Translations under genes and position numbers: made by a program
Shown here: piece by piece, positions 1 through 64,000 of the stretch
How positions within the stretch are numbered: the stretch's first letter is position 1
How the letters are laid out: each line of letters starts with the position of its first letter
Assembly: GCA_028698215.1 (NCBI GenBank)
Contig: JAQVDY010000007.1
Span: forward strand, 6,579 to 70,578
Length of the DNA stretch: 64,000 nt
DNA from: Actinomycetota bacterium
GTDB lineage: Bacteria; Actinomycetota; Humimicrobiia; Humimicrobiales; Humimicrobiaceae
Reading direction: 5' to 3'
The notes under the pieces: generated by a model
Database searches by the model: none
Seen by the model: the letters and a program-made list of their open reading frames with translations, nothing else
Told to the model about the DNA's origin: nothing

Positions 1-44
1 CACCGCTATTATTGACTCGGTAGATTTGGGAGGCGGGGACTGAA

Positions 45-329
45 ATGATGCTGGGTAAAGTAATAGGGAATGTGGTTTCTGTCATCAAGGATGAAAACTA
101 TAAGGGGTTAAAACTTATGGTAATCCAGGAAATGGATATGGATGGCGGCTATAAGCCTAATTTCGTAGTAGCGGCTGACCTTATCGGTGTGGGTATAGAC
201 GAAACGGTTATGGTGGCTAACGGTACTCCGGCCAGAGCTACTGAGGAAACCAAAAGCGTAGGCCTGGATTCCATTATAGTGGCTAAAATAGAAAAATTAA
301 TTTTTGAAGATAGGGAATTGAATTTATAA
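45..329 (+). CDS. Bacterial microcompartment vertex protein (BMC-P; EutN/CcmL/PduN family)
   Basis: 94 aa, typical size and composition (GxVxG..., hydrophobic beta-barrel core) of EutN/CcmL pentamer proteins; GGAGGCGGGG RBS upstream; directly followed by a BMC-H gene. Confidence 0.75.
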   Translation: MMLGKVIGNVVSVIKDENYKGLKLMVIQEMDMDGGYKPNFVVAADLIGVGIDETVMVANGTPARATEETKSVGLDSIIVAKIEKLIFEDRELNL

Positions 330-345
330 CAAGGGGTGATTTAGT

Positions 346-615
346 ATGGACGGCTTTGCCATTGGTTTAATTGAAACAAAAGGGCTGGTGGGGTCTATAG
401 AAGCAGCCGATGCCATGATAAAGGCAGCCAGTGTAGAACTTATGGGCCAGGTAAGGATTGGCGGCGGTTATGTTACAGTATTTATAAAAGGCGATGTGGG
501 TGCGGTTAAAGCCGCTATAGAAGCCGGAGCTGAAGCTGCTAAAAGGGTAGGAGAGCTTCTGTCTTCTCATGTGATACCCCGGCCTAACCAGGATTTGGAT
601 ATGATTTATCCATAA
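346..615 (+). CDS. BMC-H hexameric shell protein (PduA/EutM/CcmK family)
   Basis: 89 aa; canonical BMC-domain sequence [32 protein letters not shown]...[33 protein letters not shown]. Confidence 0.85.
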
Positions 616-619
616 AATC

Positions 620-3118
620 TTAGGGATTTACCCAAACTTTTATCTTCTGGCTAAGATTAGCTTTTTGCCCTCCAGAAGGTTGCTGGTCGTAGGTATAATT
701 TTGGGGCACCTGATCATTTTTTTCATAAATATACTCAATATTATTATACCCAGAATGTACTAATATATGGTTTGCCTGATCCCAAGGTAGATTTATGATA
801 TTTGGTACAGTAGGAAGGTTTTCTTGTAACTGCTTTATTGTTTCCCCAGGGTCTCCAGCTGGCACTTCTCCTGGGTTTACCCAAACCTTGATTAGTCTTA
901 TGGGTTCAATTTCCTCATCCCATAAAGGTTCTTGCCTGTGAACATAACCTGGAGGTACACCTCCAAAAACTTCTTCAATAAATTCTATATGAGTGTATCC
1001 GGCATCTCTCAAAATATTATTCGCCTGGTCCTTAGGCATTAGTGTTATATTAGGAAGTTTTAAACCCTCTGTAGTATCCAATGACCTGGGTTCCTGCCCG
1101 TAATGAAACTGCCTTAATTCGATTTTCTCGAAAGGGGTAAACCTGTTTGGCAGCACAATTGCACCGGTTTCAGGATTGTGGACTACCTGTACCTCTATTA
1201 AATCGTCTTCCGGTCTTACAAATTCCTCTGCAGGTAGTTTCTTGGTAGCTTCTTCCATAAACAAGTTCCAGATCATGGCCGGCAGGGTTCCACCCTGAAC
1301 CCTGGTGTCGTGTATTATTCCCATTTTTATATTTTCTTCAGGGTAGCCTATCCATACACAGGCTGCCAGGTTAGTAGTGAATCCGGTAAACCAGGCATTT
1401 TCCGCTTCCTGGGTGGTACCTGTTTTTCCTGCCACCGGCCTGTCTTCCAGGCGGGCCCGGGTACCGGTACCTCTCTGCACTGCCTGCTGCATGATTTCGA
1501 TAGCCCTGTAGGCATTGATAGCAGATATGGCTTGAACCGGTTGAGGCTGGTGCTCCTCTAGCACATTGCCCTCATTATCGGTAACCTTGGTTATGGCTAC
1601 CGGATCATTTCTAGCCCCATAATTGGCGATGGTGGCAAAGGAGCTGCATACCTCTAGTGGGGATACCCCGATGGTAAGGCCTCCCAGGCCAATAGCAGGA
1701 TAGGGCTCCAGGTCGGTAACGATACCCATCCTTTTAGCAACATCAACCATGCTGTAGGCACCAACCTTCATTATTAGCTGGGCATAAACCACGTTTACTG
1801 AGCTTATGGTGGCATCTATAATATTCATTTCATCGGTTTCGTATTTGGTTCCCATATAGTTGGAAACCTCCCAGGGCTCACTTCCTTCTATACCAAATAT
1901 TACCGGACCATTGGGGTTGAAAGTCATCAGCGGGCTTATGCCCTGTTCCAGCGCAGCCATCAGGGCAAAAACCTTGAAAGTGGATCCCGGCTGCCTTTTA
2001 GCCTGGGTGGCCAGGTTAAATTTCATTACTGAAAAGTCCTTGCCTCCCACCATGGCTTTGATATAACCGGTAGAGGGATCTATGGCTACCAATGCTGCTG
2101 CAGGGTCTTCGGGATCATACAATATTTCCTCTATGGCATCTTCAGCAGCTATCTGCATATCCGGCTCCAGGGTGGTGTAGATATCAAAACCCCCCTTAAA
2201 TACCCGGTTTACCCCATACTTTTCTATTAGCTGCTGTTTTACATATTCAACAAAATACATGGCAAAACCCTTTTTTGATTCCTCGGTAGGCCTATTCAGC
2301 ACTATGGGGGTATTGATAGCCTCCTGGTATTGCTGAGAGTCAATATAGCCCAACTCCATCATTTTGGATAAAACCACATTTCTCCTATCCAATACCCAGG
2401 CCTCTTCAATATAGGGGCTCTTGTTGGGATAGCGGAGCATGCCTGCTAATAGTGCTGCTTCAGGCAAGCTGAGATAATTTACATTTTTATTAAAATAAAC
2501 CTTGGAAGCAGCCTGTACCCCGTAAGCACCTTCACCGAAATAAACGGTGTTAAGATACATTTCCAGTACTTCTTCCTTGGAATAAATTTTTTCCAGCTGA
2601 TAGGCCAGTAACGCCTCTTTTATCTTACGGTCATAGGTTATTTCGTATTTTTCTTCCGGTATATAAAGGTTCCTGATAACCTGTTGGGTGATAGTGCTGG
2701 CTCCCTGGGCTATATCACCGGTTTGAAGGTTAATGATAAAAGCCCTGATTATGCCCTCAGGATCTACTCCCTTATGCTGATAATATCTTTCATCCTCTAT
2801 GGCTACTACCGCATTGATTAGGTTTTGGGGCATGCGTTCCAAATTAACTTCTTCCCTATTTTCTATCCCATGGAAAGTGGCAATAAGGGTTCCGTCCGCC
2901 GCATATATCTGGGAGGTCAAGGCAGCCTCTGCAGGGTTGTATTCTCCCAGGTCAGGCAAATCAGCCATGAAGCTTCCTATGATACCGGTCACTGCTACTG
3001 AAAGGCCGCTGAAAGCGGTTAAAAATAGGATGGTGGAAAGCAAAAACAAGGCAACCAGTACTATTAGTACTTTAACGCCAGCCCTGTTTTTCTTATGTTT
3101 TTTCCTTAATTTAGACAT
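620..3118 (-). CDS. Class A penicillin-binding protein (PBP1A-type bifunctional transglycosylase/transpeptidase) with C-terminal tandem PASTA-like repeats
   Basis: 832 aa; N-terminal KK-rich cytoplasmic tail plus TM anchor; GT51 motifs (EDxRYYxHxG, QQ..RNLY); transpeptidase SxxK (STFK), SSN (SSVN), KTGT motifs; two approx 70-aa C-terminal repeats ending KVWVNP. Confidence 0.9.
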   Translation of the reverse strand: MSKLRKKHKKNRAGVKVLIVLVALFLLSTILFLTAFSGLSVAVTGIIGSFMADLPDLGEYNPAEAALTSQIYAADGTLIATFHGIENREEVNLERMPQNLINAVVAIEDERYYQHKGVDPEGIIRAFIINLQTGDIAQGASTITQQVIRNLYIPEEKYEITYDRKIKEALLAYQLEKIYSKEEVLEMYLNTVYFGEGAYGVQAASKVYFNKNVNYLSLPEAALLAGMLRYPNKSPYIEEAWVLDRRNVVLSKMMELGYIDSQQYQEAINTPIVLNRPTEESKKGFAMYFVEYVKQQLIEKYGVNRVFKGGFDIYTTLEPDMQIAAEDAIEEILYDPEDPAAALVAIDPSTGYIKAMVGGKDFSVMKFNLATQAKRQPGSTFKVFALMAALEQGISPLMTFNPNGPVIFGIEGSEPWEVSNYMGTKYETDEMNIIDATISSVNVVYAQLIMKVGAYSMVDVAKRMGIVTDLEPYPAIGLGGLTIGVSPLEVCSSFATIANYGARNDPVAITKVTDNEGNVLEEHQPQPVQAISAINAYRAIEIMQQAVQRGTGTRARLEDRPVAGKTGTTQEAENAWFTGFTTNLAACVWIGYPEENIKMGIIHDTRVQGGTLPAMIWNLFMEEATKKLPAEEFVRPEDDLIEVQVVHNPETGAIVLPNRFTPFEKIELRQFHYGQEPRSLDTTEGLKLPNITLMPKDQANNILRDAGYTHIEFIEEVFGGVPPGYVHRQEPLWDEEIEPIRLIKVWVNPGEVPAGDPGETIKQLQENLPTVPNIINLPWDQANHILVHSGYNNIEYIYEKNDQVPQNYTYDQQPSGGQKANLSQKIKVWVNP

Positions 3119-3216
3119 AGTTTTATTTAGCCATTCTATTATTAGCCCCCCATAAAATCAACCTTCAATTATATTAGACATGGCACTACCTGCAGGGGGC
3201 AAAACTCTTATTTTTA

Positions 3217-3245
3217 TTATTGCATAATTGCAAGTTATTGCATAA
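3217..3245. promoter_or_regulatory. Candidate operator: direct repeat TTATTGCATAA x2 (18-bp period) containing the palindrome TTGCATAATTGCAA, upstream of the aldolase gene
   Basis: Read directly in the 165-bp divergent intergenic region between the PBP1A and aldolase genes. Confidence 0.3.
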
Positions 3246-3284
3246 AATAAATTATAAATACCAATTAATAAGAGGTGAGCAGTA

Positions 3285-4139
3285 ATGGTTTACATAAATA
3301 CTAAGGATATGCTGATTAAAGCCAGGAAAGAAAAATTTGTGGTGGGGGCTTTCAATATTGTCAACCACACCTCTATGGTGTCAGTAGCAGAAGCAGCCAT
3401 TGAAGAAAGGTCACCGGTAATTATTCAGACTTCCCAAAAAACAGTGGAAGCCTTGGGCTATAAGATGCTGGTGGATATGGCCAAAGACCTGGCCCAGGGA
3501 ACAGACGTTCCCATTTCCATGAACCTGGATCATGGGACCGATATGGATATTATTGAAAACTGTATTGAGCATGGCTGGAGCTCAATTATGGTAGACGGAT
3601 CCAGCCTGCCCTACCAGGAGAATATAGAAATGACTAAAAAGGTAGTGGAAATGGCCCACCAGAAAGGTATTACCGTGGAAGGTGAGCTGGGCCATATAGG
3701 GGGAACCGAGGAACAGGTTTCAGTAGACCAGGAGCATGTAATGTTAACTGATCCCCAAATGGCGGTAGATTTTCAGCAGAAGACCGGCATTGACAGCTTG
3801 GCCGTAGCCATTGGCACTGCCCACGGCCTGTACTCAGGAGAGCCCAGGCTGGATTATCAGCGCCTGGCCAAAATAATGGAGGTTACTGATTTTCCCATAG
3901 TAATTCACGGCTGCTCCGGTTTAAGCCAAGAAGTGCTGGCTAAAATCAGGACTTTCGGAGTATCTAAAATGAACATCTCCACCGAAATCAAGCATAAATA
4001 CATCGACTCCTGCGATTTATACATAAAAGAGCATCCCCATGAGTATGAGCCGGTGAAAAAAATAAACTTTGTAAAGGAAGAAGTAAAAAAACTGGTTAAG
4101 AAATATATTGGTATTTTTGGAAGCGCCGGTAAGGCCTAA
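3285..4139 (+). CDS. Class II ketose-bisphosphate aldolase (Fba/GatY/KbaY family)
   Basis: 284 aa; FVVGAFNI, NLDHG, GELGHIGG and IVIHGxSG motifs of class II FBP/tagatose-BP aldolases; AGGTGAG RBS. Confidence 0.85.
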   Translation: MVYINTKDMLIKARKEKFVVGAFNIVNHTSMVSVAEAAIEERSPVIIQTSQKTVEALGYKMLVDMAKDLAQGTDVPISMNLDHGTDMDIIENCIEHGWSSIMVDGSSLPYQENIEMTKKVVEMAHQKGITVEGELGHIGGTEEQVSVDQEHVMLTDPQMAVDFQQKTGIDSLAVAIGTAHGLYSGEPRLDYQRLAKIMEVTDFPIVIHGCSGLSQEVLAKIRTFGVSKMNISTEIKHKYIDSCDLYIKEHPHEYEPVKKINFVKEEVKKLVKKYIGIFGSAGKA

Positions 4140-4154
4140 CAGGGAGGGATAAAA

Positions 4155-5105
4155 ATTAACAGCTATAAACCAACTTATGAATGTGACCTTCACTGCCATA
4201 CCAACCGGTCAGATGGCAATGATACCCCCAGGCAGCTAATTGTCCTGGCAGCCGGCCTGGGCATGAGAGCCATAGGCATGGTGGATCATGATACCGGGCC
4301 TGTCCTTACCGTAGAAGAAGGGGGCAGCAAATTGGGTATTAAGGAGTTTGCTGCCAGCCGGGGCCTGGAGCTGGTGCTGGGTGATGAATTTTCCTGTGAC
4401 AGCCAGGTGGATGACGTTCACATTATCGGCTATGAGCTGGACTGGGATAGCCCAGCTTTCCTTAAGGAGGTAGAGCGTGCCAAGCAGAGCAAGGCTGATG
4501 CCTACCGGCAGCTATGTGAGGTGCTGACCGAAGAAGGCATGCCCTTAGACTACGGCCAGGACATATTAATATATACAGACCTGCAAGGGATTCAAAGGCA
4601 TAGAACGCCAGAGGAAGTGCAAAGAAAACATATATTTGAAGCTATGGCCAGAAAAGGCTATGCCGCTTCCTGGAGTGAAGCCAAACTTATGGTCAGGGAT
4701 AACCCCCGGCTGAATGTGCCCCGGAAAAAGGTCAGCCCCCTGGAGGCTATAAATATTATTAAAGGCGGCGGCGGCCTGGCGGTATTGGCCCACCCCTACC
4801 TTATAGACGAGCAGGTAGATTCTGAAATACTGGGCAGAGTAACCCGGCTAGAATACATTGATAAACTGATAGAAGCCGGCCTGGACGGCATGGAATCCTG
4901 CTATACTTATGACAAAACTACCTATAAGGGCACGCTCAGCCGCCAGCAGGTTCAGCAGGAGGTAGAAAGCAGGTATAAGGGTAAGGTAAGGTTTTTTACC
5001 GGAGGTTCAGATTACCACAATGATGCTAAAAAAGGGGCGGCTAACCCCAGGCTGATAGGAGAAGCAGGCATCAGCTACCGGCAGTTTAAATCTATTTTTG
5101 CCTAA
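4155..5105 (+). CDS. PHP-domain (polymerase/histidinol-phosphatase-like) phosphoesterase; apparent non-canonical ATT start
   Basis: In-frame DLHCHTNRSDG PHP motif lies upstream of the first ATG (4263). The frame is open from 4140 with no ATG/GTG/TTG. AGGGAGGG RBS at 4141-4148 is followed by ATT at 4155. Later motifs HII, LAHP, GGSDYH. Confidence 0.55.
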   Translation: MNSYKPTYECDLHCHTNRSDGNDTPRQLIVLAAGLGMRAIGMVDHDTGPVLTVEEGGSKLGIKEFAASRGLELVLGDEFSCDSQVDDVHIIGYELDWDSPAFLKEVERAKQSKADAYRQLCEVLTEEGMPLDYGQDILIYTDLQGIQRHRTPEEVQRKHIFEAMARKGYAASWSEAKLMVRDNPRLNVPRKKVSPLEAINIIKGGGGLAVLAHPYLIDEQVDSEILGRVTRLEYIDKLIEAGLDGMESCYTYDKTTYKGTLSRQQVQQEVESRYKGKVRFFTGGSDYHNDAKKGAANPRLIGEAGISYRQFKSIFA

Positions 5106-5386
5106 CCCTTATTAAGGTGTAGCGGCAGGGCATGTATTGGCCTTAACTTTAGCCGGCCAGGATTAAGCAAGGAAGGTTTAATAAAAATATGGCAGGTGCC
5201 GGAACTGTATTTTAATTTGATATAAACATTATTAAATAGTTAAAGCCCGGGTACAAATAGGACAAAACATAGTTGGCTATTAAGTTAAATAATGGTATTT
5301 TTATGTGAAGGGCTTTTAGGGTCCAGAGGCTAGGGGCCGCAGAAGTTTAAATAGAATGGACAAAATTAACGGAGCAAGGAAAAAAG

Positions 5387-6244
5387 ATGGTAAATTTAAC
5401 TAAACTCCAACTAATGGAGCTGCATGAAAAATCTTATCAGGCCAGAATCAATATACTGAAAATGATGAGATTTGGGGAAGGCCATATAGGAGGGGCCTTT
5501 TCCAGCCTGGACATCATGACCGTACTTTATAACCAGATATTAAGGCACAAACCGTCTAATCCCAAATGGGAAGACCGGGACCGGTTCATATTATCTGCCG
5601 GCCATAAATGCCTGGCCTTGTATGCCTGTTTGGCTGACCAGGGTTATTTTGATACTGATGTTTTATGGACCTATAATACTTTGGATACCAGGGTACCCAT
5701 GCATCCGGATGAAAAGGTTTTACCGGGAGTGGAGTTTCCCACCGGCTCTTTGGGGCACGGGCTTCCAGTGGCCAATGGAATGGCTTTAGCCGGCAGGCTG
5801 GATAAAAAGGATTACCGGGTGTTTGTAATTTTAGGCGATGGAGAATGTGCCGAGGGGAGCGTATGGGAGGCAGTTATGGCCGCAGGCCACCATCATCTGG
5901 ACAATGTAGTGGCCATAGTAGACCGTAACCGGCTGCAGGTAAACGGGAGAACCGAAGATATTATGGATACCTCTCCCTTTGAGGATAAGTTTAAGGCTTT
6001 TGGCTGGGAGGTAAAGACAATAAACGGGCATGATTTTCAGTCCATATACCAGGTCTTGTCCCAGGTGCCTTTCTGCAAAGGCAAGCCATCGGCCATTATT
6101 GCCGATACGGTAAAATGCAGGGGGCTGGACTTTGGAGAGGATAAATTTGAGTTTCACCACTGGCATTGCGAGCTGGATAAAATTGATGAAGCCATAGATG
6201 TGGTGGCCAAGAGAAAAAGAGAGGAGCAGGCTAAAATTGGATAA
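5387..6244 (+). CDS. Transketolase, N-terminal (TPP-binding) subunit of a split transketolase
   Basis: 285 aa; GHxG..S, GSLGHGLPVANGMALA, ILGDGECAEGSVWEA motifs. Confidence 0.85.
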   Translation: MVNLTKLQLMELHEKSYQARINILKMMRFGEGHIGGAFSSLDIMTVLYNQILRHKPSNPKWEDRDRFILSAGHKCLALYACLADQGYFDTDVLWTYNTLDTRVPMHPDEKVLPGVEFPTGSLGHGLPVANGMALAGRLDKKDYRVFVILGDGECAEGSVWEAVMAAGHHHLDNVVAIVDRNRLQVNGRTEDIMDTSPFEDKFKAFGWEVKTINGHDFQSIYQVLSQVPFCKGKPSAIIADTVKCRGLDFGEDKFEFHHWHCELDKIDEAIDVVAKRKREEQAKIG

Positions 6245-7187
6245 CAAGGAAACTATATATGAAAATCCCAGAAAGATAATTGCAGATGCCCTGGTGGAGC
6301 TGGGCCAGCAAAACAGTAGGGTTGTTTATGTGTCCTGCGACTCTTCTTTAGGGGCCTCGGGGGGTCCATTTAACCAGAATTTTCCGGAAAGGCATTTTGA
6401 GTTTGGAATACAGGAACAAAACGGCATGGGGGAAGCGGCAGGGTTGGCCATAAGCGGAAAGATCCCCTTTATAGCTGCTTATGTGCCTTTTGTGGCTTTC
6501 CGCTGTTTTGAACAAATCAGGGATGATGTATGCAAGACCAGATTAAACGTAAACATCATGGGCAATAACTGCGGTTTTTCCGTAGGGCCTTTGGGTCCCA
6601 CCCATGTGGTGCTGGAAGATATAGCGGTAATTGGCTCTTTGCCTAATATTACCATTATCTCTCCTGCTGACGGGCCCCAGTACAGGGAAGCTATCTTTAA
6701 GGCCGCACAACTGGAGGGACCGGTTTATTTGCGTGTTCACCGTGAAAAGGCCAGGCGTATCTATGGAGAGAATTACCAGATGCAGATAGGCAAGGGAGAA
6801 ATTTTGAAGCAGGGCAGTGATATTACGGTAGTAGCTACCTCCACCATGGTGGCCAATTGCCTGGATGCAGCGGAAGCCCTGAAGTCTTCAGGCATTGATG
6901 CTGAAGTGATAAACATATCCACCTTAAAGCCTATAGACAGGGAAATAATATTGGGGTCCAGCGCTAAAACCAAAAAGGTGGTTACGGTAGAAGAGCACAG
7001 TACCATAAACGGGTTGGGCAGCATAGTAGCCAACGTGCTGGCTGAATCCGGGCCTGCACCCATTAAAAAAATAGGTATAGAAGATGTTTTTGCGGTAGTA
7101 GGCCAATATCAGGAGCTGATAGAGTATTATGGCCTTACCGGGCCCAGCATTGCCCAGAAGATAGAAGAATTTTTAAATCCAAGATAG
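6237..7187 (+). CDS. Transketolase, C-terminal (pyrimidine-binding/C-terminal domain) subunit
   Basis: Track ORF begins at ATG 6198 (47-nt overlap with upstream gene). TTG at 6237 preceded by GAGGAGCAGG gives MDNKETIYENP..., a typical N-terminus, with an 8-nt overlap. Motifs FGIQEQN, GPTH, transketolase C-terminal domain. Confidence 0.8.
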   Translation: MDNKETIYENPRKIIADALVELGQQNSRVVYVSCDSSLGASGGPFNQNFPERHFEFGIQEQNGMGEAAGLAISGKIPFIAAYVPFVAFRCFEQIRDDVCKTRLNVNIMGNNCGFSVGPLGPTHVVLEDIAVIGSLPNITIISPADGPQYREAIFKAAQLEGPVYLRVHREKARRIYGENYQMQIGKGEILKQGSDITVVATSTMVANCLDAAEALKSSGIDAEVINISTLKPIDREIILGSSAKTKKVVTVEEHSTINGLGSIVANVLAESGPAPIKKIGIEDVFAVVGQYQELIEYYGLTGPSIAQKIEEFLNPR

Positions 7188-7196
7188 GAGGACCCA

Positions 7197-7619
7197 ATGA
7201 AAATTGCAATCGGTTGCGATATTAATGCCAATGACAGGATGCAGGACCTTGTCCAAATATTGGACCAGCAGCAGGTAGATTACAAGGTGTTTGAAGTAGA
7301 CGGGGATTACCCTGATGTAGCGGCGGAAGTAACCAAAGCGGTCCAGAACGGTAGCTATGACCGGGGCATATTGGTTTGCGGAACCGGTATAGGCATGGCC
7401 ATTTGCGCCAATAAATTTAAGGGAATCAGGGCTGCGGTCTGCCACGATATTTATTCTGCCCAGAGATCCATATTATCCAATGACTGCCAAATACTTACTA
7501 TGGGTTCTTTTATAGTGGGCACCAAGCTGGCCCAGGAGATACTTAAAGTTTGGCTGGCCATTGAAAGAACCGGGGGAACCGTGGATAAAGTTAAAAAAAT
7601 TGAACAGTTAGAGCAATAA
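7197..7619 (+). CDS. rpiB: Ribose-5-phosphate isomerase B / galactose-6-P isomerase family (RpiB/LacAB)
   Basis: 140 aa; MKIAIGCD..., CGTGIGMAI.ANK, GIRAA motifs. Confidence 0.85.
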   Translation: MKIAIGCDINANDRMQDLVQILDQQQVDYKVFEVDGDYPDVAAEVTKAVQNGSYDRGILVCGTGIGMAICANKFKGIRAAVCHDIYSAQRSILSNDCQILTMGSFIVGTKLAQEILKVWLAIERTGGTVDKVKKIEQLEQ

Positions 7620-7623
7620 GGAT

Positions 7624-8571
7624 ATGACTTACGATATCAAACTTATGGTAAAGGTAGCCAGCCTTTACTACCGGGAAGGTTTAACCCAGGAAGATATATC
7701 CAATAAACTGAAGATTTCCAAATACCAGGTTAACCGTATCCTAAAAAGAGCGGTAAACATAGGGGTAGTACAGATTAATATTATAGACCCTACCCGGGGG
7801 CTTTCCAGCCTGGAAGAAAAGCTGGAGAAAAAATTCGGCCTCAAACGGGCCATAGTGGTGGAAAATAATGGCTTGTCCGACATTGAGCTTAAAAACAAGA
7901 TGGGCCAGGCAGCAGCAAACTACCTGTTAGAAATCATAAAGGACGGGGATGTAATAGGGGTATCATGGGGCACCACCATCAATGAAGTAATTAACCATTT
8001 ACCTTCCAAGATAAATAAGGAGGTGGAAGTGGTGCAGATAACCGGCGGTATCCACCAGCTGTCGGTTGATTTAAACTGCCATGATATTGCCAGGAGGTTT
8101 GCGGCCAGGTTCGGGGTAAATCCCCACCTGCTGTACGCCCCGGCCATAGTGGATTCCCAGGAAAGCCATGATCTTTTCATAAACGAATCATCAATCAAGA
8201 AGACCACAGATTTCTTTGATAAAATAACCATAGCCCTGGTGGGTATAGGAGCCTTGTTCCCTAAAATGATATCCACACTGATAAAAACCGGGCATATACC
8301 GGCCGGGGATTTGGAGATGCTTAGGGAAGAAGGGGCCATAGGGGATGTTTTTTCACACTTTTTTGATATAGAGGGCCATATTTGTGACAGCAGCCTTTCC
8401 GGAAGGCTGATAGCCATGCCTGCCCATATGCTTCACCAGGTTCCCTATTCCATAGGAGTGGCAGGGGATAAACTAAAGGCCGATGCCATATATGGAGCGG
8501 TTAAGGGCAAGCTTATCAATATATTGATTACAGACAGTAAAGCTGCAGAGCTGGTGCTGAAGAAAAAGTAA
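7624..8571 (+). CDS. SorC/DeoR-family sugar(-phosphate)-binding transcriptional regulator
   Basis: 315 aa; N-terminal HTH (EDISNKLKISKYQVNRILKRA) plus C-terminal SorC sugar-binding domain (GVSWGTT, ITGGI). Confidence 0.8.
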   Translation: MTYDIKLMVKVASLYYREGLTQEDISNKLKISKYQVNRILKRAVNIGVVQINIIDPTRGLSSLEEKLEKKFGLKRAIVVENNGLSDIELKNKMGQAAANYLLEIIKDGDVIGVSWGTTINEVINHLPSKINKEVEVVQITGGIHQLSVDLNCHDIARRFAARFGVNPHLLYAPAIVDSQESHDLFINESSIKKTTDFFDKITIALVGIGALFPKMISTLIKTGHIPAGDLEMLREEGAIGDVFSHFFDIEGHICDSSLSGRLIAMPAHMLHQVPYSIGVAGDKLKADAIYGAVKGKLINILITDSKAAELVLKKK

Positions 8572-8613
8572 TATATGCCAAACAATTTAAATTTATATAG
8601 TTAGGGAGAAAGT

Positions 8614-9582
8614 ATGGCCAAGTTGTCCAAACAAGATAAACTCAATATGCTTAAAACCCTGCTCACTATCAGGAGGTTTGAAGAAAAGACCATCCAGCTT
8701 TACCAAACTGCCAAGATATGGGGCTACTTGCACCCTTATCTGGGCCAGGAAGCGGTAGCAGTGGGAGCCTGCCAGGCCTTGGACCAGGATGATTATATAG
8801 TGTCTACCCACCGGGGTCACGGCCACTGCATAGCCAAGGGAGGAGACCTAAACAAGATGATGGCGGAGCTGCTGGGAAAGAGTACGGGTTATTGCAAGGG
8901 ACGCGGTGGTTCCATGCATATAGCGGATACCGATTTGGGAATACTGGGAGCCAATGGTATCGTGGGGGGAGGTATACCTATTTCGGTAGGGGCAGGTTTC
9001 AGCTGCAAACTGGAGGGCCGGGCCAGGGTAGCGGTTTGCTTTTTTGGGGACGGGGCTGCCAATAACGGGGTATTCCATGAATCCTTGAATATGGCCTCTA
9101 TATTCAAATTACCGGTTATATACATTTGTGAAAACAATCTTTATGCCATTTCCATGTGTTCCCAGTTTTCAGTAGCCTGCGGGGATGTAGCTAACCGTGC
9201 TGCCTCTTATTCCATACCGGGAAAGGTAGTAGAAGGGGATGACCCGGAGCAGGTATTTGATTCAGTAAAGGAGGCGGTACAGGCAGCCAGGAAAGGCAAG
9301 GGACCCAGCCTGATCGAGGCTAAGACTTACCGGTTTACCGGGCATCATCCCAATGACCCGGCAGAATACAGGGAAAAAGAGGAAGCAGACTATTACAAGC
9401 TAAACAAGGATCCATTAAAGAATTATTCGAATCAATTAATTAAGGAAAAAGTTATAAGCAAAACCGCTTATGAAAACATGAACAGGCAAGTCCTTTCAGC
9501 GGTGGAAGAATCAGTAAAGTTTGCAGAAAGCAGCCCGGAGCCTGACCTGGATACTTTTTTGGAGGAAGTAAAGAATATCTAA
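8614..9582 (+). CDS. TPP-dependent 2-oxoacid/acetoin dehydrogenase E1 component, alpha subunit (AcoA/PdhA-like)
   Basis: 322 aa; HRGHGH, TPP-binding GDGA(x)NNG, FICENNLYAIS motifs. Confidence 0.8.
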   Translation: MAKLSKQDKLNMLKTLLTIRRFEEKTIQLYQTAKIWGYLHPYLGQEAVAVGACQALDQDDYIVSTHRGHGHCIAKGGDLNKMMAELLGKSTGYCKGRGGSMHIADTDLGILGANGIVGGGIPISVGAGFSCKLEGRARVAVCFFGDGAANNGVFHESLNMASIFKLPVIYICENNLYAISMCSQFSVACGDVANRAASYSIPGKVVEGDDPEQVFDSVKEAVQAARKGKGPSLIEAKTYRFTGHHPNDPAEYREKEEADYYKLNKDPLKNYSNQLIKEKVISKTAYENMNRQVLSAVEESVKFAESSPEPDLDTFLEEVKNI

Positions 9583-9616
9583 GGGTATTTGCAGTAAGAG
9601 ACGGGAAAGGAAAGTT

Positions 9617-10588
9617 ATGGCAAAAATTGAATACAGGGAAGCCTTAAGGCAAGCAATAATAGAAGAGATGGACCGGGACAGCAGGGTATTTCTAATAGGG
9701 GAAGACATAGGGGTGTATGGCGGTGCTTTCCGGGTATACAAGGGCCTTCTGGAAAAATATGGCCCGGACAGGGTAATAAATACCCCTATATCAGAAGCTG
9801 CAATCCTGGGTGCAGGCGTGGGGGCCGCCCTTACCGGCTACCGCCCTGTTTCAGAAATAATGTTTATAGATTTTACTACCCTGGCCATGGACCAGATCGT
9901 AAACCAGGCAGCAAAAATCAGGTATATGACCGGCGACTGCCTTAATGTCCCTTTGGTAATAAGGACCCAGGGAGGTGCGGGCAGGGGGGTTGCCGCCCAG
10001 CATTCCCAGAGCCTGGAGGCATGGTTTTACCATGTACCTGGACTAAAGGTGGTAATGCCTGCCACTCCTTATGATGCCAAGGGCTTGCTTAAAGCATCTA
10101 TCCGGGACAATAATCCGGTTATGTTTATAGAGCAGAAAATGATCTATTTAAACCAGGGAGAGGTTCCGGAGGAAGAGTACTTGATAGACCTGGGTAAGGC
10201 AGATATTAAAAGAGAGGGAAAAGATGTTACTATCTTTGCCTATTCGGCCATGGTGTTTGAAGCTTTGGCGGCTGCAAAAGAATTAGAAGAAGAGGGTATA
10301 AGCTGTGAGGTTTTTGACCCCCGGACCCTGGTGCCTTTGGATTTACAGGCTTTAGTGGACTCAGTTAAAAAAACCCATAGGCTGGTAGTGGTAAGTGAAG
10401 CCTGCCAGAGGGGAAGCATTGCTTCCGATGTCTGTGCCCGTGTAGTAGACCAGGCTTTTGACTGGTTGGATGCTCCAGTAAGGGTGGTAGCCGGGCTTAA
10501 TACCCCCATCCCCTATAATTCTGCCTTGGAGCAAGCTTCTATCCCCCATAAGGAAGACATAGCCAGGGCAGTAAGGCAATTGATTTAA
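9617..10588 (+). CDS. Dehydrogenase E1 component, beta subunit (AcoB/PdhB-like)
   Basis: 323 aa; transketolase-like pyrimidine-binding and C-terminal domains (GEDIGVYGGAF, NTPISEA, MVF...EEGISCEVFDPRTL). Confidence 0.85.
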   Translation: MAKIEYREALRQAIIEEMDRDSRVFLIGEDIGVYGGAFRVYKGLLEKYGPDRVINTPISEAAILGAGVGAALTGYRPVSEIMFIDFTTLAMDQIVNQAAKIRYMTGDCLNVPLVIRTQGGAGRGVAAQHSQSLEAWFYHVPGLKVVMPATPYDAKGLLKASIRDNNPVMFIEQKMIYLNQGEVPEEEYLIDLGKADIKREGKDVTIFAYSAMVFEALAAAKELEEEGISCEVFDPRTLVPLDLQALVDSVKKTHRLVVVSEACQRGSIASDVCARVVDQAFDWLDAPVRVVAGLNTPIPYNSALEQASIPHKEDIARAVRQLI

Positions 10589-10606
10589 ATTTTTTATTTA
10601 GGTATG

Positions 10607-10621
10607 ATTACAAATTGTAAT
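10607..10621. promoter_or_regulatory. Perfect 15-bp palindrome ATTACAAATTGTAAT between the E1-beta and transaldolase genes (candidate operator)
   Basis: Read directly; lies in a 58-bp intergenic gap immediately upstream of the GGAGG RBS of the transaldolase gene. Confidence 0.25.
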
Positions 10622-10646
10622 TTTTTAACAATTGGAGGTTTTAAAC

Positions 10647-11843
10647 ATGACAACATATGAAAAATCTGCTATGCAGCGACTGTCCGAGACCTCGGAGGAT
10701 ATGGAACTTTGGTGGGATTCTTCTCCGCTGGTATTTGCAAAATGGGCTGCGGGCGAGCTGGAAAATGCGCCTGCAGATAAAAAAGATCTGGCTGCAGCCA
10801 GGTTAAAGAAACTTTATGATAAAGATAATCCCCAGGATACCCTGTTTGACGGAGTTACCACCAACCCCAGGCTTACCAGAACTGTCCTGGACCTTATTCC
10901 CGAACAGGTTGACCCCATAGTGGATAAAATAATTGAGGAAAACCCGGCTAAATCAAATTATGAGCTGGCCTGGGAAGTATATAAAGCTATTACTGCAGAG
11001 GGCACCAAACTGTTCATGCCCTTATTTGAAAAATCAGGATTTAAAAAAGGTTATGTAAGCGCCCAGGTTGACCCCAGGCTGGTTACCGATGTACGGGAGA
11101 TGCTAAGGCAGGCTTTGGTTCTTAAAAAGATATCCCCCAATATCATGGTTAAATGCCCCGGATCCAAAGAGGGCATTTACGTGATAGAGATTTTAAGCTC
11201 GCTGGGAATACCTACCAATGCTACCCTTGTATTTGATGTTCCCCAGGTGGTACAGGTAGCTGAAGCAGTAAAAAGAGGTTACCAGAGAGGACAAGAATGG
11301 GGTGTTGACTATAGCCAGTGGAGGTCAGTTATAACTATCATGATAGGCAGGTTTGAAGCCAGGGAAGCCTATACTGAAAGCGCCAGGAAAGCAGGTATTG
11401 AGCTTACTGAAGAACTGCAGAGATGGAGCGGCGTAGCTATTGCCAAGAAAGCTCACCAGATATTAAATGATCCGGCCAGGGGATACTACAGCAAGCTTCT
11501 GCTTTGCTCTTCCAGGGTGGGGCCCAAGCCTGATGAAGTTATACATATCGAAAAGGTAGCCGGCGGCAATATGGTTTATACCATCAACCCGGAAATGGTT
11601 AGTGACTTTATGAGGATATGCGACCAGAAAGAGCTGACTTGCCAGATGGATGATCCGGTACCAGAAGAAATAATGAGTAAATTACTCCAAGTACCATATT
11701 TTGTAGCAGGCTATGAGGAAGACGGAATAGCAATGGAAGACTTCATCGATCAAGCTGCTTTCCAGTATACCGCGAAGGAATTTGCAGGCTCTATGCAGGA
11801 AATAGAGGAATATGTGCAAAAAAGAAAAGACGCTTTAAAGTAA
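10647..11843 (+). CDS. Transaldolase-family protein (long form)
   Basis: Start set at ATG 10647, 8 nt after GGAGG; the track TTG at 10632 overlaps the RBS. GVTTNPRL and VKCPGSKEG....NATLVF correspond to transaldolase TTNPSL and Schiff-base Lys motifs. Confidence 0.75.
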   Translation: MTTYEKSAMQRLSETSEDMELWWDSSPLVFAKWAAGELENAPADKKDLAAARLKKLYDKDNPQDTLFDGVTTNPRLTRTVLDLIPEQVDPIVDKIIEENPAKSNYELAWEVYKAITAEGTKLFMPLFEKSGFKKGYVSAQVDPRLVTDVREMLRQALVLKKISPNIMVKCPGSKEGIYVIEILSSLGIPTNATLVFDVPQVVQVAEAVKRGYQRGQEWGVDYSQWRSVITIMIGRFEAREAYTESARKAGIELTEELQRWSGVAIAKKAHQILNDPARGYYSKLLLCSSRVGPKPDEVIHIEKVAGGNMVYTINPEMVSDFMRICDQKELTCQMDDPVPEEIMSKLLQVPYFVAGYEEDGIAMEDFIDQAAFQYTAKEFAGSMQEIEEYVQKRKDALK

Positions 11844-11860
11844 AGTCTTAAAAAAGCAAT

Positions 11861-11900
11861 AAGGCCATGCTAATTAGATAAGCATGGCCTTATTTTTTTC
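11861..11900 (+). terminator. Rho-independent terminator after the transaldolase gene
   Basis: AAGGCCATGCT-(9-nt loop)-AGCATGGCCTT followed by ATTTTTTTC. Confidence 0.7.
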
Positions 11901-12011
11901 CTGCCCTAGCCTTAGCTGCCTCTAGCCCCTTTTAAATTATTGGAAACTGTATTAATCTTTAATAATACTTATGCTATTAATTTTTATTATAATACTATCT
12001 TAGGGGTATTT

Positions 12012-13484
12012 ATGAGCGGTAATAATTATTTGGTTTTTGATTTCGGGGCCAGTAATGGAAGGGCTGCAGTATTTGATTATGACGGCAGGAAATTTGAAAT
12101 GGAAGTCACTCACCGTTTTGATAACCGCCCCGTATTTGCTGCCGGTACCATGTACTGGGACATACTGAGCCTTTATGAAGAGCTAAAGGCAGGAATACAG
12201 AAATCAGCATCCAGATATAATAATATAAAATCCATGGGCCTGGATGCCTGGGGAGCCGATTTTGGATTTTTGGATAAAAACGGAAAACTGGTATCTAATC
12301 CAGTGCATTACCGGGACCAGCAGAGGAATCAAGACAGCAGCAAATTGCTTAAGCTAATTGACGCCTTTCATCTCTTTGAATTAGCAGGGTCAGAAGTCAG
12401 CCCCATCTTTGACCTGTTCCAGCTCTTTTCCTTTAGCTTAAACCAGTCACCCGAAATTGAGTGCGGCCGGGTGTATTTAACCATTCCTGATATTTTTAAT
12501 TATTTTCTAACCGGCAAAACTTGCAATGAATGGACCAGGATTACCACTACTATCATGTACAATCAGGTAGAAAAAAAATGGGAAAACAAAATATTGGAGG
12601 CAGTAGGGCTGCCTGCGGACCGGTTTGCCCCCATCATTAAGCCGGGACAAAAGATTGGTAAAATTTCTGGCTCAGTCAGCAGCCTGTTAGGGATAAAGCC
12701 TATTGAAGTAGTGGCCCCGGTTACCCACGATACCCCGTCTGCCGTAGCAGGAATTCCGGTGGACAGTAACCAGGAATGGGCTTTCTTAAGCCTGGGAACC
12801 TGGGCTATTCTAGGTAAGGAAACCTCTCAGCCCATTATAAGCAGGGAAGTCTTTGAGTCAGGATATTCCAATGAAGGAGGGGCTGAAGACAGTAACCTGT
12901 TTATCAAGAATATTACCGGTTTGTGGATTATACAGCAGTGCAGGGAAAAGTGGAACCAGGATGCAGGGCAGAAGATTGCCTGGGACAGCATTATGGAAAT
13001 GGCCCAGCAAAGTGAAGCTTTTGCCGGGTTTATAGATGTGGAAAATCCTGTCTTTGACCAGATTACTTCAGATATGCCCCAGGTGGTAAGGGATCATTGC
13101 CAGGGCTGCCAGCCGGAAAGCATTGGCCAGGTTGCCAGGCTGTTTTATGAAGGGCTGGTCTTAAAGTTTAAGTATGAGGTGTCTGCTTTGGAAAAACTGG
13201 GCGGTAAAAAACTGCAATTGCTTCATTTGATAGGAGGGGGCACCAAGGACCGCCTGCTTTGCCAGTGGACTGCTGATGCCACCGGGATTCCGGTAATAGC
13301 AGGGCCTACGGAAACCACTTCCGTGGGCAATTTTTTAATGCAGCTTAAAGCAGCAGGAGAAATATCCAGCCTTAAGCAGGGGAGGGAAATATCCAGAAAT
13401 TCTTCCCAGATTGTAAATTATTATCCCCAGGACACCGATATCTGGGATCAAGCATATCAAAAATATTTACACATATTTGGCTGA
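12012..13484 (+). CDS. FGGY-family carbohydrate kinase (rhamnulokinase/fuculokinase-like)
   Basis: Start placed at ATG 12012 (MSGNNYLVFDFGASNGRAAVF, as in RhaB N-termini). FGGY N and C domain motifs (DFGASNGR, GGGTKD). Upstream 24 codons of the track ORF lie in an AT-rich promoter region. Confidence 0.75.
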   Translation: MSGNNYLVFDFGASNGRAAVFDYDGRKFEMEVTHRFDNRPVFAAGTMYWDILSLYEELKAGIQKSASRYNNIKSMGLDAWGADFGFLDKNGKLVSNPVHYRDQQRNQDSSKLLKLIDAFHLFELAGSEVSPIFDLFQLFSFSLNQSPEIECGRVYLTIPDIFNYFLTGKTCNEWTRITTTIMYNQVEKKWENKILEAVGLPADRFAPIIKPGQKIGKISGSVSSLLGIKPIEVVAPVTHDTPSAVAGIPVDSNQEWAFLSLGTWAILGKETSQPIISREVFESGYSNEGGAEDSNLFIKNITGLWIIQQCREKWNQDAGQKIAWDSIMEMAQQSEAFAGFIDVENPVFDQITSDMPQVVRDHCQGCQPESIGQVARLFYEGLVLKFKYEVSALEKLGGKKLQLLHLIGGGTKDRLLCQWTADATGIPVIAGPTETTSVGNFLMQLKAAGEISSLKQGREISRNSSQIVNYYPQDTDIWDQAYQKYLHIFG

Positions 13485-13596
13485 TATGTTTTGGTTATGC
13501 TGCTGACCCAAAGGTTAAAATTTGGGGTACTGCAAAACAGTGCCTGCCAACTGGTAATATCAGTATTGCATTTTGCTGCATTATTGAAAATCAATT

Positions 13597-13624
13597 TTGC
13601 CTAAACTGCTTATTTTGTTACAAT
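13597..13624 (+). promoter_or_regulatory. Sigma-70-like promoter upstream of surE (TTGCCT-16 nt-TACAAT)
   Basis: -35/-10 hexamers with a 16-nt spacer, about 28 nt upstream of the surE start. Confidence 0.4.
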
Positions 13625-13651
13625 TAGGAAATTAAATTGAGGCCTAAAAAT

Positions 13652-14428
13652 ATGGATAAAAAAACTCTATTGTTAACCAATGATGACGGGATAGAAGCTG
13701 AAGGCCTATACCGTCTATACCAGGAATTTTGCCGGGATAAGCGGTTTGAAGTGGTGGTTATTGCTCCTGATAAGGAAAGGAGTGCAGTGGGCCACGCCAT
13801 TACCGTATTTAATCCCATACCAGTATGGGAAGAAACAAGGGACGGTAAATTTTTTGGCTATGCCGTGGATGGGACTCCGGCCGATTGTGTAAAATTAGCA
13901 GTAAAAGCAATATTGGACCGCAAGCCGGACCTGGTGATATCGGGCATAAACAAGGGATCCAACATGGGGGAAAACGTAATATATTCAGGCACGGTATCTG
14001 CGGCGACGGAAGGAACGGTTTATGACATACCTTCCCTGGCTATATCAGTGGATAACCTTAAAAACCCCAGCTATGATTTTGCTGCCAGGTTTGCCAGGAA
14101 GATGGCTAATTTGATAATGGACAAAGGTGGCCTTCCCCCCAAGGTTCTTTTAAACATAAATTTACCCGACCTGCCAGAACATCAGATCAAGGGGGTAAAA
14201 GTTACCTGCCAGAGCACGGCCAAGTTCAATGACTACTTTATAAAGAGGGTTGACCCCCGGGGAAGGGATTACTACTGGATGGATGGAGAGTTTGTAGAAG
14301 TATGCAAAAATGAAAGCGATGACTATAATGCGGTAAAAAATGGATATATCTCTATTACTCCGGTACACTATGACATGACCGATTACGGGCGGATAGATTA
14401 TTTTAAAAAATGGAACATAGATAAATAA
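13652..14428 (+). CDS. surE: 5'/3'-nucleotidase SurE
   Basis: Start at ATG 13652 (GAGG RBS); LLTNDDGI, GINKGSN, SGTVSAA motifs. Confidence 0.85.
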   Translation: MDKKTLLLTNDDGIEAEGLYRLYQEFCRDKRFEVVVIAPDKERSAVGHAITVFNPIPVWEETRDGKFFGYAVDGTPADCVKLAVKAILDRKPDLVISGINKGSNMGENVIYSGTVSAATEGTVYDIPSLAISVDNLKNPSYDFAARFARKMANLIMDKGGLPPKVLLNINLPDLPEHQIKGVKVTCQSTAKFNDYFIKRVDPRGRDYYWMDGEFVEVCKNESDDYNAVKNGYISITPVHYDMTDYGRIDYFKKWNIDK

Positions 14429-14429
14429 A

Positions 14430-15458
14430 ATGGATAATAGAAAAAATGAATTTATAGGCGACCTCAAGGCAGGCCATCATATAGAGTCTGTTTTTGCGGT
14501 AAGCAAAAAAGCAGTAAAACAGAAAAAAAATAATGAAGAATACTGCCTGCTGACCCTTCAGGATAAACAGGGTGAAATACAGTCGGTCATGTGGACCGAA
14601 GCTTTTATGGCTGCACCTTCCTTTGGAGAGGGGGACCTGGTAGCAGTTAGGGGAATGGTAACAGATTACCGGGGCAGCAATCAACTGACCATAGATAAAC
14701 TGGACAAAATTAAAAAAAGTAAGGACATAGACTATGCTGACTATATTAAATCCACCCAGAAAGATATTGGCCAGATGTGGGCAGAGTTAAAATCAAAGGT
14801 GGAGGAAGTTAAAAATCCTTATCTCAGGAAGCTATTGGATTTATTTTTTCAAGATAAACAGTTTGAGCAGGATTTCTGCCATGGAACAGCTGCGGTACAA
14901 TACCATCACGCCTACCTGGGAGGCCTTCTGGAGCATACCCTGTATGTTTGCCGGGGATGCGCCCTGATAGCTGAGACTTATCCCAATATAAACCGTGACC
15001 TGCTTATAGCGGGGGCCCTGCTGCACGATGTTGGTAAAATCAAGGAATATGAAGTAGGGCTTATTATCAAGTTTACCGACCAGGGTAAGCTGCTGGGACA
15101 CATTGCTATCGGTTACAGCTGGGTGCTGGAAAAAATTAATTTAATCCAAGGCTTTCCCCCTGATCTTAAAGACAGGATTCTCCATATTATCCTTTCCCAC
15201 CATGGCTACAAGGAATACGGTTCCCCCAAAAGACCCAAAATACTGGAGGCGCTGGTGGTTCACCACGTTGATTATATGGATGCAGAGATTGCAGCTTTTA
15301 ATGAACTGCTTAGTGACCAAAACCAAGACGGTGACTGGTCTCCCTTTTTAAAAAATTTGGACCGGTCGGTGCTGTTAAGAAAACTTGACGAATCCAGCTG
15401 CAACCCCAGCCTGGACCCTGACAGCAATAACGGCACATCACAGGAAGGCCTGTTTTAA
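14430..15458 (+). CDS. yhaM: YhaM-like 3'-5' exoribonuclease (N-terminal OB-fold plus HD domain)
   Basis: 342 aa; OB-fold N-terminus (LVAVRGMVTDYRGSNQLTI) followed by an HD domain (HHAYLGGLLEHT....LLHDVGK, LSHHG). Confidence 0.65.
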   Translation: MDNRKNEFIGDLKAGHHIESVFAVSKKAVKQKKNNEEYCLLTLQDKQGEIQSVMWTEAFMAAPSFGEGDLVAVRGMVTDYRGSNQLTIDKLDKIKKSKDIDYADYIKSTQKDIGQMWAELKSKVEEVKNPYLRKLLDLFFQDKQFEQDFCHGTAAVQYHHAYLGGLLEHTLYVCRGCALIAETYPNINRDLLIAGALLHDVGKIKEYEVGLIIKFTDQGKLLGHIAIGYSWVLEKINLIQGFPPDLKDRILHIILSHHGYKEYGSPKRPKILEALVVHHVDYMDAEIAAFNELLSDQNQDGDWSPFLKNLDRSVLLRKLDESSCNPSLDPDSNNGTSQEGLF

Positions 15459-16831
15459 GACCGGTCTAAAGTAAGTACTGCTTTGGCACAGATCTTGTTT
15501 ACCGGATCCCATACCGTAGACACTTTAGGAGCATAGGAAAGATCAAGCATATACACCTCATCAGCGGTCATCTCTGCAGTGATGGCGGTTGCAAACACAT
15601 CTATTCTTTTGCTGACTTCCTTTTTGCCTGCCATCTGGGCCCCCAATACTCTCCTGCCCCCGCGGTCCACTATAAGGGCAATGGTTATGGGTTCGGCTCC
15701 AGGCAGGGCTTTAACATGGGATGGATAAATTCCAGTAACCTTAACTGCATCATAACCTAAAGATAAGGCTTCCTGCAGCCCTATGCCGGTTTTAGCAATT
15801 TCTATTCCAAAAATTTTATCTATCTTGGTGTTTACTGAACCATTAAAAGATGAATCTGCCCCGGCTGCATTGGCTCCTGCTATCCTGCCGGTTTTAGCAG
15901 CATTATTGGCAGTGGGGATATAGTCATCCTTCCCGGTAACTATGTTTTTTACCGTAGCGCAGTCGCCGGCGGCAAATATATTTAAATGTGACGACTGCAG
16001 CTTGGAGTTTACTTTTATAGCCTTTGCGGGCCCCAGTTCAACTGAAGTATTTTCCAAGAAGCTGGTATTGGGCTTAACCCCTACTGACACAAGAGCCATA
16101 TCCATAGGCAGGTTTACCATTTGCTGATCCTGAAGGACTGCAGCTTCCACAGCGCCGGCACCTCCCTTGCCTTTAAAACTGGTTAACCGGGAGGAAAGAA
16201 AAACCTGTATGTGGTTCTGGTCTAGCAGCTGGGACATTATGTCTGTAATTTCCGGCTCATATTCTCCCAGTATCCTGTCAGCCATCTCTATAATGGTTAC
16301 CCCTATTCCCAGGGAATGGAAAGTTTCTGCCATAAGCAGGCCTATGGACCCTGCCCCCACTATCAATGCTTTACGGGGGTGGTTCTGTTGGATAAAGGTC
16401 TTTACGTTAACCGTATCGGTAACGTTCCAAAAAGAGAAAACATTGCCTGAATTGGACCCAGGCAAATCAATGCTTGCCGGGGAAGCTCCAGTGCATATGA
16501 TAAGGCGGTCGTAACCAATAGCCTGTTTTTGGTTTACCATTACCTGTTTTTGGGCAGTATCCAATGTGGTCACCTTATGCTCCAGCAGTATCCTTATGTC
16601 TCTTTTTTGTTCAAAAAACTGGGGTGTATAAACAAATATCTGGTCAAAATCCTTGATTTCTCCGGTGACATAATAAGGGAGCCCGCAGGAACCGTAGGAA
16701 ATATAGGGGCCTGCCTCCAATACAGTAACTTTAGCTTCGGGGTAAACCCTCTTAGCCTGGCTGGCAGCAGCCAGTCCAGCCACATTACCCCCAATTACCA
16801 CAATATTTTTATATAGTTCTTTTTTATACAT
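15455..16831 (-). CDS. FAD-dependent pyridine nucleotide-disulfide oxidoreductase (NADH oxidase / CoA-disulfide reductase family)
   Basis: 458 aa; N-terminal GGNVAGLAAA FAD fold, redox Cys in SYGSCGLPYY, second Rossmann fold GAGSIGLLMAE, C-terminal dimerisation domain. Confidence 0.8.
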   Translation of the reverse strand: MYKKELYKNIVVIGGNVAGLAAASQAKRVYPEAKVTVLEAGPYISYGSCGLPYYVTGEIKDFDQIFVYTPQFFEQKRDIRILLEHKVTTLDTAQKQVMVNQKQAIGYDRLIICTGASPASIDLPGSNSGNVFSFWNVTDTVNVKTFIQQNHPRKALIVGAGSIGLLMAETFHSLGIGVTIIEMADRILGEYEPEITDIMSQLLDQNHIQVFLSSRLTSFKGKGGAGAVEAAVLQDQQMVNLPMDMALVSVGVKPNTSFLENTSVELGPAKAIKVNSKLQSSHLNIFAAGDCATVKNIVTGKDDYIPTANNAAKTGRIAGANAAGADSSFNGSVNTKIDKIFGIEIAKTGIGLQEALSLGYDAVKVTGIYPSHVKALPGAEPITIALIVDRGGRRVLGAQMAGKKEVSKRIDVFATAITAEMTADEVYMLDLSYAPKVSTVWDPVNKICAKAVLTLDRS

Positions 16832-16956
16832 AATTTTCCTTTGCCCATTTTTTATATATTCTACTAATGCTAATATATTATTACAAACTTTTTAAAACCG
16901 GTTATTTTTACTATAATTATACAATTGTTTTTAGGTAAATAAAGAAAGGAATCCGG

Positions 16957-17781
16957 ATGGAAGAAGATATTAAGAAAAAATTGCAGCAGGCGGCCAAAGC
17001 CATACGAATCAATATCATAGATATGCTCTGCCAGGCTGGCTCCGGCCATCCCGGGGGAGCATTGTCCATGTCTGATGTATTTGCTTATCTTTATTTTAGC
17101 GGAGTATTAAACATCGATCCGGCCCAGCCCCGCAAAAAAGACAGGGACCGGGTAGTGCTATCCAAGGGGCATGCCTGCCCAGTACTTTATTCCACCCTGG
17201 CTGAAAAGGGCTATTTTGATAAGTCTCACCTGGGGACACTGCGAAAATTTGGCAGCATACTCCAAGGCCATCCTGACATGAATAAAACTCCCGGGGTTGA
17301 TATGAGTACCGGCTCGCTGGGTCAGGGCCTGTCCTGTGCGGTGGGCATGGCTTTAGGGGCTAAGCTGGACCAGCAGAATTTAAGGGTATTTGCCATAGTG
17401 GGCGACGGTGAATGCGAAGAAGGCCAGATTTGGGAAGCAGCCATGGCGGCAGCCCATTACCGGCTGGATAACCTTACAGTGGTAGTGGATAAAAATGGCC
17501 TGCAGATTGATGGTTTTACCAAGGACATAATGAGCAGCGAGCCTTTGGCAGAAAAGTGGAGGGCTTTTGGCTGGGAGACATTAGAAATAGATGGACATGA
17601 TTTTGACCAAATCGATATGGCGGTCAAAAAGGCGCAAAATACAAAGGGCAGGCCAACTGTTTTAGTGGCTACCACTGTAAAGGGCAAGGGAGTGGATTTT
17701 ATGGAAGGTATCTGTGACTGGCACGGCCAAGCTCCCACACCAGAGCAAAAAGAGAAAGCAATAGAATGTTTGAACCAATAA
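16957..17781 (+). CDS. Transketolase N-terminal subunit (second copy)
   Basis: 274 aa; same motifs as the 5387 gene (GHPGG, GSLGQGL, VGDGECEEGQIWEA). Confidence 0.85.
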   Translation: MEEDIKKKLQQAAKAIRINIIDMLCQAGSGHPGGALSMSDVFAYLYFSGVLNIDPAQPRKKDRDRVVLSKGHACPVLYSTLAEKGYFDKSHLGTLRKFGSILQGHPDMNKTPGVDMSTGSLGQGLSCAVGMALGAKLDQQNLRVFAIVGDGECEEGQIWEAAMAAAHYRLDNLTVVVDKNGLQIDGFTKDIMSSEPLAEKWRAFGWETLEIDGHDFDQIDMAVKKAQNTKGRPTVLVATTVKGKGVDFMEGICDWHGQAPTPEQKEKAIECLNQ

Positions 17782-17815
17782 TAAATATATTAAACTTAAA
17801 TTTTAAGGAGTGGGC

Positions 17816-18784
17816 ATGATTCCAGATAAAATAAAAAAGATACTGGCCACTGAAGATAAAAAGGTGGCTACCAGGGCGGCATATGGTAAGAAGCTGGCTG
17901 AATTAGGACAGGTAAATGAGGATATAGTAGTTCTGGATTGTGATTTATCTAAATCTACCAAAACCAATATTTTTGCTTCCAAGTTTCCGAAAAGATTCTT
18001 TAATTTCGGTATAGCAGAGTCTAATATGATGAGTGCAGCTGCCGGCCTGGCCACCATGGGTAAAATACCTTTTGCTTCCACCTTTGGGGTTTTTGCATCC
18101 AAAAGGGCAGCAGACCAAGTAAGCATATCTGTAGCTTATCCCCGGCTTAATGTAAAGATTTGTGCTACCCATACCGGTATAACTGTAGGTGAGGATGGGG
18201 CTACCCACCAGGCCATAGAAGATGTGGCTATTATGAGGTCCATACCTAATATAGCAGTTATCTCTCCGGCCGATGCTACGGAAACCGAAAAAGCCCTGGA
18301 AGCTGTACTGAAAATAGACGGGCCTTGTTATGTGAGGCTGTGCCGGGGTTCTGCTCCTGTAATATTCAATGATTCCTACCAGTTTGAGCTGGGAAAGGGA
18401 GTAAAAATTTATGAAGGCGATGCTGCTACCATTATTGCTTCCGGGTACACTACCCATATAGCGCTGGAAGCAGCTAAAGAGCTGGAAGGGCAGGCAATAG
18501 AGGTGGAAGTTATAAATATGGGCTCCATTAAACCCATTGACCAAGAACTGATAATAGAAAGCGCTAAAAAAACCGGTTTGGTAATAACAGTAGAAGACCA
18601 TAATGTGATTGGCGGCCTGGGCAGTGCAGTATGTGAAGTTTTAGCACAGAGTCAGCCTACCAAGGTAATAAGGCTGGGGGTACAGGACAAATTCGGAGCT
18701 TCGGGCACTCCCCAGGAACTGATCCAGGCTTATGGGTTTGACAAGGAAAGCATTATAAAGACAGTAAAGGACAATATTGGCTAA
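17816..18784 (+). CDS. Transketolase C-terminal subunit (second copy)
   Basis: Start ATG 17816, 5 nt after AAGGAG; the track GTG 17810 sits inside the RBS. FGIAESNM, GATHQ, C-terminal domain. Confidence 0.85.
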   Translation: MIPDKIKKILATEDKKVATRAAYGKKLAELGQVNEDIVVLDCDLSKSTKTNIFASKFPKRFFNFGIAESNMMSAAAGLATMGKIPFASTFGVFASKRAADQVSISVAYPRLNVKICATHTGITVGEDGATHQAIEDVAIMRSIPNIAVISPADATETEKALEAVLKIDGPCYVRLCRGSAPVIFNDSYQFELGKGVKIYEGDAATIIASGYTTHIALEAAKELEGQAIEVEVINMGSIKPIDQELIIESAKKTGLVITVEDHNVIGGLGSAVCEVLAQSQPTKVIRLGVQDKFGASGTPQELIQAYGFDKESIIKTVKDNIG

Positions 18785-20291
18785 TTTGGATATCCAAAAA
18801 TTCAGGGCAGATGCCCAGGCTTTTCTTTCCAGAAGTGATAAAGAATATTATCTGCATTTTTCCGGCAGGAAAGATAGCCTGGAGACCGCTTCTATATTCG
18901 ATAAGTACAGCTGGCTGTTTACGGTTTCCAATATGCAGTATCTGCAGCAAAAAAAACAGCAGGAAGCAGGGCAGAGCCGAAAGAAGTATTCCTATCTTTT
19001 AAAATTTTGTACTGAATACCTTTTGGAGAAATCACTGCAGCAGCTTAGACAGCAGATTGCCCTGGATGAGGCTGCGGCCAGGGTAAACATTGATGGCAAA
19101 GATATGCCTTTCAGGTTCCTGGAGGTAATGCTGGCCAATGAGCCTGATAAAGCCAGGCGGGATCACATAGAAAAACTAAGGAATGACAAAATAGAAGAAG
19201 CTTTAAACCCTAATCTGTACCAGTACTGGGAGGAGGTTCATCAGCAAGCCAGGCAGTTTGGTTTTGACAGCTATAGCCATCTTTTTTCTTATCTGCTGGA
19301 GCAAGATTTTGACCTGCTTCAGGCGGGTATGAAAAAACTGCTGTCAGAAACCCACCAGTTATACCAGAACCATTTCGGCCAGTTGCTGTATCAGGAATTG
19401 GGTATAAACCTGGGCCAATCTGCCAGGAGTGATTTTATATACCTGAAACGGGGCCAGAAATATGACCCCTATTTTAGCACCCATAAAATGATAGGTTTGT
19501 TTTCAGAAACCCTTAAACAGCTGGGTATAGATATATATAGCCAAAAAAATATTATATTTGATATAGAAAAAAGAAAAAATAAGTCCCCCCGTGCTTTTTG
19601 CTGTACAGTAAGAATCCCTGATGAAATCTACCTGGTAGTTATGCCCAGTGGAGGCCAGGATGATTATGAAGCCATGTTTCATGAGGGAGGCCATGCCCAG
19701 CATTTTGCCCATACATCAGAAAACCTGGATTTTGAGTACAAATTTTTAGGGGATAATGCAGTTACTGAAGGTTATGCCTTTTTACTTGAGTCTTTGCTGC
19801 AGAACAGGTATTGGCTGGCAGACTTTGCCGGCATGGGTGACCAAACCGCTAAGCAGTTCTCCTATTACAGCAATCTGTTAAAATTATGGTACTGCCGGAG
19901 ATATGCCGGAAAGCTGGAGTATGAGCTTCTGCTTCATGATGGCAGCCCTATCCAGGGACGGCAGCAACAATATAGCCATATACTGGGGGAGGCCTGCGGG
20001 ATGGATTATCACCCATCAAGCTATTTGACCGATGTGGATACGGGTTTCTACTGTACCAACTATATTAGGGCCTGGGCGTTTCAGGCACAGCTGGGCCATT
20101 ACTTGGTTACCAAATTTGGAAATAAATGGTTTAAAAGCAATAAAGCGGGTAACTTTTTAAAGGAGGTATGGGGTTCAGGGCAGAAGTATGATGCAGACCA
20201 GGTGCTTGGCCAGCTGGGGTTGGGCCGGCTTGATTTGGACTACCTTATAGGTTCCCTGGTAGACAGTATCAATCAATATGAAGAATTATAA
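18777..20291 (+). CDS. HExxH zinc metallopeptidase, M3 (oligoendopeptidase F)-like
   Basis: 504 aa; FHEGGHAQH followed about 25 residues later by a Glu (TEGYAF), the gluzincin pattern. TTG start overlaps the tktC stop, AAGGA RBS. Confidence 0.5.
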   Translation: MANLDIQKFRADAQAFLSRSDKEYYLHFSGRKDSLETASIFDKYSWLFTVSNMQYLQQKKQQEAGQSRKKYSYLLKFCTEYLLEKSLQQLRQQIALDEAAARVNIDGKDMPFRFLEVMLANEPDKARRDHIEKLRNDKIEEALNPNLYQYWEEVHQQARQFGFDSYSHLFSYLLEQDFDLLQAGMKKLLSETHQLYQNHFGQLLYQELGINLGQSARSDFIYLKRGQKYDPYFSTHKMIGLFSETLKQLGIDIYSQKNIIFDIEKRKNKSPRAFCCTVRIPDEIYLVVMPSGGQDDYEAMFHEGGHAQHFAHTSENLDFEYKFLGDNAVTEGYAFLLESLLQNRYWLADFAGMGDQTAKQFSYYSNLLKLWYCRRYAGKLEYELLLHDGSPIQGRQQQYSHILGEACGMDYHPSSYLTDVDTGFYCTNYIRAWAFQAQLGHYLVTKFGNKWFKSNKAGNFLKEVWGSGQKYDADQVLGQLGLGRLDLDYLIGSLVDSINQYEEL

Positions 20292-20312
20292 TTATCTGAG
20301 GAAGGTAGCAGT

Positions 20313-20834
20313 ATGGATTTAAAAAAAATAATAAGAAGTATTCCTGATTTTCCTAAAAAGGGGGTAGTATTCAGAGATATAACTCCCTTGCTAAGGGACG
20401 GCCAGGCCTTCAGGCATTCAGTGGATTTGATGGCAGACCACTACAGTGGAGTTAAGATAGATGCTATTCTGGGGGCGGAAGCCCGGGGTTTTGTTTTTGG
20501 AGCAGCTATGGCCTATAAACTGGGGGTAGGCTTTATTCCTATTAGAAAACCGGGTAAGCTTCCTTATAACACCTGCCAGGTGTCCTATTCTTTAGAATAC
20601 GGTGAAAACATCCTGGAGATGCATACTGATGCCATTAAGCCGGGAGACCATGTACTGATTGTAGATGACCTGGTAGCCACTGGGGGAACAGCCAAGGCCA
20701 AGGCAGAGCTGGTGGAGAGGATGAAGGGTGTAGTGATAGGTTTTTGCTTTTTAATTGAGCTTAAATTTTTAAACCCAAGAAAAATGCTTGGGGGTTATGA
20801 TATATTTTCAATAATCGAATATGAATCTGAATAG
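20313..20834 (+). CDS. apt: Adenine phosphoribosyltransferase
   Basis: 173 aa; FPKKGVVFRDITPL, VDDLVATGGT PRPP-binding motif. Confidence 0.9.
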   Translation: MDLKKIIRSIPDFPKKGVVFRDITPLLRDGQAFRHSVDLMADHYSGVKIDAILGAEARGFVFGAAMAYKLGVGFIPIRKPGKLPYNTCQVSYSLEYGENILEMHTDAIKPGDHVLIVDDLVATGGTAKAKAELVERMKGVVIGFCFLIELKFLNPRKMLGGYDIFSIIEYESE

Positions 20835-20842
20835 TCAGGGGG

Positions 20843-21235
20843 GTGAGTTTTTTGGCTAAGCAAGACCAAAAAAAGAATAGTGGTAATGGCGAAGACACTG
20901 AAGCAAAGAAAGAGTTTAAAGATACCGCACAGAAGGATGAGCAGCAGGAACAGGAAGAAGTTTTAAGGCAGCTGCAGGAAGAGATAGACAAGCTGGGTAC
21001 CAAAGACATACTGGTGCAGATGATGATGTCTGTTTCCAGCTTGGCTTATAAGAAAATGGGTTTGCCTCAAGGCACCAATGACCGTTTTAAAGACCAGGGT
21101 GATGCCAAACTGGCTGTGGATGCTTTCAGTTCCCTGTTAAAAGTCCTGGATGATGAGCTATCGGCTGAGGAAAGGGAGAACCTAAACTCATCTCTTTCCA
21201 ACCTGCAGCTCAATTTTGTTAAAATATTCAAATAA
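20843..21235 (+). CDS. Hypothetical acidic Glu/Gln-rich protein
   Basis: 130 aa, GTG start after a GGGGGG RBS; low-complexity E/Q-rich N-terminus; no recognisable motif. Confidence 0.4.
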   Translation: MSFLAKQDQKKNSGNGEDTEAKKEFKDTAQKDEQQEQEEVLRQLQEEIDKLGTKDILVQMMMSVSSLAYKKMGLPQGTNDRFKDQGDAKLAVDAFSSLLKVLDDELSAEERENLNSSLSNLQLNFVKIFK

Positions 21236-21247
21236 GGCCAGCTGCAT

Positions 21248-21742
21248 TTATGTGATGAGTTCCAAGGCCAGCTTTACTGCTTCTTGGGGAGAAGCAGTAG
21301 TATACAGGTTAGGCTTTTGATGATTAAAAGGCTCAATTTTCCAGGTGTTTAACCCTACCAGGGGCTTTTTAAAGGTAATGGCGTAACCTATTTCAGATAA
21401 AGTCCCCTCAGTCCCATCAATGGCTATTACTGCATCTCCGGATAATACTACCAGGGAATTCCTGGCATAACCCAATCCGGTGGGTATGGCCAGGTCTACC
21501 CAGGGATTGGCCGTTTCCTTATCAGTGGAAGGGAGAATGCCCATAGTTATGCCTCCTGCATCTTTGGCACCCCGGCAGGCCGCTTCCATTACTCCGCCCA
21601 GCCCTCCGCATACCAGCAGGGCGCCGCTGCGGGCAATCAGTTGTCCCACTTGGTAGGCTGTTTGGTAGACTGGGCCGTCCTTTTCAATTTTATTTCCGCC
21701 GATAACCGATATCTTTTTTAGATTTCTTAATGTTTCAGGCAT
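21248..21742 (-). CDS. LOG-family / TIGR00725-type Rossmann-fold nucleotide-binding protein
   Basis: 164 aa; CGGLGGVMEAACRGA (LOG GGGxGxMEA motif) and GTLSE motif. Confidence 0.65.
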   Translation of the reverse strand: MPETLRNLKKISVIGGNKIEKDGPVYQTAYQVGQLIARSGALLVCGGLGGVMEAACRGAKDAGGITMGILPSTDKETANPWVDLAIPTGLGYARNSLVVLSGDAVIAIDGTEGTLSEIGYAITFKKPLVGLNTWKIEPFNHQKPNLYTTASPQEAVKLALELIT

Positions 21743-21906
21743 AATCAGGCACCTTTAAGTAGATTTTTAATCAGTTTAAACCCAATAGAGAAATATGTCA
21801 GCATAATTTTTGGGTTATTTTATATTTGTGGGGGATTGATTAAATTTGGTTTTTATTATTGCCATATATTGGATAAAATAATTATTAAAATATAAAGGGG
21901 GATATC

Positions 21907-22398
21907 ATGGAAGCTTTGATACTTTATGCGACCAGGTATGGGTGTACACAGAAATGTGCCAATCAACTGGCCCAAAAACTGGGGGAGGGGGCAGAAGTAA
22001 TAAATTTGGCTGCAAAGAAAGTGATAGATTTAAGCCCCTACCCACTGGTAATTTTGGGCGGCTCTATTACTGCCGGTAAGATTAATAAAGAAATAACTGG
22101 TTTTGTAAATAAAAACCTGGACCAGCTGCTTGCAAAAAAAATTGGATTATTCTTATGCTGCCTGGAGCAGGGCGAGAAGGCAGAAAAGCAGATGGAAGAA
22201 GGTTTTGGCGCCCCTCTTACCCAGCATGCGGAGGCCAAGGGATTTTTGGGGGGAGAGATAGATTTAAACAAACTCAATTTTGTATTCAGGGGCATAATAA
22301 AAAAGATGCTAAAAACTGATCAAAATGTCTCCAGCCTTTCCCCCGAGAAACTGGATAATTTTGCTGTATCCATAAGGGAATCAATAGACAATAAGTAG
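21907..22398 (+). CDS. Flavodoxin-like protein
   Basis: 163 aa; N-terminal ILYATRYGCTQK FMN phosphate-binding loop; strong AAAGGGGG RBS. Confidence 0.55.
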   Translation: MEALILYATRYGCTQKCANQLAQKLGEGAEVINLAAKKVIDLSPYPLVILGGSITAGKINKEITGFVNKNLDQLLAKKIGLFLCCLEQGEKAEKQMEEGFGAPLTQHAEAKGFLGGEIDLNKLNFVFRGIIKKMLKTDQNVSSLSPEKLDNFAVSIRESIDNK

Positions 22399-22776
22399 AT
22401 GGCTAAAGAAAAGAAGTGGGTTAAATATGTGGTACTGTCTTCAGGTACTTTTTGCTTAGGCTTGGGAATAGCAGGAATTTTTTTACCCATACTGCCTACC
22501 ACCCCTTTTTTGCTGGTAGCAGCTGCCTGTTATGCCAAGGGGTCGCGTAAGTTCTATGTCTGGCTGATGGGAAACCGCCTATTAGGCGGGTATATAAAAA
22601 ATTACCGGGAAAAAAAGGGCATGGAAGCTAAGGCCAAAGTAATTATCCTGTTGCTGTTGTGGGCCACCATACTCAGCTCAGCATTTTTAGCTGTTGGCAA
22701 CTGGTGGGTAAGGGCAATACTGCTGGCTGTAGCTGTAGCAGTTACGGTTCACCTGCTAATGCTTAAGACACTTTAA
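22399..22776 (+). CDS. YbaN/DUF454-family inner-membrane protein
   Basis: 125 aa; GIAGIFLPILPTTPFLLVAAACYAKGS signature, 3-4 TM helices. Confidence 0.7.
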   Translation: MAKEKKWVKYVVLSSGTFCLGLGIAGIFLPILPTTPFLLVAAACYAKGSRKFYVWLMGNRLLGGYIKNYREKKGMEAKAKVIILLLLWATILSSAFLAVGNWWVRAILLAVAVAVTVHLLMLKTL

Positions 22777-22805
22777 AAAAGTAAGGAATGTAATAAGGAG
22801 AAAAA

Positions 22806-23306
22806 ATGGATGCCGAAAAATTTGAGCGAAAAGTAACCAGGCAAATGGAAGATTATTTCAGCCAATATCCCCAGCATATTGAACATACAAAGAGAGTGCT
22901 GGGTTATGCTAAACAAATAATGAATGCTGAAGGCGGAGACAGCACCGTAATAACGGCTGCTGCCCTACTGCATGATATAGGGCTGCTGGAAAGTAAACGA
23001 AAATATGGTTCTTATGCCGGCAAATATCAACAGATAGAAGGACCTCCTATTGCCCGTAAATTTTTAGAAGAGGCGGATGCCTCGCCAGAATTAATTGATG
23101 AAGTTTGTGCTATAGTGGGCAGCCACCATACCAGGGGGGTAATCAATACTACAAACTTCCATGTTATCTGGGATGCTGACTGGCTAGTAAATTTTGCTAC
23201 CCTGCATGGTAAGGAAAGCCAACAAAAGAAGGCCGAACTCATAGATAAGCTGCTTATTACCGAAACCGGTAAAAAAATGGCCAGGAATATATACCTGTCC
23301 AGCTAA
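22806..23306 (+). CDS. HD-domain phosphohydrolase
   Basis: 166 aa; H...HDIG...HH pattern; no GYP motif, so not HD-GYP. Confidence 0.65.
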   Translation: MDAEKFERKVTRQMEDYFSQYPQHIEHTKRVLGYAKQIMNAEGGDSTVITAAALLHDIGLLESKRKYGSYAGKYQQIEGPPIARKFLEEADASPELIDEVCAIVGSHHTRGVINTTNFHVIWDADWLVNFATLHGKESQQKKAELIDKLLITETGKKMARNIYLSS

Positions 23307-23342
23307 TCATTTTTAGCTGTTAATAGTATTGGGGGGGATGGT

Positions 23343-25031
23343 ATGAATGAATATATCCAGTGTAAAAATATAAATATTGATGCAGACAAACTGGCGGAAA
23401 AAATTTTGGATTACCAGTACCAAATACAGAAGGATCTGGGTGGGCGCTATTCTGCAAGGGACCGGCAGCTCTGTCTCAGGGATATCAAATACCACCTTAA
23501 TTACCTATGCAGCTCTGTTGCTTTTGACAGCATAACCTTATTTGAGGATTATATAGATTGGGCAAGGGTGTTGCTGGGGGGATACGGTCTTCCCCCCAGG
23601 GACCTGGCAAATAACCTGGAAAGCATGAAAAAGGTGCTTTCTGAAGAGCTGCCTGCTGATATCAGGGACAAGGTTGCCTATTTTCTGCAGCAGGGCCAAA
23701 AAAGGATAAAAACCAATACCGGTAAGGTAGATTCTTTTTTAAGCACCAAGCAGCAGCACAGCCGGATTTTAAACCAGTATTTCCAAGCCCTTTTAGCCTG
23801 GAAAAAAGAGGAAGCGCTATTTGTGGTTATGGAAGCCTTAAAAAAGCAAGTTAGCATAAAGGATCTTTACTTGAAAGTATTCCAGCCAGCCCAATATGAG
23901 CTGGGAAGGCTGTGGCAGAGGGGGGAAATAGATGTAGCGGGGGAGCATTATGGTACTGCCCTTACCCAATTTATAATGTCACAGCTCTATCCCCGCATAC
24001 TTTCTACTGCTAAAACAGGAAGGGTGTTTATAGGCACCTGTATTAACGGTGAGCAGCATGAAATAGGCATGAGGATGGTTACTGATTTACTGGAATATGA
24101 AGGCTGGGACACTTACTATCTGGGTGCAAATACCCCTGCCGGCAGTATTTTAGGGAAAATTAAAACCCTTAAACCTGATTTGGTAGGGATATCAGCTACC
24201 ATGCTGTTTAATGTGGGAAGCGTATATGAACTGATTGTCCAGATAAGGGATAGTAACCGTAATGTAAAGATAATAGTGGGTGGTTATCCCTTCCGGCAGG
24301 ACAAGGATTTGTGGAAATCCATTGGGGCTGATGGCTGTGCTGCGGATCTAGATAAAGTGGTAGAGATATGCAGCCGACTGGTCAAAGGGCCCCGCCTGGC
24401 ATCTTTTACCGCTCCTAAAATGGAATTTAGTTCAAACCAGACTAAAATTGAAGATTACCCCAGCCCCCACAGCAAGTTGTTTGCCCTCAACAATGAACTT
24501 ATAAACATGCAGAGACAGCTAAGCAAGAAAAACATACAGCTGGATCAGCTAAACCAAAAACTTGAATTGATTTCCATGCAGGATTCCCTGACCCAACTCT
24601 ATAACCGCCGTTATTTTTACCAATCCATAAAGCAGGAAATAAACAGGGCTGACCGGATAGGATACAGGCTGGTTCTGGTATTGGCAGATTTGAATAATTT
24701 CAAACAAATAAATGATGTTCTGGGACATAAGGCAGGGGATAACCTGTTGATAGGGCTGGCCCATATTTTGCAGCAAAATTTAAGAAAAGGGCTGGATACT
24801 GCCTATCGCTGGGGAGGGGACGAATTTTTGCTTACCATGTCTAATACAAGCAAAAGCCAAGCCTGGCAGGTTATGGCCAGGATTGATGAAAAATTAAGAA
24901 AAAAGAATAGTACCGTGTCCCTAGCCTGGGGGATAATAGAGATTAATAGCAAAAACTTGGATAAAATAGATGAGTTTATCAAAAAAGCTGATGGAATGAT
25001 GTATGAGCATAAGAAAAAGGTTAAGGGCTAG
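23343..25031 (+). CDS. CarH-like cobalamin-binding (B12-binding_2 plus B12-binding) sensor fused to a GGDEF diguanylate cyclase
   Basis: 562 aa; W-x9-EH (WQRGEIDVAGEHY) and DxHxxG-type (GEQHEIGMRMV) cobalamin motifs, coiled-coil linker, intact RWGGDEF active site. Confidence 0.8.
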   Translation: MNEYIQCKNINIDADKLAEKILDYQYQIQKDLGGRYSARDRQLCLRDIKYHLNYLCSSVAFDSITLFEDYIDWARVLLGGYGLPPRDLANNLESMKKVLSEELPADIRDKVAYFLQQGQKRIKTNTGKVDSFLSTKQQHSRILNQYFQALLAWKKEEALFVVMEALKKQVSIKDLYLKVFQPAQYELGRLWQRGEIDVAGEHYGTALTQFIMSQLYPRILSTAKTGRVFIGTCINGEQHEIGMRMVTDLLEYEGWDTYYLGANTPAGSILGKIKTLKPDLVGISATMLFNVGSVYELIVQIRDSNRNVKIIVGGYPFRQDKDLWKSIGADGCAADLDKVVEICSRLVKGPRLASFTAPKMEFSSNQTKIEDYPSPHSKLFALNNELINMQRQLSKKNIQLDQLNQKLELISMQDSLTQLYNRRYFYQSIKQEINRADRIGYRLVLVLADLNNFKQINDVLGHKAGDNLLIGLAHILQQNLRKGLDTAYRWGGDEFLLTMSNTSKSQAWQVMARIDEKLRKKNSTVSLAWGIIEINSKNLDKIDEFIKKADGMMYEHKKKVKG

Positions 25032-25893
25032 TATAGCTTTAGGCCTGTTAATGCTGCTGGCCAGCATTCTCATAGGGGGAAATGCCTGCAGCCAGGCTAA
25101 GCTTGCCCCAAAGTTAAAAGTAGTAACCACTATTTATCCTATCTATGATATAACTAAAAATTTGGCAGGGGATAACCTGGAAGTGGTTTGTATAATACTG
25201 CCTGGTGAAAGCCCCCACACCTTTGAGATAACCCCGGAAAGGGTTAAGCAGCTACAGGGGGCAAAATTAGCATTTAAGGTAGGCCTGGGCCTGGATGACT
25301 GGCTGGATGATACTATTAGCAGCCTGGGCCTGGGCATCCAGGTGCATAATTTACATCAGGGCATAGACCTGATAGAAGACAAGGGTGCTGCCAATCCCCA
25401 TATATGGCTGTCATTGGTAAATGCCCAAACCATAGTGGAAAATATAAGTGAAAGGCTGACTGGTAGTTTTCCGCAGTTTAAAGATGAATTTGAGCAAAAC
25501 CAACAGATTTATATGGAAAACCTGCAAGAAATGGATGCTGGATTTAAAGATGAAGCCGCAAATTTTAGCCAAAGTCAGTTTATAGCTTTTCATGATGCAT
25601 GGAGCTATATGGCCAGGGACCTGGACTTGGAGCAGGTAATGTCGGTAGAGCCTTTCCCCGGCAAAGAGCCTGCCCCCCAGTATATTATAGAACTGTATGA
25701 AACCATACAGCAGTACCAGCTGGACACTATATTCATTGAGCCCCAACTGTCAACTGATGTGGTGAACTATTTGTCTGAAGACCTGGGGCTGGAAGTAAAA
25801 GTATTGGACCCCTTAGGGGGAACCGGGGGCAGGGATTCCTACCTGGAGCTCATGGATTATAATTTCCAACAGCTAAAATATGCTTTAAAGTGA
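25003..25893 (+). CDS. Metal (Zn/Mn) ABC-transporter substrate-binding lipoprotein, ZnuA/TroA family
   Basis: 296 aa; signal peptide with Cys; cluster-9 SBP layout with His-rich region (ESPHTFE, HIW); no permease or ATPase genes adjacent. Confidence 0.75.
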   Translation: MSIRKRLRASIALGLLMLLASILIGGNACSQAKLAPKLKVVTTIYPIYDITKNLAGDNLEVVCIILPGESPHTFEITPERVKQLQGAKLAFKVGLGLDDWLDDTISSLGLGIQVHNLHQGIDLIEDKGAANPHIWLSLVNAQTIVENISERLTGSFPQFKDEFEQNQQIYMENLQEMDAGFKDEAANFSQSQFIAFHDAWSYMARDLDLEQVMSVEPFPGKEPAPQYIIELYETIQQYQLDTIFIEPQLSTDVVNYLSEDLGLEVKVLDPLGGTGGRDSYLELMDYNFQQLKYALK

Positions 25894-25998
25894 GCAAAAA
25901 GCATTGCTTGACAATTATACTACCCATTATATTATTAAGTTGTATAATATTATTGATATAATATTATATTATTTACTTATAATAATTATAAAAATAAG

Positions 25999-27150
25999 AT
26001 GAGAAAAATCTCCATTATTTTAGTAATATCCATTATGGCATCCTTGCTGGTTATGGCTCCCTCTAACCTATGGGGGGAAAACCTGGAGGATAAGCTGGAG
26101 CAGGTACAAAAAGAAAAAGAAAGCACCAGCAAGCAGCTGGAACAGGAAAAGATAAAGGAGCAGCAGTACCTGGAACAGATTGATTCTATAGAAGATGAGA
26201 TGCTGGCGGTTCTGGATGAGATTGAGCATTTAAACCACCAGTTGGATGAATTGGAAATAGAGATAAACAAAAGCAATTTGGAGCTGGAAATTAAAGAAAA
26301 GGAACTGGTTCAGACCGAGCAGGAGCTTCAGGAAAAGGTAGCCCTTTTAAATGGAAGGGTATCCAATATTTATAAAAATAAGAATTTAACCTTTATACAA
26401 GCCATCATAAATTCAGAAAGCTTCCTTGATTTTCTGTCCAAATTAAAAATGATGACATTGATTGCCGAACAGGATGCCCAGGTGGTGCAGGAAATAAAAA
26501 TAAAGAGGCAGGCTATTATAAATATTAAAAACGCTATTTTACAGTTAAGCCAGGTTTTAGAAGTACAAAAGCAGGACCTGGAAAACCTGATACAAGTAAA
26601 AGAGGGTAAAAAGGTAGATTTAGAGGAAATCTATGAGCAAAAGAAGAGCTTGCTGTCTGAAACTATTGCCCATAAGAGTACCCTGCTGGCCATGGAAAAA
26701 CAGCTGGCAGCTAAAGAGGCTGAAATCAAGAAGACCCTGGAAAGCTATCGTTACGGAAACGCTCCCAGCGGAAGGTTCGCCTGGCCCACCAACGGCATAC
26801 TTACTTCCGGGTTCGGATATAGAAGCAGCCCGGTATTTGGGGCCACCCGGTTCCATTCAGGCATTGATATTGGCTGCGATACGGGAACCCCGGTGATTGC
26901 TGCTGAGGGGGGACAAGTGGTACAGACCGCCCATATAGGTGGTTATGGTTTATCGGTGCTCATATACCATGGGGGAGGAGTGGCTACCTTTTATGCCCAC
27001 TTGTCAGGGTTTGCAGTGTCCGGAGGCCAGACAGTAAAAAGAGGCCAGGTGATTGGCTATGTAGGCACCACCGGTTGGACCACCGGCCCCCATCTTCATT
27101 TTGAGGTCAGGGTAAACGGAGTCCCCCAGGACCCCCGTAAATACTTATAA
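25999..27150 (+). CDS. M23-family peptidase with N-terminal coiled coil (EnvC-like murein hydrolase activator / DD-metalloendopeptidase)
   Basis: 383 aa; signal peptide, long coiled coil, C-terminal M23 domain (HSGIDIG, HLHFEV). Confidence 0.8.
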   Translation: MRKISIILVISIMASLLVMAPSNLWGENLEDKLEQVQKEKESTSKQLEQEKIKEQQYLEQIDSIEDEMLAVLDEIEHLNHQLDELEIEINKSNLELEIKEKELVQTEQELQEKVALLNGRVSNIYKNKNLTFIQAIINSESFLDFLSKLKMMTLIAEQDAQVVQEIKIKRQAIINIKNAILQLSQVLEVQKQDLENLIQVKEGKKVDLEEIYEQKKSLLSETIAHKSTLLAMEKQLAAKEAEIKKTLESYRYGNAPSGRFAWPTNGILTSGFGYRSSPVFGATRFHSGIDIGCDTGTPVIAAEGGQVVQTAHIGGYGLSVLIYHGGGVATFYAHLSGFAVSGGQTVKRGQVIGYVGTTGWTTGPHLHFEVRVNGVPQDPRKYL

Positions 27151-27205
27151 TTTTGCCATTAGTAAGGTTTGTTATAAAATAGTCTAAAAAGTCAGGAGTA
27201 TAATT

Positions 27206-28297
27206 ATGAAAAAATCAGTAGTTAAATTTGCCTCCATGGAGTATGACCGGCTGGACGCCCAGGCTACTCTGCCTGCAAAACTGGAAAGGCTGCTTCTTTC
27301 AATAAATTTAAAAGATATGGTAGAAGATAAATCAGTTGCCCTGAAGATGCATCTGGGCACCAACCTGGGCTATACCACCATCCATCCCTTATTTGTAAAA
27401 ATTATAGTAGACCAGTTAAAAAAAGCAGGAGGCAGGGTTTTTATAACTGACCTGGATTCCTCAGTGGCCAGCGCCAAGGACAGGGGATATGGGGAAGCGG
27501 TCCTGGGTATCCCGCTTATATCTACCACCGGGCTTTTTGACAAGTATTATTACGACCATCCGGTTGATTTTAAAACCCTGGACAAGGTACAGGTAGCCGG
27601 ACACATCCAGGATGCAGATGTTTTAATTGATTTTTCCCATGTAAAAGGCCACGGAGTCTGTGCCTATGGCGGGGCCTGCAAAAATATTGCTATGGGATGC
27701 GTTACCAGGAAAACCAGGAGGGATCTCCATGCATTGGAAGGCGGAATAAACTGGAACCGGGACCTTTGCAGCCATTGCTATACCTGTGTGGATTCATGCC
27801 GATACAATGCGAATAAATTTGATGATGATGGCAACTATGAAATTTTTTACCATGACTGTACTTACTGCCAGCATTGCATAGATGTTTGCCCCAATGAAGC
27901 CCTTACCCTGGTGGGGAAAAAATATGAGGATTTTCAGGAAGGCATGGCCATAGCTACCCAGAAGGTGCTGGAAACATTTGATAAGGGCAGTGTTTACTAT
28001 ATAAACTTTTTGCTTAACATAACTATACTTTGTGACTGCTGGGGTTTTTCTACTCCTTCCCTGGTACCGGACATCGGTATACTGGCTTCTGATGACATGG
28101 TAGCCATTGAACAGGCTTCGCTGGATTTAATTGATGATGCTAAACTCCTTGCCGGGTCCCTGCCTAAAGGAAGGGAGCTGGCCCCGGGAGATCATTTATT
28201 TGAAAAAATTCATGGCAAGGATCCTTATCTACAGATACAAAAGCTGAAAAACAGGGGGCTGGGAAATGATAATTACAATTTGGAAGAAATCAAATAG
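27206..28297 (+). CDS. DUF362-domain protein with 4Fe-4S ferredoxin motifs
   Basis: 363 aa; DUF362 N-terminal region (KMHLGTNLGYTTIHP, HVKGHG) followed by two CxxCxxCxxxCP clusters. Confidence 0.6.
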   Translation: MKKSVVKFASMEYDRLDAQATLPAKLERLLLSINLKDMVEDKSVALKMHLGTNLGYTTIHPLFVKIIVDQLKKAGGRVFITDLDSSVASAKDRGYGEAVLGIPLISTTGLFDKYYYDHPVDFKTLDKVQVAGHIQDADVLIDFSHVKGHGVCAYGGACKNIAMGCVTRKTRRDLHALEGGINWNRDLCSHCYTCVDSCRYNANKFDDDGNYEIFYHDCTYCQHCIDVCPNEALTLVGKKYEDFQEGMAIATQKVLETFDKGSVYYINFLLNITILCDCWGFSTPSLVPDIGILASDDMVAIEQASLDLIDDAKLLAGSLPKGRELAPGDHLFEKIHGKDPYLQIQKLKNRGLGNDNYNLEEIK

Positions 28298-29482
28298 ATG
28301 GGCCTAAAAAACATGGCAGGTTCTTTTTTATGGATATTATTATGCCTGTATGGCGTATTGATGCTTAGTATAGTTATATTCGGAATAGGGGTAAAACCGG
28401 CTTACAGCAATGAAGCGGTTAGCCTGTTTGGAATACCATTTTTACAGAAAGCTGCCGGCTATAGCGCTATAAAGTGGCTACCGTATGTCCTGGATAAAAT
28501 AATTTGGGCCGGATTCGTTTTTATTTTTTTACGGATAGCCAGGTCAGGCAGCTACACATCCATAAAAGCTATTATTTTTCTGGCATTATTTCTGATAATA
28601 ATGTATGCAGTTACTTTCCCCCTGAGCTGGTGGCGGGGATTTCTGATTGAAAAAAGTTTCGGCTTATCCAGCCAATCCCTGGGGGGCTGGCTTCTGGATT
28701 ACGGCAAGTCAGTTATGGTATCCTTTCTACTCTCCTTTGCCGGTTACTGCGGCCTGTATTTTTTAATAGGCCATTTTCCCCGCAACTGGTGGCTGCTGGC
28801 CTGGGCAGCTTTACTGTTGTTTTCACTAATATCAACCATACTATATCCACTGGTAATAGATCCCCTCTTTTATAATTTTGAGCCTCTCCAAGACCAGGAA
28901 ATGGTAGCCAGCATAAAAGAGATGGGACATAAGGCGGGAATAAATATAGACCAGGTGCTGGTAGCTGATGCCAGCAGGCGGACGGTAAAAGCCAATGCTT
29001 ACTTTACAGGACTGGGCAGGACCAGGAGAATTGTTATTTATGACAATTTGCTTAACCGGTTTAGCTCTGACCAGGCATTGGCGGTGGTAGCCCATGAGAT
29101 AGGGCACTGGAAGTCGGGACACCTGCTTAAATGGTTACTTATTTCTGTGCCCGCCTTCTTTTTGTTTATGGCGGCGGCCTTTGGGATTACCAGGAGCCTG
29201 GGCGGAAAGGTATTGACCCAGGTAATGATAGTGATTGTACTATATGTTTTACTGTCTACAGTAGCCCTGCCGGTTCAGAACCTAATTTCCAGGAACTTTG
29301 AAAGGCAGGCTGACCAGGTAGCGCTGGAGCTTACCGGCAACCCCCAGGCCCTAGTGGACCTGTATGTAAATTTAGCCCAAACCAATTACTCTAATGTAGA
29401 GCCCCACCCCTTAACCAGGAGCTTGTGGTATAGCCATCCTCCCATCATGGAGAGGATAAGAGTGGCCAGAAACTATTATTGA
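28298..29482 (+). CDS. M48-family (Ste24/HtpX-like) zinc metalloprotease, membrane-bound
   Basis: 394 aa; multiple TM helices, HEIGHW(x)SGH zinc motif. Confidence 0.8.
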   Translation: MGLKNMAGSFLWILLCLYGVLMLSIVIFGIGVKPAYSNEAVSLFGIPFLQKAAGYSAIKWLPYVLDKIIWAGFVFIFLRIARSGSYTSIKAIIFLALFLIIMYAVTFPLSWWRGFLIEKSFGLSSQSLGGWLLDYGKSVMVSFLLSFAGYCGLYFLIGHFPRNWWLLAWAALLLFSLISTILYPLVIDPLFYNFEPLQDQEMVASIKEMGHKAGINIDQVLVADASRRTVKANAYFTGLGRTRRIVIYDNLLNRFSSDQALAVVAHEIGHWKSGHLLKWLLISVPAFFLFMAAAFGITRSLGGKVLTQVMIVIVLYVLLSTVALPVQNLISRNFERQADQVALELTGNPQALVDLYVNLAQTNYSNVEPHPLTRSLWYSHPPIMERIRVARNYY

Positions 29483-30126
29483 TTATGCCGGTTATGGTGT
29501 TTCTGGCCGTATCGGTTTTGGTACCCGCTGTTAATGTTTTCAATATCTTGCAGGATCTGGTCCTGATTTTCAGCCGACAGGCATCCGTATTGCTTGCACT
29601 GGCCGTATTGTTGTTCAATATTTTCCATAACCTGGTCAGCCAGCTGCTGGGGAGTATCTTCGGAGGCCATAACCTGCCTGGCTTCTTCTATTCTCTTGTT
29701 CAGCATATTAAGATGAAGTTTTGGCTTCTGGGAAGAAGGATAAATAAATAGCTGTACCTCTTCCACCGTTCTTTTAACCGGATAAAGCGCCTGGCCCGGT
29801 ATGCTGCCCTGGGATGCATAGGCGGTACCGGCAAAAGAGAAAGAGACAACTATGAAGGCAGTAAGAAAAGCAATGGCCGGTTTTAGCCATCCTGCCCTTA
29901 TCCTTTTTGGCGGAACCTGGCTTAGTGCTTGCTGCAGGGCGGATTTTAGAAAATTTTCATCAGGCTGCAATGATTTTAAGCCTTGAACCTGCATGGCGCT
30001 TTTAAGGTATGGTTCCAGCTCTTCCCGGCAGCAGCTGTATTTTTCCAGGCAATAAGAAATACTGTATCCTTTCTTTAAAAGGACCAGGCATTTTTCCGTT
30101 ATATTTTGTATTTGTTTTTTATTCAT
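29476..30126 (-). CDS. Anti-sigma factor (single TM, Cys-containing N-terminal domain)
   Basis: 216 aa; 8-nt overlap with the upstream ECF sigma gene; N-terminal Cys cluster (C..C...CC), central TM helix, extracytoplasmic C-terminus. Confidence 0.55.
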   Translation of the reverse strand: MNKKQIQNITEKCLVLLKKGYSISYCLEKYSCCREELEPYLKSAMQVQGLKSLQPDENFLKSALQQALSQVPPKRIRAGWLKPAIAFLTAFIVVSFSFAGTAYASQGSIPGQALYPVKRTVEEVQLFIYPSSQKPKLHLNMLNKRIEEARQVMASEDTPQQLADQVMENIEQQYGQCKQYGCLSAENQDQILQDIENINSGYQNRYGQKHHNRHNQ

Positions 30127-30679
30127 TTTCCTGTATATATTTCCTTAAAGCATCCAGGGCCCTGAATACTATGCCCCTTAATGTATTCTGCCTTTTACCG
30201 GTTATCCTGGATATCAGCTTATAGTCAAAGTCTTCTACCAGCTTTAGTACCACTACTTCCCTCTGCAGGTCGGTGAGCCTGGACAAAGCTTTAAATAATT
30301 TTTCATTTTTTATGCCCAGTTCCAGGAAAAGGTAAGTGCTGTTATCAATTAAACCATTGTGTTTACCAGGTTCCTGTCCTTTATCCGGAGAGGGATTTCT
30401 GGTTTCTCTATCCTGTTTACGGTAGTAATCGATAAGAAGATTCCTGGCTACCTTGTAAAGCCAGGCAAAAAATTGCCGGCTGTTAAATTTTTTGCTGTTC
30501 AGGTTGCTGTAAGCCCTTAAGGCCAGCTGGCTGCATATATCTTCTGCCTCCTGCCTGTTTCCGGTACGATAATAACAATACCGGAACAGCGGTGGCATAA
30601 ACTGGCGGTAAATCTTTTCAAACCAGATCCGGTCCCCGCTTTTTTTATACTGTCTAAGGTATAAGTCTAAATTTTCCAA
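30119..30679 (-). CDS. ECF-subfamily sigma-70 factor
   Basis: 186 aa; region 2 (FRYCYYRTGNRQEAEDI) and region 4 HTH (LTDLQREVVVLKLVEDFDYKLISRITG). Confidence 0.8.
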   Translation of the reverse strand: MENLDLYLRQYKKSGDRIWFEKIYRQFMPPLFRYCYYRTGNRQEAEDICSQLALRAYSNLNSKKFNSRQFFAWLYKVARNLLIDYYRKQDRETRNPSPDKGQEPGKHNGLIDNSTYLFLELGIKNEKLFKALSRLTDLQREVVVLKLVEDFDYKLISRITGKRQNTLRGIVFRALDALRKYIQENE

Positions 30680-30724
30680 TTATTGTTTCCAGTTGGTTTT
30701 TACCAGATATTATACCTTATTTGC

Positions 30725-31033
30725 TCATATCTTTTCACAGCCATTATTCTTTAACGTCTTAAAGGACCGTTTAAAGTAACAAACTATGGTACTTCCATTT
30801 AACATCAGGTGAAAAACGACCATAGCTATAAGCAATATGGAGCTCCAGTCATGGAACAATTTCAAGGAACTTCTAGAGGCCAGATCCAGTATACTGGCTC
30901 CAGCCCCCTGTCCGGCCCGGGTACCGGGACCGGATGGGGTAACCATCAATACTATTCCGGTTAGGGCGCTGATCAGCATAAAGAACAGCAAAAAAATATC
31001 TATGATTATTTTTAACTTAATTTTTAGTCTCAA
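30725..31033 (-). CDS. Small membrane protein with bis-His TM helix (DUF4405-like)
   Basis: 102 aa; TTG start overlapping the upstream stop; two TM helices, H-x13-H in helix 2; VLMVT motif shared with the 33478 ORF. Confidence 0.45.
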   Translation of the reverse strand: MRLKIKLKIIIDIFLLFFMLISALTGIVLMVTPSGPGTRAGQGAGASILDLASRSSLKLFHDWSSILLIAMVVFHLMLNGSTIVCYFKRSFKTLKNNGCEKI

Positions 31034-31365
31034 TTATTTCTGCCTCGTCTGCCCTGGCCTAACTGGTTAGTCCTTAATTGCTGGCACTGCTGCTGCAGCT
31101 GCGGGCATTGCCCATCTTCTGACAATCTTTCCTGGTTTCTAAGCTGCTGGCACTCTCCATCGCAATCCTGGTTATCCTGATTGTATTGATACCTGTACTC
31201 ATGGCGTTCCTGCTGGCATAAAGCCTTATCCTGGCCACAAATACAATCGGAATAAGCGGCCTGGTTTTGTCCTTGTTTCTCATTATTGTAGGCATATATA
31301 AAGCCTGCGGAACTGAGAAGCACCACTGCCGCTATAGCCACTGCTATTACTGCTTTCTTAATCAT
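31030..31365 (-). CDS. Small secreted Cys- and Gln-rich protein
   Basis: 111 aa; signal peptide MIKKAVIAVAIAAVVLLSSAGFIYA, 8 Cys and many Gln, C-terminal GRRGRNN; AAGGAA RBS. Confidence 0.5.
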   Translation of the reverse strand: MIKKAVIAVAIAAVVLLSSAGFIYAYNNEKQGQNQAAYSDCICGQDKALCQQERHEYRYQYNQDNQDCDGECQQLRNQERLSEDGQCPQLQQQCQQLRTNQLGQGRRGRNN

Positions 31366-31518
31366 CCTGTATTCCTTTCGTTCCTGTTTATTATATATAA
31401 ACGCAGGAGAAGCTAATTTTGTTAGGGCAAGTTTATTTATTTAAAATTTGATTGCTTTAGACTTTTACTTTTATGGTTATAATATAATTAATGTAACAAG
31501 TCTTATAAGGGGCAGTAA

Positions 31519-32811
31519 TTGATAAAAAAATTAATGGTGGGAATATGCACTATACTTTTTTTAGCTGTAGTTAGCTGCAGCCCCCAGGCAGCGGAACCAG
31601 TAACCACGCCAATAGAAGAGGATTCTCCATCTTTGCCGGAAACTGAAGTGGAAAACAGGGTAATATATATGGAGATTGGTACCGATGTCCAATCCAATCA
31701 TTTTGAACACAGGGTGGCCAACATTTACAGCATAAGGGTAGATGGCTCGGGCCAGGAATTGATATTTTCGGATATGGATTATCCCTGGGACTTGGGTAGG
31801 GTATATAGTGTTTCCCCCGACGGCAATAAGATAGCAGTATCCTTCTTTGAGGGTGGGAGGGGAGCTTATAGCAGTTTATCCATTATTGATATGAACACGG
31901 GCCAGGTGGAGACAGCGGCAGAATTTGATTATACCCAGTCTGAAAATGTTGATCTTATTAAGCAGCTGTATGGAGAGCCGGTATGGTCTTTAGACAGTAC
32001 TACGCTGGCGTATGAGGTAATAAATGTGCCTACAGAACCTGAACCAGGAAGATATTATACCGACTGGGTACAGCTGTATGTTTTGGGCTCGGGCCAGGCA
32101 GAGCAGGTTATTCCAAGGATAGGGGGAATGTGCGCCACTAAACTGACTTTTATGCAGCCGGTACTTTTTCTGCCGGATGGGCAACTGGCAGTGGTCTACC
32201 ATGCTTACTACAGTAATGAGAAAGACCCTTATGACATCTATTCTATAAATGAGGAAGTGTATCTGATGGATTTGGAAACGGCGGATATAAGCATGATTAT
32301 AAATGCAAAAGATTTTGAGCAGGTAGAAGCAGTGCAAAGTTTTTCCAATTTTAAATGGTGGGATGGCAAAATAGTATTTGAACTTCTGGGAGACTTTGAA
32401 GAAGATGGCGATGTATATGCCTATCTTCCTGCTGACCGCAAGATAGAAGCGGTTACTTCGGATCCTGATTTAAGGGAGCAGCAGCCGGACAGCAGCAAAG
32501 ATTTGCTGTGCTATGTAGGGGTTCCCAGGTATGGAACCATTTCCTATCAAAACCCAGCCGGCGATATTTATATCAGGCAGGGCAGTGATTTGAGCAAGGT
32601 AAGTGAAAACAGCAAATCAAGCCAGCCCCTATTTTCACCAGATGGAAATTTCATAGCTTATGTTGAATATGAATATGATCAAAATTATGAATACATTAAA
32701 GGCAGGACAATCAAATCCTATAATGTAGGAACAGGCCAAACCGAAGAAGCAGTATTTTCCGAACAGATAATAGAACTGGCAGGCTGGGCTGTTCTGGAAC
32801 AGGAGAAATAA
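31519..32811 (+). CDS. Lipoprotein with PD40/TolB-like beta-propeller repeats
   Basis: 430 aa; lipobox AVVSC; recurring SPDGN(K/F)IA motifs typical of PD40 repeats. Confidence 0.5.
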   Translation: MIKKLMVGICTILFLAVVSCSPQAAEPVTTPIEEDSPSLPETEVENRVIYMEIGTDVQSNHFEHRVANIYSIRVDGSGQELIFSDMDYPWDLGRVYSVSPDGNKIAVSFFEGGRGAYSSLSIIDMNTGQVETAAEFDYTQSENVDLIKQLYGEPVWSLDSTTLAYEVINVPTEPEPGRYYTDWVQLYVLGSGQAEQVIPRIGGMCATKLTFMQPVLFLPDGQLAVVYHAYYSNEKDPYDIYSINEEVYLMDLETADISMIINAKDFEQVEAVQSFSNFKWWDGKIVFELLGDFEEDGDVYAYLPADRKIEAVTSDPDLREQQPDSSKDLLCYVGVPRYGTISYQNPAGDIYIRQGSDLSKVSENSKSSQPLFSPDGNFIAYVEYEYDQNYEYIKGRTIKSYNVGTGQTEEAVFSEQIIELAGWAVLEQEK

Positions 32812-33485
32812 TGAAATTGATTCTTAAAGAGAAGACCCAAAACGCAAAAGATGTATTTTCCTTTAAATTTAACCCCCAGCAGCATTTCGACTGGGTGCCG
32901 GGGCAATATGTGCAGGTAGTGCTCCCCCATAAAAATCCTGATAACAGGGGAATAAAAAGGTTTTTTTCCATTGCGTCTGCTCCGCAGGAGAAAATCATTA
33001 TGATAACCACCAGGATAATGGAGGAAGGGGGCAGTACTTTTAAGGCCAGGCTGATGGAACTAAAACCAGGCGCTTTTATGGAAGCTTCGAAACCCCGGGG
33101 TGATTTTAAGGTAGCTGATGCTGATAAAAGGCAGGTAATGATTGCAGGAGGAATAGGTATTACTCCCTTCAGGTCAATTTTACTGGATTTGGACTACAGG
33201 CATAAATTAAAAGATATAATCTTGCTTTATGCCTCCAGGGATAATCCCCCCATATTTTATGAAGAATTAGAAAAACTTGATAAAAAAAATAAGGGTTTTA
33301 AACTCATAATACCGGAAGTTACCATAGATTCCGGGGTAATAGCCCGGGAGATAGGAGACTTAAAAGATACCCTCTATATGGTGTCAGGCCCTGCAGGAAT
33401 GGTAAAAGCGCTAGGGCAGCAGCTGGAAGGGCTGGGGGTAGAACCCCAAAACATCAAAAAAGATTTCTTCCCCGGTTATGATTAA
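32811..33485 (+). CDS. Fre-like NAD(P)H:flavin reductase (FNR fold)
   Basis: 224 aa; RFFSIASAP (compare E. coli Fre RPFSMASTP), MIAGGIGITPFRSIL NAD-binding motif. Confidence 0.7.
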   Translation: MKLILKEKTQNAKDVFSFKFNPQQHFDWVPGQYVQVVLPHKNPDNRGIKRFFSIASAPQEKIIMITTRIMEEGGSTFKARLMELKPGAFMEASKPRGDFKVADADKRQVMIAGGIGITPFRSILLDLDYRHKLKDIILLYASRDNPPIFYEELEKLDKKNKGFKLIIPEVTIDSGVIAREIGDLKDTLYMVSGPAGMVKALGQQLEGLGVEPQNIKKDFFPGYD

Positions 33486-33792
33486 AAAGGAAAGATTTTT
33501 AAAAAAACTGAACCGTATACTGGGATATTTGCTAATACCGGCATTTGTGGTGCTTATGGTTACCGGCTACCGTCAGCTGGGTTATTTTACTTTTTTTACC
33601 CGGGGCACGGCTAACCTTTTACACCAGGTTTATATCAATATAGTGTTTTTAATATTGTTTACCATGCATGCAGGCCTCAGCCTAAGGGCTTCTTTGGCCC
33701 GGAATAAGGTTAAGGGGAAAGCAGTAGACCTGTTGCTATTAGTCTGCGGCCTGCTGTTTATATTGGCTTTTTCTTATTTTGCCTTATCATGA
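33478..33792 (+). CDS. Small membrane protein with bis-His TM helix (DUF4405-like)
   Basis: 104 aa; 3 TM helices, H-x14-H within a helix. Confidence 0.45.
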   Translation: MIKKERFLKKLNRILGYLLIPAFVVLMVTGYRQLGYFTFFTRGTANLLHQVYINIVFLILFTMHAGLSLRASLARNKVKGKAVDLLLLVCGLLFILAFSYFALS

Positions 33793-34967
33793 ATAAAAAA
33801 ATTTTCTACATTTTAGCGGTAGTGGCAGCGGCAGGATTGTTAGCCCTGCTCATATATTCCATAGCACAGGACAGGCAGGAACAGGCCAGCCTGGATCAAG
33901 GCTTTAATTTTGAGGATATAGATATAAGCCAGATAGGAAATGACAGCGAGTTTGCCTCAGCATTACCGGAGTACCGAATTCTTTTTAACGGTTTGGTAAA
34001 AGAAGAAGTGGAACTGAATTTGGTACAGATCATTGAAAAATATTTGCATCTGGCAGAAACCAGGATAGTTCATGGAGTGCGTTCCGATGGGGAGCAAGTG
34101 GATATAGAATACACCGGCTTGGACCTGCGGTATTTGCTTGAAGATATAGAAATCCTGGATCAGGCCCAAAATATTATTGTTTATGGTACCGACCTTTATG
34201 CTGCCAATTTTACCTTAGAAGAGCTTAAGCAGGATATGATGCTGGTTTGGAAAAAGGAAGGCCAGTATATGGTTCCCAGCCAGGATGGTGTATTAAAAAT
34301 AGTTCAGCATAACGGGCCTACTTTTAAATGGGTCAAGAACCCGGTACTATTTAATATTATCCCAGAGCTGCAGGAAATGGCGGATGAAAGCGGGCAGCTG
34401 GATCCAGGGATTTTAGAGTTTGCGTCTGAGCAGACCATGTTTGTGCTTACCATAGGAATGGTGCCCCAGATAGACAGTAATGATTGGTCCCTAGCTATTG
34501 AAGGTTTGGTGGAAAAAGAGATGAGCCTAGATTACGGTCAACTTAAAAATATGCCCCAAGAGTCGGTATATGCTACCCTGGAGACCATCTCCAACCCCCA
34601 GGGAGGGCCCTTAATTGGAAATGCAGTTTGGTCGGGAGTCCCCCTGGCCTATATAATGGATATGGTTCAATACAGCCCCCAGACACAGGAAGTAGTATTT
34701 TACTGCACCGATGGTTATTCTACCAGCATAACCCTAGAGGAAGCCCTGCAGCCTGGAGTAATGCTGGCTTATGCCATGAATGGCCGGGATTTAAGTGCTG
34801 AACATGGTTTTCCGGTAAGGGCTGTAGTTCCATCCAAATACGGAATGAAATGGGCAAAATGGATTGAGAGGATAGAATTTGTAGATTATGATTATAAAGG
34901 GTATTGGGAAAGCAGGGGGTGGTCTGACTATGCAGGCAGGGATACCCCTGAGCAAAGATTTGAGTAA
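33789..34967 (+). CDS. Molybdopterin oxidoreductase of the sulfite-oxidase/MsrP(YedY) fold, membrane-anchored, with a degenerate internal domain duplication
   Basis: 392 aa; N-terminal TM anchor with no twin-Arg signal. C-terminal HGFPVRAVVPSKYGMKWAKWIERIEF matches the sulfite-oxidase-family signature. Residues about 60-195 align to residues about 225-390. Confidence 0.6.
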   Translation: MNKKIFYILAVVAAAGLLALLIYSIAQDRQEQASLDQGFNFEDIDISQIGNDSEFASALPEYRILFNGLVKEEVELNLVQIIEKYLHLAETRIVHGVRSDGEQVDIEYTGLDLRYLLEDIEILDQAQNIIVYGTDLYAANFTLEELKQDMMLVWKKEGQYMVPSQDGVLKIVQHNGPTFKWVKNPVLFNIIPELQEMADESGQLDPGILEFASEQTMFVLTIGMVPQIDSNDWSLAIEGLVEKEMSLDYGQLKNMPQESVYATLETISNPQGGPLIGNAVWSGVPLAYIMDMVQYSPQTQEVVFYCTDGYSTSITLEEALQPGVMLAYAMNGRDLSAEHGFPVRAVVPSKYGMKWAKWIERIEFVDYDYKGYWESRGWSDYAGRDTPEQRFE

Positions 34968-34976
34968 GGAGAAAGC

Positions 34977-35168
34977 GTGATTTATACCTACATACTGCCT
35001 TTGGGCATAACCGCCTACCTGTCTGTGCTGGTGGCTTTAGCCGGCTTGATTGGTTTTCGGTTAAAAAAAAGGAAAATCTATTACAAGATACACCGTATAG
35101 CAGGCATAGTAGCCATTGCAGCAGCTACCATACATGGAATTTTAGCCTTAATCTTTTACCTGGGTTAA
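34977..35168 (+). CDS. Small membrane protein with bis-His TM helix (DUF4405-like)
   Basis: 63 aa; GTG start 6 nt after AAGGAGAAAGC; two TM helices, H-x13-H (KIHRIAGIVAIAAATIHG). Confidence 0.45.
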   Translation: MIYTYILPLGITAYLSVLVALAGLIGFRLKKRKIYYKIHRIAGIVAIAAATIHGILALIFYLG

Positions 35169-35752
35169 TTTAAGCTGACAGAAACCGAAGATCTTTTGGA
35201 ATGCTTACTGTCAAAATCCGGGCTGTCGCTAACGGCTAAGATCATCTTGTAGGTTTGTCCCGGGATAAGCTCCTGGTCATATTCATCGCCTGAATCAAGT
35301 AAAATAACGAATTCAAAAGCATCGGGGCTGCCTGCATGTTCCTCTATGTCGCTGGTGCCGCCCAGTTCTGTATCCGGCTGATGGTCAAAGTTGGAAACAC
35401 CAAAATCATCCCTGATTAAGGCCTGGTCCTCTGAAAATGCCATCATGATTATGTTAGCGTCTTTCATGGCAAAACTGGGATTAAAACCAACTGCCGCCCA
35501 TCCAGGTCCTAAGCCGGTTATCCCCATGTATAGCAGGGTATTGTCCTGAGACCAGTAGACAGCAAGCCCGGTGGCGCTGTCCTCTACCAAAAACTGGTAT
35601 TCATTTTCCTCCACAACCCCGTTGGTATTTATGTTTTGTACCGTATATCCATCAGTGCCTGAGGATTGGACCTGGATCTCAGGCTGGCTGCAAGCAGATA
35701 ATACCAGCACAGAGGTTATTACCAGTATAGTTAAAGCAATATTTTTTTTCAC
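35165..35752 (-). CDS. Lipoprotein, DOMON-like (putative heme-binding extracytoplasmic domain)
   Basis: 195 aa; GTG start after GGAGG; lipobox LSAC; GPGWAAVGFNPSFAMKDANIIMMAF resembles the DOMON core. Confidence 0.4.
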   Translation of the reverse strand: MKKNIALTILVITSVLVLSACSQPEIQVQSSGTDGYTVQNINTNGVVEENEYQFLVEDSATGLAVYWSQDNTLLYMGITGLGPGWAAVGFNPSFAMKDANIIMMAFSEDQALIRDDFGVSNFDHQPDTELGGTSDIEEHAGSPDAFEFVILLDSGDEYDQELIPGQTYKMILAVSDSPDFDSKHSKRSSVSVSLN

Positions 35753-35825
35753 CTATCCTCCTATTATTGTTTAGTTCTAAATTAGCATAATTTTAATTTA
35801 GTTGAAATTAACTGATTATCAGAAA

Positions 35826-35838
35826 TATAATGATTATA
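35826..35838. promoter_or_regulatory. PerR/Fur-type operator-like palindrome TATAATGATTATA
   Basis: 6-1-6 perfect inverted repeat matching the Firmicutes PerR box TTATAATNATTATAA; lies in the divergent region between the DOMON lipoprotein and the prx-dfx-ftn-fprA genes. Confidence 0.4.
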
Positions 35839-35914
35839 ATTGACACAATGAAGGTCCTCCTATATTATTAGTATTAATTACTAATTAAGATAAATTATTA
35901 ACAAAGGAGGAGTA

Positions 35915-36556
35915 ATGGAAGACAGGATGCCCTTATTAGGAGAAATATTTCCCGAAATGGAAGTAGTAACCACCCATGGAAAGCTTAAGCTGCCTATTGA
36001 TTATGCTGGAAAATGGTTTATTTTGTTTAGCCATCCCGCTGATTTTACACCGGTATGCACTACTGAATTCGTTGCTTTCCAGAAAAGGTATGACCAGTTC
36101 AGGAAATTTAATTGCGAATTAATCGGATTAAGCATAGACCAGGTTTTTTCCCATATTAAATGGGTGCAGTGGATAAAAGAAAATCTTGATGTTGAAATCA
36201 AGTTTCCAATAATTGCTGATGATGCCGGTGCGGTGTCTCAAAAACTGGGTTTTATCCATCCGGGTAAAGGGACCAATACAGTTAGGGCGGTAATGATAGT
36301 AGACCCTAATGCCAGGATAAGGGCAATGCTCTATTACCCCCAGGAGTTAGGCAGAAATATGGATGAAATTTTAAGGATGATAGAAGCATTCCAGGTAGCA
36401 GAGAAAAACGGAGTGGCCATGCCTGCCAACTGGCCTAATAATGAAATAATAAAAGATGAAGTTATAATACCGCCCCCTACCGATGAAAGGGCAATAGCAG
36501 ATAGGATGAAAAAATATGATTGCTTTGACTGGTGGTTCTGTCATAAAAAATTATAG
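35915..36556 (+). CDS. Peroxiredoxin (Prx6/1-Cys type)
   Basis: 213 aa; FTPVCTTE peroxidatic Cys motif; AAAGGAGGAG RBS. Confidence 0.85.
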
Positions 36557-36565
36557 GAGGTAAAT

Positions 36566-36940
36566 ATGGCTGAAAAAATGCAAATTTATAAATGTGAAGT
36601 ATGCGGCAACATAGTAGAAGTGCTTCATGGGGGAAAGGGAGAGCTGGTATGCTGTAATGAGCCCATGAAACTGTTTAAGGAAAATACGGTAGATGCAGCT
36701 AAGGAAAAACATGTTCCCGTTATAAAAAGAGATGGTGATATGGTAAAAGTCAAGGTAGGGAGCGTGGACCATCCCATGGAAGAAAAACATTATATTGAAT
36801 GGATTCAGATAGTGGATGGAGATGTGGCGTACCGTAAGTTTCTTAAGCCGGGTGATGCGCCGGAGGCAGAATTTTCCGTAAGCAGTAAAGATATTTACGC
36901 AAGGGAGTATTGTAATATTCATGGATTGTGGAAAGGATAA
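36566..36940 (+). CDS. dfx: Desulfoferrodoxin (2Fe superoxide reductase)
   Basis: 124 aa; N-terminal desulforedoxin CxxC...CC (YKCEVCGN....CCNEPM) and C-terminal SOR domain (KHVPV, H..WI). Confidence 0.85.
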
Positions 36941-36943
36941 AAA

Positions 36944-37456
36944 ATGATAAGCAAAAAAATGCAAACAGCTATAAATGAACAGATAAATGCGGAGATGTAT
37001 TCCTCTTACCTTTATCTGGCCATGAGTGCCTATTTTGAAAATACAGACCTTACCGGTTTTGCTAACTGGATGAGGATACAGGCCCAGGAAGAACTGGATC
37101 ATGCTATGAAGTTTTTTGATTTTGTAAACGAAAGGGGAGGCCAGGTGGTACTGAAGGACATAAAGGCTTCTGCTACTGCCTGGAAGTCACCGGTAGAGGT
37201 AATGGAAGCAGTATATGCCCACGAGCAAAAGGTTACCGGGCTTATAAATGACCTGGTTGATTTGGCCATAAAGGAAAAAGACCATGCTTCTAATAATTTT
37301 TTACAGTGGTTTGTGGCAGAGCAGGTGGAAGAAGAGGCTTCAGCTGAAGCTATCATAAAAAAGCTTAAGCTGGTAAGCGGTACCGGTAATGGATTGTTTA
37401 TGATAGACCAGGAGTTGGCCAAGAGGGTTTATACTCCCCCGGCTGCTGCTGAATAA
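36944..37456 (+). CDS. Non-heme ferritin
   Basis: 170 aa; [22 protein letters not shown] and EELDHAMKF ferroxidase-centre motifs. Confidence 0.8.
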
Positions 37457-37492
37457 TAATGGTTTTAAAAAAAATATAAAAAGTTATATATT

Positions 37493-37526
37493 ATAATCGC
37501 ACCTTTAAAGGTGCGATTATATTTTG
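37493..37526 (+). terminator. Hairpin (10-bp perfect stem AATCGCACC/GGTGCGATT, loop TTTAAA) plus a T-rich tail between the ferritin and fprA genes: partial terminator or attenuator
   Basis: Read directly; located in the 90-bp intergenic gap. Confidence 0.35.
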
Positions 37527-37546
37527 CAAGCTAACAGGAGGCAATA

Positions 37547-38722
37547 ATGGCAGAACAAATAAAGAATAATGTATTCTATGTGGGAGCCAAGGACCCTGAC
37601 CGGGAGTTGTTTGATGAGCTCATTCCTTTACCGGATGGTACTACCTATAATTCCTACTTGGTAAAGGGCAGCGAAAAAGTGGCCTTAATTGATACCGTAG
37701 ACCCTTCTAAGGTGGATGAGCTATGGGCGCATTTGGAGCAATTGAATGTTAATAATATAGATTATATTATTGCCAATCATGCCGAGCAGGACCATTCGGG
37801 ATCCATACCCCAGGTGTTAGAAAAGTTCCCCCGGGCCGTAGTGGTAACTAATGAAAAGTGCAAGGGCATGCTGATAGATTTGCTGCATATAGCAGATGAT
37901 AAGTTTCTGGTAGTAGAGGATGGCTCATCTCTATACCTGGGCGATAAGAACCTGGAATTTATAATAGCTCCCTGGGTCCACTGGCCTGAAACCATGTTCA
38001 CTTACCTTAAAGAGGACAAGATACTGTTTACCTGTGATTATCTGGGCTCACATTTTTCCTTTGAAAATCTTTATGTAGAGGACCAGGAAGCTACCTATAG
38101 GAATGCCAAAAGATATTATGCTGAAATTATGATGCCTTTTGCCAATCTGGCTAAAAAACATCTGGATAAAGTCCAGGGGCTGGATATTGAAATTATAGCT
38201 CCCAGCCATGGCCAGGTGTATAAGGATTATGGCTTTATATTGGATGCCTATAAAGACTGGACTTCGGATGGGGTCAAAAATGAGGTAGTTTTAGCCTATG
38301 TTTCCATGCATGGGAGTACCAAGGAAATGGTTGATTATTTTAAATCAGCACTGGAAGCTAAAAAGGTAAAGGTAAAAACTTTTAACCTTACTCATACAGA
38401 TACTGGTGAACTGGCCATGGCTTTGGTGGATGCGGCTACTGTGGTTTTAGCTACTCCTACCGTGCTCTCAGGGCCCCACCCGGCAGCGGTGTATGCTGCT
38501 TACCTGGTCAAAGCCTTAAGGCCCAAGACCAGGTATTTAGGCCTTATTGGTTCCTATGGCTGGGGAGGAAAGACGGTAGAAGTAATTTCTGACCTGGTTT
38601 CCACCCTAAAAGCAGAGATACTGGAGCCGGTAATAGTGAAAGGCCTGCCGGACCAACAGGCCTTGGCTGGGTTGGATAAACTGGCTGCCGGCATAGCGGA
38701 AAAACACTCTCAGCTAGATTAA
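37547..38722 (+). CDS. Flavodiiron protein (FprA / rubredoxin:oxygen oxidoreductase type)
   Basis: 391 aa; metallo-beta-lactamase-like diiron domain (HxExDH: NHAEQDHSG) plus C-terminal flavodoxin domain. Confidence 0.85.
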   Translation: MAEQIKNNVFYVGAKDPDRELFDELIPLPDGTTYNSYLVKGSEKVALIDTVDPSKVDELWAHLEQLNVNNIDYIIANHAEQDHSGSIPQVLEKFPRAVVVTNEKCKGMLIDLLHIADDKFLVVEDGSSLYLGDKNLEFIIAPWVHWPETMFTYLKEDKILFTCDYLGSHFSFENLYVEDQEATYRNAKRYYAEIMMPFANLAKKHLDKVQGLDIEIIAPSHGQVYKDYGFILDAYKDWTSDGVKNEVVLAYVSMHGSTKEMVDYFKSALEAKKVKVKTFNLTHTDTGELAMALVDAATVVLATPTVLSGPHPAAVYAAYLVKALRPKTRYLGLIGSYGWGGKTVEVISDLVSTLKAEILEPVIVKGLPDQQALAGLDKLAAGIAEKHSQLD

Positions 38723-38729
38723 ACAGGAT

Positions 38730-39494
38730 ATGGTGGAAAAGCAGAAGCTGGAAAAACTATATGAAAAATATAATGACCGGAGCCATGTCAGCCCAGACCC
38801 GCTTCAGTTTTTGTACCATTACCAGGAAGTGGGGGACAGGGAAGTAGCAGGTATCATAGCTTCTGCTTTGGCCTATGGCCGGGTGGCTCAGATTATAAAA
38901 AGTGTAGGATTTGTGCTGGATAAGCTTGGCCCCCACCCCCGCAGTTTCCTGCTTAACTCTAGCTGCCCTGATTTAAATGAATTAATGAAGGGGTTCAAGC
39001 ACCGGTTTACTACTGGGCAGGATATAGTGTTCATGCTGGATTGCATAAGGGCAGCTATAGAAGAGTACGGCTCTTTAAACCAATGTTTTTTGGCAGGCTA
39101 TAATCGCAGTCAGCGTTCTATATCTGAATCTTTGGCTTCGTTTATCGGACGCCTTACCTGCCGTCCGGATGGATTTTGCAGCAGCCTGTTCCCCCTGGCC
39201 AAAGGAAACAGCGCTTTAAAACGCTTTAACCTTTATTTAAGGTGGATGGTTAGGGAGGACAAGGTTGATCCTGGAGGCTGGAAGGGTATTGATAAATCCC
39301 AGCTTATAGTGCCCTTAGATATTCATATGCACCGCATATCTCAAAAGCTGGGATTTACCTGCCGCAAGCAGGCCGACATGAAAACCGCTATAGAGATAAC
39401 TGATGCCTTCAGGCAGTTTAGTCCCCGGGATCCAGTCAAATATGATTTTGCCTTAACCCGTTTGGGGATAAACAAAATAGGTTATATTTTTTAA
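38730..39494 (+). CDS. Conserved hypothetical protein (TIGR02757/DUF2400-like)
   Basis: 254 aa; family assignment from memory only; no catalytic motif recognised. Confidence 0.35.
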   Translation: MVEKQKLEKLYEKYNDRSHVSPDPLQFLYHYQEVGDREVAGIIASALAYGRVAQIIKSVGFVLDKLGPHPRSFLLNSSCPDLNELMKGFKHRFTTGQDIVFMLDCIRAAIEEYGSLNQCFLAGYNRSQRSISESLASFIGRLTCRPDGFCSSLFPLAKGNSALKRFNLYLRWMVREDKVDPGGWKGIDKSQLIVPLDIHMHRISQKLGFTCRKQADMKTAIEITDAFRQFSPRDPVKYDFALTRLGINKIGYIF

Positions 39495-39557
39495 TTTTAT
39501 CCTTTTGGATTTGCATGTATAATAATTTATATTATTTTTAACAAGACGGGGGCTTAA

Positions 39558-40829
39558 ATGAAAAGTAGGTGGAAAAAGATTTGGGGATATGCGGGAATAT
39601 TCTTGTCTATAATACTTATAGTGGGTATGCTTACCCCTATTACCCTTAATGCCGGTACTTCTGAACAGGTGCAGGCATTTGTGTCCAGGTTCTATACCAA
39701 CTGCCTGGGCAGGCAGCCCGACCAAGGTGGTTTAAATGAATGGGTAAACAGGTTGATGACCGGGGTAAAAACCGGTGAAGATGTGGCTAAGGGTTTCATA
39801 TTAAGCCAGGAATTTATAGCCAAGAACCATAGCGATTCCGAATTTGTGACTATCTTATACAGATCTTTTTTCAACCGCCAGCCTGATTCATTTGGGATGA
39901 ATGCATGGCTGGGCAGGATGAAATCTGGACAGACCAGGGCCCAGGTACTGGATGGTTTTCTCCATTCAAATGAATTTGCCCAACTTTGCTCTTCTTACGG
40001 CATAAGCCCCTACGCAGGAGCTGTTTCGGCACCGGCAACCAACAGCACCCTGGGTACCAATACCGGATTTGTCCAGGGGAATAAGGTCAACTTCATTATA
40101 TGGGGTGATGACAGCGCTTCCGACAGGCCTGGTGGGAGAGTAAGCGGAAGGACTGATATAAATATTTTTGTACATCTTAACCTGGATACGGGTAAGGCGG
40201 TAGTAGTAACTATTCCCAGGGACACCTGGGCACCCATTCCCGGCCATAGCACTCAGAAAATAAATGCTGCCCATGCCATAGGAGGAACTGATCTGGCAGT
40301 CAGGACATTCGAGCAGTTTACCGGTATGCCTATTGACTTCTATATCATAACCGATTTTGACGGGTTTAAGCCATTGATAGATTATTTTGGGGGAGTCACT
40401 ACTACTGTGGAAGAGAATATAGCAGACAGTTTTTCCGGATGTTATCTTAACACCGGAACCCACACCATTAATGGAACCCAGGCGCTGGCTCTGTCCCGGG
40501 CCAGGAAAGGAAGATCTCTTTATGGGGGAGGAGCCTATGCCAGGGAAAAACAGTCGGCTATGCTGATGGCAGACCTTTTGGTACAGAAGCGTTCCATGGT
40601 TAATGCTGGTAATTTGGCCAGTTTTCTAAACACAATGAGACAATATGTTTGGACCAATATTTCGGTGGCACAGGCCTCTAAAATACTGCCAACACTTATG
40701 ACCATTAACCGGGGTGATATTAACATCACTACTTTTAAGTCCTGGCCCCAATATTTTGGCAATGCCAGTGCGGTAGGCTATAACGAGGCAGAAAAAAATC
40801 AATTCTTCCAGTGGGTTGCAAATCAATAA
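39558..40829 (+). CDS. LytR-CpsA-Psr (LCP) family phosphotransferase with N-terminal DUF4214 repeats
   Basis: 423 aa; TM anchor, two DUF4214-like repeats (R.PD..G...W...L..G), then an LCP domain (TDINIFVHLNLDTGKAVVVTIPRDTW..). Confidence 0.7.
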   Translation: MKSRWKKIWGYAGIFLSIILIVGMLTPITLNAGTSEQVQAFVSRFYTNCLGRQPDQGGLNEWVNRLMTGVKTGEDVAKGFILSQEFIAKNHSDSEFVTILYRSFFNRQPDSFGMNAWLGRMKSGQTRAQVLDGFLHSNEFAQLCSSYGISPYAGAVSAPATNSTLGTNTGFVQGNKVNFIIWGDDSASDRPGGRVSGRTDINIFVHLNLDTGKAVVVTIPRDTWAPIPGHSTQKINAAHAIGGTDLAVRTFEQFTGMPIDFYIITDFDGFKPLIDYFGGVTTTVEENIADSFSGCYLNTGTHTINGTQALALSRARKGRSLYGGGAYAREKQSAMLMADLLVQKRSMVNAGNLASFLNTMRQYVWTNISVAQASKILPTLMTINRGDINITTFKSWPQYFGNASAVGYNEAEKNQFFQWVANQ

Positions 40830-40851
40830 AAATTTTGTATAGTTACTGGTT

Positions 40852-42216
40852 ATGGATCCTAAGAGGGATAATATATTAAAAGGTAAAATAACCAGCTTGC
40901 TGCTAAGCTTTTCGGCACCTGCTGTCATAGGTATGATAGTAGGTGCCCTGTATAATATAGCGGATACCATATTTGTAGGAAAAAGCTCCGGTGCCCTAGC
41001 TATAGCCGCCCTGTCTATAGTATTCCCTATTCAGCTAATAATGATGTCAGTGGGAACCATGATTGGGGTAGGCGGTGCCAGCGTAATATCCAGGGCATTA
41101 GGAAAAAATAATCCAAAGCGGGCTGCTAATGCTTTCGGCAGCGGTTTGATTTTAAACCTATTGTTCTCTGCTATTTTTGTATTTTTTTCCTTTATTTTTA
41201 TGGATAAGTTGCTGGTTTTTTTTGGGGCTTCGGCACAGGTAATGGAATATGCCCGCCAGTATATGGGCATTATACTTATCGGCCTCTTTTTCTTTTCTTT
41301 TTCTATTACTGGAAATAATTTCCTAAGGGCGGAAGGTAATCCCCGGGCTTCCATGTATGTAATGATTATGGGGGCAGCGGCCAATATAGTATTGGACCCC
41401 CTGTTTATTTTTGGTTTTGGCATGGGGGTAAGAGGGGCAGCCATTGCTACCGTTATCAGCCAGGGACTAAGCTGCCTATATATACTTTTCTACTATATTA
41501 GGGGCAAGAACTTAATCAAGATTAAGCTCAGCTGTTTTAAATTCCGGCTGCCTTTAATGAAAGAGATCATGGGTGTAGGTTTCCCTTCTTTTATAAGGTC
41601 CTCTATGTCCAGTGTTATAATATTGGTTTTCAACCGGGCCTTGGGCTATTATGGCAATGACCTGTATATTGCCATAATGGGCATAGGATTCAGGATGCTG
41701 AGCCTAATCCAGATGCCTATCATAGGTATAAACCAGGGTTTTTCCACTATAGCCAGTTTCAATTACGGGGCCCAGCTTCATAACCGGGTGAGAAGGGTGT
41801 TGGCTGTTTCTGCTATATGGGTAACCGCTATAGGGGTAGCGGGATCTTTAGTCATTATGCTGTTTACCCGGCAGATTCTAGGATTTTTTAGCAGCAGTCC
41901 CCTTTTGATTAATATGGGCATTGAACCGTTAAGGATAATTATGATGTTTCTGCCCTTTTTGGGGGTACAGATTTTAGGGGGAGGGCTGTTTCAAGCCATT
42001 GGCAAACCTGCCCCTGCCCTAATTATTACCATGCTGAAGCAAATAATATTTTTAGTACCGGCCATAATTTTATTGCCGATGGTGCTAGGGCTAAAGGGAG
42101 TGTGGTTCTCCATACCGGTAGCAGACTTTTTATCGGTAATAGTGACCGTAGTATGGATTTATAAAGAAATGGGGTCATTTGGCCGCAAGATAAATTATGA
42201 AAGAGTTAAAACTTAA
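40852..42216 (+). CDS. MATE-family efflux transporter
   Basis: 454 aa; 12 predicted TM helices and typical MATE N-terminal region. Confidence 0.85.
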   Translation: MDPKRDNILKGKITSLLLSFSAPAVIGMIVGALYNIADTIFVGKSSGALAIAALSIVFPIQLIMMSVGTMIGVGGASVISRALGKNNPKRAANAFGSGLILNLLFSAIFVFFSFIFMDKLLVFFGASAQVMEYARQYMGIILIGLFFFSFSITGNNFLRAEGNPRASMYVMIMGAAANIVLDPLFIFGFGMGVRGAAIATVISQGLSCLYILFYYIRGKNLIKIKLSCFKFRLPLMKEIMGVGFPSFIRSSMSSVIILVFNRALGYYGNDLYIAIMGIGFRMLSLIQMPIIGINQGFSTIASFNYGAQLHNRVRRVLAVSAIWVTAIGVAGSLVIMLFTRQILGFFSSSPLLINMGIEPLRIIMMFLPFLGVQILGGGLFQAIGKPAPALIITMLKQIIFLVPAIILLPMVLGLKGVWFSIPVADFLSVIVTVVWIYKEMGSFGRKINYERVKT

Positions 42217-42227
42217 AAGGGGTGCTA

Positions 42228-42575
42228 ATGATAATTAAGAGAAGATCAGAGTTCAAGCCGGAAATTATGAATGATAACCAGATAAGAGGGGTAAAATTTT
42301 ATCCTTTGATTACTGCCCAGGACGGGGCCCCTAATTTTGCCATGAGGGTATTTGAAGTAGAGCCCGGCGGCTATAGTCCCCGTCACTCCCATAAATGGGA
42401 ACATGAAATCTATGTAATAGAAGGCAGCGGCTATGCCGTCAAAGAAAATGGGGTTATACCTATTGGTAAAGATGACTGCATTTTGGTAGAGCCTTCAGAG
42501 CTTCACCAAATAAAAGCGGGGGAAGAGGGCATAACTTTTATATGTGTAGTTCCCCACGAAGGCCAGCCTTCCTAA
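42228..42575 (+). CDS. Cupin-domain protein
   Basis: Start ATG 42228 after AAAAGGGG; two-motif cupin (PRHSHKWEHEIYVIEG ... VEP.ELHQI). Confidence 0.6.
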   Translation: MIIKRRSEFKPEIMNDNQIRGVKFYPLITAQDGAPNFAMRVFEVEPGGYSPRHSHKWEHEIYVIEGSGYAVKENGVIPIGKDDCILVEPSELHQIKAGEEGITFICVVPHEGQPS

Positions 42576-42586
42576 AAACAATAAAT

Positions 42587-43801
42587 ATGAATAGAAAATA
42601 TTTAACTATAGCGGTAATGCTGCTGGCTATAGTGCTTACAGCTTGTGCTCCTGCTAAAGAGTTTGGGCCACTTACCGTATGCAGCAGCATAGACAGCCAG
42701 ACTTACCAGCCTTTGGATAAAAAAGATGAGTTTGAAATAGAGACCAGGCAGGTGTATGCAGCAATAGAAGTGGCAAATGTACCTTCTGACAGTATTTGGA
42801 CCTTTAAATGGATAAATCAACAGGATGGCCAAATACTATCTACCAGCTCAGGCCAGTATATGGAAGATTCCAATTTAAGGGTAAGCGGTTATTTTGCCAG
42901 CGTGTTTAGCGCGGCTGAAGAAAGCCAGGCTATAGCTTTACCTGGAACCTACCGGGTGGAGTATTATCATGACCAAAAACTAATCGACAGTAAAATCTTC
43001 ACCGTCATGCAGCCGGAAATTAAGGTGGAGCGGTTAATTTTGGGCAGTCAGATAGGCGTTGACGGGCTTCCCATGGAAAACAGGGGCAAGTTTTATAATA
43101 ATGAAGATATGTATTTGTACTTAAAGCTTAACTATTTGGCGGACGGAACCGTTATGGAAGTTACCTGGTTAAGGCAGCAGGAAGTTATAGCGGAAACAGG
43201 GCAAATATCCAGGGAGAATAATTTAGCCCCTGCCGGCAGCCTGTTTGAATTAAAGGCAGATTCAGGTCTGGTTCCTGGTGGGTACAGGGTGGATATTGCC
43301 CTGGATGGCCTCCGGGTACAAAGCCTGGAGTTTGAAGTGGTAAATAATCTGGAAAGCCTGCAGGATTACTTCAATGACCACTATGATTTTTCATTCAGCT
43401 ACCCCCAGTGGATGATGCCTAAAGAAAAAGAAGGTGAAAATTTTTACCTTATAAACTTATATCCCAGGGATCAAATCCAGGATATGGTAATGGGTGTATG
43501 GATTATTCCAGGCCGTATTGCTCCCCCAGAAGAAAATCTGGGCCAATTTGCGGATAACTTGGCCACCGGCAATATTGAAGAAGAATATAAAATAGAGCTG
43601 GCATCAGAACAGGATTCAAACCTGGGTTATGCCTATGTCTATAAGGATAATGAAGGTCAAAAGTGGGAGCTTAGGTTGGACTTTAAACCAAGCGGCCAAC
43701 ACATCTTTATGGTAACCGGCTTAGCCCGGGAGAATTATGTCCAGGATATGGAGGCTATATTTAAAGGCATGATGGATTCCTTAAAATTTCCCATTGAGTA
43801 A
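42587..43801 (+). CDS. Hypothetical lipoprotein with two internal repeats
   Basis: Start ATG 42587 (MNRKYLTIAVMLLAIVLTAC lipobox); the track start 42542 would overlap the cupin gene by 34 nt; two approx 110-aa repeats (W..QQ....G.YRV). Confidence 0.5.
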   Translation: MNRKYLTIAVMLLAIVLTACAPAKEFGPLTVCSSIDSQTYQPLDKKDEFEIETRQVYAAIEVANVPSDSIWTFKWINQQDGQILSTSSGQYMEDSNLRVSGYFASVFSAAEESQAIALPGTYRVEYYHDQKLIDSKIFTVMQPEIKVERLILGSQIGVDGLPMENRGKFYNNEDMYLYLKLNYLADGTVMEVTWLRQQEVIAETGQISRENNLAPAGSLFELKADSGLVPGGYRVDIALDGLRVQSLEFEVVNNLESLQDYFNDHYDFSFSYPQWMMPKEKEGENFYLINLYPRDQIQDMVMGVWIIPGRIAPPEENLGQFADNLATGNIEEEYKIELASEQDSNLGYAYVYKDNEGQKWELRLDFKPSGQHIFMVTGLARENYVQDMEAIFKGMMDSLKFPIE

Positions 43802-43901
43802 TAAATTATTTGTATTATAATTGTTAGGATTGTAATTTAAGCAGGCATGGCCCCTGGTTTAGGGGAGCCTGGCAGGGAAATAGAAAATAGCTGGGAGCTG
43901 A

Positions 43902-44909
43902 TTGTTTTTGGGGTTTAAAAAGCTGAAAGTTCTAATATTGGTTATAGCAGCTCTGTTGGTTTTACCCACTTTTAGCTGTAATCTTAAAACCTATCAGAAA
44001 TTTGAACAGACCCGCGAATTAATGGGTACACTGGTAAGCATAACTGTTTACTCTTACGACCAGCAGGCAGCTGAAGGAGCTATGGAGGCTGCTTTTGAAC
44101 GGATGGTAGAAATAGAAAGCATTGCCAACACCTATGATCCCAACAGCCAAATTTCAATACTTAACCAAGACGGTCATATCAAAAACCCTTCTCCTGTTCT
44201 ATCTGAACTGGTTACTGAATCTAAGAATTACTATCAGATTAGCCAGGGGGCTTTTGATATTACGGTGCAGCCTTTGCTGAATTTATGGGCATCTGGTTTG
44301 TGGCAGGAAACAGAACAGGTACAGCAACAGAAAATAAACCAGGCCATGGAAATGGTAGGTGCTAATTATATTATAGTGGAGCCGGACCGGATATATTTTG
44401 AAAAAGAGGGAATGGAAATTACTCTGGGAGGAATTGCCAAGGGTTATGCAGTAGATAAGGCAATGGAAGTGCTTAAATCAAAAGGCATCAGCTATGCTTT
44501 GGTAAATGCTGGCGGTGATATAATGACCAGCGGCAAAAAACCAGACGGCAGCTTCTGGACCATAGCCCTGGAAAATCCTGACAATAAGGAAGAGAGCATA
44601 GAGGTATTAAATGTGGCAGGGAAGGCAGTTACCACTTCCGGAAATTATGAAAGGTATTTTGACCCAGATAAGGAAGCCCACCACTTGATAGACCCCAGGA
44701 GTGGCTTTTCCGCCAACCAGTGCATAAGTGCCACTATTATTTCTACCAGCTGCATGGATGCTGATGCACTTTCTACTTCCATTTTTGTATTGGGTCCCCA
44801 GCAGGGCATTGATTTGGTTAATAGCCTAAATGGAGTTGAAGCCCTGATTATTGATAATGATAGAAATATATTCAGGTCTCAGGGCTTATCTAAATATGTT
44901 AATAATTAA
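43902..44909 (+). CDS. apbE: FAD:protein FMN transferase ApbE (lipoprotein)
   Basis: 335 aa; signal/lipobox FSC; ApbE motifs (FDITVQPL, GGIAKGYAVD, ALSTS); immediately upstream of rnfC. Confidence 0.8.
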   Translation: MFLGFKKLKVLILVIAALLVLPTFSCNLKTYQKFEQTRELMGTLVSITVYSYDQQAAEGAMEAAFERMVEIESIANTYDPNSQISILNQDGHIKNPSPVLSELVTESKNYYQISQGAFDITVQPLLNLWASGLWQETEQVQQQKINQAMEMVGANYIIVEPDRIYFEKEGMEITLGGIAKGYAVDKAMEVLKSKGISYALVNAGGDIMTSGKKPDGSFWTIALENPDNKEESIEVLNVAGKAVTTSGNYERYFDPDKEAHHLIDPRSGFSANQCISATIISTSCMDADALSTSIFVLGPQQGIDLVNSLNGVEALIIDNDRNIFRSQGLSKYVNN

Positions 44910-44912
44910 AGA

Positions 44913-46280
44913 TTGGATAAAACTATGAGCATAATAAAAAAAAGAAGCGCCTTTGGAGGGGTCAAGCTGCCTGAGAACAAGATGACTGAAGAAGAGTCGA
45001 TAGAAGTATTACCGCTGCCGCAGCAGGTAGTGATACCCATACAGCAGAATATTGGAGCTCCCGGGGAGTTTTTGGTCAAGAGGGGGGATACTGTACTGGC
45101 AGGACAGAAAATTGCTGATACAGATAAGTTTGTATCAGCCCCTATCCATGCCCCCATATCGGGAAAGGTATCTAAGTCTACTCAGGTATTAAACCCGGCC
45201 AGCGGGGCAGTGGTAGATGCTTTAATTATTGAATCTGATGGCCAGGACCAGTGGGTAGAGATGCAAGTTTTACATAAGATTGATGATATTAAAGACTGGA
45301 AGCAGGCCTTATCCTCTATGGACAACATACCGGCAAAGGATGCTTTGGATAAAATAAGGGAAGCAGGAATAGTAGGTTTGGGCGGTGCTGCTTTTCCTAC
45401 CCATGTCAAACTGGCTCCCCCGCCTGATAAAAAAATTGACACTTTTATATTAAACGGCTGTGAATGTGAACCCTTTATTACCAGTGACCACCGTGTAATG
45501 CTGGAATATGGCAAACATGTATTGGCAGGCATGTACCTTATTAGCAATATATTAAAACCTGAAAAAATATATATAGCGATTGAAGATAATAAGCCTGATG
45601 CCATCCGCCATATGCATAATCTGCTGGTGGAAATGGGGCTTGAGGATAAAGCGGATGTAGTTTCCCTTCCTTCCCGTTACCCTATGGGGGCTGAAAAAAC
45701 ATTGATAAAATCCCTATTGGGAAGGGAAGTGCCCATGGGGGGCTTGCCTATGGACGTGGGAGTGGTAGTAAATAATGTAGCTACCTGTAAAGCGGTAGCA
45801 GAAGCGGTGCTGGAAGGTAAGCCTCTAACAGATAAGGTAATAACCGTTACCGGAGCCTTCCAAAAACCAAAGAATTTGCTGGCCAGGATAGGTACCCCTA
45901 TTTCTATGCTGGTAGATTACTGCCACCTGCAGGATAGGGATCAGTACCATATTATCATGGGGGGACCCATGATGGGGGTGGCTATCAATGATATAGAATA
46001 CCCGGTTACCAAGGGCCTTAACTGTGTTTTAATCAAGCAGGGGGTGGCGGGGCAGGAACAGAATTGTATTAAATGCGCCAGGTGCGTAGCAGCATGCCCT
46101 ATGGGGCTGATGCCACTGATGTACCCAAAATTGGTAAAAAAGGGAAGGTTTGAAGACTGCCAGGAATATTATATTTCCAATTGTATTGAATGCGGTTCCT
46201 GTGCTTTTGTATGCCCTGCAAACATACCTATTGTGGGCTATATTAAAACCGGTAAAAAGAAGATTTCAGATAAAAAATAA
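44913..46280 (+). CDS. rnfC: Rnf electron-transport complex subunit C
   Basis: 455 aa; NADH/FMN-binding fold plus two C-terminal CxxCxxCxxxCP clusters. Confidence 0.85.
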   Translation: MDKTMSIIKKRSAFGGVKLPENKMTEEESIEVLPLPQQVVIPIQQNIGAPGEFLVKRGDTVLAGQKIADTDKFVSAPIHAPISGKVSKSTQVLNPASGAVVDALIIESDGQDQWVEMQVLHKIDDIKDWKQALSSMDNIPAKDALDKIREAGIVGLGGAAFPTHVKLAPPPDKKIDTFILNGCECEPFITSDHRVMLEYGKHVLAGMYLISNILKPEKIYIAIEDNKPDAIRHMHNLLVEMGLEDKADVVSLPSRYPMGAEKTLIKSLLGREVPMGGLPMDVGVVVNNVATCKAVAEAVLEGKPLTDKVITVTGAFQKPKNLLARIGTPISMLVDYCHLQDRDQYHIIMGGPMMGVAINDIEYPVTKGLNCVLIKQGVAGQEQNCIKCARCVAACPMGLMPLMYPKLVKKGRFEDCQEYYISNCIECGSCAFVCPANIPIVGYIKTGKKKISDKK

Positions 46281-46334
46281 GGTTTGAACTAAAAAAAAGT
46301 TTAATTTATACTTATAAAATCTAGGGACAAGAAG

Positions 46335-47285
46335 ATGAATATGGACAAAAACAAAATACTGATATCACATTCACCCCACCTGTGGAAAGGCTTCTCCACC
46401 ACCAAACTCATGTATCTGGTGGTGGTTGCGCTGCTTTTGCCTACCGGGGCTGGAATTTACTTTTTCGGCTGGTCGGCAGTGTACTTGATTTTAGCCAGTG
46501 TAATTACCTGTTTTATTACTGAATTGGTAATTAAAAAGTTGCGCAAAAAACCATTTATAAATGATGGCAGCGCAGTGATTACCGGCCTGCTGTTTGCCCT
46601 GGTTCTCCCCCCCAGAATGCCTATCTGGATGGTAGTGGTGGGAGCCTTTTTCTCCATTGCAGTAGTAAAAGAGGCTTTTGGGGGATTGGGATATAATATA
46701 TTTAATCCTGCTCTGGGAGGAAGGGCTTTTTTAGCGGTTTGCTTTCCCCAACAGATGACTACCTGGGTGGCGCCCAGCGGATTTAGCCCGGATGCAGTTA
46801 CCACTGCAACCCCCCTGGCCCAGAATTTTGCCCATGAAGGAAGCAGGGCCAGCCTTTATGGGGATATGTTCTTCGGCAATACTGCCGGCTCTATGGGAGA
46901 AACTTCTGCCCTGCTTATAATTCTGGGAGGTATACTATTACTGGCCTTAAGGATAATTGACTGGAGGATTCCGGTCTTCTATATCGGTACCGTGGCCCTG
47001 TTTAGCTATGCCCTGGGAATAGATCCCTTATTTGCCATATTGGCGGGAGGTCTTATGATTGGGGCCTTTTTTATGGCTACCGATTATGTGACTTCTCCTA
47101 CTACCTCCAACGGAAAAATAATATTTGGAGTGGGCTTAGGCTTATTGACCGTACTTATAAGGAGATTTGGCTCTTTGCCGGAAGGTGTGGCTTTTTCTAT
47201 CTTGATTATGAATGCCTTCACCCCTCTGATTGATAAATATACAAAAAGGAAACCATTTGGTTTCCAGAAGAAGGAAGCTGCGTAG
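46335..47285 (+). CDS. rnfD: Rnf complex subunit D
   Basis: 316 aa polytopic membrane protein; conserved SGAT flavinylation-region-like motif (ISGAT). Confidence 0.85.
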   Translation: MNMDKNKILISHSPHLWKGFSTTKLMYLVVVALLLPTGAGIYFFGWSAVYLILASVITCFITELVIKKLRKKPFINDGSAVITGLLFALVLPPRMPIWMVVVGAFFSIAVVKEAFGGLGYNIFNPALGGRAFLAVCFPQQMTTWVAPSGFSPDAVTTATPLAQNFAHEGSRASLYGDMFFGNTAGSMGETSALLIILGGILLLALRIIDWRIPVFYIGTVALFSYALGIDPLFAILAGGLMIGAFFMATDYVTSPTTSNGKIIFGVGLGLLTVLIRRFGSLPEGVAFSILIMNAFTPLIDKYTKRKPFGFQKKEAA

Positions 47286-47289
47286 AGAG

Positions 47290-47820
47290 ATGTTTGATAA
47301 ATTTAAAAAAACAAAAATATATCCCATAATTTTACTGACAGTAGTGGTTTTGGTTTCAGTTACCTTATTGATGTTTTTAGGCAATATTACATCGGCAGTG
47401 GTGGAAGAAAGAAAAAAAGCGGAAATTGTAGAAATGTTGAAGCAGATTTACCCTGAAATGTCTGATTTCAGCCTGGAAAATGATATATATACGGTACTGG
47501 AAGGCCAGGAGGAAATAGGACATGCTTTTTTAGCTGAGGGCAATGGTTACGGAGGAGTAATCAGCATAATTGTAGGCCTGGATAAGGATTTGGCAGTTAA
47601 GGATATAAGCATAGTGAGCCAGACAGAAACGCCTGGATTGGGCAGCATGATAACTGAAGATTCTTTTACACAACAGTTTATCGGACTGTCTGCACAGGAA
47701 ATAGAGCTGTCTTCTTCGGGCGGCAAGATTGACTCCATTTCCGGAGCCACTATAAGCTCAGAAGCAGTTACTTCTGCTGTCAGGCAGGCAATGGAAGAAA
47801 AGATAAAGTCTATTAAGTAA
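47290..47820 (+). CDS. rnfG: Rnf complex subunit G
   Basis: Start placed at the internal ATG (MFDKFKK...) just after the rnfD stop; single TM plus FMN-binding domain with SGAT(I/Y)SS. Confidence 0.8.
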   Translation: MFDKFKKTKIYPIILLTVVVLVSVTLLMFLGNITSAVVEERKKAEIVEMLKQIYPEMSDFSLENDIYTVLEGQEEIGHAFLAEGNGYGGVISIIVGLDKDLAVKDISIVSQTETPGLGSMITEDSFTQQFIGLSAQEIELSSSGGKIDSISGATISSEAVTSAVRQAMEEKIKSIK

Positions 47821-47832
47821 GGATAAACGGTA

Positions 47833-48507
47833 ATGAATGATGAATTAAACGGCTGCAGCAGCTGCGGAAAATGTATTCCTGTAAGCAGGGGAGGGTCCAA
47901 GTTCTGGAAAGAGCTGGTAAAAGGCATAATACTCTCCAACCCTGTGTTTGTGCTGGCTTTGGGCTTGTGCCCTACGCTGGCGGTAACCGGTTCCATTGAT
48001 AATGCCCTGGGTATGGGGGCTGGCGTCATATTTGTATTACTGGGGGCCAATATCATAATATCTTTGCTTAGAAATGCTATCCCGGATTTGGTCAGGATAC
48101 CGGTATTTATTGTTATTATTGCTACCTTTGTTACAATTTTAAGCTTATTGTTTGAGGCTTATATCCCTCCACTTTATGAATCACTGGGCATTTACCTATC
48201 CCTTATTGTGGTAAACTGCATAATTTTAGGAAGAGCTGAGGTTTTTGCCTCCAAAAACGGTATAGTGCTATCGATAGCTGATGCTATTGGTATAGGTTTG
48301 GGTTTTACCCTGGCCTTGGTCCTTATAGCCTTGTTCAGGGAGATACTGGGGACGGGTTCACTTTCCGTATTTGGTTTCCAGTTGCCCAGGATACCGGTAC
48401 TTTACACCAATCCTTTAGGATTTTTTGTTTCAGCTCCGGGGGCTTTTTTAGTAATCGGGGTACTGTTGGCAGTGTTTAGATGGATAGGAGTGTTGGACAA
48501 TGAATAA
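47833..48507 (+). CDS. rnfE: Rnf complex subunit E
   Basis: 224 aa membrane protein of the RnfA/E family. Confidence 0.85.
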   Translation: MNDELNGCSSCGKCIPVSRGGSKFWKELVKGIILSNPVFVLALGLCPTLAVTGSIDNALGMGAGVIFVLLGANIIISLLRNAIPDLVRIPVFIVIIATFVTILSLLFEAYIPPLYESLGIYLSLIVVNCIILGRAEVFASKNGIVLSIADAIGIGLGFTLALVLIALFREILGTGSLSVFGFQLPRIPVLYTNPLGFFVSAPGAFLVIGVLLAVFRWIGVLDNE

Positions 48508-49075
48508 TTTATTTTCCATATTTATAGCGATGGCCATAGTAAACAATATGGTATTGGCCAAGTTTCTGGGACTGTGCCCTTTTTTTGGAGTATCCAAAAA
48601 GCTGTCTAATGCAGTAAGTATGGGTATAGCAGTTACCTTTGTAATGCTGCTGGCTTCTGTTTCCACTACCATCATATATAACTACCTGCTGGTTCCTTTT
48701 GGGGTAGAATTTATGAAGATAGTGCTCTATATTCTGGTTATAGCTTCATTAGTGCAAATAGTGGAGCTCACTATCAGGAGAACCAATATAGCCCTATATA
48801 ATGCATTGGGCATATATCTGCCCTTGATAACCACCAACTGCGCTGTACTGGGCATAGCCTTGATTAATTCCCAGGAAGGCTATAATATCCTGCAGAGCAC
48901 CATAAGTTCATTAGGGGCAGGAGTGGGTTTCAGCCTGGTACTGATTATAATGTCCGGCATAAGGGAAAAACTGGATCTGGGAGATAGCCCTGAGGCCATG
49001 AGGGGTTTGCCTATTGCTTTTATAACTGCTGCTCTTCTGGCTATGGCCTTTATGGGCTTTGGCGGTATGGTATAA
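48500..49075 (+). CDS. rnfA: Rnf complex subunit A
   Basis: 191 aa membrane protein of the RnfA/E family. Confidence 0.85.
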   Translation: MNNLFSIFIAMAIVNNMVLAKFLGLCPFFGVSKKLSNAVSMGIAVTFVMLLASVSTTIIYNYLLVPFGVEFMKIVLYILVIASLVQIVELTIRRTNIALYNALGIYLPLITTNCAVLGIALINSQEGYNILQSTISSLGAGVGFSLVLIIMSGIREKLDLGDSPEAMRGLPIAFITAALLAMAFMGFGGMV

Positions 49076-49103
49076 ATTTTTTTATAAGGAGTTTTAATTA
49101 GAA

Positions 49104-49952
49104 ATGAATGTAATTTGGATAGTAATAATATTAAGTGCAATAGGGCTGGTAAGCGGCATACTTATTTTCGTAGTGAATAAAGTGCTTCCCAGGGAGCCTG
49201 AATCCTTAAAGAAAGCGGAGCAGGTATCTCAGTATTTGCCCGGCTATAACTGCGGGGCTTGCGGGTATCCCGGATGCTTTGCCTATGCCCAGGCGGCAGC
49301 TGAGGATAAAGATATAATAACTAAAAACCCCTGTGCTACAGTGATGCAGGATGAAAAAATGCTGGCAGGCATTGAAAAAGCACTGGGTTTAAAGATAGAT
49401 ACATCCCAAATGAATAAGAAAGCTGTGGTAAAATGCTATGGGGTTACCGTTCCTATAGGTAAATATGAAGGCATTAACACCTGTGAAGCGGCCAACAGCT
49501 TGGTTGGGGGATACAAGGTATGCCCCTTTGGGTGCCTGGGTTTTGGCGACTGTGCGGTAGTTTGCCCCCAGGATGCCATCACTATAGATAAAAAAAGAAA
49601 TGTGGCAGTAATTGATCCTGAAAAATGTACAGGCTGCGGGCTATGTGTGGATCAATGCCCGAAAGGCATAATAGAACTGGTTCCTGCAGATTCCAATATA
49701 GTCTTCAGGTGTAATTACGAATCCCTGAAAGACATACCGGGAAGGGAAAAATGTGATGAAGGCTGCCTACACTGCCGTAAATGTTTGAAAGCCTGTGAGC
49801 ATGACGCCATTATTTGGAACAAGGAAAAGGGAATTCCTGAATTTGATTTTTCCAATTGCATTATGTGCGGGGCCTGCATTGAGGCTTGTCCCCACCAGCG
49901 CTTAGTAGAATTAAAAGATGTGGCAGGTAAAAAACCAGCCTTGAAAAAATAG
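49104..49952 (+). CDS. rnfB: Rnf complex subunit B (polyferredoxin)
   Basis: 282 aa; N-terminal TM helix plus multiple 4Fe-4S Cys motifs. Confidence 0.85.
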   Translation: MNVIWIVIILSAIGLVSGILIFVVNKVLPREPESLKKAEQVSQYLPGYNCGACGYPGCFAYAQAAAEDKDIITKNPCATVMQDEKMLAGIEKALGLKIDTSQMNKKAVVKCYGVTVPIGKYEGINTCEAANSLVGGYKVCPFGCLGFGDCAVVCPQDAITIDKKRNVAVIDPEKCTGCGLCVDQCPKGIIELVPADSNIVFRCNYESLKDIPGREKCDEGCLHCRKCLKACEHDAIIWNKEKGIPEFDFSNCIMCGACIEACPHQRLVELKDVAGKKPALKK

Positions 49953-50636
49953 TTATGTTCTTCGGGAAATGCAATCATGACGGGGGCATAACTGGCAGGC
50001 GACCCTGGTTTTATCTATTTCATGTTCGGGGCCAAACCCATATACCCCTGATATGGATTTAAACGGCATCATTAGGTAGCTGGGATTTAAGTTTACCCCT
50101 ATTTGGGATCCATCAACCATCTTAAATATTTCTTTTTGTTCTTCTATGGTCCATTTATACTGCCCGGGGGAGTAGCTGCAGGTGGCTTGCCATCCCGGTT
50201 GTTGTAACCCTTGCTGTCTGGCTATGGTGGCGAATTGTTCGCCCAGCAGGGTAAGAAAGCTGGTGGTTACTGCATCCATAACAATAGTAGACAAGGTATC
50301 TCCACTTTCACTATTCTGTTTAATTAGCTGGTCTACCTGGTGTCCCAGGGTACAAATGTAGATAAGGGCAAGTTTGGAGCCCAGCAGAATCTTTGAAATA
50401 TTGGGGCCGTTAAACCGGTGTCCGGAACTGAACCATACTGATTCCCCCTTAATTTTTTCTATTTCGAACAGGTCATAGATGGCTTGGGGTTGTATGGCTT
50501 GCAGGCATTGATATTTTTTTTCTGCCAGCAGGTCTTCCAGTTGCTGGTTTAGCCTTCCCCCCATAAGTTTAGTTAAAAAGTCCCTGCCGGTGTCCGGGGG
50601 AACATCAAGACTTATCTTATGTAAAACTTTTGCCAT
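49953..50636 (-). CDS. Stand-alone vitamin-B12-dependent methionine-synthase activation-domain-like protein
   Basis: 227 aa; YSPGQYKW resembles the (R)xSPGYGxW motif of the MetH reactivation domain; C-terminal CxxCPxxxC; assignment tentative. Confidence 0.35.
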   Translation of the reverse strand: MAKVLHKISLDVPPDTGRDFLTKLMGGRLNQQLEDLLAEKKYQCLQAIQPQAIYDLFEIEKIKGESVWFSSGHRFNGPNISKILLGSKLALIYICTLGHQVDQLIKQNSESGDTLSTIVMDAVTTSFLTLLGEQFATIARQQGLQQPGWQATCSYSPGQYKWTIEEQKEIFKMVDGSQIGVNLNPSYLMMPFKSISGVYGFGPEHEIDKTRVACQLCPRHDCISRRT

Positions 50637-50708
50637 ATTACCCTATTTTTCCTTGGCATTTTTACCTAATATAATATAACATTAATACAACTAAAAAAAG
50701 GTTAATAA

Positions 50709-51152
50709 ATGCCAGACTCCCAGATAGAAAAGATAAGGAAGTATTTTGAAAAAGAGCCTTATGCCGGTTACTTGGGAATGAAGCTGGAAGAACTGGCTTT
50801 AGGACGCAGTGTAGTCAGCATGAAGGCCTTACCCCAGTTTAACAATGCTTTTTCCATTACCCACGGCGGGGCAATTTTCTCTCTGGTCGATACGGCTTTT
50901 GGCCTGGCGGCAAATTCTTACGGGCAATTGGCAGTAGCCCTTTCCATGTCCATAAACTATATCTCTCCTGCCCGGCCGGGAGACAGGCTGACCGCAGAGG
51001 CGCAGGAGGTAAGCAGAGGGACACGAACCGCTAATTACAGGATAACAGTAACCAATAAACCCGGCCAAACCGTAGCTATTTGCCAGGCGATAGCCTATTT
51101 AAAAAGAAAAAAATTACCACTGCCCTTAAAAAAAAATGAAGATAATACATAG
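50709..51152 (+). CDS. PaaI-family hotdog-fold thioesterase
   Basis: 147 aa; HGGAIFSLVDTAFGLA hotdog signature. Confidence 0.7.
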   Translation: MPDSQIEKIRKYFEKEPYAGYLGMKLEELALGRSVVSMKALPQFNNAFSITHGGAIFSLVDTAFGLAANSYGQLAVALSMSINYISPARPGDRLTAEAQEVSRGTRTANYRITVTNKPGQTVAICQAIAYLKRKKLPLPLKKNEDNT

Positions 51153-52197
51153 CTCAGATCTACATTTAAACCAGAAATTTCCAGAGAGGATGGAAGCTTT
51201 AGACCGGATATTGGAATTAGGGCACCACCAGCAAGCGGATATAATTTGCATAGCCGGTGACCTTTTTGACAGCAGGGCAGATTGCGATTTTTATCGGCCC
51301 ATGCTGCGCCAGAAATTTTCACAGCTTCCATTTAAAGTCCTGGTTATTCCCGGAAATCATGATTATGGTTCTTATGGAGGCGATAATTTTTTTGGCAATG
51401 ATATTACCATTATTGATAAAAAGCCTTTTGAAGTAATAAACCTAAATCAAGCCAGGCTGATAGCAGTACCCTATTATAACCAGGATTTAAGCCAGCATAT
51501 TTACCAGATAATCGAAAACAAAGACCCTGAAGGAATAAATATTTTGATGCTGCACTGTTCCCTGGATGCACCTTTTATAGAGAAAGATGATCTGGGGGAG
51601 GAGCAAGGGGAAAAATACCTGCCGGTAAGCTCCAAAGTTCTGGCAGAGTTAGGTTTTGACTATATTCTTGCCGGCCATTACCACAGCCGTTTCACGGTTC
51701 AGAAAATCTCTGAGGCCAGTACTTTTATTTATCCCGGCAGCCCGGTATCGGTTACCAAAAAAGAGCTGGGAAAAAGAGCAGTGGCAGTGCTGGATACCAA
51801 AGAGGATCCGCCGGTTAGCCAGGCTTATGTAGACAGCAAATATTTTGATGTCTTGAATTTTTCCTTTTTGCCCCAAAAAGAGGATGAAGTCCTGTCACAG
51901 CTGCAGCAGGCCTTGGACCAGAATGATTCCCGCTACGGCTGGATAGCGGTGTGCCTGGATGGATTTACATCCCGGGGAGAAAAAACACTTAAAGCGGAAA
52001 TTGAAAATATTGCTGACAGGTATGATAGGGATAAAATAGAGTTGAATTTGACCTACAGGGATGTAGCGGCAGTATTGGCAGATCCCCTTTATGCTGATTT
52101 TAAAGGGAAGCTGGAGAAGTCAGAGTTAAGCGAAGAATTGAAAAAGGATATTGACCAGCAGTGCAAGCTCTATTTTTCTAAACTGAGGATGGATTAA
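51136..52197 (+). CDS. SbcD/Mre11-family metallophosphoesterase (YhaO-like)
   Basis: 353 aa; DLHL, GDLFD, GNHD phosphoesterase motifs; overlaps the upstream gene by 17 nt. Confidence 0.75.
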   Translation: MKIIHSSDLHLNQKFPERMEALDRILELGHHQQADIICIAGDLFDSRADCDFYRPMLRQKFSQLPFKVLVIPGNHDYGSYGGDNFFGNDITIIDKKPFEVINLNQARLIAVPYYNQDLSQHIYQIIENKDPEGINILMLHCSLDAPFIEKDDLGEEQGEKYLPVSSKVLAELGFDYILAGHYHSRFTVQKISEASTFIYPGSPVSVTKKELGKRAVAVLDTKEDPPVSQAYVDSKYFDVLNFSFLPQKEDEVLSQLQQALDQNDSRYGWIAVCLDGFTSRGEKTLKAEIENIADRYDRDKIELNLTYRDVAAVLADPLYADFKGKLEKSELSEELKKDIDQQCKLYFSKLRMD

Positions 52198-52199
52198 TT

Positions 52200-54503
52200 T
52201 TGTTTTTAAAAAAAATAGCATTAAATCATTATGGACCTATATCCAGCCAGCAGCTGGATATAGGTAAGGGCATACAAATTATCTGGGGTCCTAATGAGGC
52301 CGGCAAAACCCTTACCATAGATGCTGTATTAAAATTAATGCTGGGTAAATCAGCCCGTGATTTTAATGATATTGACCGGGTTAATCAGCTGCCTGACGGT
52401 TACCTGCTCCTGGAAGAGGACCAGGGGCAGCAGTTAAAAATAGATTCTGCCAACAGTTTGAGCAAATTTATAGGTATAAGTCCCCGGGATGTCCGGAATA
52501 TCATGGTGATTAGGAACAGTGATCTCAGCCTGGATCTGGAAGCGGACTATTATCGTACCGTTACTGACCGGTTAACCGGCCTGCAGACAGAAAGAATTGA
52601 AAAGCTGGCGGGGATGTTCAGGCAGTATGGCCGGTTGACCGAACAGGGCAGCCTATCTAACAGCCGGGAACACGGCTATATTAAGAATAAAAGGGAAGAG
52701 GCCAAACAATTAAAAAAAGAAATCGACAGCTATCTCTCTGAAGCACAAAAAAACCACCTGGATGAACTGGAAGTTACTAGTTTGAGGTTATCCAAAAAGT
52801 TGGGAGAGACCAAACAGCAGCTGGCAGAATATGACCGGTTAGCGGCATTTAATGATTTTAAACAGTTGGAAGATAATATAGCCCAGCTTAAAATATTAAC
52901 AGGTCAATTCCAGCAGTACCAAAAATATACCCAGGAAAGTTATAACCATCTTTTAAAATTAAAGTCAGATATAAGTACTGATGACGACAATATCAAAGTC
53001 GCTGCTGCTGAAAGCAGTAACCTGGATAAAACCATAGACGGCCTGGCTGTAAAAAAGGGGGAAGTAGAAAGCAAGCTCAAACCCTTAGATGATAAAGCCA
53101 AAAACCTGGTTGAGCTAAAAGAAGAGCTTGCCTTTTGGCAGCATCAAAACATGGAGGCTGAGAACAAGGTATTTCTGTGGGTGTCCCTGGCTTTGCTGGC
53201 TATGGGTTTCATAAGCCTGGTTCCCCTCATAATGTATCAGGTTTTAGCCTATTTATGGCTTCCCTTGATACTGGTTTTTCTGTTCCTGGCTTTTTTTGGC
53301 TTCTACTGGTATCAAAAGCAAAAATATAGATCCTATCTTTTAGGCCTGTCCAAGCTGCTGGATAAATTTAGCAGATGGGGCATTAAAGCCCAGAGCCTAA
53401 GGGAAGCAGCAGTAGAAGTCAGCCGTTTTGAAGAGCAGAAGCAAATTTTGGAAGAAGAGAAACTGGGTCTGGAAAAGGAATTAGACATAAAAAGGGGACA
53501 TAGGCAGAGCCTGGCGGCAGATACCAAGAGGCATAGCCAAAACCTATCCGATAGCCGGGAACAGGTGTCAGATATCTTAAATCAGCTGGGGGTAGAAAGT
53601 GAACAGGCACTAGCTAAAAAGTTGGAAGAAAAAAGAGACATTCAGTACAGGGCAGGGCAAGTATTTCAATGGCTGAACCAAAAATTTGAGCTAAGCTATG
53701 AGAATGAAAATGATATGGATTATATTGGAAAAAAATTAATTGAGATAGACAGCCTGGCCCAGGAGAAAAAACCCCAAGGATACTCATCAAACCAGGTTTT
53801 GCGCCGTATTGACCAAAAATACTATCAACAGCTAAAGCAAGAGTTAACAGAGCTGGAAGTAGAGCTGGGGGAAAATAATAAAAAGCTGGAAGACCACCAG
53901 TTCGCTTTAAGGGATATGCAGAAAAAATTAGATAATCTGGAAATAGAATGTTCTAATATAGAGATAGATAACTTGGCTAAGCTGCCCAAAGCAGCGGTTT
54001 TGCTGGAGGATTTTGCAGCAGAGATTGACCGAAGGGCAGAGGCAGCAGAAGAGGCCATTGCCATATTGGGCCAGATCAGCCAGGAAGAGCAGCTTAAGGT
54101 ATCAGATATATTTGAAACCCTTTCTGCTTCAGATTATTTTCACCAGGTAACAGGGGGTAGATACAGCCGCATATATTATGAGCCCGAGCAAAAAAAAGTA
54201 AAAGTGGTTAACCGTAAAGGAGAAAGCCTGGAGGCAACCCAGTTAAGCCGGGGTACTTATGACCAGTTATACCTGGCTATAAGGGTGGCTTTGGCACAAA
54301 AGGTTTTTACTGAACCTTCCTTTTTCATATTAGACGATGCTTTTATCTATTCTGACACCGACAGGCTCAAACAGCAGTTTGAGCTACTGGCCAGCTTGGC
54401 CCAAGAAGGATGGTCTTTTATTTATTTTACAGTGAAGGATGAAATAAAGCAGATGGCAGGAAGTATTTCTTCCCACCATATAATTTCTATGGAAGGTAAC
54501 TGA
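52200..54503 (+). CDS. SbcC/Rad50-like ATPase with central transmembrane segment (YhaN-like)
   Basis: 767 aa; N-terminal Walker A (GPNEAGKT), long coiled coils, hydrophobic segment at about residues 320-370, C-terminal signature/Walker B region (FFILDDAF). Confidence 0.7.
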   Translation: MFLKKIALNHYGPISSQQLDIGKGIQIIWGPNEAGKTLTIDAVLKLMLGKSARDFNDIDRVNQLPDGYLLLEEDQGQQLKIDSANSLSKFIGISPRDVRNIMVIRNSDLSLDLEADYYRTVTDRLTGLQTERIEKLAGMFRQYGRLTEQGSLSNSREHGYIKNKREEAKQLKKEIDSYLSEAQKNHLDELEVTSLRLSKKLGETKQQLAEYDRLAAFNDFKQLEDNIAQLKILTGQFQQYQKYTQESYNHLLKLKSDISTDDDNIKVAAAESSNLDKTIDGLAVKKGEVESKLKPLDDKAKNLVELKEELAFWQHQNMEAENKVFLWVSLALLAMGFISLVPLIMYQVLAYLWLPLILVFLFLAFFGFYWYQKQKYRSYLLGLSKLLDKFSRWGIKAQSLREAAVEVSRFEEQKQILEEEKLGLEKELDIKRGHRQSLAADTKRHSQNLSDSREQVSDILNQLGVESEQALAKKLEEKRDIQYRAGQVFQWLNQKFELSYENENDMDYIGKKLIEIDSLAQEKKPQGYSSNQVLRRIDQKYYQQLKQELTELEVELGENNKKLEDHQFALRDMQKKLDNLEIECSNIEIDNLAKLPKAAVLLEDFAAEIDRRAEAAEEAIAILGQISQEEQLKVSDIFETLSASDYFHQVTGGRYSRIYYEPEQKKVKVVNRKGESLEATQLSRGTYDQLYLAIRVALAQKVFTEPSFFILDDAFIYSDTDRLKQQFELLASLAQEGWSFIYFTVKDEIKQMAGSISSHHIISMEGN

Positions 54504-54504
54504 T

Positions 54505-55260
54505 ATGAATAATTTTAAATACAATGCGCAGCTTTATGACCTTCAGATTGACTGGGAGGCCAGGCTGGCCAGGGAGATGGAGCTGCTTCTTCATATAATT
54601 AACAAATACAGGGTTAACAGTATTTTGGATATAGGATGCGGAACCGGCCATCACCTCCAGGCCTTATCCGGTTATGTGGATAAACTGGTAGGGCTAGATC
54701 CTTTAAAAGATACTATAGAATATGCCCAAAATAAGGTGGTTACCGCTAAAAATGTAACTTTGAAAGTGGGAGGCTTTGAAGATTTGGGTCATATGGATCT
54801 GCCTGAATTTGACCTGGTGATGAGCCTGGGTAATACCTTGACCTTGCCGGGTACCCGCAGAAAGGTTAAACAGGCCTTAAAACATTGCCGCAAGAAACTT
54901 AGTAAAGAAGGCGCAGCATTGTTTCAGTTCCTTAACTTTAACCGCAGCATTATAGAAAAGAACAGTTATTACCGTCCCAAAGTGGTCCGGTGGGAAGGTA
55001 AACAATACTTGTTTTTAAAGCATTTTAACTACGGGCGGATAAAAACCAAAGCGGATTTTATAATCGCTGGAATTGGTGACGGGGACAAGGTTGAACATTT
55101 TGAAATAAACAGTTCATTGATGTGCACCTTAAAGCGGAGCCTGTTTATAAGTATGGCCAAGAATGCTGGTTATTCTGATATTGAATTGAGGGGTCCTTCG
55201 GGAAAAGAGGGTTTTAATTATCAAAAAGATATTAGCTTATATGCTTTATTGAACAAGTAG
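54505..55260 (+). CDS. Class I SAM-dependent methyltransferase
   Basis: 251 aa; ILDIGCGTGHH motif I; start immediately after the sbcC-like stop. Confidence 0.7.
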   Translation: MNNFKYNAQLYDLQIDWEARLAREMELLLHIINKYRVNSILDIGCGTGHHLQALSGYVDKLVGLDPLKDTIEYAQNKVVTAKNVTLKVGGFEDLGHMDLPEFDLVMSLGNTLTLPGTRRKVKQALKHCRKKLSKEGAALFQFLNFNRSIIEKNSYYRPKVVRWEGKQYLFLKHFNYGRIKTKADFIIAGIGDGDKVEHFEINSSLMCTLKRSLFISMAKNAGYSDIELRGPSGKEGFNYQKDISLYALLNK

Positions 55261-55280
55261 AATGGTTTAAAGGAAAAAGT

Positions 55281-55697
55281 ATGGAAAAATTAAAGAGGTT
55301 TGGGGTATCAATTGAAGAAGGCCTGCTGGAAAAGTTTGATCAGTACTTAAAACATAGCAGCTACCGTAACAGATCGGAAGCCATAAGGGATTTATTGAGA
55401 AAAGAGCTGGTAGAAGCTCAATGGTTAAAAAGTGATGAAGTAGTGGCCGGGGCCATAATTATGGTATATGACCACCATCAGAAAGAGCTGATGGATAACT
55501 TAATACATATTCAACATCATCACCAGGATATTATTATATCCAGCCAGCATATACATATGGACCAGAGGATGTGTATGGAAATAATAGTGGTTAAGGGTAA
55601 GATGGGCAAGGTGTATCAGCTGGAATCCAAGCTCAAGGCAGTAAAGGGTGTAAAGCATGCTTCCCTGGCTAAATCTACTCTGGGAAAGGGAATGTAG
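55281..55697 (+). CDS. nikR: Nickel-responsive regulator NikR
   Basis: 138 aa; ribbon-helix-helix N-terminus (RFGVSIEEGLLEKFD....RNRSEAIRDL) and His/Cys-rich C-terminal metal-binding domain (HxHHH...C). Confidence 0.8.
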   Translation: MEKLKRFGVSIEEGLLEKFDQYLKHSSYRNRSEAIRDLLRKELVEAQWLKSDEVVAGAIIMVYDHHQKELMDNLIHIQHHHQDIIISSQHIHMDQRMCMEIIVVKGKMGKVYQLESKLKAVKGVKHASLAKSTLGKGM

Positions 55698-55699
55698 GT

Positions 55700-56356
55700 T
55701 CAGGCATTCTCCTGCCCGTACCTGCACCAGGCCAGTATGCTGCATTGTCTGCATTTTGGGTTTCTACCCAGGCAAATTGTTCTCCCAAAGGCAATGATTT
55801 TATGTGAAAAATCGGTCCATCCGTCTTCAGGTATTATATTCCTTAAATCAAATTCTATTTTATCAGGATTGGTATTAGTAGTAAGTCCCAGCCGGGTGGC
55901 AATCCTTTTCATGTGGGTATCTACAATAATGGCCTGCTGCCCATAAGCATTAGCCAGTACCACATTGGCTGTTTTCCTGCCTACTCCGGACAGGGAAGTA
56001 AGCTGGTCAATATTGGAAGGCACCTGGCCTCCAAATCTATCCACCAGGTCTTGGGCACAATTTTTGATATTTTTAGCCTTGTTCCTAAAAAAGCCGGTAG
56101 ATTTAACTGCCTGCTCCAGCTGGTACAGGTCTGCCTGGGCCAGGATCCGGGGGGTTGGATAGGTTTTGAACAGCTGGGGAGTGATTTTATTGACCTGCTT
56201 ATCGGTGCTTTGGGCGGCCAGTATGGTAGCAATCAATAGCTGGAACGGATTTTTAAAATGTAGGGAGGTGTCATCTGCTTGGGGATAATGCTTTTTTAAG
56301 TTAGCAATTATTTTGTCAATATTTTCTACTGCTGGAGGATAGAGTCCTGGTTTCAT
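55700..56356 (-). CDS. nth: Endonuclease III (Nth; DNA glycosylase/AP lyase with 4Fe-4S cluster)
   Basis: 218 aa; HhH-GPD motif (LTSLSGVGRKTANVV), catalytic Lys/Asp, CxxxxxxCxxCxxxxxC cluster. Confidence 0.85.
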   Translation of the reverse strand: MKPGLYPPAVENIDKIIANLKKHYPQADDTSLHFKNPFQLLIATILAAQSTDKQVNKITPQLFKTYPTPRILAQADLYQLEQAVKSTGFFRNKAKNIKNCAQDLVDRFGGQVPSNIDQLTSLSGVGRKTANVVLANAYGQQAIIVDTHMKRIATRLGLTTNTNPDKIEFDLRNIIPEDGWTDFSHKIIAFGRTICLGRNPKCRQCSILAWCRYGQENA

Positions 56357-58077
56357 TTCTTTTTGCCTTTCTTTTTATTTAGGTATTGCTCCATTTGTTT
56401 TTTGTCCATGGTATTAGCCACGTCTTGAGCTCTCAGCCATCCCTTACGGGCTATGTTTATGCCGTATCTATAATCCTTTAGGTTTTCCAGGTGATGGGCA
56501 TCAGGATTTATGAATATCATTACCTTTTTATCCCGGGCATATTTTAACATTCTCCAGTCCAGGTCCAGCCTGTAGGGGCTAGCGTTGATTTCTATGTCTA
56601 CCCCATTCTCTGCTGCAGCATTGATTACCCTTATAATATCTACCTGGTACGGTTCACGGGCCAGAAGTATCCTTCCGGTAGGGTGGGCAATCATAGTGGT
56701 ATACCTGTTTTCAATAGCTTTTATAATCCTGTTGGTCATTGATTCCTGGGACAGGTTAAAACTGGAATGAATAGCGGCAATTACAAAATCAAACCTGGCC
56801 AGAGCCTGATTGCTGTAATCAAGGCTTCCATCGGGTAGGATATCGGCTTCTATGCCCTTAAAAACAGTAAAGCCGTTAAGTGTTTGGTTTACCTCTGCCA
56901 TATGGGAAAGGTATTCCGATAGGTCTTTTTCCCTTACACCATGGGCATAGGCGGCAGTCTGGCTGTGGTCACTTATTCCTGCATACTGCATTCCCATACT
57001 TTGCAGGAATTTACAGGCCTGCAGCACATCGATGTTTCCATCACTGAAATTAGTATGGATATGGAAGATGCCTTTTATATCGGTTTCCTCTACCAGCTGT
57101 GGCAAATTCCTGTTTCTGGCAGCCTCAATCTCCCCCATATTTTCCCTTAGTTCAGGAGGGATATAATCCATGGAAAAGACATCGAACAATTCCTCCTCGT
57201 TTGCACAAGGTATAAGTTTATCCTGGTTAAAAAGCCCATACTCATTCATCTTTATTCCCATTTTTTTTGACATGGATCTCATAGCGGTGTTATGCTCCTT
57301 GCTTCCGGTGAAATGGTGGAGGGCATAAGGATACTGAAAATCCTCCACCACCCTAAGGTCTACATTTATTCCTGATTGGAGGGTTATACTGGATTTGGTG
57401 TCTCCCTTGGCTATCACTTGCTGTACTGGAAAAAGAGATACAAAGTAATCCATAACCGGACCGGGCTGGCCAGTACTGGCCAAAAGATCTATATCCTTTA
57501 CTGTTTCCTTTTTTCTTCTAAGGCTCCCGGCTATGCTGGCCCTTGCTATAAGGGGATACTTATTTAGCCGGTCCAGCAGCTGCAGACCTTCTTCTATCAC
57601 CTCTGCATAAAGGAAGCTGCTGCTGTATTTTTTTACCATGGATATTCCTCTCAAGATATTTTCCTGGGTTTTAAGGCCAAAACCGGGAAGCTGGGCAATG
57701 GTATTATGATTGCAGGCAAGTTCCAGTTCAGGAATGCTTTCTATGCCCAGGTGTTGGTACAGGTACCTTATTTTCTTGGGACCCAGGGTTGGTATTTTAA
57801 GCATTTCTAAAAGTCCTGGCGGTATTTGCTGTTGGAGCTGCTGATGTAGCTCAAAATTGTCGCCGGAAGCCATTTCTATTATTTGCTGGGCTATTTTGGC
57901 CCCGATGCCTTTTATTTGTGTTATTTCTTGGGCAGTAGCTTTTGAAAGGTCTATAGAAGACGTTTCCAATGACCTGGCTGCATTTTGGTAAGCCCTGATC
58001 TTAAAGGGATTTTCGTCTTTTAGTTCCAGTAGTACTGCTGTTTCCGCCAGCAGATTGCTGATTTGTTGTTTATCCAT
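56353..58077 (-). CDS. DNA polymerase X family protein with C-terminal PHP domain (PolX paralog 1)
   Basis: 574 aa; HhH N-terminus, IAGSLRRKKETVKDIDLL catalytic motif, PHP domain (HIHTNFSDG). Confidence 0.85.
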   Translation of the reverse strand: MDKQQISNLLAETAVLLELKDENPFKIRAYQNAARSLETSSIDLSKATAQEITQIKGIGAKIAQQIIEMASGDNFELHQQLQQQIPPGLLEMLKIPTLGPKKIRYLYQHLGIESIPELELACNHNTIAQLPGFGLKTQENILRGISMVKKYSSSFLYAEVIEEGLQLLDRLNKYPLIARASIAGSLRRKKETVKDIDLLASTGQPGPVMDYFVSLFPVQQVIAKGDTKSSITLQSGINVDLRVVEDFQYPYALHHFTGSKEHNTAMRSMSKKMGIKMNEYGLFNQDKLIPCANEEELFDVFSMDYIPPELRENMGEIEAARNRNLPQLVEETDIKGIFHIHTNFSDGNIDVLQACKFLQSMGMQYAGISDHSQTAAYAHGVREKDLSEYLSHMAEVNQTLNGFTVFKGIEADILPDGSLDYSNQALARFDFVIAAIHSSFNLSQESMTNRIIKAIENRYTTMIAHPTGRILLAREPYQVDIIRVINAAAENGVDIEINASPYRLDLDWRMLKYARDKKVMIFINPDAHHLENLKDYRYGINIARKGWLRAQDVANTMDKKQMEQYLNKKKGKKK

Positions 58078-59158
58078 AGAAAGTGGCCAATCTTTTTATT
58101 GCTTCTGTTTTTTGGCTAATGCCTATCTTGCTTTCTTTTACCGCCCGGTGAAGCAGGTCTATGGACCGGTTATAATTTTCCCGGTCCACAGGATAAGGGA
58201 TACCGTCCTTGCCCCCATGGGCAAAACTGAACCTGGCCGGGTCTTGTATGCTGTATCTTGCTCCATAAATCAATTCTGATATCAAAGCTAAAGCCCTTAC
58301 TGTTTTAGGGCCTACTCCCTGTACTGACAGCAGTGCTTCAAAATCAGGGGGCTTGTGCTCATAAGTATAAGTAAAAATCTTGGAAAGCCGGTGGTAATCC
58401 ATATCAGTAATTTTAATCTGATGCCTCGCCGGCAGGCTGTATTTTTTTTCCTGGTAATTTTGCAGCAGTTTAAGGTCTTTTAGGATTTCAGCCGGTTTTT
58501 GTAATGATAGCTGAGCTATTACCTCTTTGGTTTTTTGGCTGGTTGGATCCACAAGATTTAAGGTAGGTGCCCTTTGGTCACAGCAGATGGCAGAATGGGG
58601 CTCTGTGGTAAAATCAGTGACTTTATCTGAAAGCCAGTGATAACGGCGGGCCATGCGGTTAGTTTGATTTAACCCCTGTTGTACCACGGACCATTGCCTG
58701 CCGTCTGAAGTAAAAAAGAAACAATGGTGGTATAGCTGGTATCCGTCCTGGAGGGCAGAGCTGTCTACTTTGGCCACAATCTTGCTGTTATATACTAAAC
58801 AGGAAAGATCCAGGCCCAATAAATTCCCGGCAGTTTCTATCTCTGTTGGTGTTTTTCTGGATGTAGCGCCCTTGCCTCCTGCAATAAAAAGGCCCAGGTC
58901 TTTTTCCAGGCCTTTAATACCTTCTTTTAAAGCGCCGCATACAGTAGTGGTTACGCCACTGGAATGCCAGTCAAAGCCCAATACGCAGCCTAAAGCCTGG
59001 AACCATAAAGGATCAGAAAGCCTTTTTAGCACCTCTCCGCTACCATATTCTGAAACCATAAGGCAAACAATTTCCCTGGCCAGTTTTTTCATCCGGCTGA
59101 ATAGCCAATAAGGAGCTTTGCCCCCATGCAGGGGCAGTTTCATGGAACCTGTCTTCAT
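58070..59158 (-). CDS. DUF763-like protein of unknown function
   Basis: 362 aa; N-terminal LPLHGGKAPYWL recalled as DUF763-like; a C-terminal HhH-like GVGPKTVRAL; overlaps the downstream PolX gene by 8 nt. Confidence 0.4.
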   Translation of the reverse strand: MKTGSMKLPLHGGKAPYWLFSRMKKLAREIVCLMVSEYGSGEVLKRLSDPLWFQALGCVLGFDWHSSGVTTTVCGALKEGIKGLEKDLGLFIAGGKGATSRKTPTEIETAGNLLGLDLSCLVYNSKIVAKVDSSALQDGYQLYHHCFFFTSDGRQWSVVQQGLNQTNRMARRYHWLSDKVTDFTTEPHSAICCDQRAPTLNLVDPTSQKTKEVIAQLSLQKPAEILKDLKLLQNYQEKKYSLPARHQIKITDMDYHRLSKIFTYTYEHKPPDFEALLSVQGVGPKTVRALALISELIYGARYSIQDPARFSFAHGGKDGIPYPVDRENYNRSIDLLHRAVKESKIGISQKTEAIKRLATFYG

Positions 59159-59266
59159 AAAATACCTCCAGCTATTTATGCTACTATTTTAGCATTGATT
59201 AATCCAGAGAATAAATATCTCTTGCAATAATGATACTAAAAATGTATCATTAGATTGAGGTTTAAC

Positions 59267-59671
59267 ATGAAATTATTGACTAAAGATACTGATTATGCGG
59301 TAAGGGCTTTATTGCACATGGCTAAGCAGGGAAACGGGGCTTACCAGGTCCGGAAGCTGGCTGATGATTTGGGTATACCTATGCCTTTTTTAAGGAAAAT
59401 ACTGCAGCAGCTGGCATCAGCAGGCGTGCTCGATTCTGTGAGGGGCAAGGGCGGCGGTTTTAGTTTGGCCCGGAGGCCAGAGGATATATTCCTGCTGGAT
59501 ATTATGGAAATATTTCAGGGAAAATTTGAGATTATGGAATGTATATTCAACCGTAATATATGTCCCAACCTAAAACAATGCACTTTAAGGAAGAAGCTTA
59601 TATCCATTAAGGATTATGTGCAGGAGCAGCTGGAAAGCATTACTTTAAAAGAGTTACTGGAGGAAAAATAA
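59267..59671 (+). CDS. Rrf2-family transcriptional regulator
   Basis: Start ATG 59267 after GAGG (MKLLTKDTDYAVRALLHMA); wHTH; no obvious three-Cys cluster. Confidence 0.8.
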   Translation: MKLLTKDTDYAVRALLHMAKQGNGAYQVRKLADDLGIPMPFLRKILQQLASAGVLDSVRGKGGGFSLARRPEDIFLLDIMEIFQGKFEIMECIFNRNICPNLKQCTLRKKLISIKDYVQEQLESITLKELLEEK

Positions 59672-60444
59672 TGGCTAAAAGGGAAATAATTAAGATAGAT
59701 GAGCAAAAATGTGATGGATGCGGGGCATGTGTTCCCAACTGTCCGGAAGGAGCTATACAGGTAATAGATAAAAAAGCCAGGCTGGTAAGTGATCTTTATT
59801 GCGACGGCCTGGGGGCCTGCATAGGGGATTGCCCCCAAGGAGCTATTACTACTGAAATAAGGGAAGCAGAACCTTATGATGAGAAAAAGGTTATAAAAAA
59901 TATAGTAAGACAGGGAGAACATGTAGTTTCTGCCCATCTTAAGCATTTAAAAAACCACGGCCAAACCCAATTCTTGAACCAGGCCTTGGATTACCTGGCC
60001 AGCCAGGGCATAGAGGTTGAAGATGTAAGGGCAACTGAAGATAATCCCCGGCAGGAAGCGGAACCAAAGACCTACAGCGATAATTTTGAATTAAAAAACT
60101 GGCCGGTTCAGATAAACCTGGTGCACCCTTCTGTATCTTTTCTCCAGGATTCAGAATTGGTTATATCGGCAGACTGTGTACCTTTTGCCTACCCCGGTTT
60201 CCATAAGTTTATAGAAGGAAAAGTGGTGTTGGTTGGCTGTCCCAAGTTTGATGATGTCCAGGCGTACATGGAAAAGCTACAACAGATATTTATCCAAAAC
60301 CGTATAAAATCGGTTACCGTAGTGTATATGGAAGTGCCATGCTGCCGCGGCATGGTCAGGCTGGTGCAGGAATCCATCAAGGCTTCCGGTAAAGTTATCC
60401 CTTTTGCCCACCTAAAGATAGGGGTTAAGGGAGAGATAAAGTAA
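59671..60444 (+). CDS. 4Fe-4S dicluster ferredoxin-domain protein with Cys-containing C-terminal domain
   Basis: 257 aa; CDGCGACVPNCP and CDGLGACIGDCP, then a C-terminal domain with GCPKFDD and PCCRG. Confidence 0.5.
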   Translation: MAKREIIKIDEQKCDGCGACVPNCPEGAIQVIDKKARLVSDLYCDGLGACIGDCPQGAITTEIREAEPYDEKKVIKNIVRQGEHVVSAHLKHLKNHGQTQFLNQALDYLASQGIEVEDVRATEDNPRQEAEPKTYSDNFELKNWPVQINLVHPSVSFLQDSELVISADCVPFAYPGFHKFIEGKVVLVGCPKFDDVQAYMEKLQQIFIQNRIKSVTVVYMEVPCCRGMVRLVQESIKASGKVIPFAHLKIGVKGEIK

Positions 60445-60445
60445 G

Positions 60446-61042
60446 TTAAACCTCATCCCTTAAAGGGACAAAAGCTACCGGGCTTACTGCCTTTTGGTGG
60501 ATCTTACCTCCCTTTTTGGTGATCACGTAAAGACTTTGGCCAAAAGGGGATCCTGCGGGAATAACCATTATTCCATCATCTTTAAGTTGGGAGACCAAAG
60601 GTGGCGGTATGTTTTTGGGGGCTGCGGTAACTATGATACGGTCATAGGGGGCATGCTGTTTCCAACCGTAATAACCATTGCCGTTAAGCAGCCATATATT
60701 TTTATACCCGGCCAGCAGATGCTTAGCCTGGTAATAGAATTGCGGGATGGATTCTACCGAATAAACCTGGCCGGCAAGCTCTGCTAAAACAGCGGTCTGG
60801 TATCCTGATCCAGTACCTATCTCCAAGACTTTTTCTTTGCCTTTCAACTGTAGAAGCTGGGTCATCAGTGCTACTATATAAGGTTGGGAAATGGTTTGGC
60901 CGTTTCCTATAGGAAGGGGCTCATCGACATAGGCCTGTTCTCTATGCTCAGGGCCGACAAAGTTCTCCCTGGGTATTTTACCCATAGCCTCAATAACCCG
61001 CTTATCCCTGATATCCCTGGAAATTAGCTGTTTTTCTACCAT
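60446..61042 (-). CDS. pcm: Protein-L-isoaspartate O-methyltransferase
   Basis: Start moved to the internal ATG (MVEKQLISRDIRDKRVIEAM...); the track ORF has a 70-codon N-terminal extension through AT-rich sequence. VLEIGTGSGYQTAVLA SAM motif. Confidence 0.85.
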   Translation of the reverse strand: MVEKQLISRDIRDKRVIEAMGKIPRENFVGPEHREQAYVDEPLPIGNGQTISQPYIVALMTQLLQLKGKEKVLEIGTGSGYQTAVLAELAGQVYSVESIPQFYYQAKHLLAGYKNIWLLNGNGYYGWKQHAPYDRIIVTAAPKNIPPPLVSQLKDDGIMVIPAGSPFGQSLYVITKKGGKIHQKAVSPVAFVPLRDEV

Positions 61043-61142
61043 TAAATTTCTTTGTTTTAGATAGTTAAACATAATGAAAAAATTATAAATTTTAGGTATA
61101 ATATCAACTCTTATACTATCATAACCGGAGATTAAATAGGAG

Positions 61143-62888
61143 ATGCTAAATCTAGAGCTTTCCCATATTTTAACTAATATAGCGGAAATGAATAAGGTGG
61201 GTATCCACCAAAAAGAGAAAGTTTTCCCCTTAATGAGGGCCTCCAGGACCATAAGGGATTACGCTGGTGATATCGGTGAGGCTTACCGGAATAAAAAGCT
61301 AAAGGATCTTCCGGGAATAACCCCTGAAGTTTTTGCCTATATAGACCAATATGTAAAAACAGGAAAAGTAGAAGAGTATCAGAAACTGAAGCAGAAATAT
61401 TCAGAAGATTTAGTCAAGCTTATCAGGATATGCGGGTTGGGGTTTGGCAGGATGATAAAAGTATACCAAATTCTAAAAACAGATAGCTTGGCAAGCCTGC
61501 AGGAAAAGATGTCTGATCCCAGGCAAATAGAAAAGCTGACCGGAGCAAAAAAAGATTCAGTCCTGGATGGAGTGATGGTAGAAAGAATCAAAAGCAGTAT
61601 AGATTTTTATCATAGTATGAAAGGTAAAATGCCCCGTGGTTATGTGGAACACTTCCTGAAAGGTTTAATGGAACAGATTAAAGCCCTGGGCCATGTATCC
61701 CGTTTGGAAATAGTGGGGTCTACCCGCAGAAAGAAGCCGCTAATAGGTGATATTGATATATTAGTAGATGCTGATTTTAACCAGGACGGATTCAAGTTGG
61801 ACCCCAGTATAAAGTTTTTAAGCCAAGTCTTAAAAATTTCCCATATAAGGTCTAAAAAAAGCCAGAATATAGGGCAGGCCAACGCCAGCTTTGTCTACAG
61901 GTCTGATTTAGGTATTGATATAGAGGTCATTATTACCGGATCCCATAGGTATTATGCTGACCTGTTTACCACTACTGGAAGCAAAACACATGTAAATTCT
62001 ATTCTAGATATATTAGAGGACAATGATATTGATATATTTAACTACAACCTGGCCAGCGAAGAACATATTTACCAGCTGGCGGGGCTTCAGTTTGTACCCT
62101 GTGAGCTTAGGGAAGGCCTAAAAGAAATTGAATGGGCGCAACAGTATAAAATCCCCAGGCTGGTGGCCTTACCAGATATTAAAGGGGACCTGCATGTGCA
62201 TTCGCCTTTCAGTGATGGGCTAATAAGTGAGAAGGACCTGTTGGATACCATCAAGAAATATAATTATCAATATCTGGCTTTAACCGATCATTCGCCTTCT
62301 AATATTTTCGGTAATGGTTTAGACCAAAAGCGTTTGGCAGAAAAGTTAAAATGGTTCCAAAATTTAAAGCTGGATATAGGGGATAGCAGGATACTGTTTG
62401 GTGCAGAAGTGGATATAAAAGAGCAAGGCAGGCTTGATTACCAGGACCAGGTACTGAAAAGTTTGGAAGTAGTGGTGGCATCAATGCATTCCAGCTTTAG
62501 GCAGGGTCCCGCCCAAAATACCCAAAAGGCAACCGCAGCTTTAGCTCATCCCAGCGTAGATTTTTTGGGGCATCCTACCGGCATTGTTTTTGGAAGCAGG
62601 GCCCCTTATTCGCTGGATATGGAGCAAATTATCCAGCAGGCCGGAAAATTTAACAAAGCACTGGAAATAAACTCCTATTTTCTAAGACTGGATTTAAATG
62701 AACATTATGCCCGTAAGGCCAAGGAGGCAGGGGTGCTGCTGGTTATAAATACGGACTCCCACCGGCCTAATAACCTGGATCATATGAGGCTGGGAGTGGA
62801 TATTGCCAGGAGGGCAGGACTCAGTAAGCAGGATGTATTAAATACCAGGGATTACGAAGGCTTTAAGCAGTGGAAAAAAGAAAGGTAA
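61143..62888 (+). CDS. DNA polymerase X family protein with PHP domain (PolX paralog 2, divergent N-terminus)
   Basis: 581 aa; IVGSTRRKKPLIGDIDILV catalytic motif, PHP domain (DLHVHSPFSDG). Confidence 0.8.
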   Translation: MLNLELSHILTNIAEMNKVGIHQKEKVFPLMRASRTIRDYAGDIGEAYRNKKLKDLPGITPEVFAYIDQYVKTGKVEEYQKLKQKYSEDLVKLIRICGLGFGRMIKVYQILKTDSLASLQEKMSDPRQIEKLTGAKKDSVLDGVMVERIKSSIDFYHSMKGKMPRGYVEHFLKGLMEQIKALGHVSRLEIVGSTRRKKPLIGDIDILVDADFNQDGFKLDPSIKFLSQVLKISHIRSKKSQNIGQANASFVYRSDLGIDIEVIITGSHRYYADLFTTTGSKTHVNSILDILEDNDIDIFNYNLASEEHIYQLAGLQFVPCELREGLKEIEWAQQYKIPRLVALPDIKGDLHVHSPFSDGLISEKDLLDTIKKYNYQYLALTDHSPSNIFGNGLDQKRLAEKLKWFQNLKLDIGDSRILFGAEVDIKEQGRLDYQDQVLKSLEVVVASMHSSFRQGPAQNTQKATAALAHPSVDFLGHPTGIVFGSRAPYSLDMEQIIQQAGKFNKALEINSYFLRLDLNEHYARKAKEAGVLLVINTDSHRPNNLDHMRLGVDIARRAGLSKQDVLNTRDYEGFKQWKKER

Positions 62889-63842
62889 TTACTTTTTGCT
62901 GCACCCAAATACTTCTTTTTGGTTGAAGTCAGGCAAGAAGGGGTCGTTATCGGTGTTAAGGCCAGTATAATCCTGAATGTAGCCATGTTTAAAGCCCAGT
63001 TTCTGGGCATAATCCACTACGCTGTTGTATTCAGAGGCAGTAATTCCACGGGACAGCTGGGAGAAGTTTCTTGCCTTATATACCGGATGGTACTGGGACA
63101 TAATGCTTAGAGGTATATGGGGAGACAACTCATTTTTTATAAAATTAATGGTTTCTGTTAGGCCTCCAATATTATTAGGTAATACCAGCAGCCTTATTAT
63201 CAGTCCTTTTACCGCGATTCCCTGGCTGTCCACTTTTAGTTCTTTTACTTGGTCATACATCTCTTTTACCGACTGGCGGTTATACTGGACATATTTTTTT
63301 ACTCCTGAATACCTGTAGGCATAGTCATCATGGCTGTAGCGCATATCGGGCATATATATGTCCACCAGCCCCTTGAGCATATTTATAATTTCAGGCTTAT
63401 CATAGCCCCCTGTATTGTAAACGATAGGTATGTTCAATCCTTTATTTCTGGCCAGTGACAATGCTTCTACTATTTGCGGCACCCATATGGTGGGTGAAAC
63501 CAAATTTATATTGTGGCAACCCTGATGCTGTAATTTAATCATAGCCTCTGCCAGTTTGGGTATGGGAACTTCCTTACCCTGATGCTGCTGGCTTATCTGA
63601 TAGTTCTGGCAATAAATACAGCCCATATTGCAATAAGAGAAGAAAATAGTGCCTGAGCCATTGTTGCCGGATATGGGGGGTTCTTCCCCAAAATGGGCCA
63701 TGGCTGCTGATATTACCGGTACATGGGGTGCTTGGCAGTAGCCAGTTTTTTTAGAAGTTCTGTCTATCCTGCATTCATGGGGGCATAGCCGGCAATGTCT
63801 AAGCATTTTATTTAGATTTAATTCTGTTTTATTCCTGTCCAT
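62889..63842 (-). CDS. Radical SAM protein (PflX/YjjW / AmmeMemoRadiSam-type activase-like)
   Basis: 317 aa; N-terminal CRLCPHEC....GYC plus radical SAM CNMGCIYC (Cx3Cx2C). Confidence 0.6.
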   Translation of the reverse strand: MDRNKTELNLNKMLRHCRLCPHECRIDRTSKKTGYCQAPHVPVISAAMAHFGEEPPISGNNGSGTIFFSYCNMGCIYCQNYQISQQHQGKEVPIPKLAEAMIKLQHQGCHNINLVSPTIWVPQIVEALSLARNKGLNIPIVYNTGGYDKPEIINMLKGLVDIYMPDMRYSHDDYAYRYSGVKKYVQYNRQSVKEMYDQVKELKVDSQGIAVKGLIIRLLVLPNNIGGLTETINFIKNELSPHIPLSIMSQYHPVYKARNFSQLSRGITASEYNSVVDYAQKLGFKHGYIQDYTGLNTDNDPFLPDFNQKEVFGCSKK

Positions 63843-63856
63843 GGAATAAAAATATA

Positions 63857-64000
63857 TTATTTTTGGTGTTTTGTGAATGTCTGGTTTTGCTCGGCTACCT
63901 TTATTTTATTCTGGGGGGCCAGTCGGCGGGCATAAGCAATTACTTTGTCAGTAATGGCAGGGTAGGTACCTAGCAATGCTTTTAATTTGTAGAGCCGGTA
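63857..64000 (-). CDS. 3' end of a minus-strand CDS continuing beyond the window (hypothetical)
   Basis: Stop-free minus-strand frame of 47 codons running from the window edge (…YRLYKLKALLGTYPAITDKVIAYARRLAPQNKIKVAEQNQTFTKHQK) to TAA at 63857-63859; lies upstream of the radical SAM gene on the same strand. Confidence 0.3.
   Translation of the reverse strand, partial: YRLYKLKALLGTYPAITDKVIAYARRLAPQNKIKVAEQNQTFTKHQK

Follow-up and report, generated by a model that had tools for sequence, protein, structure and literature searches.

The genes for the vertex proteins of bacterial microcompartments (BMC-P) usually occur singly or in triplets, and the reason why multiple paralogs are kept is unknown (PMC8217296, PMC11585597). 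Given that 12 pentamers suffice for a shell, the multiplicity is puzzling (PMC8217296, PMC11585597). The triplets of SPU, HO, MIC, ACI, MUF and FRAG loci consist of anciently diverged paralogs from different major clades that lie side by side, and their function is unexplained (PMC8217296, PMC11585597). Higher counts have also been recorded. The consolidated MIC3 locus contains 2 + 3 BMC-P genes, a total of five that was called 'unusual' (Sutter et al. 2021, PMC8217296), and Melioribacter roseus, with 7 BMC-P genes over five loci, represented the maximum in 2014. In the case of the paralogs CsoS4A and CsoS4B, co-expression gave heteropentamers in vitro (PMC11606499). MIC4 loci have hosts that include Actinobacteria, and the metagenome-assembled genome (MAG) ADurb.Bin346 has been filed as MIC4 (PMC8217296). 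Concerning the classification of shell gene loci, Axen 2014 defined a satellite locus as one with a single shell family only, and Sutter 2021 (PMC8217296) a main locus as one with a minimum of one BMC-H gene and one BMC-P gene.

We examined a 64-kb stretch of DNA from an Actinomycetota bacterium (here called the window), whose first 615 nucleotides carry two shell genes. Our results indicate that this segment probably makes up the 3' third of an enzyme-free operon of six shell genes in an uncultured anaerobic, Humimicrobiia-like member of the Actinomycetota, and that the operon is one of three or more BMC loci in that genome. We refer to the five consecutive BMC-P genes of the operon as Q1 to Q5, or the quintet. 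The features at the window edge, together with downstream genes discussed below, are listed in the following table.

Features of the window (positions counted from its first nucleotide)
Feature	Position	Strand	Remarks
Q4, 3' end	1..43	+	BMC-P paralog cut by the window edge; last 13 codons and TGA at 41-43; window start maps to L001 position 9957
Shine-Dalgarno-like GGGAGG	28..33	+	11 nt before the Q5 start codon, inside the Q4 end; read from sequence
Q5, EutN/CcmL family vertex protein (BMC-P), 94 aa	45..329	+	PF03319; fifth gene of the quintet
Shine-Dalgarno-like AAGGGGTGA	331..339	+	precedes the BMC-H start codon; read from sequence
BMC-H, hexamer shell protein, 89 aa	346..615	+	PF00936; sixth and last gene of the operon
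PBP1A	620..3118	-	convergent with the BMC-H gene, 4-nt gap
RpiB (PF02502)	7197..7619		sugar-phosphate block
RnfCDGEAB and ApbE	43.9-50 kb		complete membrane complex

A preliminary description of the window had placed a EutN/CcmL-type vertex gene and a PduA/EutM-type hexamer gene at 45-615, and the two open reading frames (ORFs) were found exactly there, with Pfam and structure matches in agreement. Q5 matched PF03319 (EutN_CcmL) with an E-value of 1.8e-20 and 73.6 bits (Pfam cutoff 25) over model positions 1-82 of 83, and BMC-H matched PF00936 (BMC) with 4.5e-30 and 103.9 bits (cutoff 24.5) over model positions 1-75 of 75. Against NCBIfam the proteins were assigned at the family level, Q5 to CcmL/EutN and BMC-H to EutM/CsoS1, both scoring under the equivalog cutoffs. 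Among solved structures, Q5 was most similar to BMC-P from Haliangium ochraceum (5V74, E 9e-14), 6OWF (4.5e-13) and CcmL (2QW7, 2.5e-12), in alignments spanning residues 1-83 to 1-92. Q5 is thus a BMC-P protein by its PF03319 score and its full-length homology to solved pentameric vertex proteins. BMC-H, with a single PF00936 domain, is homologous over the whole domain to the solved hexamers H. ochraceum BMC-H, EutM and PduA (E 1e-28 to 1e-57). An AlphaFold2 model of Q5 built from a shallow alignment of 17 orthologues was all-beta, with a mean pLDDT of 52.8 that was too poor for a fold search.

Proteins identical to Q5 and BMC-H are encoded on 14 and 12 independent public contigs, respectively. 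The dN/dS values among orthologues were 0.03-0.18 for Q5 and 0.07-0.08 for BMC-H, and both genes of the window are under purifying selection. BMC-H retains the edge-interface motifs and the pore loop (in standard form D-A-M-x-K-A-A-[KN] and P-R-P-H, and G-G-G/G-S-G). It is 80% identical to the 91-aa BMC-H P0076 of the main locus described below, with signature differences; it has PRPN, and both edge motifs vary at the last position relative to the KAAN/PRPH of the main-locus protein. The window BMC-H is a lineage-specific paralog of the 91-aa protein.

We then followed the locus to the left of the window edge. The upstream genes were read from assemblies that are 99.6-99.9% identical to the window, and not from the window's own record. 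The longest contig with identical Q5 and BMC-H proteins is JGI 3300001682 SAHD_10000192 (131,870 bp), to which the window aligns from contig position 36,675. With 22 mismatches over 10,329 bp of alignment, the two are not one and the same record, and the window represents a near-identical assembly from the same population. In 10 near-identical assemblies, where the sequence reaches, four more PF03319 genes (90, 89, 98 and 92 aa) are situated directly 5' of Q5; the last of these is Q4, whose full-length gene lies at L001 9721-9999 and encodes 92 aa (PF03319). The resulting operon, Q1-Q2-Q3-Q4-Q5-BMC-H, has gaps of 2, -4, 1, 1 and 16 nt, and the position of the Shine-Dalgarno-like motif of Q5 within the end of Q4 is indicative of translational coupling. 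Including BMC-H the operon measures about 1.7 kb. When promoters and terminators were sought around the operon, the counts did not exceed those in shuffles, and an Rfam scan of the operon and its leader gave no match.

A 240-bp AT-rich spacer precedes Q1. Beyond it lie, one after the other, the genes for a GltX-type tRNA synthetase, which is on the minus strand, acetate kinase (AckA), IscS/NifU/TusA, a ParE/Phd pair and a lectin/DUF4214 protein. Within 10 kb, comprising about 13 ORFs, there was no aldehyde dehydrogenase (AldDH), PduL, signature enzyme or further BMC-domain gene. The acetate kinase gene (L001 5902-7161), which was considered as a displaced MIC4 component, is located two genes upstream of the quintet, at a distance of 1.7 kb; it converges with GltX and lies outside the operon. 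The expectation that the BMC locus continues to the left was therefore borne out by four BMC-P genes, but not the proposal that the core of a BMC lies just upstream, as only these four genes and then housekeeping genes were found, without a BMC enzyme within 10 kb. Likewise, the leftward extension proposed as a check did reveal more BMC genes, all of them BMC-P, but no BMC-H, BMC-T or enzyme genes within 10 kb. The enzymes that had been predicted there, an acylating AldDH with an encapsulation peptide (EP), a PduL-type phosphotransacylase (PTAC) and an RnfC/PduS-like protein, are indeed encoded in the genome, but on other contigs.

In order to examine how far the operon is conserved, we pooled 13 GTDB species-representative genome loci and about 40 metagenome loci. 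The order Q1-Q2-Q3-Q4-Q5 was kept in all 31 loci with enough upstream DNA (31/31), and the median intergenic gaps were 7, 5, 0 and -4 nt, the Q4-Q5 value being taken from 49 loci. Positional orthologues were 41-64% identical, and identity between paralogs was 19-38%. Each paralog was monophyletic with 97-100% bootstrap (100% for the Q5 clade) and has its own conserved signature, and the dN/dS values across all five paralogs were 0.03-0.24 (unsaturated pairs). The N-terminal, GxGxGE-like and C-terminal I-x-A-K/I-D motifs of the family are all kept. Even distant relatives of Q5 (56-64% identity) reside in the same five-gene array, in unrelated neighbourhoods and without BMC-H. The quintet is conserved as a unit in about 16 sequence clades, and all 13 GTDB representatives that encode a Q5 orthologue are MAGs assigned to the Actinomycetota, bar one labelled only 'bacterium'. 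When a Q5 profile was compared with 1.84 billion representatives, two proteins scored above 110 bits and were followed by generic BMC-P proteins at 85 bits or less; because of this drop, we regard Q5 as a narrow lineage-specific subfamily. These results revealed that the conserved unit is the BMC-P quintet, consisting of five ancient, non-redundant paralogs.

The association with BMC-H, on the other hand, is sporadic. BMC-H directly follows Q5 in 5 of 54 loci, and a BMC-domain gene directly precedes Q1 in one of 27. The subclade of the window keeps the synteny of AckA-GltX, the quintet, and PBP1A with the sugar block, and even there two members (L024 and L025) are without BMC-H, indicating that BMC-H is a patchy addition to the quintet. 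Core BMC enzymes (acylating AldDH, PTAC) were not found in the quintet flanks of any of the pooled loci.

The closest non-orthologous relatives of the window BMC-H (75-80% identity, 90-92 aa) are found in a complete metabolosome locus, which we designate the main locus, or locus A (L019). Its first part comprises two BMC-P genes, a BlaI-like gene, DeoR, two further BMC-P genes, a PduS/RnfC-like protein, a 191-aa BMC-T (PduT-like) and a class II aldolase (PF00596). The rest comprises BMC-H, PTAC (PF06130, PduL-type), AldDH, a 123-aa BMC protein, a 182-aa BMC-T, LarA and a GlcD-like dehydrogenase, and Wood-Ljungdahl genes adjoin the locus. The AldDH scored 522 bits on NF011927, a model of the acylating EutE/PduP type. 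Amphipathic EP-like ends, judged by eye and not with an HMM, were recognized at the aldolase's C-terminus and at the N-termini of the PTAC and the AldDH. PF01791 (DERA) was not detected in this locus. The AldDH bearing its EP at the N-terminus, the PTAC, the PF00596 aldolase, the PduS and PduT-type BMC-T pair and a BMC-P triplet (plus one) are those of MIC4, and a search for acetate kinase (PF00871) within 10 kb on either side of the L019 BMC-H found none. In its predicted gene content the main locus of the genome therefore matches MIC4, bar acetate kinase. Q4 is sister to the main-locus BMC-P gene M1 (97% bootstrap) and Q5 to M2 (55%).

Flanking ORFs of the quintet were clustered over the roughly 16 sequence clades. 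The sole recurrent neighbours were a 378-388-aa protein of the DHDPS family (PF00701), referred to below as the tailed aldolase, and a YhcH/DUF386 protein. The aldolase flanks the quintet in three arrangements in 3-4 clades: it is divergent and upstream of the quintet in the L015 clade, directly downstream in the L049 clade, where the DUF386 ORF overlaps the end of Q5, and directly upstream, 5 nt before Q1, in the L052 clade. In its C-terminal extension of about 90 aa, a linker leads to a conserved EKK[FY][DS]DCxxCGMC motif, which is followed by a second, variable linker and by an amphipathic helix that is also conserved (DIESIITETVKRIK, for example). From its primary structure, the tail resembles encapsulation peptides and the Cys-rich tails of several uncharacterised BMC types. 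The family is common among Actinomycetota and Humimicrobiaceae MAGs. In the MAG and metagenome of the window, the aldolase (MDD3776384.1) is encoded on SAHD_10000131 and is immediately followed by an 87-aa BMC-H. The genes 5' of the aldolase at this third locus (locus C) encode a 2-hydroxyacid dehydrogenase, a non-acylating AldDH (BADH/AldA type), a FucI-like isomerase and a GntR regulator. In the quintet locus L051, a BMC-H 79% identical to the 87-aa protein of locus C directly precedes Q1. In L015, the neighbours include a sugar-acid dehydratase, a rhamnose-dehydrogenase-like SDR and an ABC transporter, corresponding to a non-phosphorylative sugar-acid pathway. In our literature search we did not come across a tailed DHDPS aldolase described as cargo of a BMC. 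The protein is a candidate for a new aldehyde-generating BMC cargo, and suggests that deep-branching anaerobic Actinomycetota catabolise sugar acids in compartments.

Several observations bear on whether the three loci belong to one genome. The NCBI accessions are in one series, with MDD3776384 for the tailed aldolase, MDD3776576.1 for the main-locus BMC-H and MDD3776652.1/MDD3776653.1 for Q5 and BMC-H of the window. Metagenome 3300001682 holds all three, with the aldolase on SAHD_10000131, the main locus on SAHD_10000597 and the window operon on SAHD_10000192. The main and window loci co-occur in the same sequencing runs, and a second MAG displays the same pattern (MGM0365609, MGM0366656, MGM0366993). 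GC content is unequal among the three loci (38.7, 43.6 and 46.6%), and the source records are labelled 'Actinomycetota bacterium' and 'Candidatus Humimicrobiaceae bacterium'. Judging from MAG data (binning, the closeness of the accessions and the joint occurrence in samples), it is likely that the three BMC loci reside in one genome, which would then contain at least nine BMC-P genes, five from the quintet and four from the main locus.

Three other readings of the window operon have to be weighed against that of an enzyme-free shell operon. In the preliminary description, the shell genes were compared to SPU and Atribacteria-type loci, so that 1-615 would be the edge of one contiguous locus, with its enzyme core just upstream and its pathway running into the downstream sugar-phosphate block. 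RpiB, a class II FBP-type aldolase, transketolases, a SorC/DeoR regulator and a rhamnulokinase-like kinase do occur 2.7-13 kb downstream, and at least three BMC-P paralogs are present here, as in all SPU loci; a triplet or more, here five, is a feature not specific to SPU. However, when the rest of the 64-kb window was examined gene by gene, no DERA, AldDH, PTAC or BMC gene was found, and neither DERA/DeoC-type PF01791, PF00171 AldDH nor PTAC was present in the 10 kb upstream, where GltX, AckA and IscS/NifU precede the BMC-P genes. The aldolases of the genome are of the PF00596 and PF00701 types, and the host belongs to the Actinomycetota. The sugar-phosphate block itself is present downstream as described, but the convergent PBP1A lies between it and the operon, and its link to the shell genes is limited to the window's own subclade, all other quintet clades having different neighbours. 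RpiB is 6.6 kb off, past PBP1A, with no association outside that one subclade, and both RpiB and the aldolase fit their family models end to end without any extension. Taking all of this into account, we consider an SPU/Atribacteria-type locus extremely improbable. The downstream block was also considered as cargo, and was ruled out because PBP1A is convergent, the enzymes have no extensions and the synteny is confined to one subclade. The Rnf genes of the window, which form the complete complex listed in the table, were likewise ruled out as a BMC RnfC.

The other two readings concern the function of the quintet. One is that its role is unrelated to shells, for example as a stand-alone OB-fold-like oligomer, the window BMC-H being a chance neighbour. 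The absence of an adjacent BMC-H in 49 of 54 quintet loci and of adjacent core enzymes in all of them would agree with this, as would the mostly housekeeping neighbourhoods and a remark in the literature that the multiple BMC-P genes may have some further role. Against it, BMC-domain genes adjoin the quintet, co-oriented, in six loci and on either side, the aldolase with the EP-like tail recurs beside it, two MAGs contain the quintet together with full BMC loci, the sister genes of Q4 and Q5 are BMC-P genes of the main locus, and the Q paralogs retain the BMC-P family motifs. As the quintet is tied to BMC-specific components by rearranged yet recurrent adjacency, a BMC-independent role is disfavoured, and we presume it to be very unlikely. 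A more plausible alternative, although still a tentative one that we would not favour, is that the quintet (with BMC-H where present) supplies the shell of another, fragmented BMC, whose signature enzyme would be the tailed aldolase, splitting a 2-keto-3-deoxy sugar acid into pyruvate and an aldehyde. The aldolase with YhcH/DUF386 is the only recurrent neighbour of the quintet, in three arrangements that include overlapping and co-oriented ones, a BMC-H of the locus C type is directly 5' of Q1 in L051, and the non-phosphorylative sugar-acid pathway lies alongside in L015. Moreover, a full shell set, including four BMC-P genes, is already encoded in the main locus, and BMCs whose shell genes are dispersed are known as the FRAG type. 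On the other hand, the AldDH of locus C is of the non-acylating BADH/AldA type with no obvious EP, and the metabolosome core would therefore be missing unless shared with locus A; no quintet locus carries an acylating AldDH or a PTAC. In addition, the EP-like helix of the tailed aldolase resembles that of the class II aldolase in the main locus, which fits one shared shell.

We thus return to the enzyme-free shell operon, for which the following scheme can be proposed. The tight, partly overlapping ORFs would lead to the production of Q1-Q5 and BMC-H in roughly equal amounts. BMC-H would tile the facets and the Q proteins would cap the vertices of a shell or shells, which may enclose the EP-tagged aldolases. 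The aldolases would split sugar-derived substrates to a C3 product (DHAP or pyruvate) and an aldehyde, and AldDH together with PTAC would convert the aldehyde to an acyl-phosphate. What the sequences show are the identities of the genes, the layout of the operon, its conservation and purifying selection, positional orthology, the spread over several loci and the repeated contact with the tailed aldolase, and we infer the vertex position of the Q proteins, the shell to which the quintet belongs, the substrates and the make-up of the pentamers; the reading as a whole we regard as probable. Points counted against it are that 49 of 54 quintet loci have no BMC-H next to them, and that four BMC-P genes are present in the main locus already, for which a need of five more is not obvious.

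The presence of exactly five paralogs raised the possibility that Q1-Q5 are the subunits, one copy each, of one obligate and ordered heteropentamer, an asymmetric vertex cap with differing edges or central pore. This would explain the count of exactly five, the fact that no paralog is ever lost, and their organization in one translationally coupled operon, and a partial precedent is available in CsoS4A/B (PMC11606499). We nevertheless consider the idea speculative and rather unlikely. The triplets of other BMCs and the four main-locus paralogs speak against it, in that the number of paralogs need not equal the number of subunits. If true, it would make this the first BMC vertex in nature that is obligately hetero-oligomeric, and would answer in concrete terms why multiple BMC-P paralogs are kept. 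The operon is small enough for direct synthesis and expression, by which hetero- versus homopentamer formation and vertex specialisation become testable.

We finally compared the operon with described systems. In terms of the locus definitions, no enzymes were found in about 13 ORFs on either side, and the main locus occupies a different contig of this MAG/metagenome, an organization of shell genes without enzymes and a distal main locus that is characteristic of a satellite. As both BMC-P and BMC-H are present, the window operon does not fall under the formal definition of a satellite, and according to Axen and Sutter it would be scored as a main or candidate locus; its BMC-H-less relatives, 49 of 54 loci with BMC-P only, would be satellites. 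The CcmK3/K4 satellite loci of cyanobacteria are also composed of shell-only genes away from the main locus and are thought to tune the shell under separate regulation, but are BMC-H pairs, whereas the window operon is mainly BMC-P. FRAG BMCs have their shell genes scattered over several loci, mostly away from enzymes, and include a BMC-P triplet; the genome has three loci and a quintet remote from enzymes, yet its main locus is well organised, unlike typical FRAG. This main locus shares its enzymes, PduS and PduT-type BMC-T and a BMC-P triplet plus one with MIC4 loci (Sutter 2021, Supplementary Data 2, PMC8217296), but is without acetate kinase, and the window operon holds none of the MIC4 enzymes. 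It follows for annotation that BMC shell genes beside sugar-phosphate enzymes need not form an SPU locus.

CsoS4A and CsoS4B of alpha-carboxysomes are, like the quintet, adjacent and always co-occurring BMC-P paralogs. They are two in number and belong to an anabolic BMC, and their presence together in the shell and the function of the heteromer are unproven. The BMC-P triplets provide a closer parallel, as they likewise place anciently diverged paralogs of different major clades next to each other, and the pairing of Q4 and Q5 with main-locus paralogs is as expected for members of different clades. Unlike the triplets, the quintet consists of five genes, stands alone in invariant order, usually without BMC-H or an enzyme, and comes on top of the four BMC-P genes of the main locus. 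Among the entries listed for ADurb.Bin346 in the BMC-P tree of the 2021 catalog, BWY60_00004 and BWY60_00005 are MIC4 'main' and a single one, BWY60_00574, is 'sat'; BWY60_00570-573 and BWY60_00575 are not among the catalog entries listed. Our literature search found no description of a conserved five-paralog BMC-P array, and the fixed array is apparently an unusual, undescribed feature. The quintet bears on why some bacteria keep many copies of vertex proteins, and its lineage is the most extreme and cleanest multi-BMC-P case that we found, the total of at least nine exceeding the counts flagged as unusual in two BMC catalogs. High BMC-P counts are shared with MIC3 and Melioribacter roseus, whose genes are split among loci, partly with enzymes; in the quintet, by comparison, five are joined in one translationally coupled operon that is maintained as a unit across its sequence clades.

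The tailed aldolase, as we term a class I aldolase of the DHDPS family (PF00701; 378-398 aa in the L015, L049, L052 and L118 copies), carries the conserved C-terminal motif EKK[FY][DS]DCxxCGMC. Downstream of the motif lies an amphipathic helix resembling encapsulation peptides. The enzyme flanks the quintet of BMC-P paralogs (Q1-Q5) in three to four clades, and in the window's own MAG it adjoins a BMC-H. The tailed PF00701 aldolase may represent a new signature enzyme of BMCs. The MAG's copy resides in a third BMC-related locus (L118), together with genes for GntR, a FucI-like isomerase, a 490-aa non-acylating AldDH, a 2-hydroxyacid dehydrogenase and the BMC-H (87 aa), and the locus is surrounded by tRNA synthetase genes.

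Among close relatives of the window's quintet locus, an 89-aa BMC-H follows Q5 in L023, L026, L027, L037 and the near-identical assembly L001, and is absent in L024 and L025. The presence or absence is clean, with synteny otherwise identical; in L025, 16 nt separate the end of Q5 from the PBP1A stop. Immediately 5' of Q1, two of these relatives harbour an inserted, co-oriented FucI-like isomerase gene, and the window's lineage has a 240-bp spacer alone at this site. Two quintet neighbourhoods, unrelated in other respects, each contain a nearby ParE/Phd toxin-antitoxin pair.

Coordinates of features in the window and in related loci
Feature	Locus	Position	Strand	Remarks
Tailed aldolase	L015	7473-8639	-
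Tailed aldolase	L049	10816-11949
Tailed aldolase	L052	7334-8485
Tailed aldolase	L118	10001-11185
Third BMC-related locus	L118 (JGI 3300001682 SAHD_10000131)	5271-11467
FucI-like isomerase	L023	5590-6804
FucI-like isomerase	L024	267-1196
ParE/Phd pair	L001	2699-3284
ParE/Phd pair	L017	10298-10883		immediately 3' of Q5
Acetate kinase	L001	5902-7161		two genes 5' of quintet
Dense sugar-phosphate block	window	3285-13484		SorC/DeoR-type regulator in charge
Second split-transketolase pair, then 504-aa ORF	window	16957-20291		ORF at 18777-20291
B12-binding and GGDEF domains in one protein	window	23343-25031
Oxygen-defence cluster	window	35915-38722
Complete Rnf complex	window	43902-49952		ApbE, RnfC, D, G, E, A, B
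PolX-like gene	window	56353-58077	-	pol-beta HhH/thumb or palm domains, PHP domain
PolX-like gene	window	61143-62888	+	pol-beta HhH/thumb or palm domains, PHP domain

The sugar-phosphate block includes a ketose-bisphosphate aldolase of class II, a PHP-like phosphatase (Pfam match absent), a split transketolase and RpiB. It further encodes a pair of TPP enzymes resembling E1 alpha and beta, a long protein similar to transaldolase, and an FGGY kinase of rhamnulokinase-like type. This kinase could feed the class II (fuculose/rhamnulose-phosphate-type) aldolase of the main BMC locus. The 504-aa ORF lacks any Pfam match. The protein with B12-binding and GGDEF domains is possibly a cobalamin- or light-responsive diguanylate cyclase. 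Both PolX-like genes lie within 6.5 kb, with genes for a DUF763 protein, an Rrf2 regulator and PCMT in between.

The complete Rnf complex, together with the Wood-Ljungdahl genes FTHFS, FolD, CdhD and RACo adjoining the main BMC locus (L019/L022), suggests an acetogen-like energy metabolism. The oxygen-defence cluster encodes peroxiredoxin and desulfoferrodoxin, along with a ferritin-like protein and a protein of flavodiiron type (Lactamase_B and ODP). Synteny of the acetate kinase upstream of the quintet extends to L023 and L026. The gene is missing from the MIC4-like main locus L019, whereas in the MIC4 type acetate kinase is normally found within the main locus (Sutter et al. 2021, PMC8217296).

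Follow-up and report, generated by a model that had tools for sequence, protein, structure and literature searches.

Organization of the locus

Ten genes on the forward strand of the window, i.e. the whole 64,000-nucleotide stretch of DNA analysed, were assigned to families with Pfam and NCBIfam profiles (Table 1), and these comprise all gene families that a preliminary description had named on this strand. That description had counted nine consecutive same-strand genes; the common strand holds, but the number is ten, nine of which precede a terminator, whereas the tenth, coding for an FGGY kinase, stands apart. The nine genes (positions 3285-11843) form one real, conserved operon in an uncultured Humimicrobiia-type actinomycete, predicted to reshuffle sugar phosphates. 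Indeed, their intergenic gaps are tight or overlapping, with a single exception of 281 nt, and they are bounded by a single conserved element upstream and a strong terminator downstream, which indicates a single operon. The terminator expected after the transaldolase gene proved real: its stem (positions 11858-11894) is followed by a U-run and folds with an energy of -22.2 kcal/mol (z = -5.2 versus shuffles, none of 200 shuffles folding equally well). The upstream element occurs once in the window and also precedes the first operon gene in the relatives L010, L030, L009, and L005, whether this gene codes for the aldolase or for TIM; it was not found before the transketolase N gene. It may serve as the site to which the SorC regulator binds. 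None of the operon genes codes for a transporter, a glycosidase, a sugar isomerase, or a substrate-specific dehydrogenase.

Table 1. Features of the operon and its surroundings (positions in the window)
Feature	Position	Strand	Details
BMC-P, BMC-H (context)	45-615	+	EutN_CcmL and BMC domains; last two genes of a six-gene shell operon
Class A penicillin-binding protein PBP1A (context)	620-3118	-	832 aa; Pfam: transglycosylase, transpeptidase, PASTA
Promoter/operator-like element	3217-3248	+	Three TTGCA repeats (TTATTGCATAATTGCAAGTTATTGCATAAAAT)
Class II ketose-bisphosphate aldolase (PF01116)	3285-4139	+	Pfam 310.7 bits
PHP-family (COG0613/TrpH-like) metal phosphoesterase	4155-5105	+	DLHCHT motif; Pfam PHP 29.6 bits
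Variant split transketolase, N (ThDP-binding) subunit	5387-6244	+	Transketolase_N 166 bits
Variant split transketolase, C subunit	6237-7187	+	Alignment-based; GNNCGFSVGPLGPTHV at variant site
RpiB-type sugar-phosphate isomerase	7197-7619	+	LacAB_rpiB 136 bits
SorC-family sugar-phosphate-sensing regulator	7624-8571	+	Sugar-bind 243 bits; N-terminal HTH
ThDP-dependent dehydrogenase E1 alpha (PDH/acetoin-dehydrogenase type)	8614-9582	+	E1_dh 292 bits
E1 beta	9617-10588	+	Transket_pyr and Transketolase_C
Long transaldolase/FSA-fold Schiff-base enzyme	10647-11843	+	398 aa; TAL_FSA 116.8 bits
Intrinsic terminator closing the operon	11858-11899	+	14-bp stem, 9-nt loop, U-run
FGGY kinase, rhamnulokinase/fuculokinase type	12012-13484	+	FGGY_N, FGGY_C
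Canonical split transketolase (context)	16957-18784	+	N 16957-17781, C 17810-18784; higher family scores

The kinase gene lies beyond the terminator, has its own AT-rich upstream region, and is a separate transcription unit that does not belong to the conserved module. Its orthologues occurred near the module in four loci only; related loci carried FGGY genes of three types or none, and unrelated, xylulokinase-like FGGY genes were found in other loci. The likeness to rhamnulokinase noted earlier holds, but the protein is not a rhamnulokinase proper, with a score of 337 bits against the NCBIfam rhamnulokinase model (cutoff of 528 bits) and the fuculokinase FucK (4c23; 263 bits) as its best solved relative, compared with 218 bits for RhaB.

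The module had also been placed next to microcompartment (BMC) shell genes. These are indeed nearby, but they do not adjoin it directly, as the opposite-strand PBP1A gene stands in between. The shell operon comprises a single hexamer gene and five pentamer genes, four of these BMC-P genes lying upstream of the two listed in Table 1. No genes for BMC cargo enzymes turned up in the window or in the preceding 10 kb; in the window, gene-by-gene scanning covered positions 45-21742, and larger-ORF scans and precomputed Pfam calls covered the remainder. Similarly, genes for aldehyde dehydrogenase, phosphotransacylase (PTAC), DERA, or a PF00596 aldolase were found neither in the window nor among 128 genes flanking related loci. 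Besides the window's own species, a single close relative combined shell genes with the module, and shell genes were missing from about 45 of the 47 non-identical related loci, so that a comparison of genome neighbourhoods revealed no conserved linkage. Furthermore, the module proteins are of ordinary length compared with their solved relatives, leaving no room for encapsulation peptides. Aldolases that release volatile aldehydes into microcompartments belong to the families PF00596 and PF01791, whereas the operon aldolase, which had been suggested to release a short-chain aldehyde, belongs to PF01116, whose members release phosphorylated aldehydes. Hence, the operon is not linked to a microcompartment and probably works independently of the shell genes.

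Features of the encoded proteins

The aldolase passed the cutoff of the ketose-bisphosphate aldolase model TIGR00167 but remained under the FBA and tagatose-bisphosphate equivalog cutoffs (NCBIfam), and it matched solved AgaY (209 bits) and Thermus FBA (202 bits) nearly equally. In the PHP gene, the metal-binding DLHCHT motif lies in frame ahead of the first ATG, and no ATG, GTG, or TTG precedes this motif. Its start codon is most likely ATT at position 4155, which sits 6 nt after GGGAGGG and corresponds to ATG in L030 and ATC in L010. The Pfam score exceeded the cutoff (26.4 bits) for the full-length protein only, N-terminus included, and the best NCBIfam matches, RNase RNM and 3',5'-nucleoside bisphosphate phosphatase, were both far under cutoff. 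The PHP gene always adjoins the aldolase gene, in Actinomycetota as well as Bacillota loci, and its product displays 53-63% identity across these two phyla, the highest value among the cassette proteins. It is proposed to be a sugar-bisphosphate phosphatase.

The variant transketolase was compared by alignment, its N subunit with the canonical paralogue and its C subunit with the solved split transketolase 6yaj (ATHAGLTVGEDGASHQ) and human transketolase. The C subunit has no counterparts of E. coli His461 and Glu468-Asp469. Across the module transketolases that the loci yielded, the His461 equivalent is Asn or Asp and the Asp469 equivalent is Leu (32 of 32 in both cases), the latter being Ser in Moorella. 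In canonical enzymes, the lost Asp contacts the substrate, and the lost His is one of the phosphate-site residues. The importance of D469 and S385 has been documented for the E. coli transketolase, and the engineered D469T substitution shifted its acceptance towards non-polar aldehydes (PMC5073344). A second, canonical split transketolase is encoded 5 kb downstream of the operon; it carries the canonical THTGITVGEDGATHQ motif, as seen by alignment, and its family scores exceed those of the operon's enzyme. Orthologues of this canonical type share an operon with the variant in Thermosediminibacter, Thermovorax, and a Tepidanaerobacteraceae MAG.

The transaldolase-like protein retained the Lys, Asp, and Arg residues, but its catalytic Glu is replaced by Gln and its Phe/Tyr switch residue by Met, both invariant in all 56 members and also present in T. 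wiegelii and Moorella. The importance of these residues has been documented for FSA versus TalB (PMC13259622, citing Stellmacher 2015). All NCBIfam transaldolase models scored far under cutoff, and the best solved relative reached just 49 bits, SAQVDP aligning with SIEVDP. An AF2 model of the protein (pLDDT of 83) matched the transaldolase fold with a TM of 0.69 at 19-21% identity.

The RpiB protein scored 133.2 bits for the RpiB subfamily, about 2 bits short of the cutoff of 135, followed by 125.8 bits for D-erythrulose-4-P isomerase (DerI; cutoff of 240). The best NCBIfam match of the SorC regulator, whose gene position is identical in 20 related loci, was DeoR of the B. subtilis type (262 bits versus a cutoff of 420). 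SorC regulators, including CggR, control central glycolytic operons. E1 alpha reached 374.7 bits for PDH_E1_alph_y (cutoff of 393.85) and 208 bits against human PDH E1 alpha, and E1 beta exceeded the cutoff of the PDH E1 beta subfamily model NF006667 (416.8 versus 321 bits). No E2 homologue was found in the whole window, and neither E2 nor E3 accompanied E1 in loci of this type; a flavoprotein near the operon is CoA-disulfide-reductase-like, not a lipoamide dehydrogenase.

Conservation in other genomes

The operon was found in about 40 uncultured Humimicrobiia-type Actinomycetota, mostly next to the same PBP1A gene. The upstream, opposite-strand orthologue of the latter was syntenic in ten related loci, indicating vertical inheritance. 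About 20 loci displayed the order transketolase N, transketolase C, RpiB, SorC, E1 alpha, E1 beta, and transaldolase-like gene, preceded by aldolase and PHP (or TIM) genes. Relatives carried a TIM gene inside the operon, and sugar ABC transporters, LacI regulators, and FGGY kinases were common beside their modules; the operon flanks comprised the housekeeping genes SurE, YhaM-like nuclease, and Apt.

A core of transaldolase-like protein, variant transketolase, RpiB, PHP, and aldolase recurred in Thermoanaerobacter, Thermosediminibacter, and Moorella. In Bacillota, the cassette comprised the transaldolase-like gene, those for the variant transketolase, RpiB, PHP, and aldolase, and optionally one for a HAD phosphatase, without E1; it is a sigma-54-dependent operon with a PAS-domain sigma-54 activator in Thermoanaerobacter wiegelii and Thermosediminibacter, and Thermovorax and Moorella glycerini carry it as well. 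The minimal unit consisted of the transaldolase-like, PHP, and aldolase genes (L047, L048, and L052). The pair of transaldolase-like protein and E1 recurred in Desulfobacterales, where, as in a second actinomycete locus type, E1 alpha and E1 beta were accompanied by E2; in that actinomycete type, the E1 beta and E2 genes flank the transaldolase-like gene. The gene set is thus conserved over three phyla. A ribulose-phosphate epimerase gene was absent from all neighbourhoods examined.

Possible function of the operon

The best explanation, to which we give an even chance, is that the operon encodes a dedicated, non-canonical sugar-phosphate rearrangement pathway, presumably controlled by its SorC regulator and independent of the shell genes. 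The earlier view that the operon departs from a standard pentose-phosphate set was borne out by the variant residues of both transferases, the canonical transketolase downstream, and the conservation over three phyla. First, the class II aldolase would condense DHAP with an aldose phosphate into a ketose 1,n-bisphosphate. The adjacent PHP phosphoesterase may then strip the 1-phosphate, an irreversible step comparable with those of FBPase and SBPase, which would free the C1 hydroxyl for both transferases. The variant transketolase would shift C2 units and the transaldolase-fold enzyme C3 units between sugars, and RpiB would interconvert aldose and ketose phosphates. Lastly, the E1 alpha/beta ThDP enzyme may link this pool to a C2 unit (acetyl, hydroxyethyl, or glycolyl) through cleavage or ligation of a ketol or 2-oxo substrate. 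The loss of the transketolase Asp and His and of the transaldolase acid-base residues suggests that at least one intermediate probably differs from the standard pentose-phosphate metabolites; candidates include deoxy sugars, short-chain sugars, and sugars with another phosphorylation pattern. Against this explanation counts that, to our knowledge, no sugar bisphosphate has been described as a substrate of a COG0613-type PHP enzyme. Likewise, the operon holds no substrate-specific gene to name its substrate, the epimerase is missing from the neighbourhoods examined, and E1 has neither E2 nor E3 beside it in this locus type.

The RpiB and E1 beta scores, at or near the cutoffs of ordinary enzymes, also count against it; together with TIM in the relatives and the central glycolytic operons under SorC regulators such as CggR, they imply that part or all of the operon could be housekeeping. 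It is accordingly conceivable, albeit unlikely, that this is an ordinary central-carbon operon of a glycolytic/gluconeogenic aldolase, non-oxidative pentose-phosphate enzymes, and PDH E1, grouped by a CggR-like SorC repressor and with unusual residues due to lineage drift. Its stable place beside PBP1A across genomes, the similar divergence of all genes, the housekeeping flanks, and an operon with neither transporter nor substrate-specific enzyme agree with this. However, a canonical transketolase is available 5 kb away and shares an operon with the variant in Bacillota, and the losses of the transaldolase-like Glu and of transketolase Asp469/His461 are invariant in three phyla and hence do not reflect drift. 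In addition, the transaldolase models fail, and the 'PDH' E1 has neither E2 nor E3. The Thermoanaerobacter and Thermosediminibacter cassettes are under a PAS-domain sigma-54 activator, a control typical of conditional pathways.

A carbon-conserving cycle of the non-oxidative-glycolysis or bifid-shunt type, reportedly described by Bogorad and co-workers in 2013, appears improbable. Here, E1 alpha/beta would replace phosphoketolase and, with a lipoyl E2 where present, cleave F6P or Xu5P into C2-CoA and E4P or G3P, while the transaldolase-like enzyme, transketolase, RpiB, TIM, aldolase, and PHP bisphosphatase would regenerate F6P. Except for the epimerase, the enzyme classes match such a rearrangement set, including the otherwise puzzling phosphatase beside the aldolase and TIM in relatives; a transaldolase-like gene between E1 beta and E2 fits E4P handling, and xylulokinase-like FGGY genes feed some loci. 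Yet the epimerase is missing, E1 looks PDH-like here, E2 is missing in this locus type and E1 in the Bacillota cassette, the altered transferase residues are left unexplained, and we know of no E1 alpha/beta that cleaves a ketose phosphate physiologically.

More doubtful still is the catabolism of a rare (deoxy-, sulfo-, or branched-) sugar, proposed initially, with a short-chain aldehyde passing from the aldolase to the microcompartment. The latter part is largely refuted by the cargo-free shell locus, a separate operon convergent on PBP1A, by its absence from nearly all related loci, and by the aldolase family and protein lengths; the rare-sugar part is unproven. The replacement of the transketolase Asp by Leu, in view of the D469T enzyme (PMC5073344), the rhamnulokinase/fuculokinase-like kinase after the operon, the transporters, LacI regulators, and kinases flanking many related modules, and shell genes less than 3 kb away speak for it. 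Conversely, the kinase is neither conserved nor part of the operon, which encodes no transporter of its own and neither glycosidase nor sugar isomerase; its phosphatase fits a committed step from bisphosphate to monophosphate better than a kinase-driven catabolic route.

The least probable explanation is a tetrose-phosphate funnel, in which RpiB would be a D-erythrulose-4-P/erythrose-4-P isomerase as in erythritol/threitol catabolism, the variant transketolase would use a C4 ketose phosphate or glycolaldehyde phosphate as its substrate, and the aldolase and PHP (via sedoheptulose bisphosphate) with the transaldolase-like enzyme would deliver E4P to central metabolism. DerI is indeed the second-best family of RpiB, the lost substrate-contact Asp and phosphate-site residue may suit a shorter, C2 phosphate-bearing acceptor, and the erythritol pathway, reportedly described by Barbier and co-workers in 2014, is built from TIM-like, RpiB-like, SorC-family, and FGGY genes; however, a polyol dehydrogenase or EryB/EryC-type gene is not conserved near the module, E1 is given no role, and RpiB scores far under the DerI cutoff, yet nearly at that of ordinary RpiB.

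Operon organization

All genes named in the preliminary description, which had recognized a compact sugar-phosphate rearrangement module closed by a rho-independent terminator, were retrieved on the forward strand by ORF listing and profile searches. The nine genes from the class II aldolase to the transaldolase-like protein were separated by 4 – 58 nt or overlapped, the sole exception being a gap of 281 nt between the PHP gene and the gene for the transketolase N subunit. A 32-nt element with three TTGCA repeats (TTATTGCATAATTGCAAGTTATTGCATAAAAT; 3217 – 3248) was found upstream of the aldolase gene and was kept 5' of the first operon gene, coding for either the aldolase or triosephosphate isomerase (TIM), in at least four relatives; none occurred before the transketolase gene. 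These tight gaps and the occurrence of the element 5' of the first gene only indicate that the nine genes form one operon. The element is a candidate operator for SorC and would overlap the promoter. The terminator 3' of the transaldolase-like gene proved strong (14-bp stem, U-run, -22.2 kcal/mol, z = -5.2), and the FGGY kinase gene is a separate unit behind it. The score of this kinase against the rhamnulokinase (RhaB) equivalog was 336.9 bits, below the cutoff of 527.95, and neither a rhamnose isomerase nor a PF00596 aldolase was retrieved in the window.

The non-coding gap (5106 – 5386) folded no better than shuffled sequence, and no Rfam matches (riboswitch or leader RNA search) were obtained in window positions 1 – 22000. 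In the related loci L010, L030, L009, and L005, a TIM gene is present at this place. Together with a weak, 14-amino-acid TIM-like remnant in the gap (5273 – 5314; E = 1.8), this suggests that the TIM gene may have been deleted in the window. In the stretch 4140 – 4262, the adjoining PHP gene contained no ATG, GTG, or TTG codon ahead of the metal-binding motif DLHCHT. An ATT codon occurs at 4155, 6 nt after the ribosome-binding site GGGAGGG, and the codon at this position is ATC in L010 and ATG in L030, suggesting a conserved weak start codon.

Genes of the operon and the kinase gene behind its terminator
Feature	Position	Strand	Basis
Class II ketose-bisphosphate aldolase	3285-4139	+	ORF listing, profile searches
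PHP phosphoesterase	4155-5105	+	ORF listing, profile searches
Split transketolase N subunit	5387-6244	+	ORF listing, profile searches
Split transketolase C subunit	6237-7187	+	ORF listing, profile searches
RpiB	7197-7619	+	ORF listing, profile searches
SorC-family regulator	7624-8571	+	ORF listing, profile searches
E1 alpha	8614-9582	+	ORF listing, profile searches
E1 beta	9617-10588	+	ORF listing, profile searches
Transaldolase-family protein, 398 aa	10647-11843	+	ORF listing, profile searches
FGGY kinase	12012-13484	+	ORF listing, profile searches

Altered active sites of the transferases

The transaldolase-family protein scored far below the cutoff of all NCBIfam transaldolase models, its best solved relative reached 49 bits only, and its identity to any solved transaldolase was 19 – 21%. 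Its AlphaFold model (pLDDT 83, confident) adopted a transaldolase fold (TM 0.69 with the transaldolases of N. gonorrhoeae and C. glutamicum). As in fructose-6-phosphate aldolase (FSA) and TalB of E. coli, the TIM-barrel fold, the Schiff-base lysine, the Asp17 equivalent, and the phosphate-binding arginine were kept (MVKCPG, WWDSSP, IGRFE). The catalytic glutamate (E96 in E. coli TalB; SIEVDP in C. glutamicum), which in canonical transaldolases positions the catalytic water together with Phe178, is replaced by glutamine (SAQVDP), the residue also found in FSA. Three positions before the arginine, a methionine occupies the position of Phe178 in TalB and Tyr131 in FSA. Both replacements were present in 56 of 56 family members from the related loci, and in the Thermoanaerobacter wiegelii and Moorella proteins as well. 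F6P aldolases and transaldolases are set apart by Gln/Thr/Tyr versus Glu/Thr/Phe (PMC13259622, citing Stellmacher 2015), the water-binding triad of FSA being Gln59-Thr109-Tyr131 (PMC13259622). The protein possesses the glutamine and a threonine (in TNATLVF), but the tyrosine position is the invariant methionine; moreover, unlike FSA (220 aa), it contains 398 aa with extra helices. By its residues, the family fits neither the FSA nor the transaldolase catalytic set.

Similarly, the split transketolase of the operon departs from the canonical motif TH-x-G-x-x-x-GEDGPTHQ (E. coli His461, Asp469, His473), reading NNCGFSVGPLGPTHV. The corresponding stretch of the C subunit is GNNCGFSVGPLGPTHV, versus ATHAGLTVGEDGASHQ in the solved transketolase 6yaj and THTGITVGEDGATHQ in the second transketolase of the window. 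Hence, His473 is kept and both His461 and Asp469 are lost, whereas the downstream paralogue carries the canonical motif. The His461 equivalent was Asn or Asp, and the Asp469 equivalent Leu, in 32 of 32 module transketolases from the related loci; in Moorella, the latter is Ser. Alignment with the canonical paralogue indicated that the ThDP-binding GDG...N (GDGECAEG), GEGH, AGH, and MHP motifs were kept, as were both equivalents of Arg358 and Arg520. The ThDP motif, the N-subunit histidines, and the two arginines were assigned to E. coli numbering by their motifs. Asp469 lines the acceptor site, and its engineered replacement shifts E. coli transketolase toward non-polar aldehydes (PMC5073344). 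The two-gene N plus C architecture is shared with the split transketolase of Carboxydothermus hydrogenoformans (PDB 6yaj; PMC7661550), SqwGH, and AptAB. The best solved relative of the C subunit was 6yaj (273 bits), in which the motif is the canonical HAGLTVGEDGASHQ, as opposed to NNCGFSVGPLGPTHV in the enzyme of the module. Genes for sulfoquinovose or apiose use were absent nearby, and the window showed no pathway partners of SqwGH (sulfosugar isomerase and reductase) or AptAB (apulose kinase and apiose-specific binding protein).

One alternative is that the operon consists of plain housekeeping genes. As in non-oxidative pentose-phosphate operons (tkt-tal-rpi), genes of the transketolase, transaldolase-fold, and ribose-5-phosphate-isomerase types are clustered in a stable chromosomal position. 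In contrast with such operons, equivalents of His461 and Asp469 are missing from the transketolase, as are the catalytic Glu and the Phe from the transaldolase-like protein, and the operon additionally encodes an aldolase, a PHP phosphatase, the SorC regulator, and an E1 alpha/beta pair. An example of a non-oxidative pentose-phosphate operon is the actinobacterial tkt-tal-zwf-opcA-pgl cluster; unlike this cluster, the module is devoid of zwf and pgl, and a canonical transketolase is encoded separately, 5 kb downstream in the window. Furthermore, Thermosediminibacter, Thermovorax, and a Tepidanaerobacteraceae MAG carry canonical and variant transketolase genes within one operon. Such coexistence speaks for a distinct substrate and against drift.

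Accompanying enzymes

RpiB and E1 beta were ordinary by profile scores, RpiB being nearly canonical, and the scores of the aldolase for fructose bisphosphate and tagatose bisphosphate were indistinguishable in profile and solved-relative comparisons. The PHP protein reached 29.6 bits against the Pfam PHP cutoff of 26.4, which was passed by the full-length protein only. Against the COG0613 nucleotide bisphosphate phosphatase and RNase AM equivalogs of NCBIfam, it scored 73 – 75 bits, with cutoffs of 375 – 400. It was the component of the cassette best conserved between Actinomycetota and Bacillota (53 – 63% identity).

The E1 genes encode ThDP-dependent subunits of the heterotetramer type, as in AcoAB and PdhAB, with pyruvate dehydrogenase E1 scores near or above the cutoff. 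As in dehydrogenase complexes, an E2 gene adjoins E1 in the second Actinomycetota locus type and in Desulfobacterales (see below). Unlike acoAB and pdhAB, the window-type E1 genes lie between the SorC regulator gene and the transaldolase-fold gene, without E2 or E3. A tblastn search with the E2 of the related locus L006 retrieved no E2 in the window, which thus does not encode the E1, E2, and E3 set of a dehydrogenase complex. A flavoprotein gene (15455 – 16831, reverse strand) was considered as E3 and rejected, as its product is CoA-disulfide-reductase-like (368 bits, versus 137 bits for lipoamide dehydrogenase).

Distribution of the cassette

The transaldolase-family protein had hundreds of homologues, the closest belonging to uncultured Actinomycetota, among them Candidatus Humimicrobiia. 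When one genome was scanned for each species, 55 related loci were obtained, which were compared by BLAST with the window proteins and by clustering of all flanking ORFs; five patterns were distinguished. About 20 Actinomycetota loci of the window type share a core of transketolase N and C, RpiB, SorC, E1 alpha, E1 beta, and transaldolase-like genes, with the aldolase-PHP pair and/or TIM preceding transketolase N; in 10 loci, a penicillin-binding protein 1A (PBP1A) gene is the neighbor on the opposite strand. A second Actinomycetota type, consisting of xylulokinase-like FGGY, E1 alpha, E1 beta, transaldolase-like, and lipoyl E2 genes, is preceded by genes for a sugar ABC transporter and a regulator of the GntR family. 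In Desulfobacterales, genes for a class II aldolase/adducin-domain protein, an alpha/beta hydrolase, the transaldolase-like protein, E1 alpha, E1 beta, and E2 occur together. Bacillota carriers include the cultured Thermoanaerobacter wiegelii, Thermosediminibacter litoriperuensis, Thermovorax subterraneus, and Moorella glycerini. In the former two, a PAS-domain sigma-54 activator is followed by the transaldolase-like protein, the variant transketolase, RpiB, an optional HAD phosphatase, PHP, and the aldolase. The minimal set, present in three Bacillota loci, contains only the transaldolase-like, PHP, and aldolase genes. The recurrence of these five patterns indicates that the cassette is genuine and conserved. 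Its hub is the transaldolase-fold protein, which is accompanied either by the aldolase and PHP or by E1 alpha/beta.

Database names of the homologues of the transaldolase-like, transketolase C, and PHP proteins were generic only. Literature searches retrieved nothing relevant on an E1 plus transaldolase pathway or apulose/AptAB, nor on sigma-54-regulated tkt/tal genes or a Thermoanaerobacter tal/tkt/rpiB/PHP operon. The cassette, built from known enzyme families, is thus without a description in these searches or in database names.

The Bacillota cassette is often trailed by canonical transketolase, DHDPS-like aldolase, 2-hydroxyacid dehydrogenase, and LarA-like genes; the latter three, found 3' of the cassette in the cultured Thermoanaerobacterales loci L067 (T. 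wiegelii CP002991, 1731921 – 1752940) and L050, hint at a link to 2-hydroxy/2-oxo acid metabolism. In the close relative L009 (11316 – 20733), the genes 3' of the transaldolase-like gene encode a LacI regulator, a corrinoid protein and a methyltransferase of the MttB family, and then a sugar-type binding protein, an ABC transporter, and a URO-D-like protein. The same unusual mix of methyl-transfer and sugar-type transporter genes was encountered in the close relatives L008, L010, L011, L012, L020, L025, and L030; in the window, the FGGY kinase gene fills the place that these genes have in L009. One MAG (CAYPYW01) contained two transaldolase-like paralogues on different contigs (L017 and L043), neither with a directly adjoining E1 pair; in L017, an E2/E1 beta pair lies 8 kb off on the other strand.

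Relation to the microcompartment shell genes

The preliminary description had proposed a rare-sugar route whose aldolase, by releasing a short-chain aldehyde, would rationalize the adjacent microcompartment (BMC) shell genes; this link was rejected. The window starts within a shell-only operon (45 – 615, continuing upstream in the flank sequence L065, 8882 – 10571) of five tandem BMC-P genes and a single BMC-H gene; between it and the aldolase gene lies an oppositely oriented gene for a class A penicillin-binding protein. The product of the BMC-H gene is a generic hexamer of the EutM/PduA-like kind, and the shell operon contains no BMC-T gene. Published microcompartment loci usually possess one or three pentamer genes. 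No cargo enzymes were found within 10 kb on either side of the shell operon. In the scanned window genes and the 10 kb upstream, aldehyde dehydrogenase, phosphotransacylase, and deoxyribose-phosphate aldolase (DERA) were absent, and no gene matched the DeoC-type signature PF01791. Likewise, no Aldedh occurred in the window, the upstream flank, or the families common to 128 flanking genes of related loci. In these 128 genes of Actinomycetota loci, sugar-binding proteins, LacI, ABC ATPases, FGGY kinases, MttB/corrinoid proteins, TIM, and E2 recurred, and a Pfam census retrieved no cargo families. Among the 55 related loci, shell genes were restricted to the species of the window and one close relative (L009), with a lone BMC-H gene 7.5 kb off in L006 and L007.

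SPU microcompartments are defined by DERA and aldehyde dehydrogenase, accompanied by RPI and three or more BMC-P genes (PMC11585597, PMC8217296). As in SPU loci (Sutter 2021, PMC8217296; Dwyer 2024, PMC11585597), this region contains several BMC-P paralogues, and both an RpiB-family gene and a gene for a class II aldolase lie within a dozen genes of the shell genes. Unlike SPU loci, however, it lacks DERA (PF01791), aldehyde dehydrogenase, PTAC, PduS, and BMC-T, and its RpiB is a plain 140-aa protein encoded in a separate operon. Moreover, the ordinary lengths of the module proteins leave no room for an encapsulation peptide. With cargo absent from the scanned window genes and the 10 kb upstream, shell genes nearly absent from related loci, and no cargo families in their flanks, the adjacency of module and shell genes is concluded to be incidental; the gene truly syntenic with the module is that for PBP1A. 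Proximity rules (within 12 genes of a shell gene) would miscount the operon as microcompartment cargo.

Proposed pathway

In the reading considered most likely, the operon would encode a SorC-repressed carbon-shuffling pathway. The aldolase would make a ketose bisphosphate, which the PHP phosphatase would commit to a monophosphate, thereby freeing the C1 hydroxyl needed by the ThDP- and Schiff-base-dependent transferases. Subsequently, the variant transketolase would move C2 units and the transaldolase-fold enzyme C3 units, RpiB would isomerize aldose and ketose phosphates, and E1 alpha/beta would couple the sugar-phosphate pool to a C2 unit. From the altered residues, one or more of the intermediates would be non-standard. 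As substrates, 2-deoxyribose-5-phosphate, hydroxypyruvate, 1-deoxy-ketoses, formaldehyde (in a XuMP-like manner), and acetaldehyde capture were considered.

Tentatively, and with considerable doubt, the cassette of Gln/Met transaldolase-fold enzyme, Leu-type transketolase, PHP phosphatase, class II aldolase, and RpiB, to which E1 alpha/beta is an add-on, may be read as an undescribed central pathway of anaerobes from at least three phyla. This pathway might process a sugar phosphate of a non-standard kind, or it might run as a carbon-conserving cycle whose C2 units are exchanged with the sugar-phosphate pool by a ThDP enzyme of the E1 type instead of phosphoketolase; in addition, the PHP proteins might form a new class of sugar bisphosphatases. 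Less likely alternatives to the proposed pathway are plain housekeeping, a cycle resembling non-oxidative glycolysis in which E1 would replace phosphoketolase, the microcompartment-coupled rare-sugar route of the preliminary description, and a tetrose-phosphate funnel.

If the variant residues reflect a new substrate, the operon marks an uncharacterized branch of sugar-phosphate metabolism. It is widespread among uncultured Actinomycetota of the subsurface and of digesters, and is also present in cultured thermophiles, which makes it testable. If true, this branch would comprise a transaldolase-fold enzyme with neither known acid-base residue, a natural transketolase without the Asp mutated by engineers for acceptor range, and a PHP-family phosphatase paired with an aldolase, for each of which no characterized counterpart was found.

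Further genes of the window

For annotation of the window, its larger ORFs were scanned directly, and precomputed Pfam calls were used for the called genes. The 10 kb upstream contained genes for GltX, acetate kinase, IscS/NifU/TusA, a toxin-antitoxin pair, and a lectin-like protein. Downstream of the kinase gene, genes for SurE, a YhaM-like nuclease, the flavoprotein, the second split transketolase, an M3-like protein, and Apt were found. The M3-like protein, considered as a possible operon member, is encoded by a 504-aa ORF (18777 – 20291) with an 8-nt overlap at the stop codon of the gene for the canonical transketolase C subunit. This ORF had no Pfam match, a weak match with M3-family oligoendopeptidases (29 bits), and an HExxH-like motif (HEGGH). 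Finally, two PolX-type genes (helix-hairpin-helix, polymerase beta, and PHP domains) occurred less than 6 kb apart (56353 – 58077, reverse strand; 61143 – 62888, forward strand).

Follow-up and report, generated by a model that had tools for sequence, protein, structure and literature searches.

The gene at 23343..25031 of the 64,000-nt window (the whole stretch of Actinomycetota DNA that we analyzed) probably encodes a photocobilin-type sensor with two chromophores, B12 and a bilin, fused to a diguanylate cyclase (DGC). Its open reading frame runs from ATG to stop on the forward strand and specifies 562 aa, exactly where the first-pass annotation had placed it, and all motifs quoted there are present in the sequence, including 'WQRGEIDVAGEHY', which reads G188-R-L-W191-x9-E201-H202. 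That annotation described a CarH-type cobalamin module preceded by about 150 residues of unknown type. The extra N-terminal domain does exist, but it spans ~125 residues (helices 14-124), followed by a linker, and Pfam, phmmer, and AF2/Foldseek identify it as a photoglobin, a phycobiliprotein-like bilin-binding globin. The sensor half is therefore best read as a two-chromophore, photocobilin-type sensor rather than as a CarH-type module with an unknown appendage.

The four domains all score above their Pfam gathering thresholds: Phycobilisome, B12-binding_2 (residues 143-215, E 2e-13), B12-binding (residues 229-332, E 5.7e-21), and GGDEF (residues 412-559, E 1.4e-38). The full-length AF2 model has a pTM of 0.65, and Foldseek cannot align the permuted order of photoglobin and B12 domains; packing of the photoglobin against the B12 subdomains is reported in the literature to be conserved for both orders. 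Full-length Foldseek searches returned mostly multi-domain DGC alignments with an rmsd of ~18 Å. Promoter and terminator scans at the locus yielded no more sites than in shuffled sequence. The features are listed in the table.

Table. Features of the gene, in coordinates of the window.
Feature	Position	Strand	Basis
G-rich Shine-Dalgarno-like run, 5 nt 5' of ATG	23331..23337	+	Sequence reading
Whole gene: photoglobin - B12-binding_2 - B12-binding - signalling helix - GGDEF, 562 aa	23343..25031	+	ORF, Pfam, AF2 (pLDDT 89.7)
Photoglobin, putative bilin-binding, residues 14-124	23382..23714	+	Pfam Phycobilisome, phmmer, AF2 and Foldseek
C44-L-R-D47 (CXRD), putative bilin attachment/ligand motif	23472..23483	+	Alignment to allophycocyanin and SasPcob
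W73, equivalent of SasPcob Trp296	23559..23561	+	Alignment; 74/74 conserved
Four-helix bundle cap (B12-binding_2), residues 140-219	23760..23999	+	Pfam, model helices
G188xxW191-x9-E201H202, adenosyl-pocket signature	23904..23948	+	Regex match
Rossmann-fold B12-binding domain, residues 228-346	24024..24380	+	Pfam, Foldseek
G236-E-Q-H239-E-I-G242; H239 predicted lower axial Co ligand (base-off/His-on)	24048..24068	+	Motif, SasPcob alignment
G261-A-N-T-P265, GxxxP signature element	24123..24137	+	Motif; signature from PMC11796333
Low-confidence flexible tether, residues 347-374	24381..24464	+	AF2 pLDDT, ends of standalone homologs
Long signalling helix, residues 375-412	24465..24578	+	AF2 model, motif common to partner genes
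GGDEF diguanylate cyclase domain, residues 413-561	24579..25025	+	Pfam, TIGR00254, PDB sequence matches
K482-G-L-D485 (I-site position), five residues, then G491GDEF495 (A site)	24786..24827	+	Motif match

The N-terminal domain scores 23.9 bits against Pfam Phycobilisome (gathering score 22.2), and phmmer matches it to allophycocyanin beta (E 2.5e-4) and aligns residues 36-101 with residues 253-318 in the bilin domain of SasPcob, a standalone photocobilin from Saccharothrix syringae (PDB 8J2W/8J2X). When an AF2 model of the photoglobin by itself (pLDDT 91.6) was compared with the PDB, the best 50 Foldseek matches were all phycobiliproteins, engineered derivatives (smURFP, an APC fusion), or SasPcob, with TMq values up to 0.74 (natural APC ~0.70-0.73) and an rmsd of ~2 Å for the best matches.

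The alignments also place the predicted bilin ligands. C44-L-R-D47 aligns with the 'C(L/V)RD' of allophycocyanin, D47 corresponds to SasPcob Asp270, a BV ligand (PMC10979010), and the counterpart of W73, Trp296, contacts both the bilin D ring and the corrin in SasPcob (PMC10979010). Among 74 homologs, D47 is retained in 72 and W73 in all; position 44 is Cys in 48 and Ser in 20 more (Cys or Ser in 68/74). CXRD is the phycobiliprotein form of the motif, whereas the photoglobin-B12 family is reported as CXQD (PMC10151467); four sequences in the 74-sequence alignment have CxRD. SasPcob differs from our protein in that its photoglobin is C-terminal, it has no output domain, and Thr stands in place of Cys44, so that its BV is non-covalent.

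The B12 module carries the complete light-responsive CBD signature (GxxW/EH/GxxH/GxxxP) defined in PMC11796333, in the form of G188xxW191, E201-H202, G236xxH239, and G261xxxP265. The match goes far beyond chance because W191, E201, H202, H239, E240, and G242 are invariant in all 74 homologs, and H239 aligns with the ligand His of SasPcob (His108 in PMC10979010). The Rossmann loop GEQHEIGMRMV, initially described as DxHxxG-type, is present but reads ExHxxG, the photoreceptor-type E/DxH variant, rather than a literal DxHxxG. In 4jgi, a methyltransferase-type corrinoid control, F takes the place of W191 and L-I that of E201-H202. Presence of the full signature here and absence of W/EH from the control support a module of the light-sensor, AdoCbl-capping type rather than the methyl-transfer type.

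Among solved structures, the B12 module scores 70.6 bits against CtMerR (8jbs), 69 against the photocobilins 8j2w/8j2x, and 57.8 against 8j2y, compared to 65.2 and 64.3 for the corrinoid proteins 4jgi and 1y80 and ~34 (E about 1e-7) for CarH chains. For the B12 part, Foldseek gave a TMt of 0.83 with 8jbs, an rmsd of 1.9 Å over 211 alignment columns with 8j2w_B, and a TMt of 0.85 with 3ezx, a monomethylamine corrinoid protein. NCBIfam corrinoid models scored 42-57 bits (MtgC_2 56.7, pyl_corrinoid 51.8) against cut-offs of 215-370, and the CarH model NF052513 gave 48.1 (cut-off 400). Neither fold nor HMM score places the module nearer to CarH than to methyltransferase corrinoid proteins; only the motifs discriminate. 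Since the fold matches photoreceptor and methyltransferase corrinoid domains equally, we judged the B12 type by motifs and the control alignment.

Light need not be the signal. The protein could instead be a light-independent sensor of cobalamin (its availability, form, or redox state) in a dark anoxic habitat, with binding setting the DGC activity and the photoglobin serving as a structural lid, a reading that we consider unlikely but not far-fetched. In AbDPcob, a photocobilin-DGC fusion from an Acidimicrobiaceae bacterium (sensor domain PDB 8J2Y; Zhang et al., 2024, PMC10979010), DGC activity was lower with AdoCbl than in the apo form, and MeCbl, OHCbl, and CNCbl gave no increase; AbDPcob also binds BV poorly (~20% occupancy), so the globin can play a role other than chromophore binding. 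The 64-kb window is anaerobe-like as well, in that it encodes an Rnf complex, desulfoferrodoxin, a flavodiiron protein, and 4Fe-4S proteins. This anaerobic repertoire, which the first-pass annotation had singled out, is real but not as striking as it was made out to be: this sensor family is represented in many anaerobic lineages (Dehalococcoidia, Desulfomonile, Syntrophobacteraceae, Methanotrichaceae, Clostridia, and Coprothermobacterota), with many members from strictly anaerobic ones. Pfam tables for the annotated part of the 64-kb window, a fraction of the genome, show no heme oxygenase, bilin reductase, or cobalamin adenosyltransferase; the canonical heme oxygenase route to biliverdin requires O2. 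Against a pure cobalamin sensor stand the invariant adenosyl-pocket residues W191, E201, and H202 within an entire light-responsive signature, and the photoactivity of both characterised photocobilins. Conservation of the bilin pocket at D47, W73, and Cys/Ser44 further argues against a purely structural lid, which would not require it.

Still less probable is a CarH-type sensor in which AdoCbl is the sole chromophore, the N-terminal domain is an unrelated accessory, and the response is restricted to UV-to-green light. The W-x9-EH cap and the E-x-H (E/DxH) ligand motif are indeed common to CarH, and CarH chains are significant PDB matches. However, the N-terminal domain has a phycobiliprotein fold with conserved bilin-ligand residues, and the B12 domains of photocobilins and CtMerR are much closer than that of CarH. 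Pfam finds no MerR or other HTH domain in the protein, whose N-terminus is the globin; together with the low NF052513 score, this led us to reject membership in the CarH family proper, and with it the CarH-type affiliation proposed initially. The residue that follows W191 also differs: it is Q192 here, as in SasPcob, and His in CarH. This His beside the capping Trp is said, in work by Jost et al. of 2015, to be used by CarH for its bis-His light state. The light state of SasPcob is described in the literature as water/hydroxide-ligated.

The C-terminal domain scores 132.7 bits against PF00990 and 128.2 bits against TIGR00254 (cut-off 37.4), and its PDB sequence matches include SiaD, IsPadC, and DgcR. 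R-W-G491GDEF495 is present, in line with the intact RWGGDEF domain claimed at first, as are D449, N457, D466, and the C-terminal Lys residues. Two positions deviate from the canonical motifs: DxDxFK reads D-L-N-N-F-K, with Asn for the second Asp, and the I site has K482-G-L-D485, preceded by R481, instead of the RxxD that many but not all DGCs have five residues before GGDEF. RKGxD...RWGGDEF is likewise found in P0002 and P0003, two fused orthologs, whereas the GGDEF domains of split partners have the canonical RxxD, and both deviations are conserved in the fused lineage only. They could indicate a degenerate, non-catalytic GGDEF that serves to sense c-di-GMP or GTP or to mediate interactions, but this is highly improbable for a domain with its catalytic residues intact and such a Pfam score; the deviations are conservative and kept across 50%-identical orthologs, which argues for selection and against decay.

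The coiled-coil linker of the first-pass annotation appears in the AF2 model as a single long helix (375-412) that leads into GGDEF after a disordered tether (pLDDT <50 for 352-372). The helix carries a conserved 'LNNELxxMQRxLxKKNxxL' motif at 379-407, which also occurs directly before HisKA or GGDEF in separate partner genes downstream of standalone sensors. The sensor half belongs to a family of hundreds of ~350-aa proteins with 40-46% identity over residues 1-350, and standalone homologs end at about residue 350-358. In nine other genomes (from Dehalococcoidia, Chloroflexia, Abditibacteriaceae, and Phycisphaerales), a 354-397 aa sensor is followed by a separate GGDEF gene at -34 to +15 nt; elsewhere, HisKA/HATPase_c kinase genes follow the sensor gene. 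Most family members are standalone or kinase-fused, and C-terminal GGDEF fusions are rare, accounting for only 4 of the best 150 cluster representatives. Fused orthologs with about 50% identity and conserved synteny are found in two Actinomycetota MAGs. P0001, encoded on a 131-kb JGI contig, is 99% identical to our protein. A further candidate, P0004 (547 aa, 39% identity), was not counted among the fused orthologs, given a truncated GGDEF motif ('RFGGVFCKYFF...') and the absence of CxxD from its photoglobin. Most likely, a standalone photoglobin-B12 sensor gene became fused to a short helix+GGDEF partner gene such as lies immediately downstream in other phyla, and the tether 347-374 is probably the former gene junction.

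The gene is flanked by an HD hydrolase gene (upstream) and ZnuA. The HD gene is not conserved at orthologous loci, while flavodoxin, DUF454, ZnuA, M23, and M48 are conserved in L005 and L006 as lineage synteny only, and the neighborhood gave no functional inference. An exact-match look-up of a 767-aa protein returned no match. Despite partial similarity to MtgC_2, pyl_corrinoid, and the 3ezx fold, motif and context tests effectively refute a methyl-transfer corrinoid protein (MtaC/MtbC/MetH-like) fused by chance to GGDEF: its scores lie far under the curated cut-offs, W and E-H are invariant here where 4jgi differs, the neighbors are an HD hydrolase and ZnuA with no methyltransferase gene next to it, and fusion and operon partners in the family are signalling outputs.

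The architecture class is already known (PMC8717448, PMC10979010, PMC11796333), with one DGC fusion biochemically characterised; Schneider 2022 (PMC8717448) and Zhang 2024 (PMC10979010) cover photocobilins, both domain orders, DGC fusions, and DGC or kinase neighbors. AbDPcob, also from Actinomycetota, shares with our protein the combination of an AdoCbl-type B12 domain (W-x9-EH, E/DxH), a photoglobin, and GGDEF. Its domain order is DGC-CBD-BBD, as opposed to BBD-CBD-helix-DGC here, its match is confined to the B12 domain (57.8 bits; 23% identical residues by Foldseek), and the key bilin-ligand position is His in AbPcob, a weak BV binder, whereas our protein has Asp (D47) plus Cys44. Three things set our protein apart from what is published: an order reversed relative to AbDPcob, CXRD with its Cys, and a host that looks anaerobic. 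SasPcob ranks among the best matches of known structure (69 bits for the B12 module), has Gln after the capping Trp in common, and provides the Asp270/D47 and Trp296/W73 equivalences.

The actual family of the sensor half is the N-terminal-photoglobin B12 family of Schneider et al. (2022). Its member WP_077839650 has the ligand residues C46/D49/L80 (PMC8717448), with the same Cys/Asp spacing as in our protein. Coupling to GGDEF and kinase outputs is another shared trait; CXRD in place of the reported CXQD is a difference. CarH and CtMerR (PDB 5C8A and 8JBS), the latter being the top sequence match for the B12 module, share this module's fold and its light-responsive signature with our protein, which differs in its enzymatic output, extra bilin domain, and lack of a MerR HTH and of a His beside the capping Trp. 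Finally, the long helix that runs straight into GGDEF resembles that of IsPadC, a bacteriophytochrome-DGC (PDB 5LLW), and other sensor-coiled-coil-GGDEF proteins (GGDEF similarity E 1e-19, rmsd 2.3-4.1 Å); IsPadC has a PAS-GAF-PHY sensor with covalent BV, and here a disordered tether precedes the helix.

Control of c-di-GMP synthesis by light and/or cobalamin, as proposed originally, is supported as the likely function by a B12 module of the light-sensor type whose fusion partner, reached via a long helix, is an intact GGDEF domain. In such a photocobilin-type cyclase, the B12 module (residues 140-346) would bind AdoCbl base-off/His-on via H239, with W191, E201, and H202 capping the adenosyl group, and the photoglobin would hold a linear tetrapyrrole next to the corrin via D47 and W73, possibly covalently attached to C44. 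Judging from SasPcob and AbDPcob, the Co-C bond may be cleaved by green/blue light absorbed by AdoCbl and by red light via the bilin. Loss of the adenosyl group would shift the E201/H202 helix and remodel a head-to-tail B12 dimer, a change that could be transmitted through the tether (347-374) and the helix (375-412) to two GGDEF domains, altering their capacity to form a productive GTP-GTP dimer and hence the rate of c-di-GMP synthesis. In AbDPcob, light raises the DGC activity of the AdoCbl-bound protein >10-fold, and photocobilins of the standalone type control a DGC in trans (PMC10979010). Our default guess, by analogy with AbDPcob, is that light activates the cyclase; because AbDPcob, the sole characterised DGC fusion, has the opposite domain order, regulation here may have another sign and geometry.

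We offer one bolder proposal, which we think rather unlikely to hold in full: in this anaerobic lineage, Cys44 of CXRD may carry a covalent linear tetrapyrrole, which no characterised photocobilin is known to have, perhaps a pigment from O2-independent heme degradation instead of heme oxygenase, and sensors with an N-terminal photoglobin may use the 'LNNELxxMQRELxKKN' helix as a general plug to kinases or cyclases. If so, the fused protein would be a natural template, on one chain, for controlling c-di-GMP in anaerobes with green plus red light.

Photocobilins were reportedly first demonstrated experimentally as a family in 2024. To our knowledge, just two members have been characterised, neither of them of the N-terminal-photoglobin, Cys-containing type. 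The protein described here could become an optogenetic c-di-GMP tool and a test case for the control of a C-terminal cyclase by a head-to-tail B12 dimer and for covalent bilin binding by Cys-containing photoglobins. There is also a lesson for annotation: 'B12-binding + GGDEF' proteins with an unannotated N-terminus of ~130 aa should be checked for a photoglobin. The presence of the sensor in anaerobes raises the already known question of the bilin source, and the protein would extend the photocobilin family to a compact single chain in the order bilin-B12-helix-DGC, with the bilin Asp intact and a phycobiliprotein-like Cys.

The ORF is exactly as in the first-pass annotation, which read its product as a CarH-type B12 photosensor joined to a GGDEF domain, and the quoted motifs are present as G188-R-L-W191-x9-E201-H202, G236-E-Q-H239-E-I-G242 and R-W-G491GDEF495. 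Pfam calls four domains on the window protein, each above its gathering threshold, and a full-length AF2 model (pLDDT 89.7) divides into four segments. That reading is correct in outline, pairing a B12 light-sensor type with GGDEF, but misses the photoglobin and with it the bilin component of the sensor. A more apt description is a photocobilin-type sensor (bilin plus B12) joined to a diguanylate cyclase (DGC), a published kind rather than a new category.

Features of the window protein, its gene and the adjoining genes
Feature	Location	Strand	Remarks
Window protein gene	23343..25031	+	ATG start, 562 aa
Seven-G run	23331-23337	+	5 nt upstream of the window protein start codon
Phycobilisome-like domain	residues 21-106		Pfam 23.9 bits vs GA 22.2
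B12-binding_2	residues 143-215		Pfam E 2e-13
B12-binding	residues 229-332		Pfam E 5.7e-21
GGDEF	residues 412-559		Pfam E 1.4e-38
Globin segment	residues 14-124		full-length model
Four-helix bundle + Rossmann domain	residues 140-346		full-length model
Low-confidence tether	residues 352-372		full-length model
One long helix entering the GGDEF fold	residues 375-412		full-length model
Conserved helix motif (Y/F)xEL(S/T)xLNNELxx(M/L)QRELxKKNxELExL	24477-24563 (residues 379-407)		window protein linker
HD-domain phosphohydrolase gene	22806-23306	+	166 aa; 36-nt gap to the cyclase gene downstream
ZnuA-family lipoprotein gene	25003-25893	+	29-nt overlap with the cyclase gene end

The N-terminal domain, previously left as of unknown type, is a photoglobin as defined by Schneider et al. 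(2022; PMC8717448), because Pfam, sequence and Foldseek matches all lead to phycobiliproteins or SasPcob, the standalone photocobilin of Saccharothrix syringae; this is the sole material correction to the original observation. A solved-structure sequence search with the window protein ranked photocobilins 8J2W/8J2X first, and a second aligned stretch pairs residues 36-101 with SasPcob 253-318, the C-terminal bilin-binding globin. Searched alone, residues 1-142 matched allophycocyanin beta chains best (E 2.5e-4; SasPcob E 0.013), with 'CLRDikYhLnYl' aligned on allophycocyanin beta 'C(L/V)RDldYfLRYa'. The AF2 model of residues 1-136, built from an alignment of 74 homologs, comprises six helices (pLDDT 91.6). 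Its top 50 Foldseek matches in the PDB all belong to phycobiliprotein subunits, to derivatives engineered from them (smURFP, APC fusion) or to SasPcob; among natural APCs the best reach TMq about 0.70-0.73 (rmsd about 2 Å, about 113 columns) and 8j2x reaches 0.68 (2.0 Å, 110 columns).

D47 and W73, conserved in 72/74 and 74/74 homologs, align with SasPcob Asp270 and Trp296. Asp270 binds biliverdin (BV) pyrrole rings A-C; AbPcob, the sensor part of the Acidimicrobiaceae photocobilin-DGC fusion AbDPcob, has His in its place and binds BV weakly; Trp296 touches both the corrin and ring D of the bilin (PMC10979010). Position 44 is Cys in 48 of the 74 homologs and Ser in 20. Rockwell et al. (2023; PMC10151467) describe CXRD in phycobiliproteins, the Cys being the covalent attachment site, and CXQD in photoglobins. 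The window protein (C44-L-R-D47) and its fused ortholog P0002 (CKRD) have the phycobiliprotein form, seen in 4/74 aligned sequences. By analogy, a bilin may be attached covalently at Cys44, whereas SasPcob has Thr there and binds BV non-covalently (PMC10979010).

Overall scores cannot separate photoreceptor-type from methyl-transfer-type B12 domains; motifs do. NCBIfam scores were 56.7 (MtgC_2), 51.8 (pyl_corrinoid) and 48.1 bits (CarH), all far under the cut-offs, and Foldseek gave the B12 part a TMt of 0.83 to the CtMerR photoreceptor domain and 0.85 to a monomethylamine corrinoid protein. The experimentally validated light-responsive signature GxxW, EH, GxxH and GxxxP (PMC11796333) is complete in the window protein, and the W, EH and ligand His are invariant across homologs. 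In pairwise alignments W and EH are common to the window protein, CtMerR and SasPcob, but the methyltransferase-type corrinoid control 4jgi has F and L-I there; a methyltransferase-type affinity, the counter-reading raised in the first pass, is therefore rejected. Strict CarH membership is ruled out by the missing HTH and a score far under the equivalog cut-off. The label "CarH-type" thus holds for the light-responsive signature but not for the family: the nearest modules by sequence are CtMerR (70.6 bits) and SasPcob (69 bits), with CarH at only about 34 bits. The Gln after the capping Trp (Q192), conserved in at least 90% of homologs, is also Gln in SasPcob. The light state of SasPcob is water/hydroxide-ligated cobalamin, unlike the bis-His state of CarH (PMC10979010).

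On the output side, the GGDEF domain keeps D449 (first metal-binding Asp), N457, D466 and an intact GGDEF motif, and resembles the active cyclases SiaD, IsPadC and DgcR in the solved-structure search. Two departures from the consensus are confined to the fused lineage and conserved there (window protein and fused orthologs P0002 and P0003): D-[LI]-N-N-F-K replaces DxDxFK at 24687-24704 (residues 449-454), turning the second Asp into Asn, and RKGxD (KxxD) replaces the RxxD I-site at 24786-24797 (residues 482-485; KGLD in the window protein, with Arg one position before). Separate partner GGDEF proteins from other phyla retain canonical DxDxFK, RxxD and GGEEF. Judged by its residues, the domain is probably catalytically competent, with product inhibition possibly altered.

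The linker helix 'LFALNNELINMQRQLSKKNIQLDQLNQKL' is homologous to a motif that directly precedes HisKA in kinase genes (loci L013, L026, L030, L035, L039, L073, L079) or GGDEF in cyclase genes (L007, L010, L011, L014, L025, L048, L061), partners that lie downstream of the genes for standalone photoglobin-B12 sensors. In the short partners from Dehalococcoidia there is nothing beyond helix and GGDEF; the longer partners, of whatever source, have in addition about 130 N-terminal residues forming a domain without a Pfam match at E <= 1e-4, and a 'YEELMRINNEQxNxLR' helix ahead of the conserved one. The conserved helix may be a sensor-docking or signalling element of the photoglobin-B12 sensor family.

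The fused form is rare. A word-indexed search returned a single protein at 99% identity and a pair of full-length orthologs at about 50%, annotated as coming from Actinomycetota MAGs; its other matches were standalone photoglobin-B12 proteins (about 350 aa, 40-46% identity). HMMER, run exhaustively against 1.84 billion cluster representatives, gave 1551 matches at E <= 1e-30; only four of the best 150 carry GGDEF, one of them truncated and another lacking the photoglobin, and the rest of the 150 are standalone sensors or histidine-kinase fusions. Among GTDB species genomes, the fusion occurs only in two Actinomycetota MAGs (loci L005 and L006), whose flavodoxin, DUF454, ZnuA, M23 and M48 neighbours are common with the window; the window organism thus probably belongs to an uncultured Actinomycetota lineage or stands close to one. 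In nine other genomes, from Dehalococcoidia (four), Chloroflexia (one), Abditibacteriaceae (two) and Phycisphaerales (two), the next gene after a sensor gene (354-397 aa) is a GGDEF gene of its own, spaced -34 to +15 nt from it; in many more, the sensor precedes or is fused to HisKA/HATPase_c kinases. Since its helix is shared with the short partners and split sensor/GGDEF pairs exist elsewhere, the window protein appears to join a standalone sensor to a short helix-GGDEF partner, the disordered tether marking the junction. The same pieces being split in some genomes and fused in this lineage independently supports functional coupling of the sensor type to c-di-GMP synthesis.

Conservation of the order cyclase-ZnuA-M23 peptidase in L005 and L006 suggests that these genes are co-transcribed; no functional link is evident. 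The upstream HD-domain protein lacks the GYP motif and so is not an obvious HD-GYP c-di-GMP phosphodiesterase, and its gene is not conserved beside the orthologs in L005 and L006. The anaerobic repertoire remarked on earlier is real, as an anaerobic or oxygen-defensive one, because the window encodes an Rnf complex, desulfoferrodoxin, peroxiredoxin, ferritin-like, flavodiiron-type and several 4Fe-4S proteins. An oxygen-defence cluster (35915-38722) contains peroxiredoxin, desulfoferrodoxin (superoxide reductase), ferritin-like and metallo-beta-lactamase/ODP (flavodiiron-like) genes, and a complete Rnf cluster lies beyond it (43902-49952). The sensor family is widespread among anaerobes, for example in Dehalococcoidia, Desulfomonile, Desulfoferrobacter, Syntrophobacteraceae, Methanotrichaceae, Clostridia and Coprothermobacterota, and also occurs in aerobes, for example Paenibacillus, Adhaeribacter and Pyrinomonadaceae. 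The annotated parts of the 64-kb window, itself a portion of the genome, showed no gene for heme oxygenase, a bilin reductase or a cobalamin adenosyltransferase. Canonical heme oxygenase requires O2. Apart from the window protein, the sole cobalamin-related signal seen in the window is in a 227-aa product (49953-50636, -), where PF02965, the B12-dependent methionine synthase activation domain, matches over a short stretch (29 bits).

Elsewhere, bacterial microcompartment genes form a row, five of the EutN/CcmL type and one for a BMC-type shell protein, ending at the window start (1-615 and upstream, L004 313-2002). Three split transketolase pairs (N-/C-terminal halves) fall within 14 kb (5387-7187, 8614-10588, 16957-18784); genes for RpiB, a transaldolase, an FGGY kinase and a sugar-binding regulator of the SorC type are interspersed among them. 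Two genes of the PolX type, which combine DNA polymerase beta domains with a PHP domain, are found within 7 kb of sequence (56353-58077, -, and 61143-62888, +), adjoining DUF763 and HhH-GPD glycosylase genes. ORFs 18777-20291 (+, 504 aa) and 42542-43801 (+, 419 aa) have no Pfam match, and both recur in independent metagenome contigs.

Zhang et al. (2024; PMC10979010) named the coupled module photocobilin, solved SasPcob and AbPcob structures, and demonstrated optical coupling between AdoCbl and BV, through which red light can bring about Co-C cleavage. Alongside the observed domain identities, motif conservation, folds and split/fused relationship, analogy with these proteins suggests how cofactor binding, photochemistry and the sign of regulation might work in the window protein. 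AdoCbl would be held base-off/His-on at H239 and capped by W191, E201 and H202, with a bilin in the photoglobin beside the corrin. Light would cleave the Co-C bond, the cap helix would shift and the head-to-tail B12 dimer would be remodelled; tether and conserved helix would then relay the change to the GGDEF pair, altering c-di-GMP synthesis. AbDPcob is light-activated >10-fold and stays dimeric (PMC10979010). The main rival is a light-independent sensor of cobalamin status, since AdoCbl binding alone lowers AbDPcob activity (PMC10979010).

Photocobilins occur with either chromophore domain N-terminal, and standalone members adjoin kinases and diguanylate cyclases in genomes (PMC10979010). 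AbDPcob has the order DGC, B12 domain (CBD), bilin-binding domain (BBD), whereas the window protein is its mirror image, BBD-CBD-DGC. No characterisation of an N-terminal-photoglobin, Cys-containing member or of a BBD-CBD-DGC fusion was found in the literature searched. As a photocobilin-type cyclase, the window protein is distinguished by its reversed domain order, CXRD Cys, rare fusion and apparently anaerobic host, and is worth taking up in biochemistry or optogenetics on account of them.
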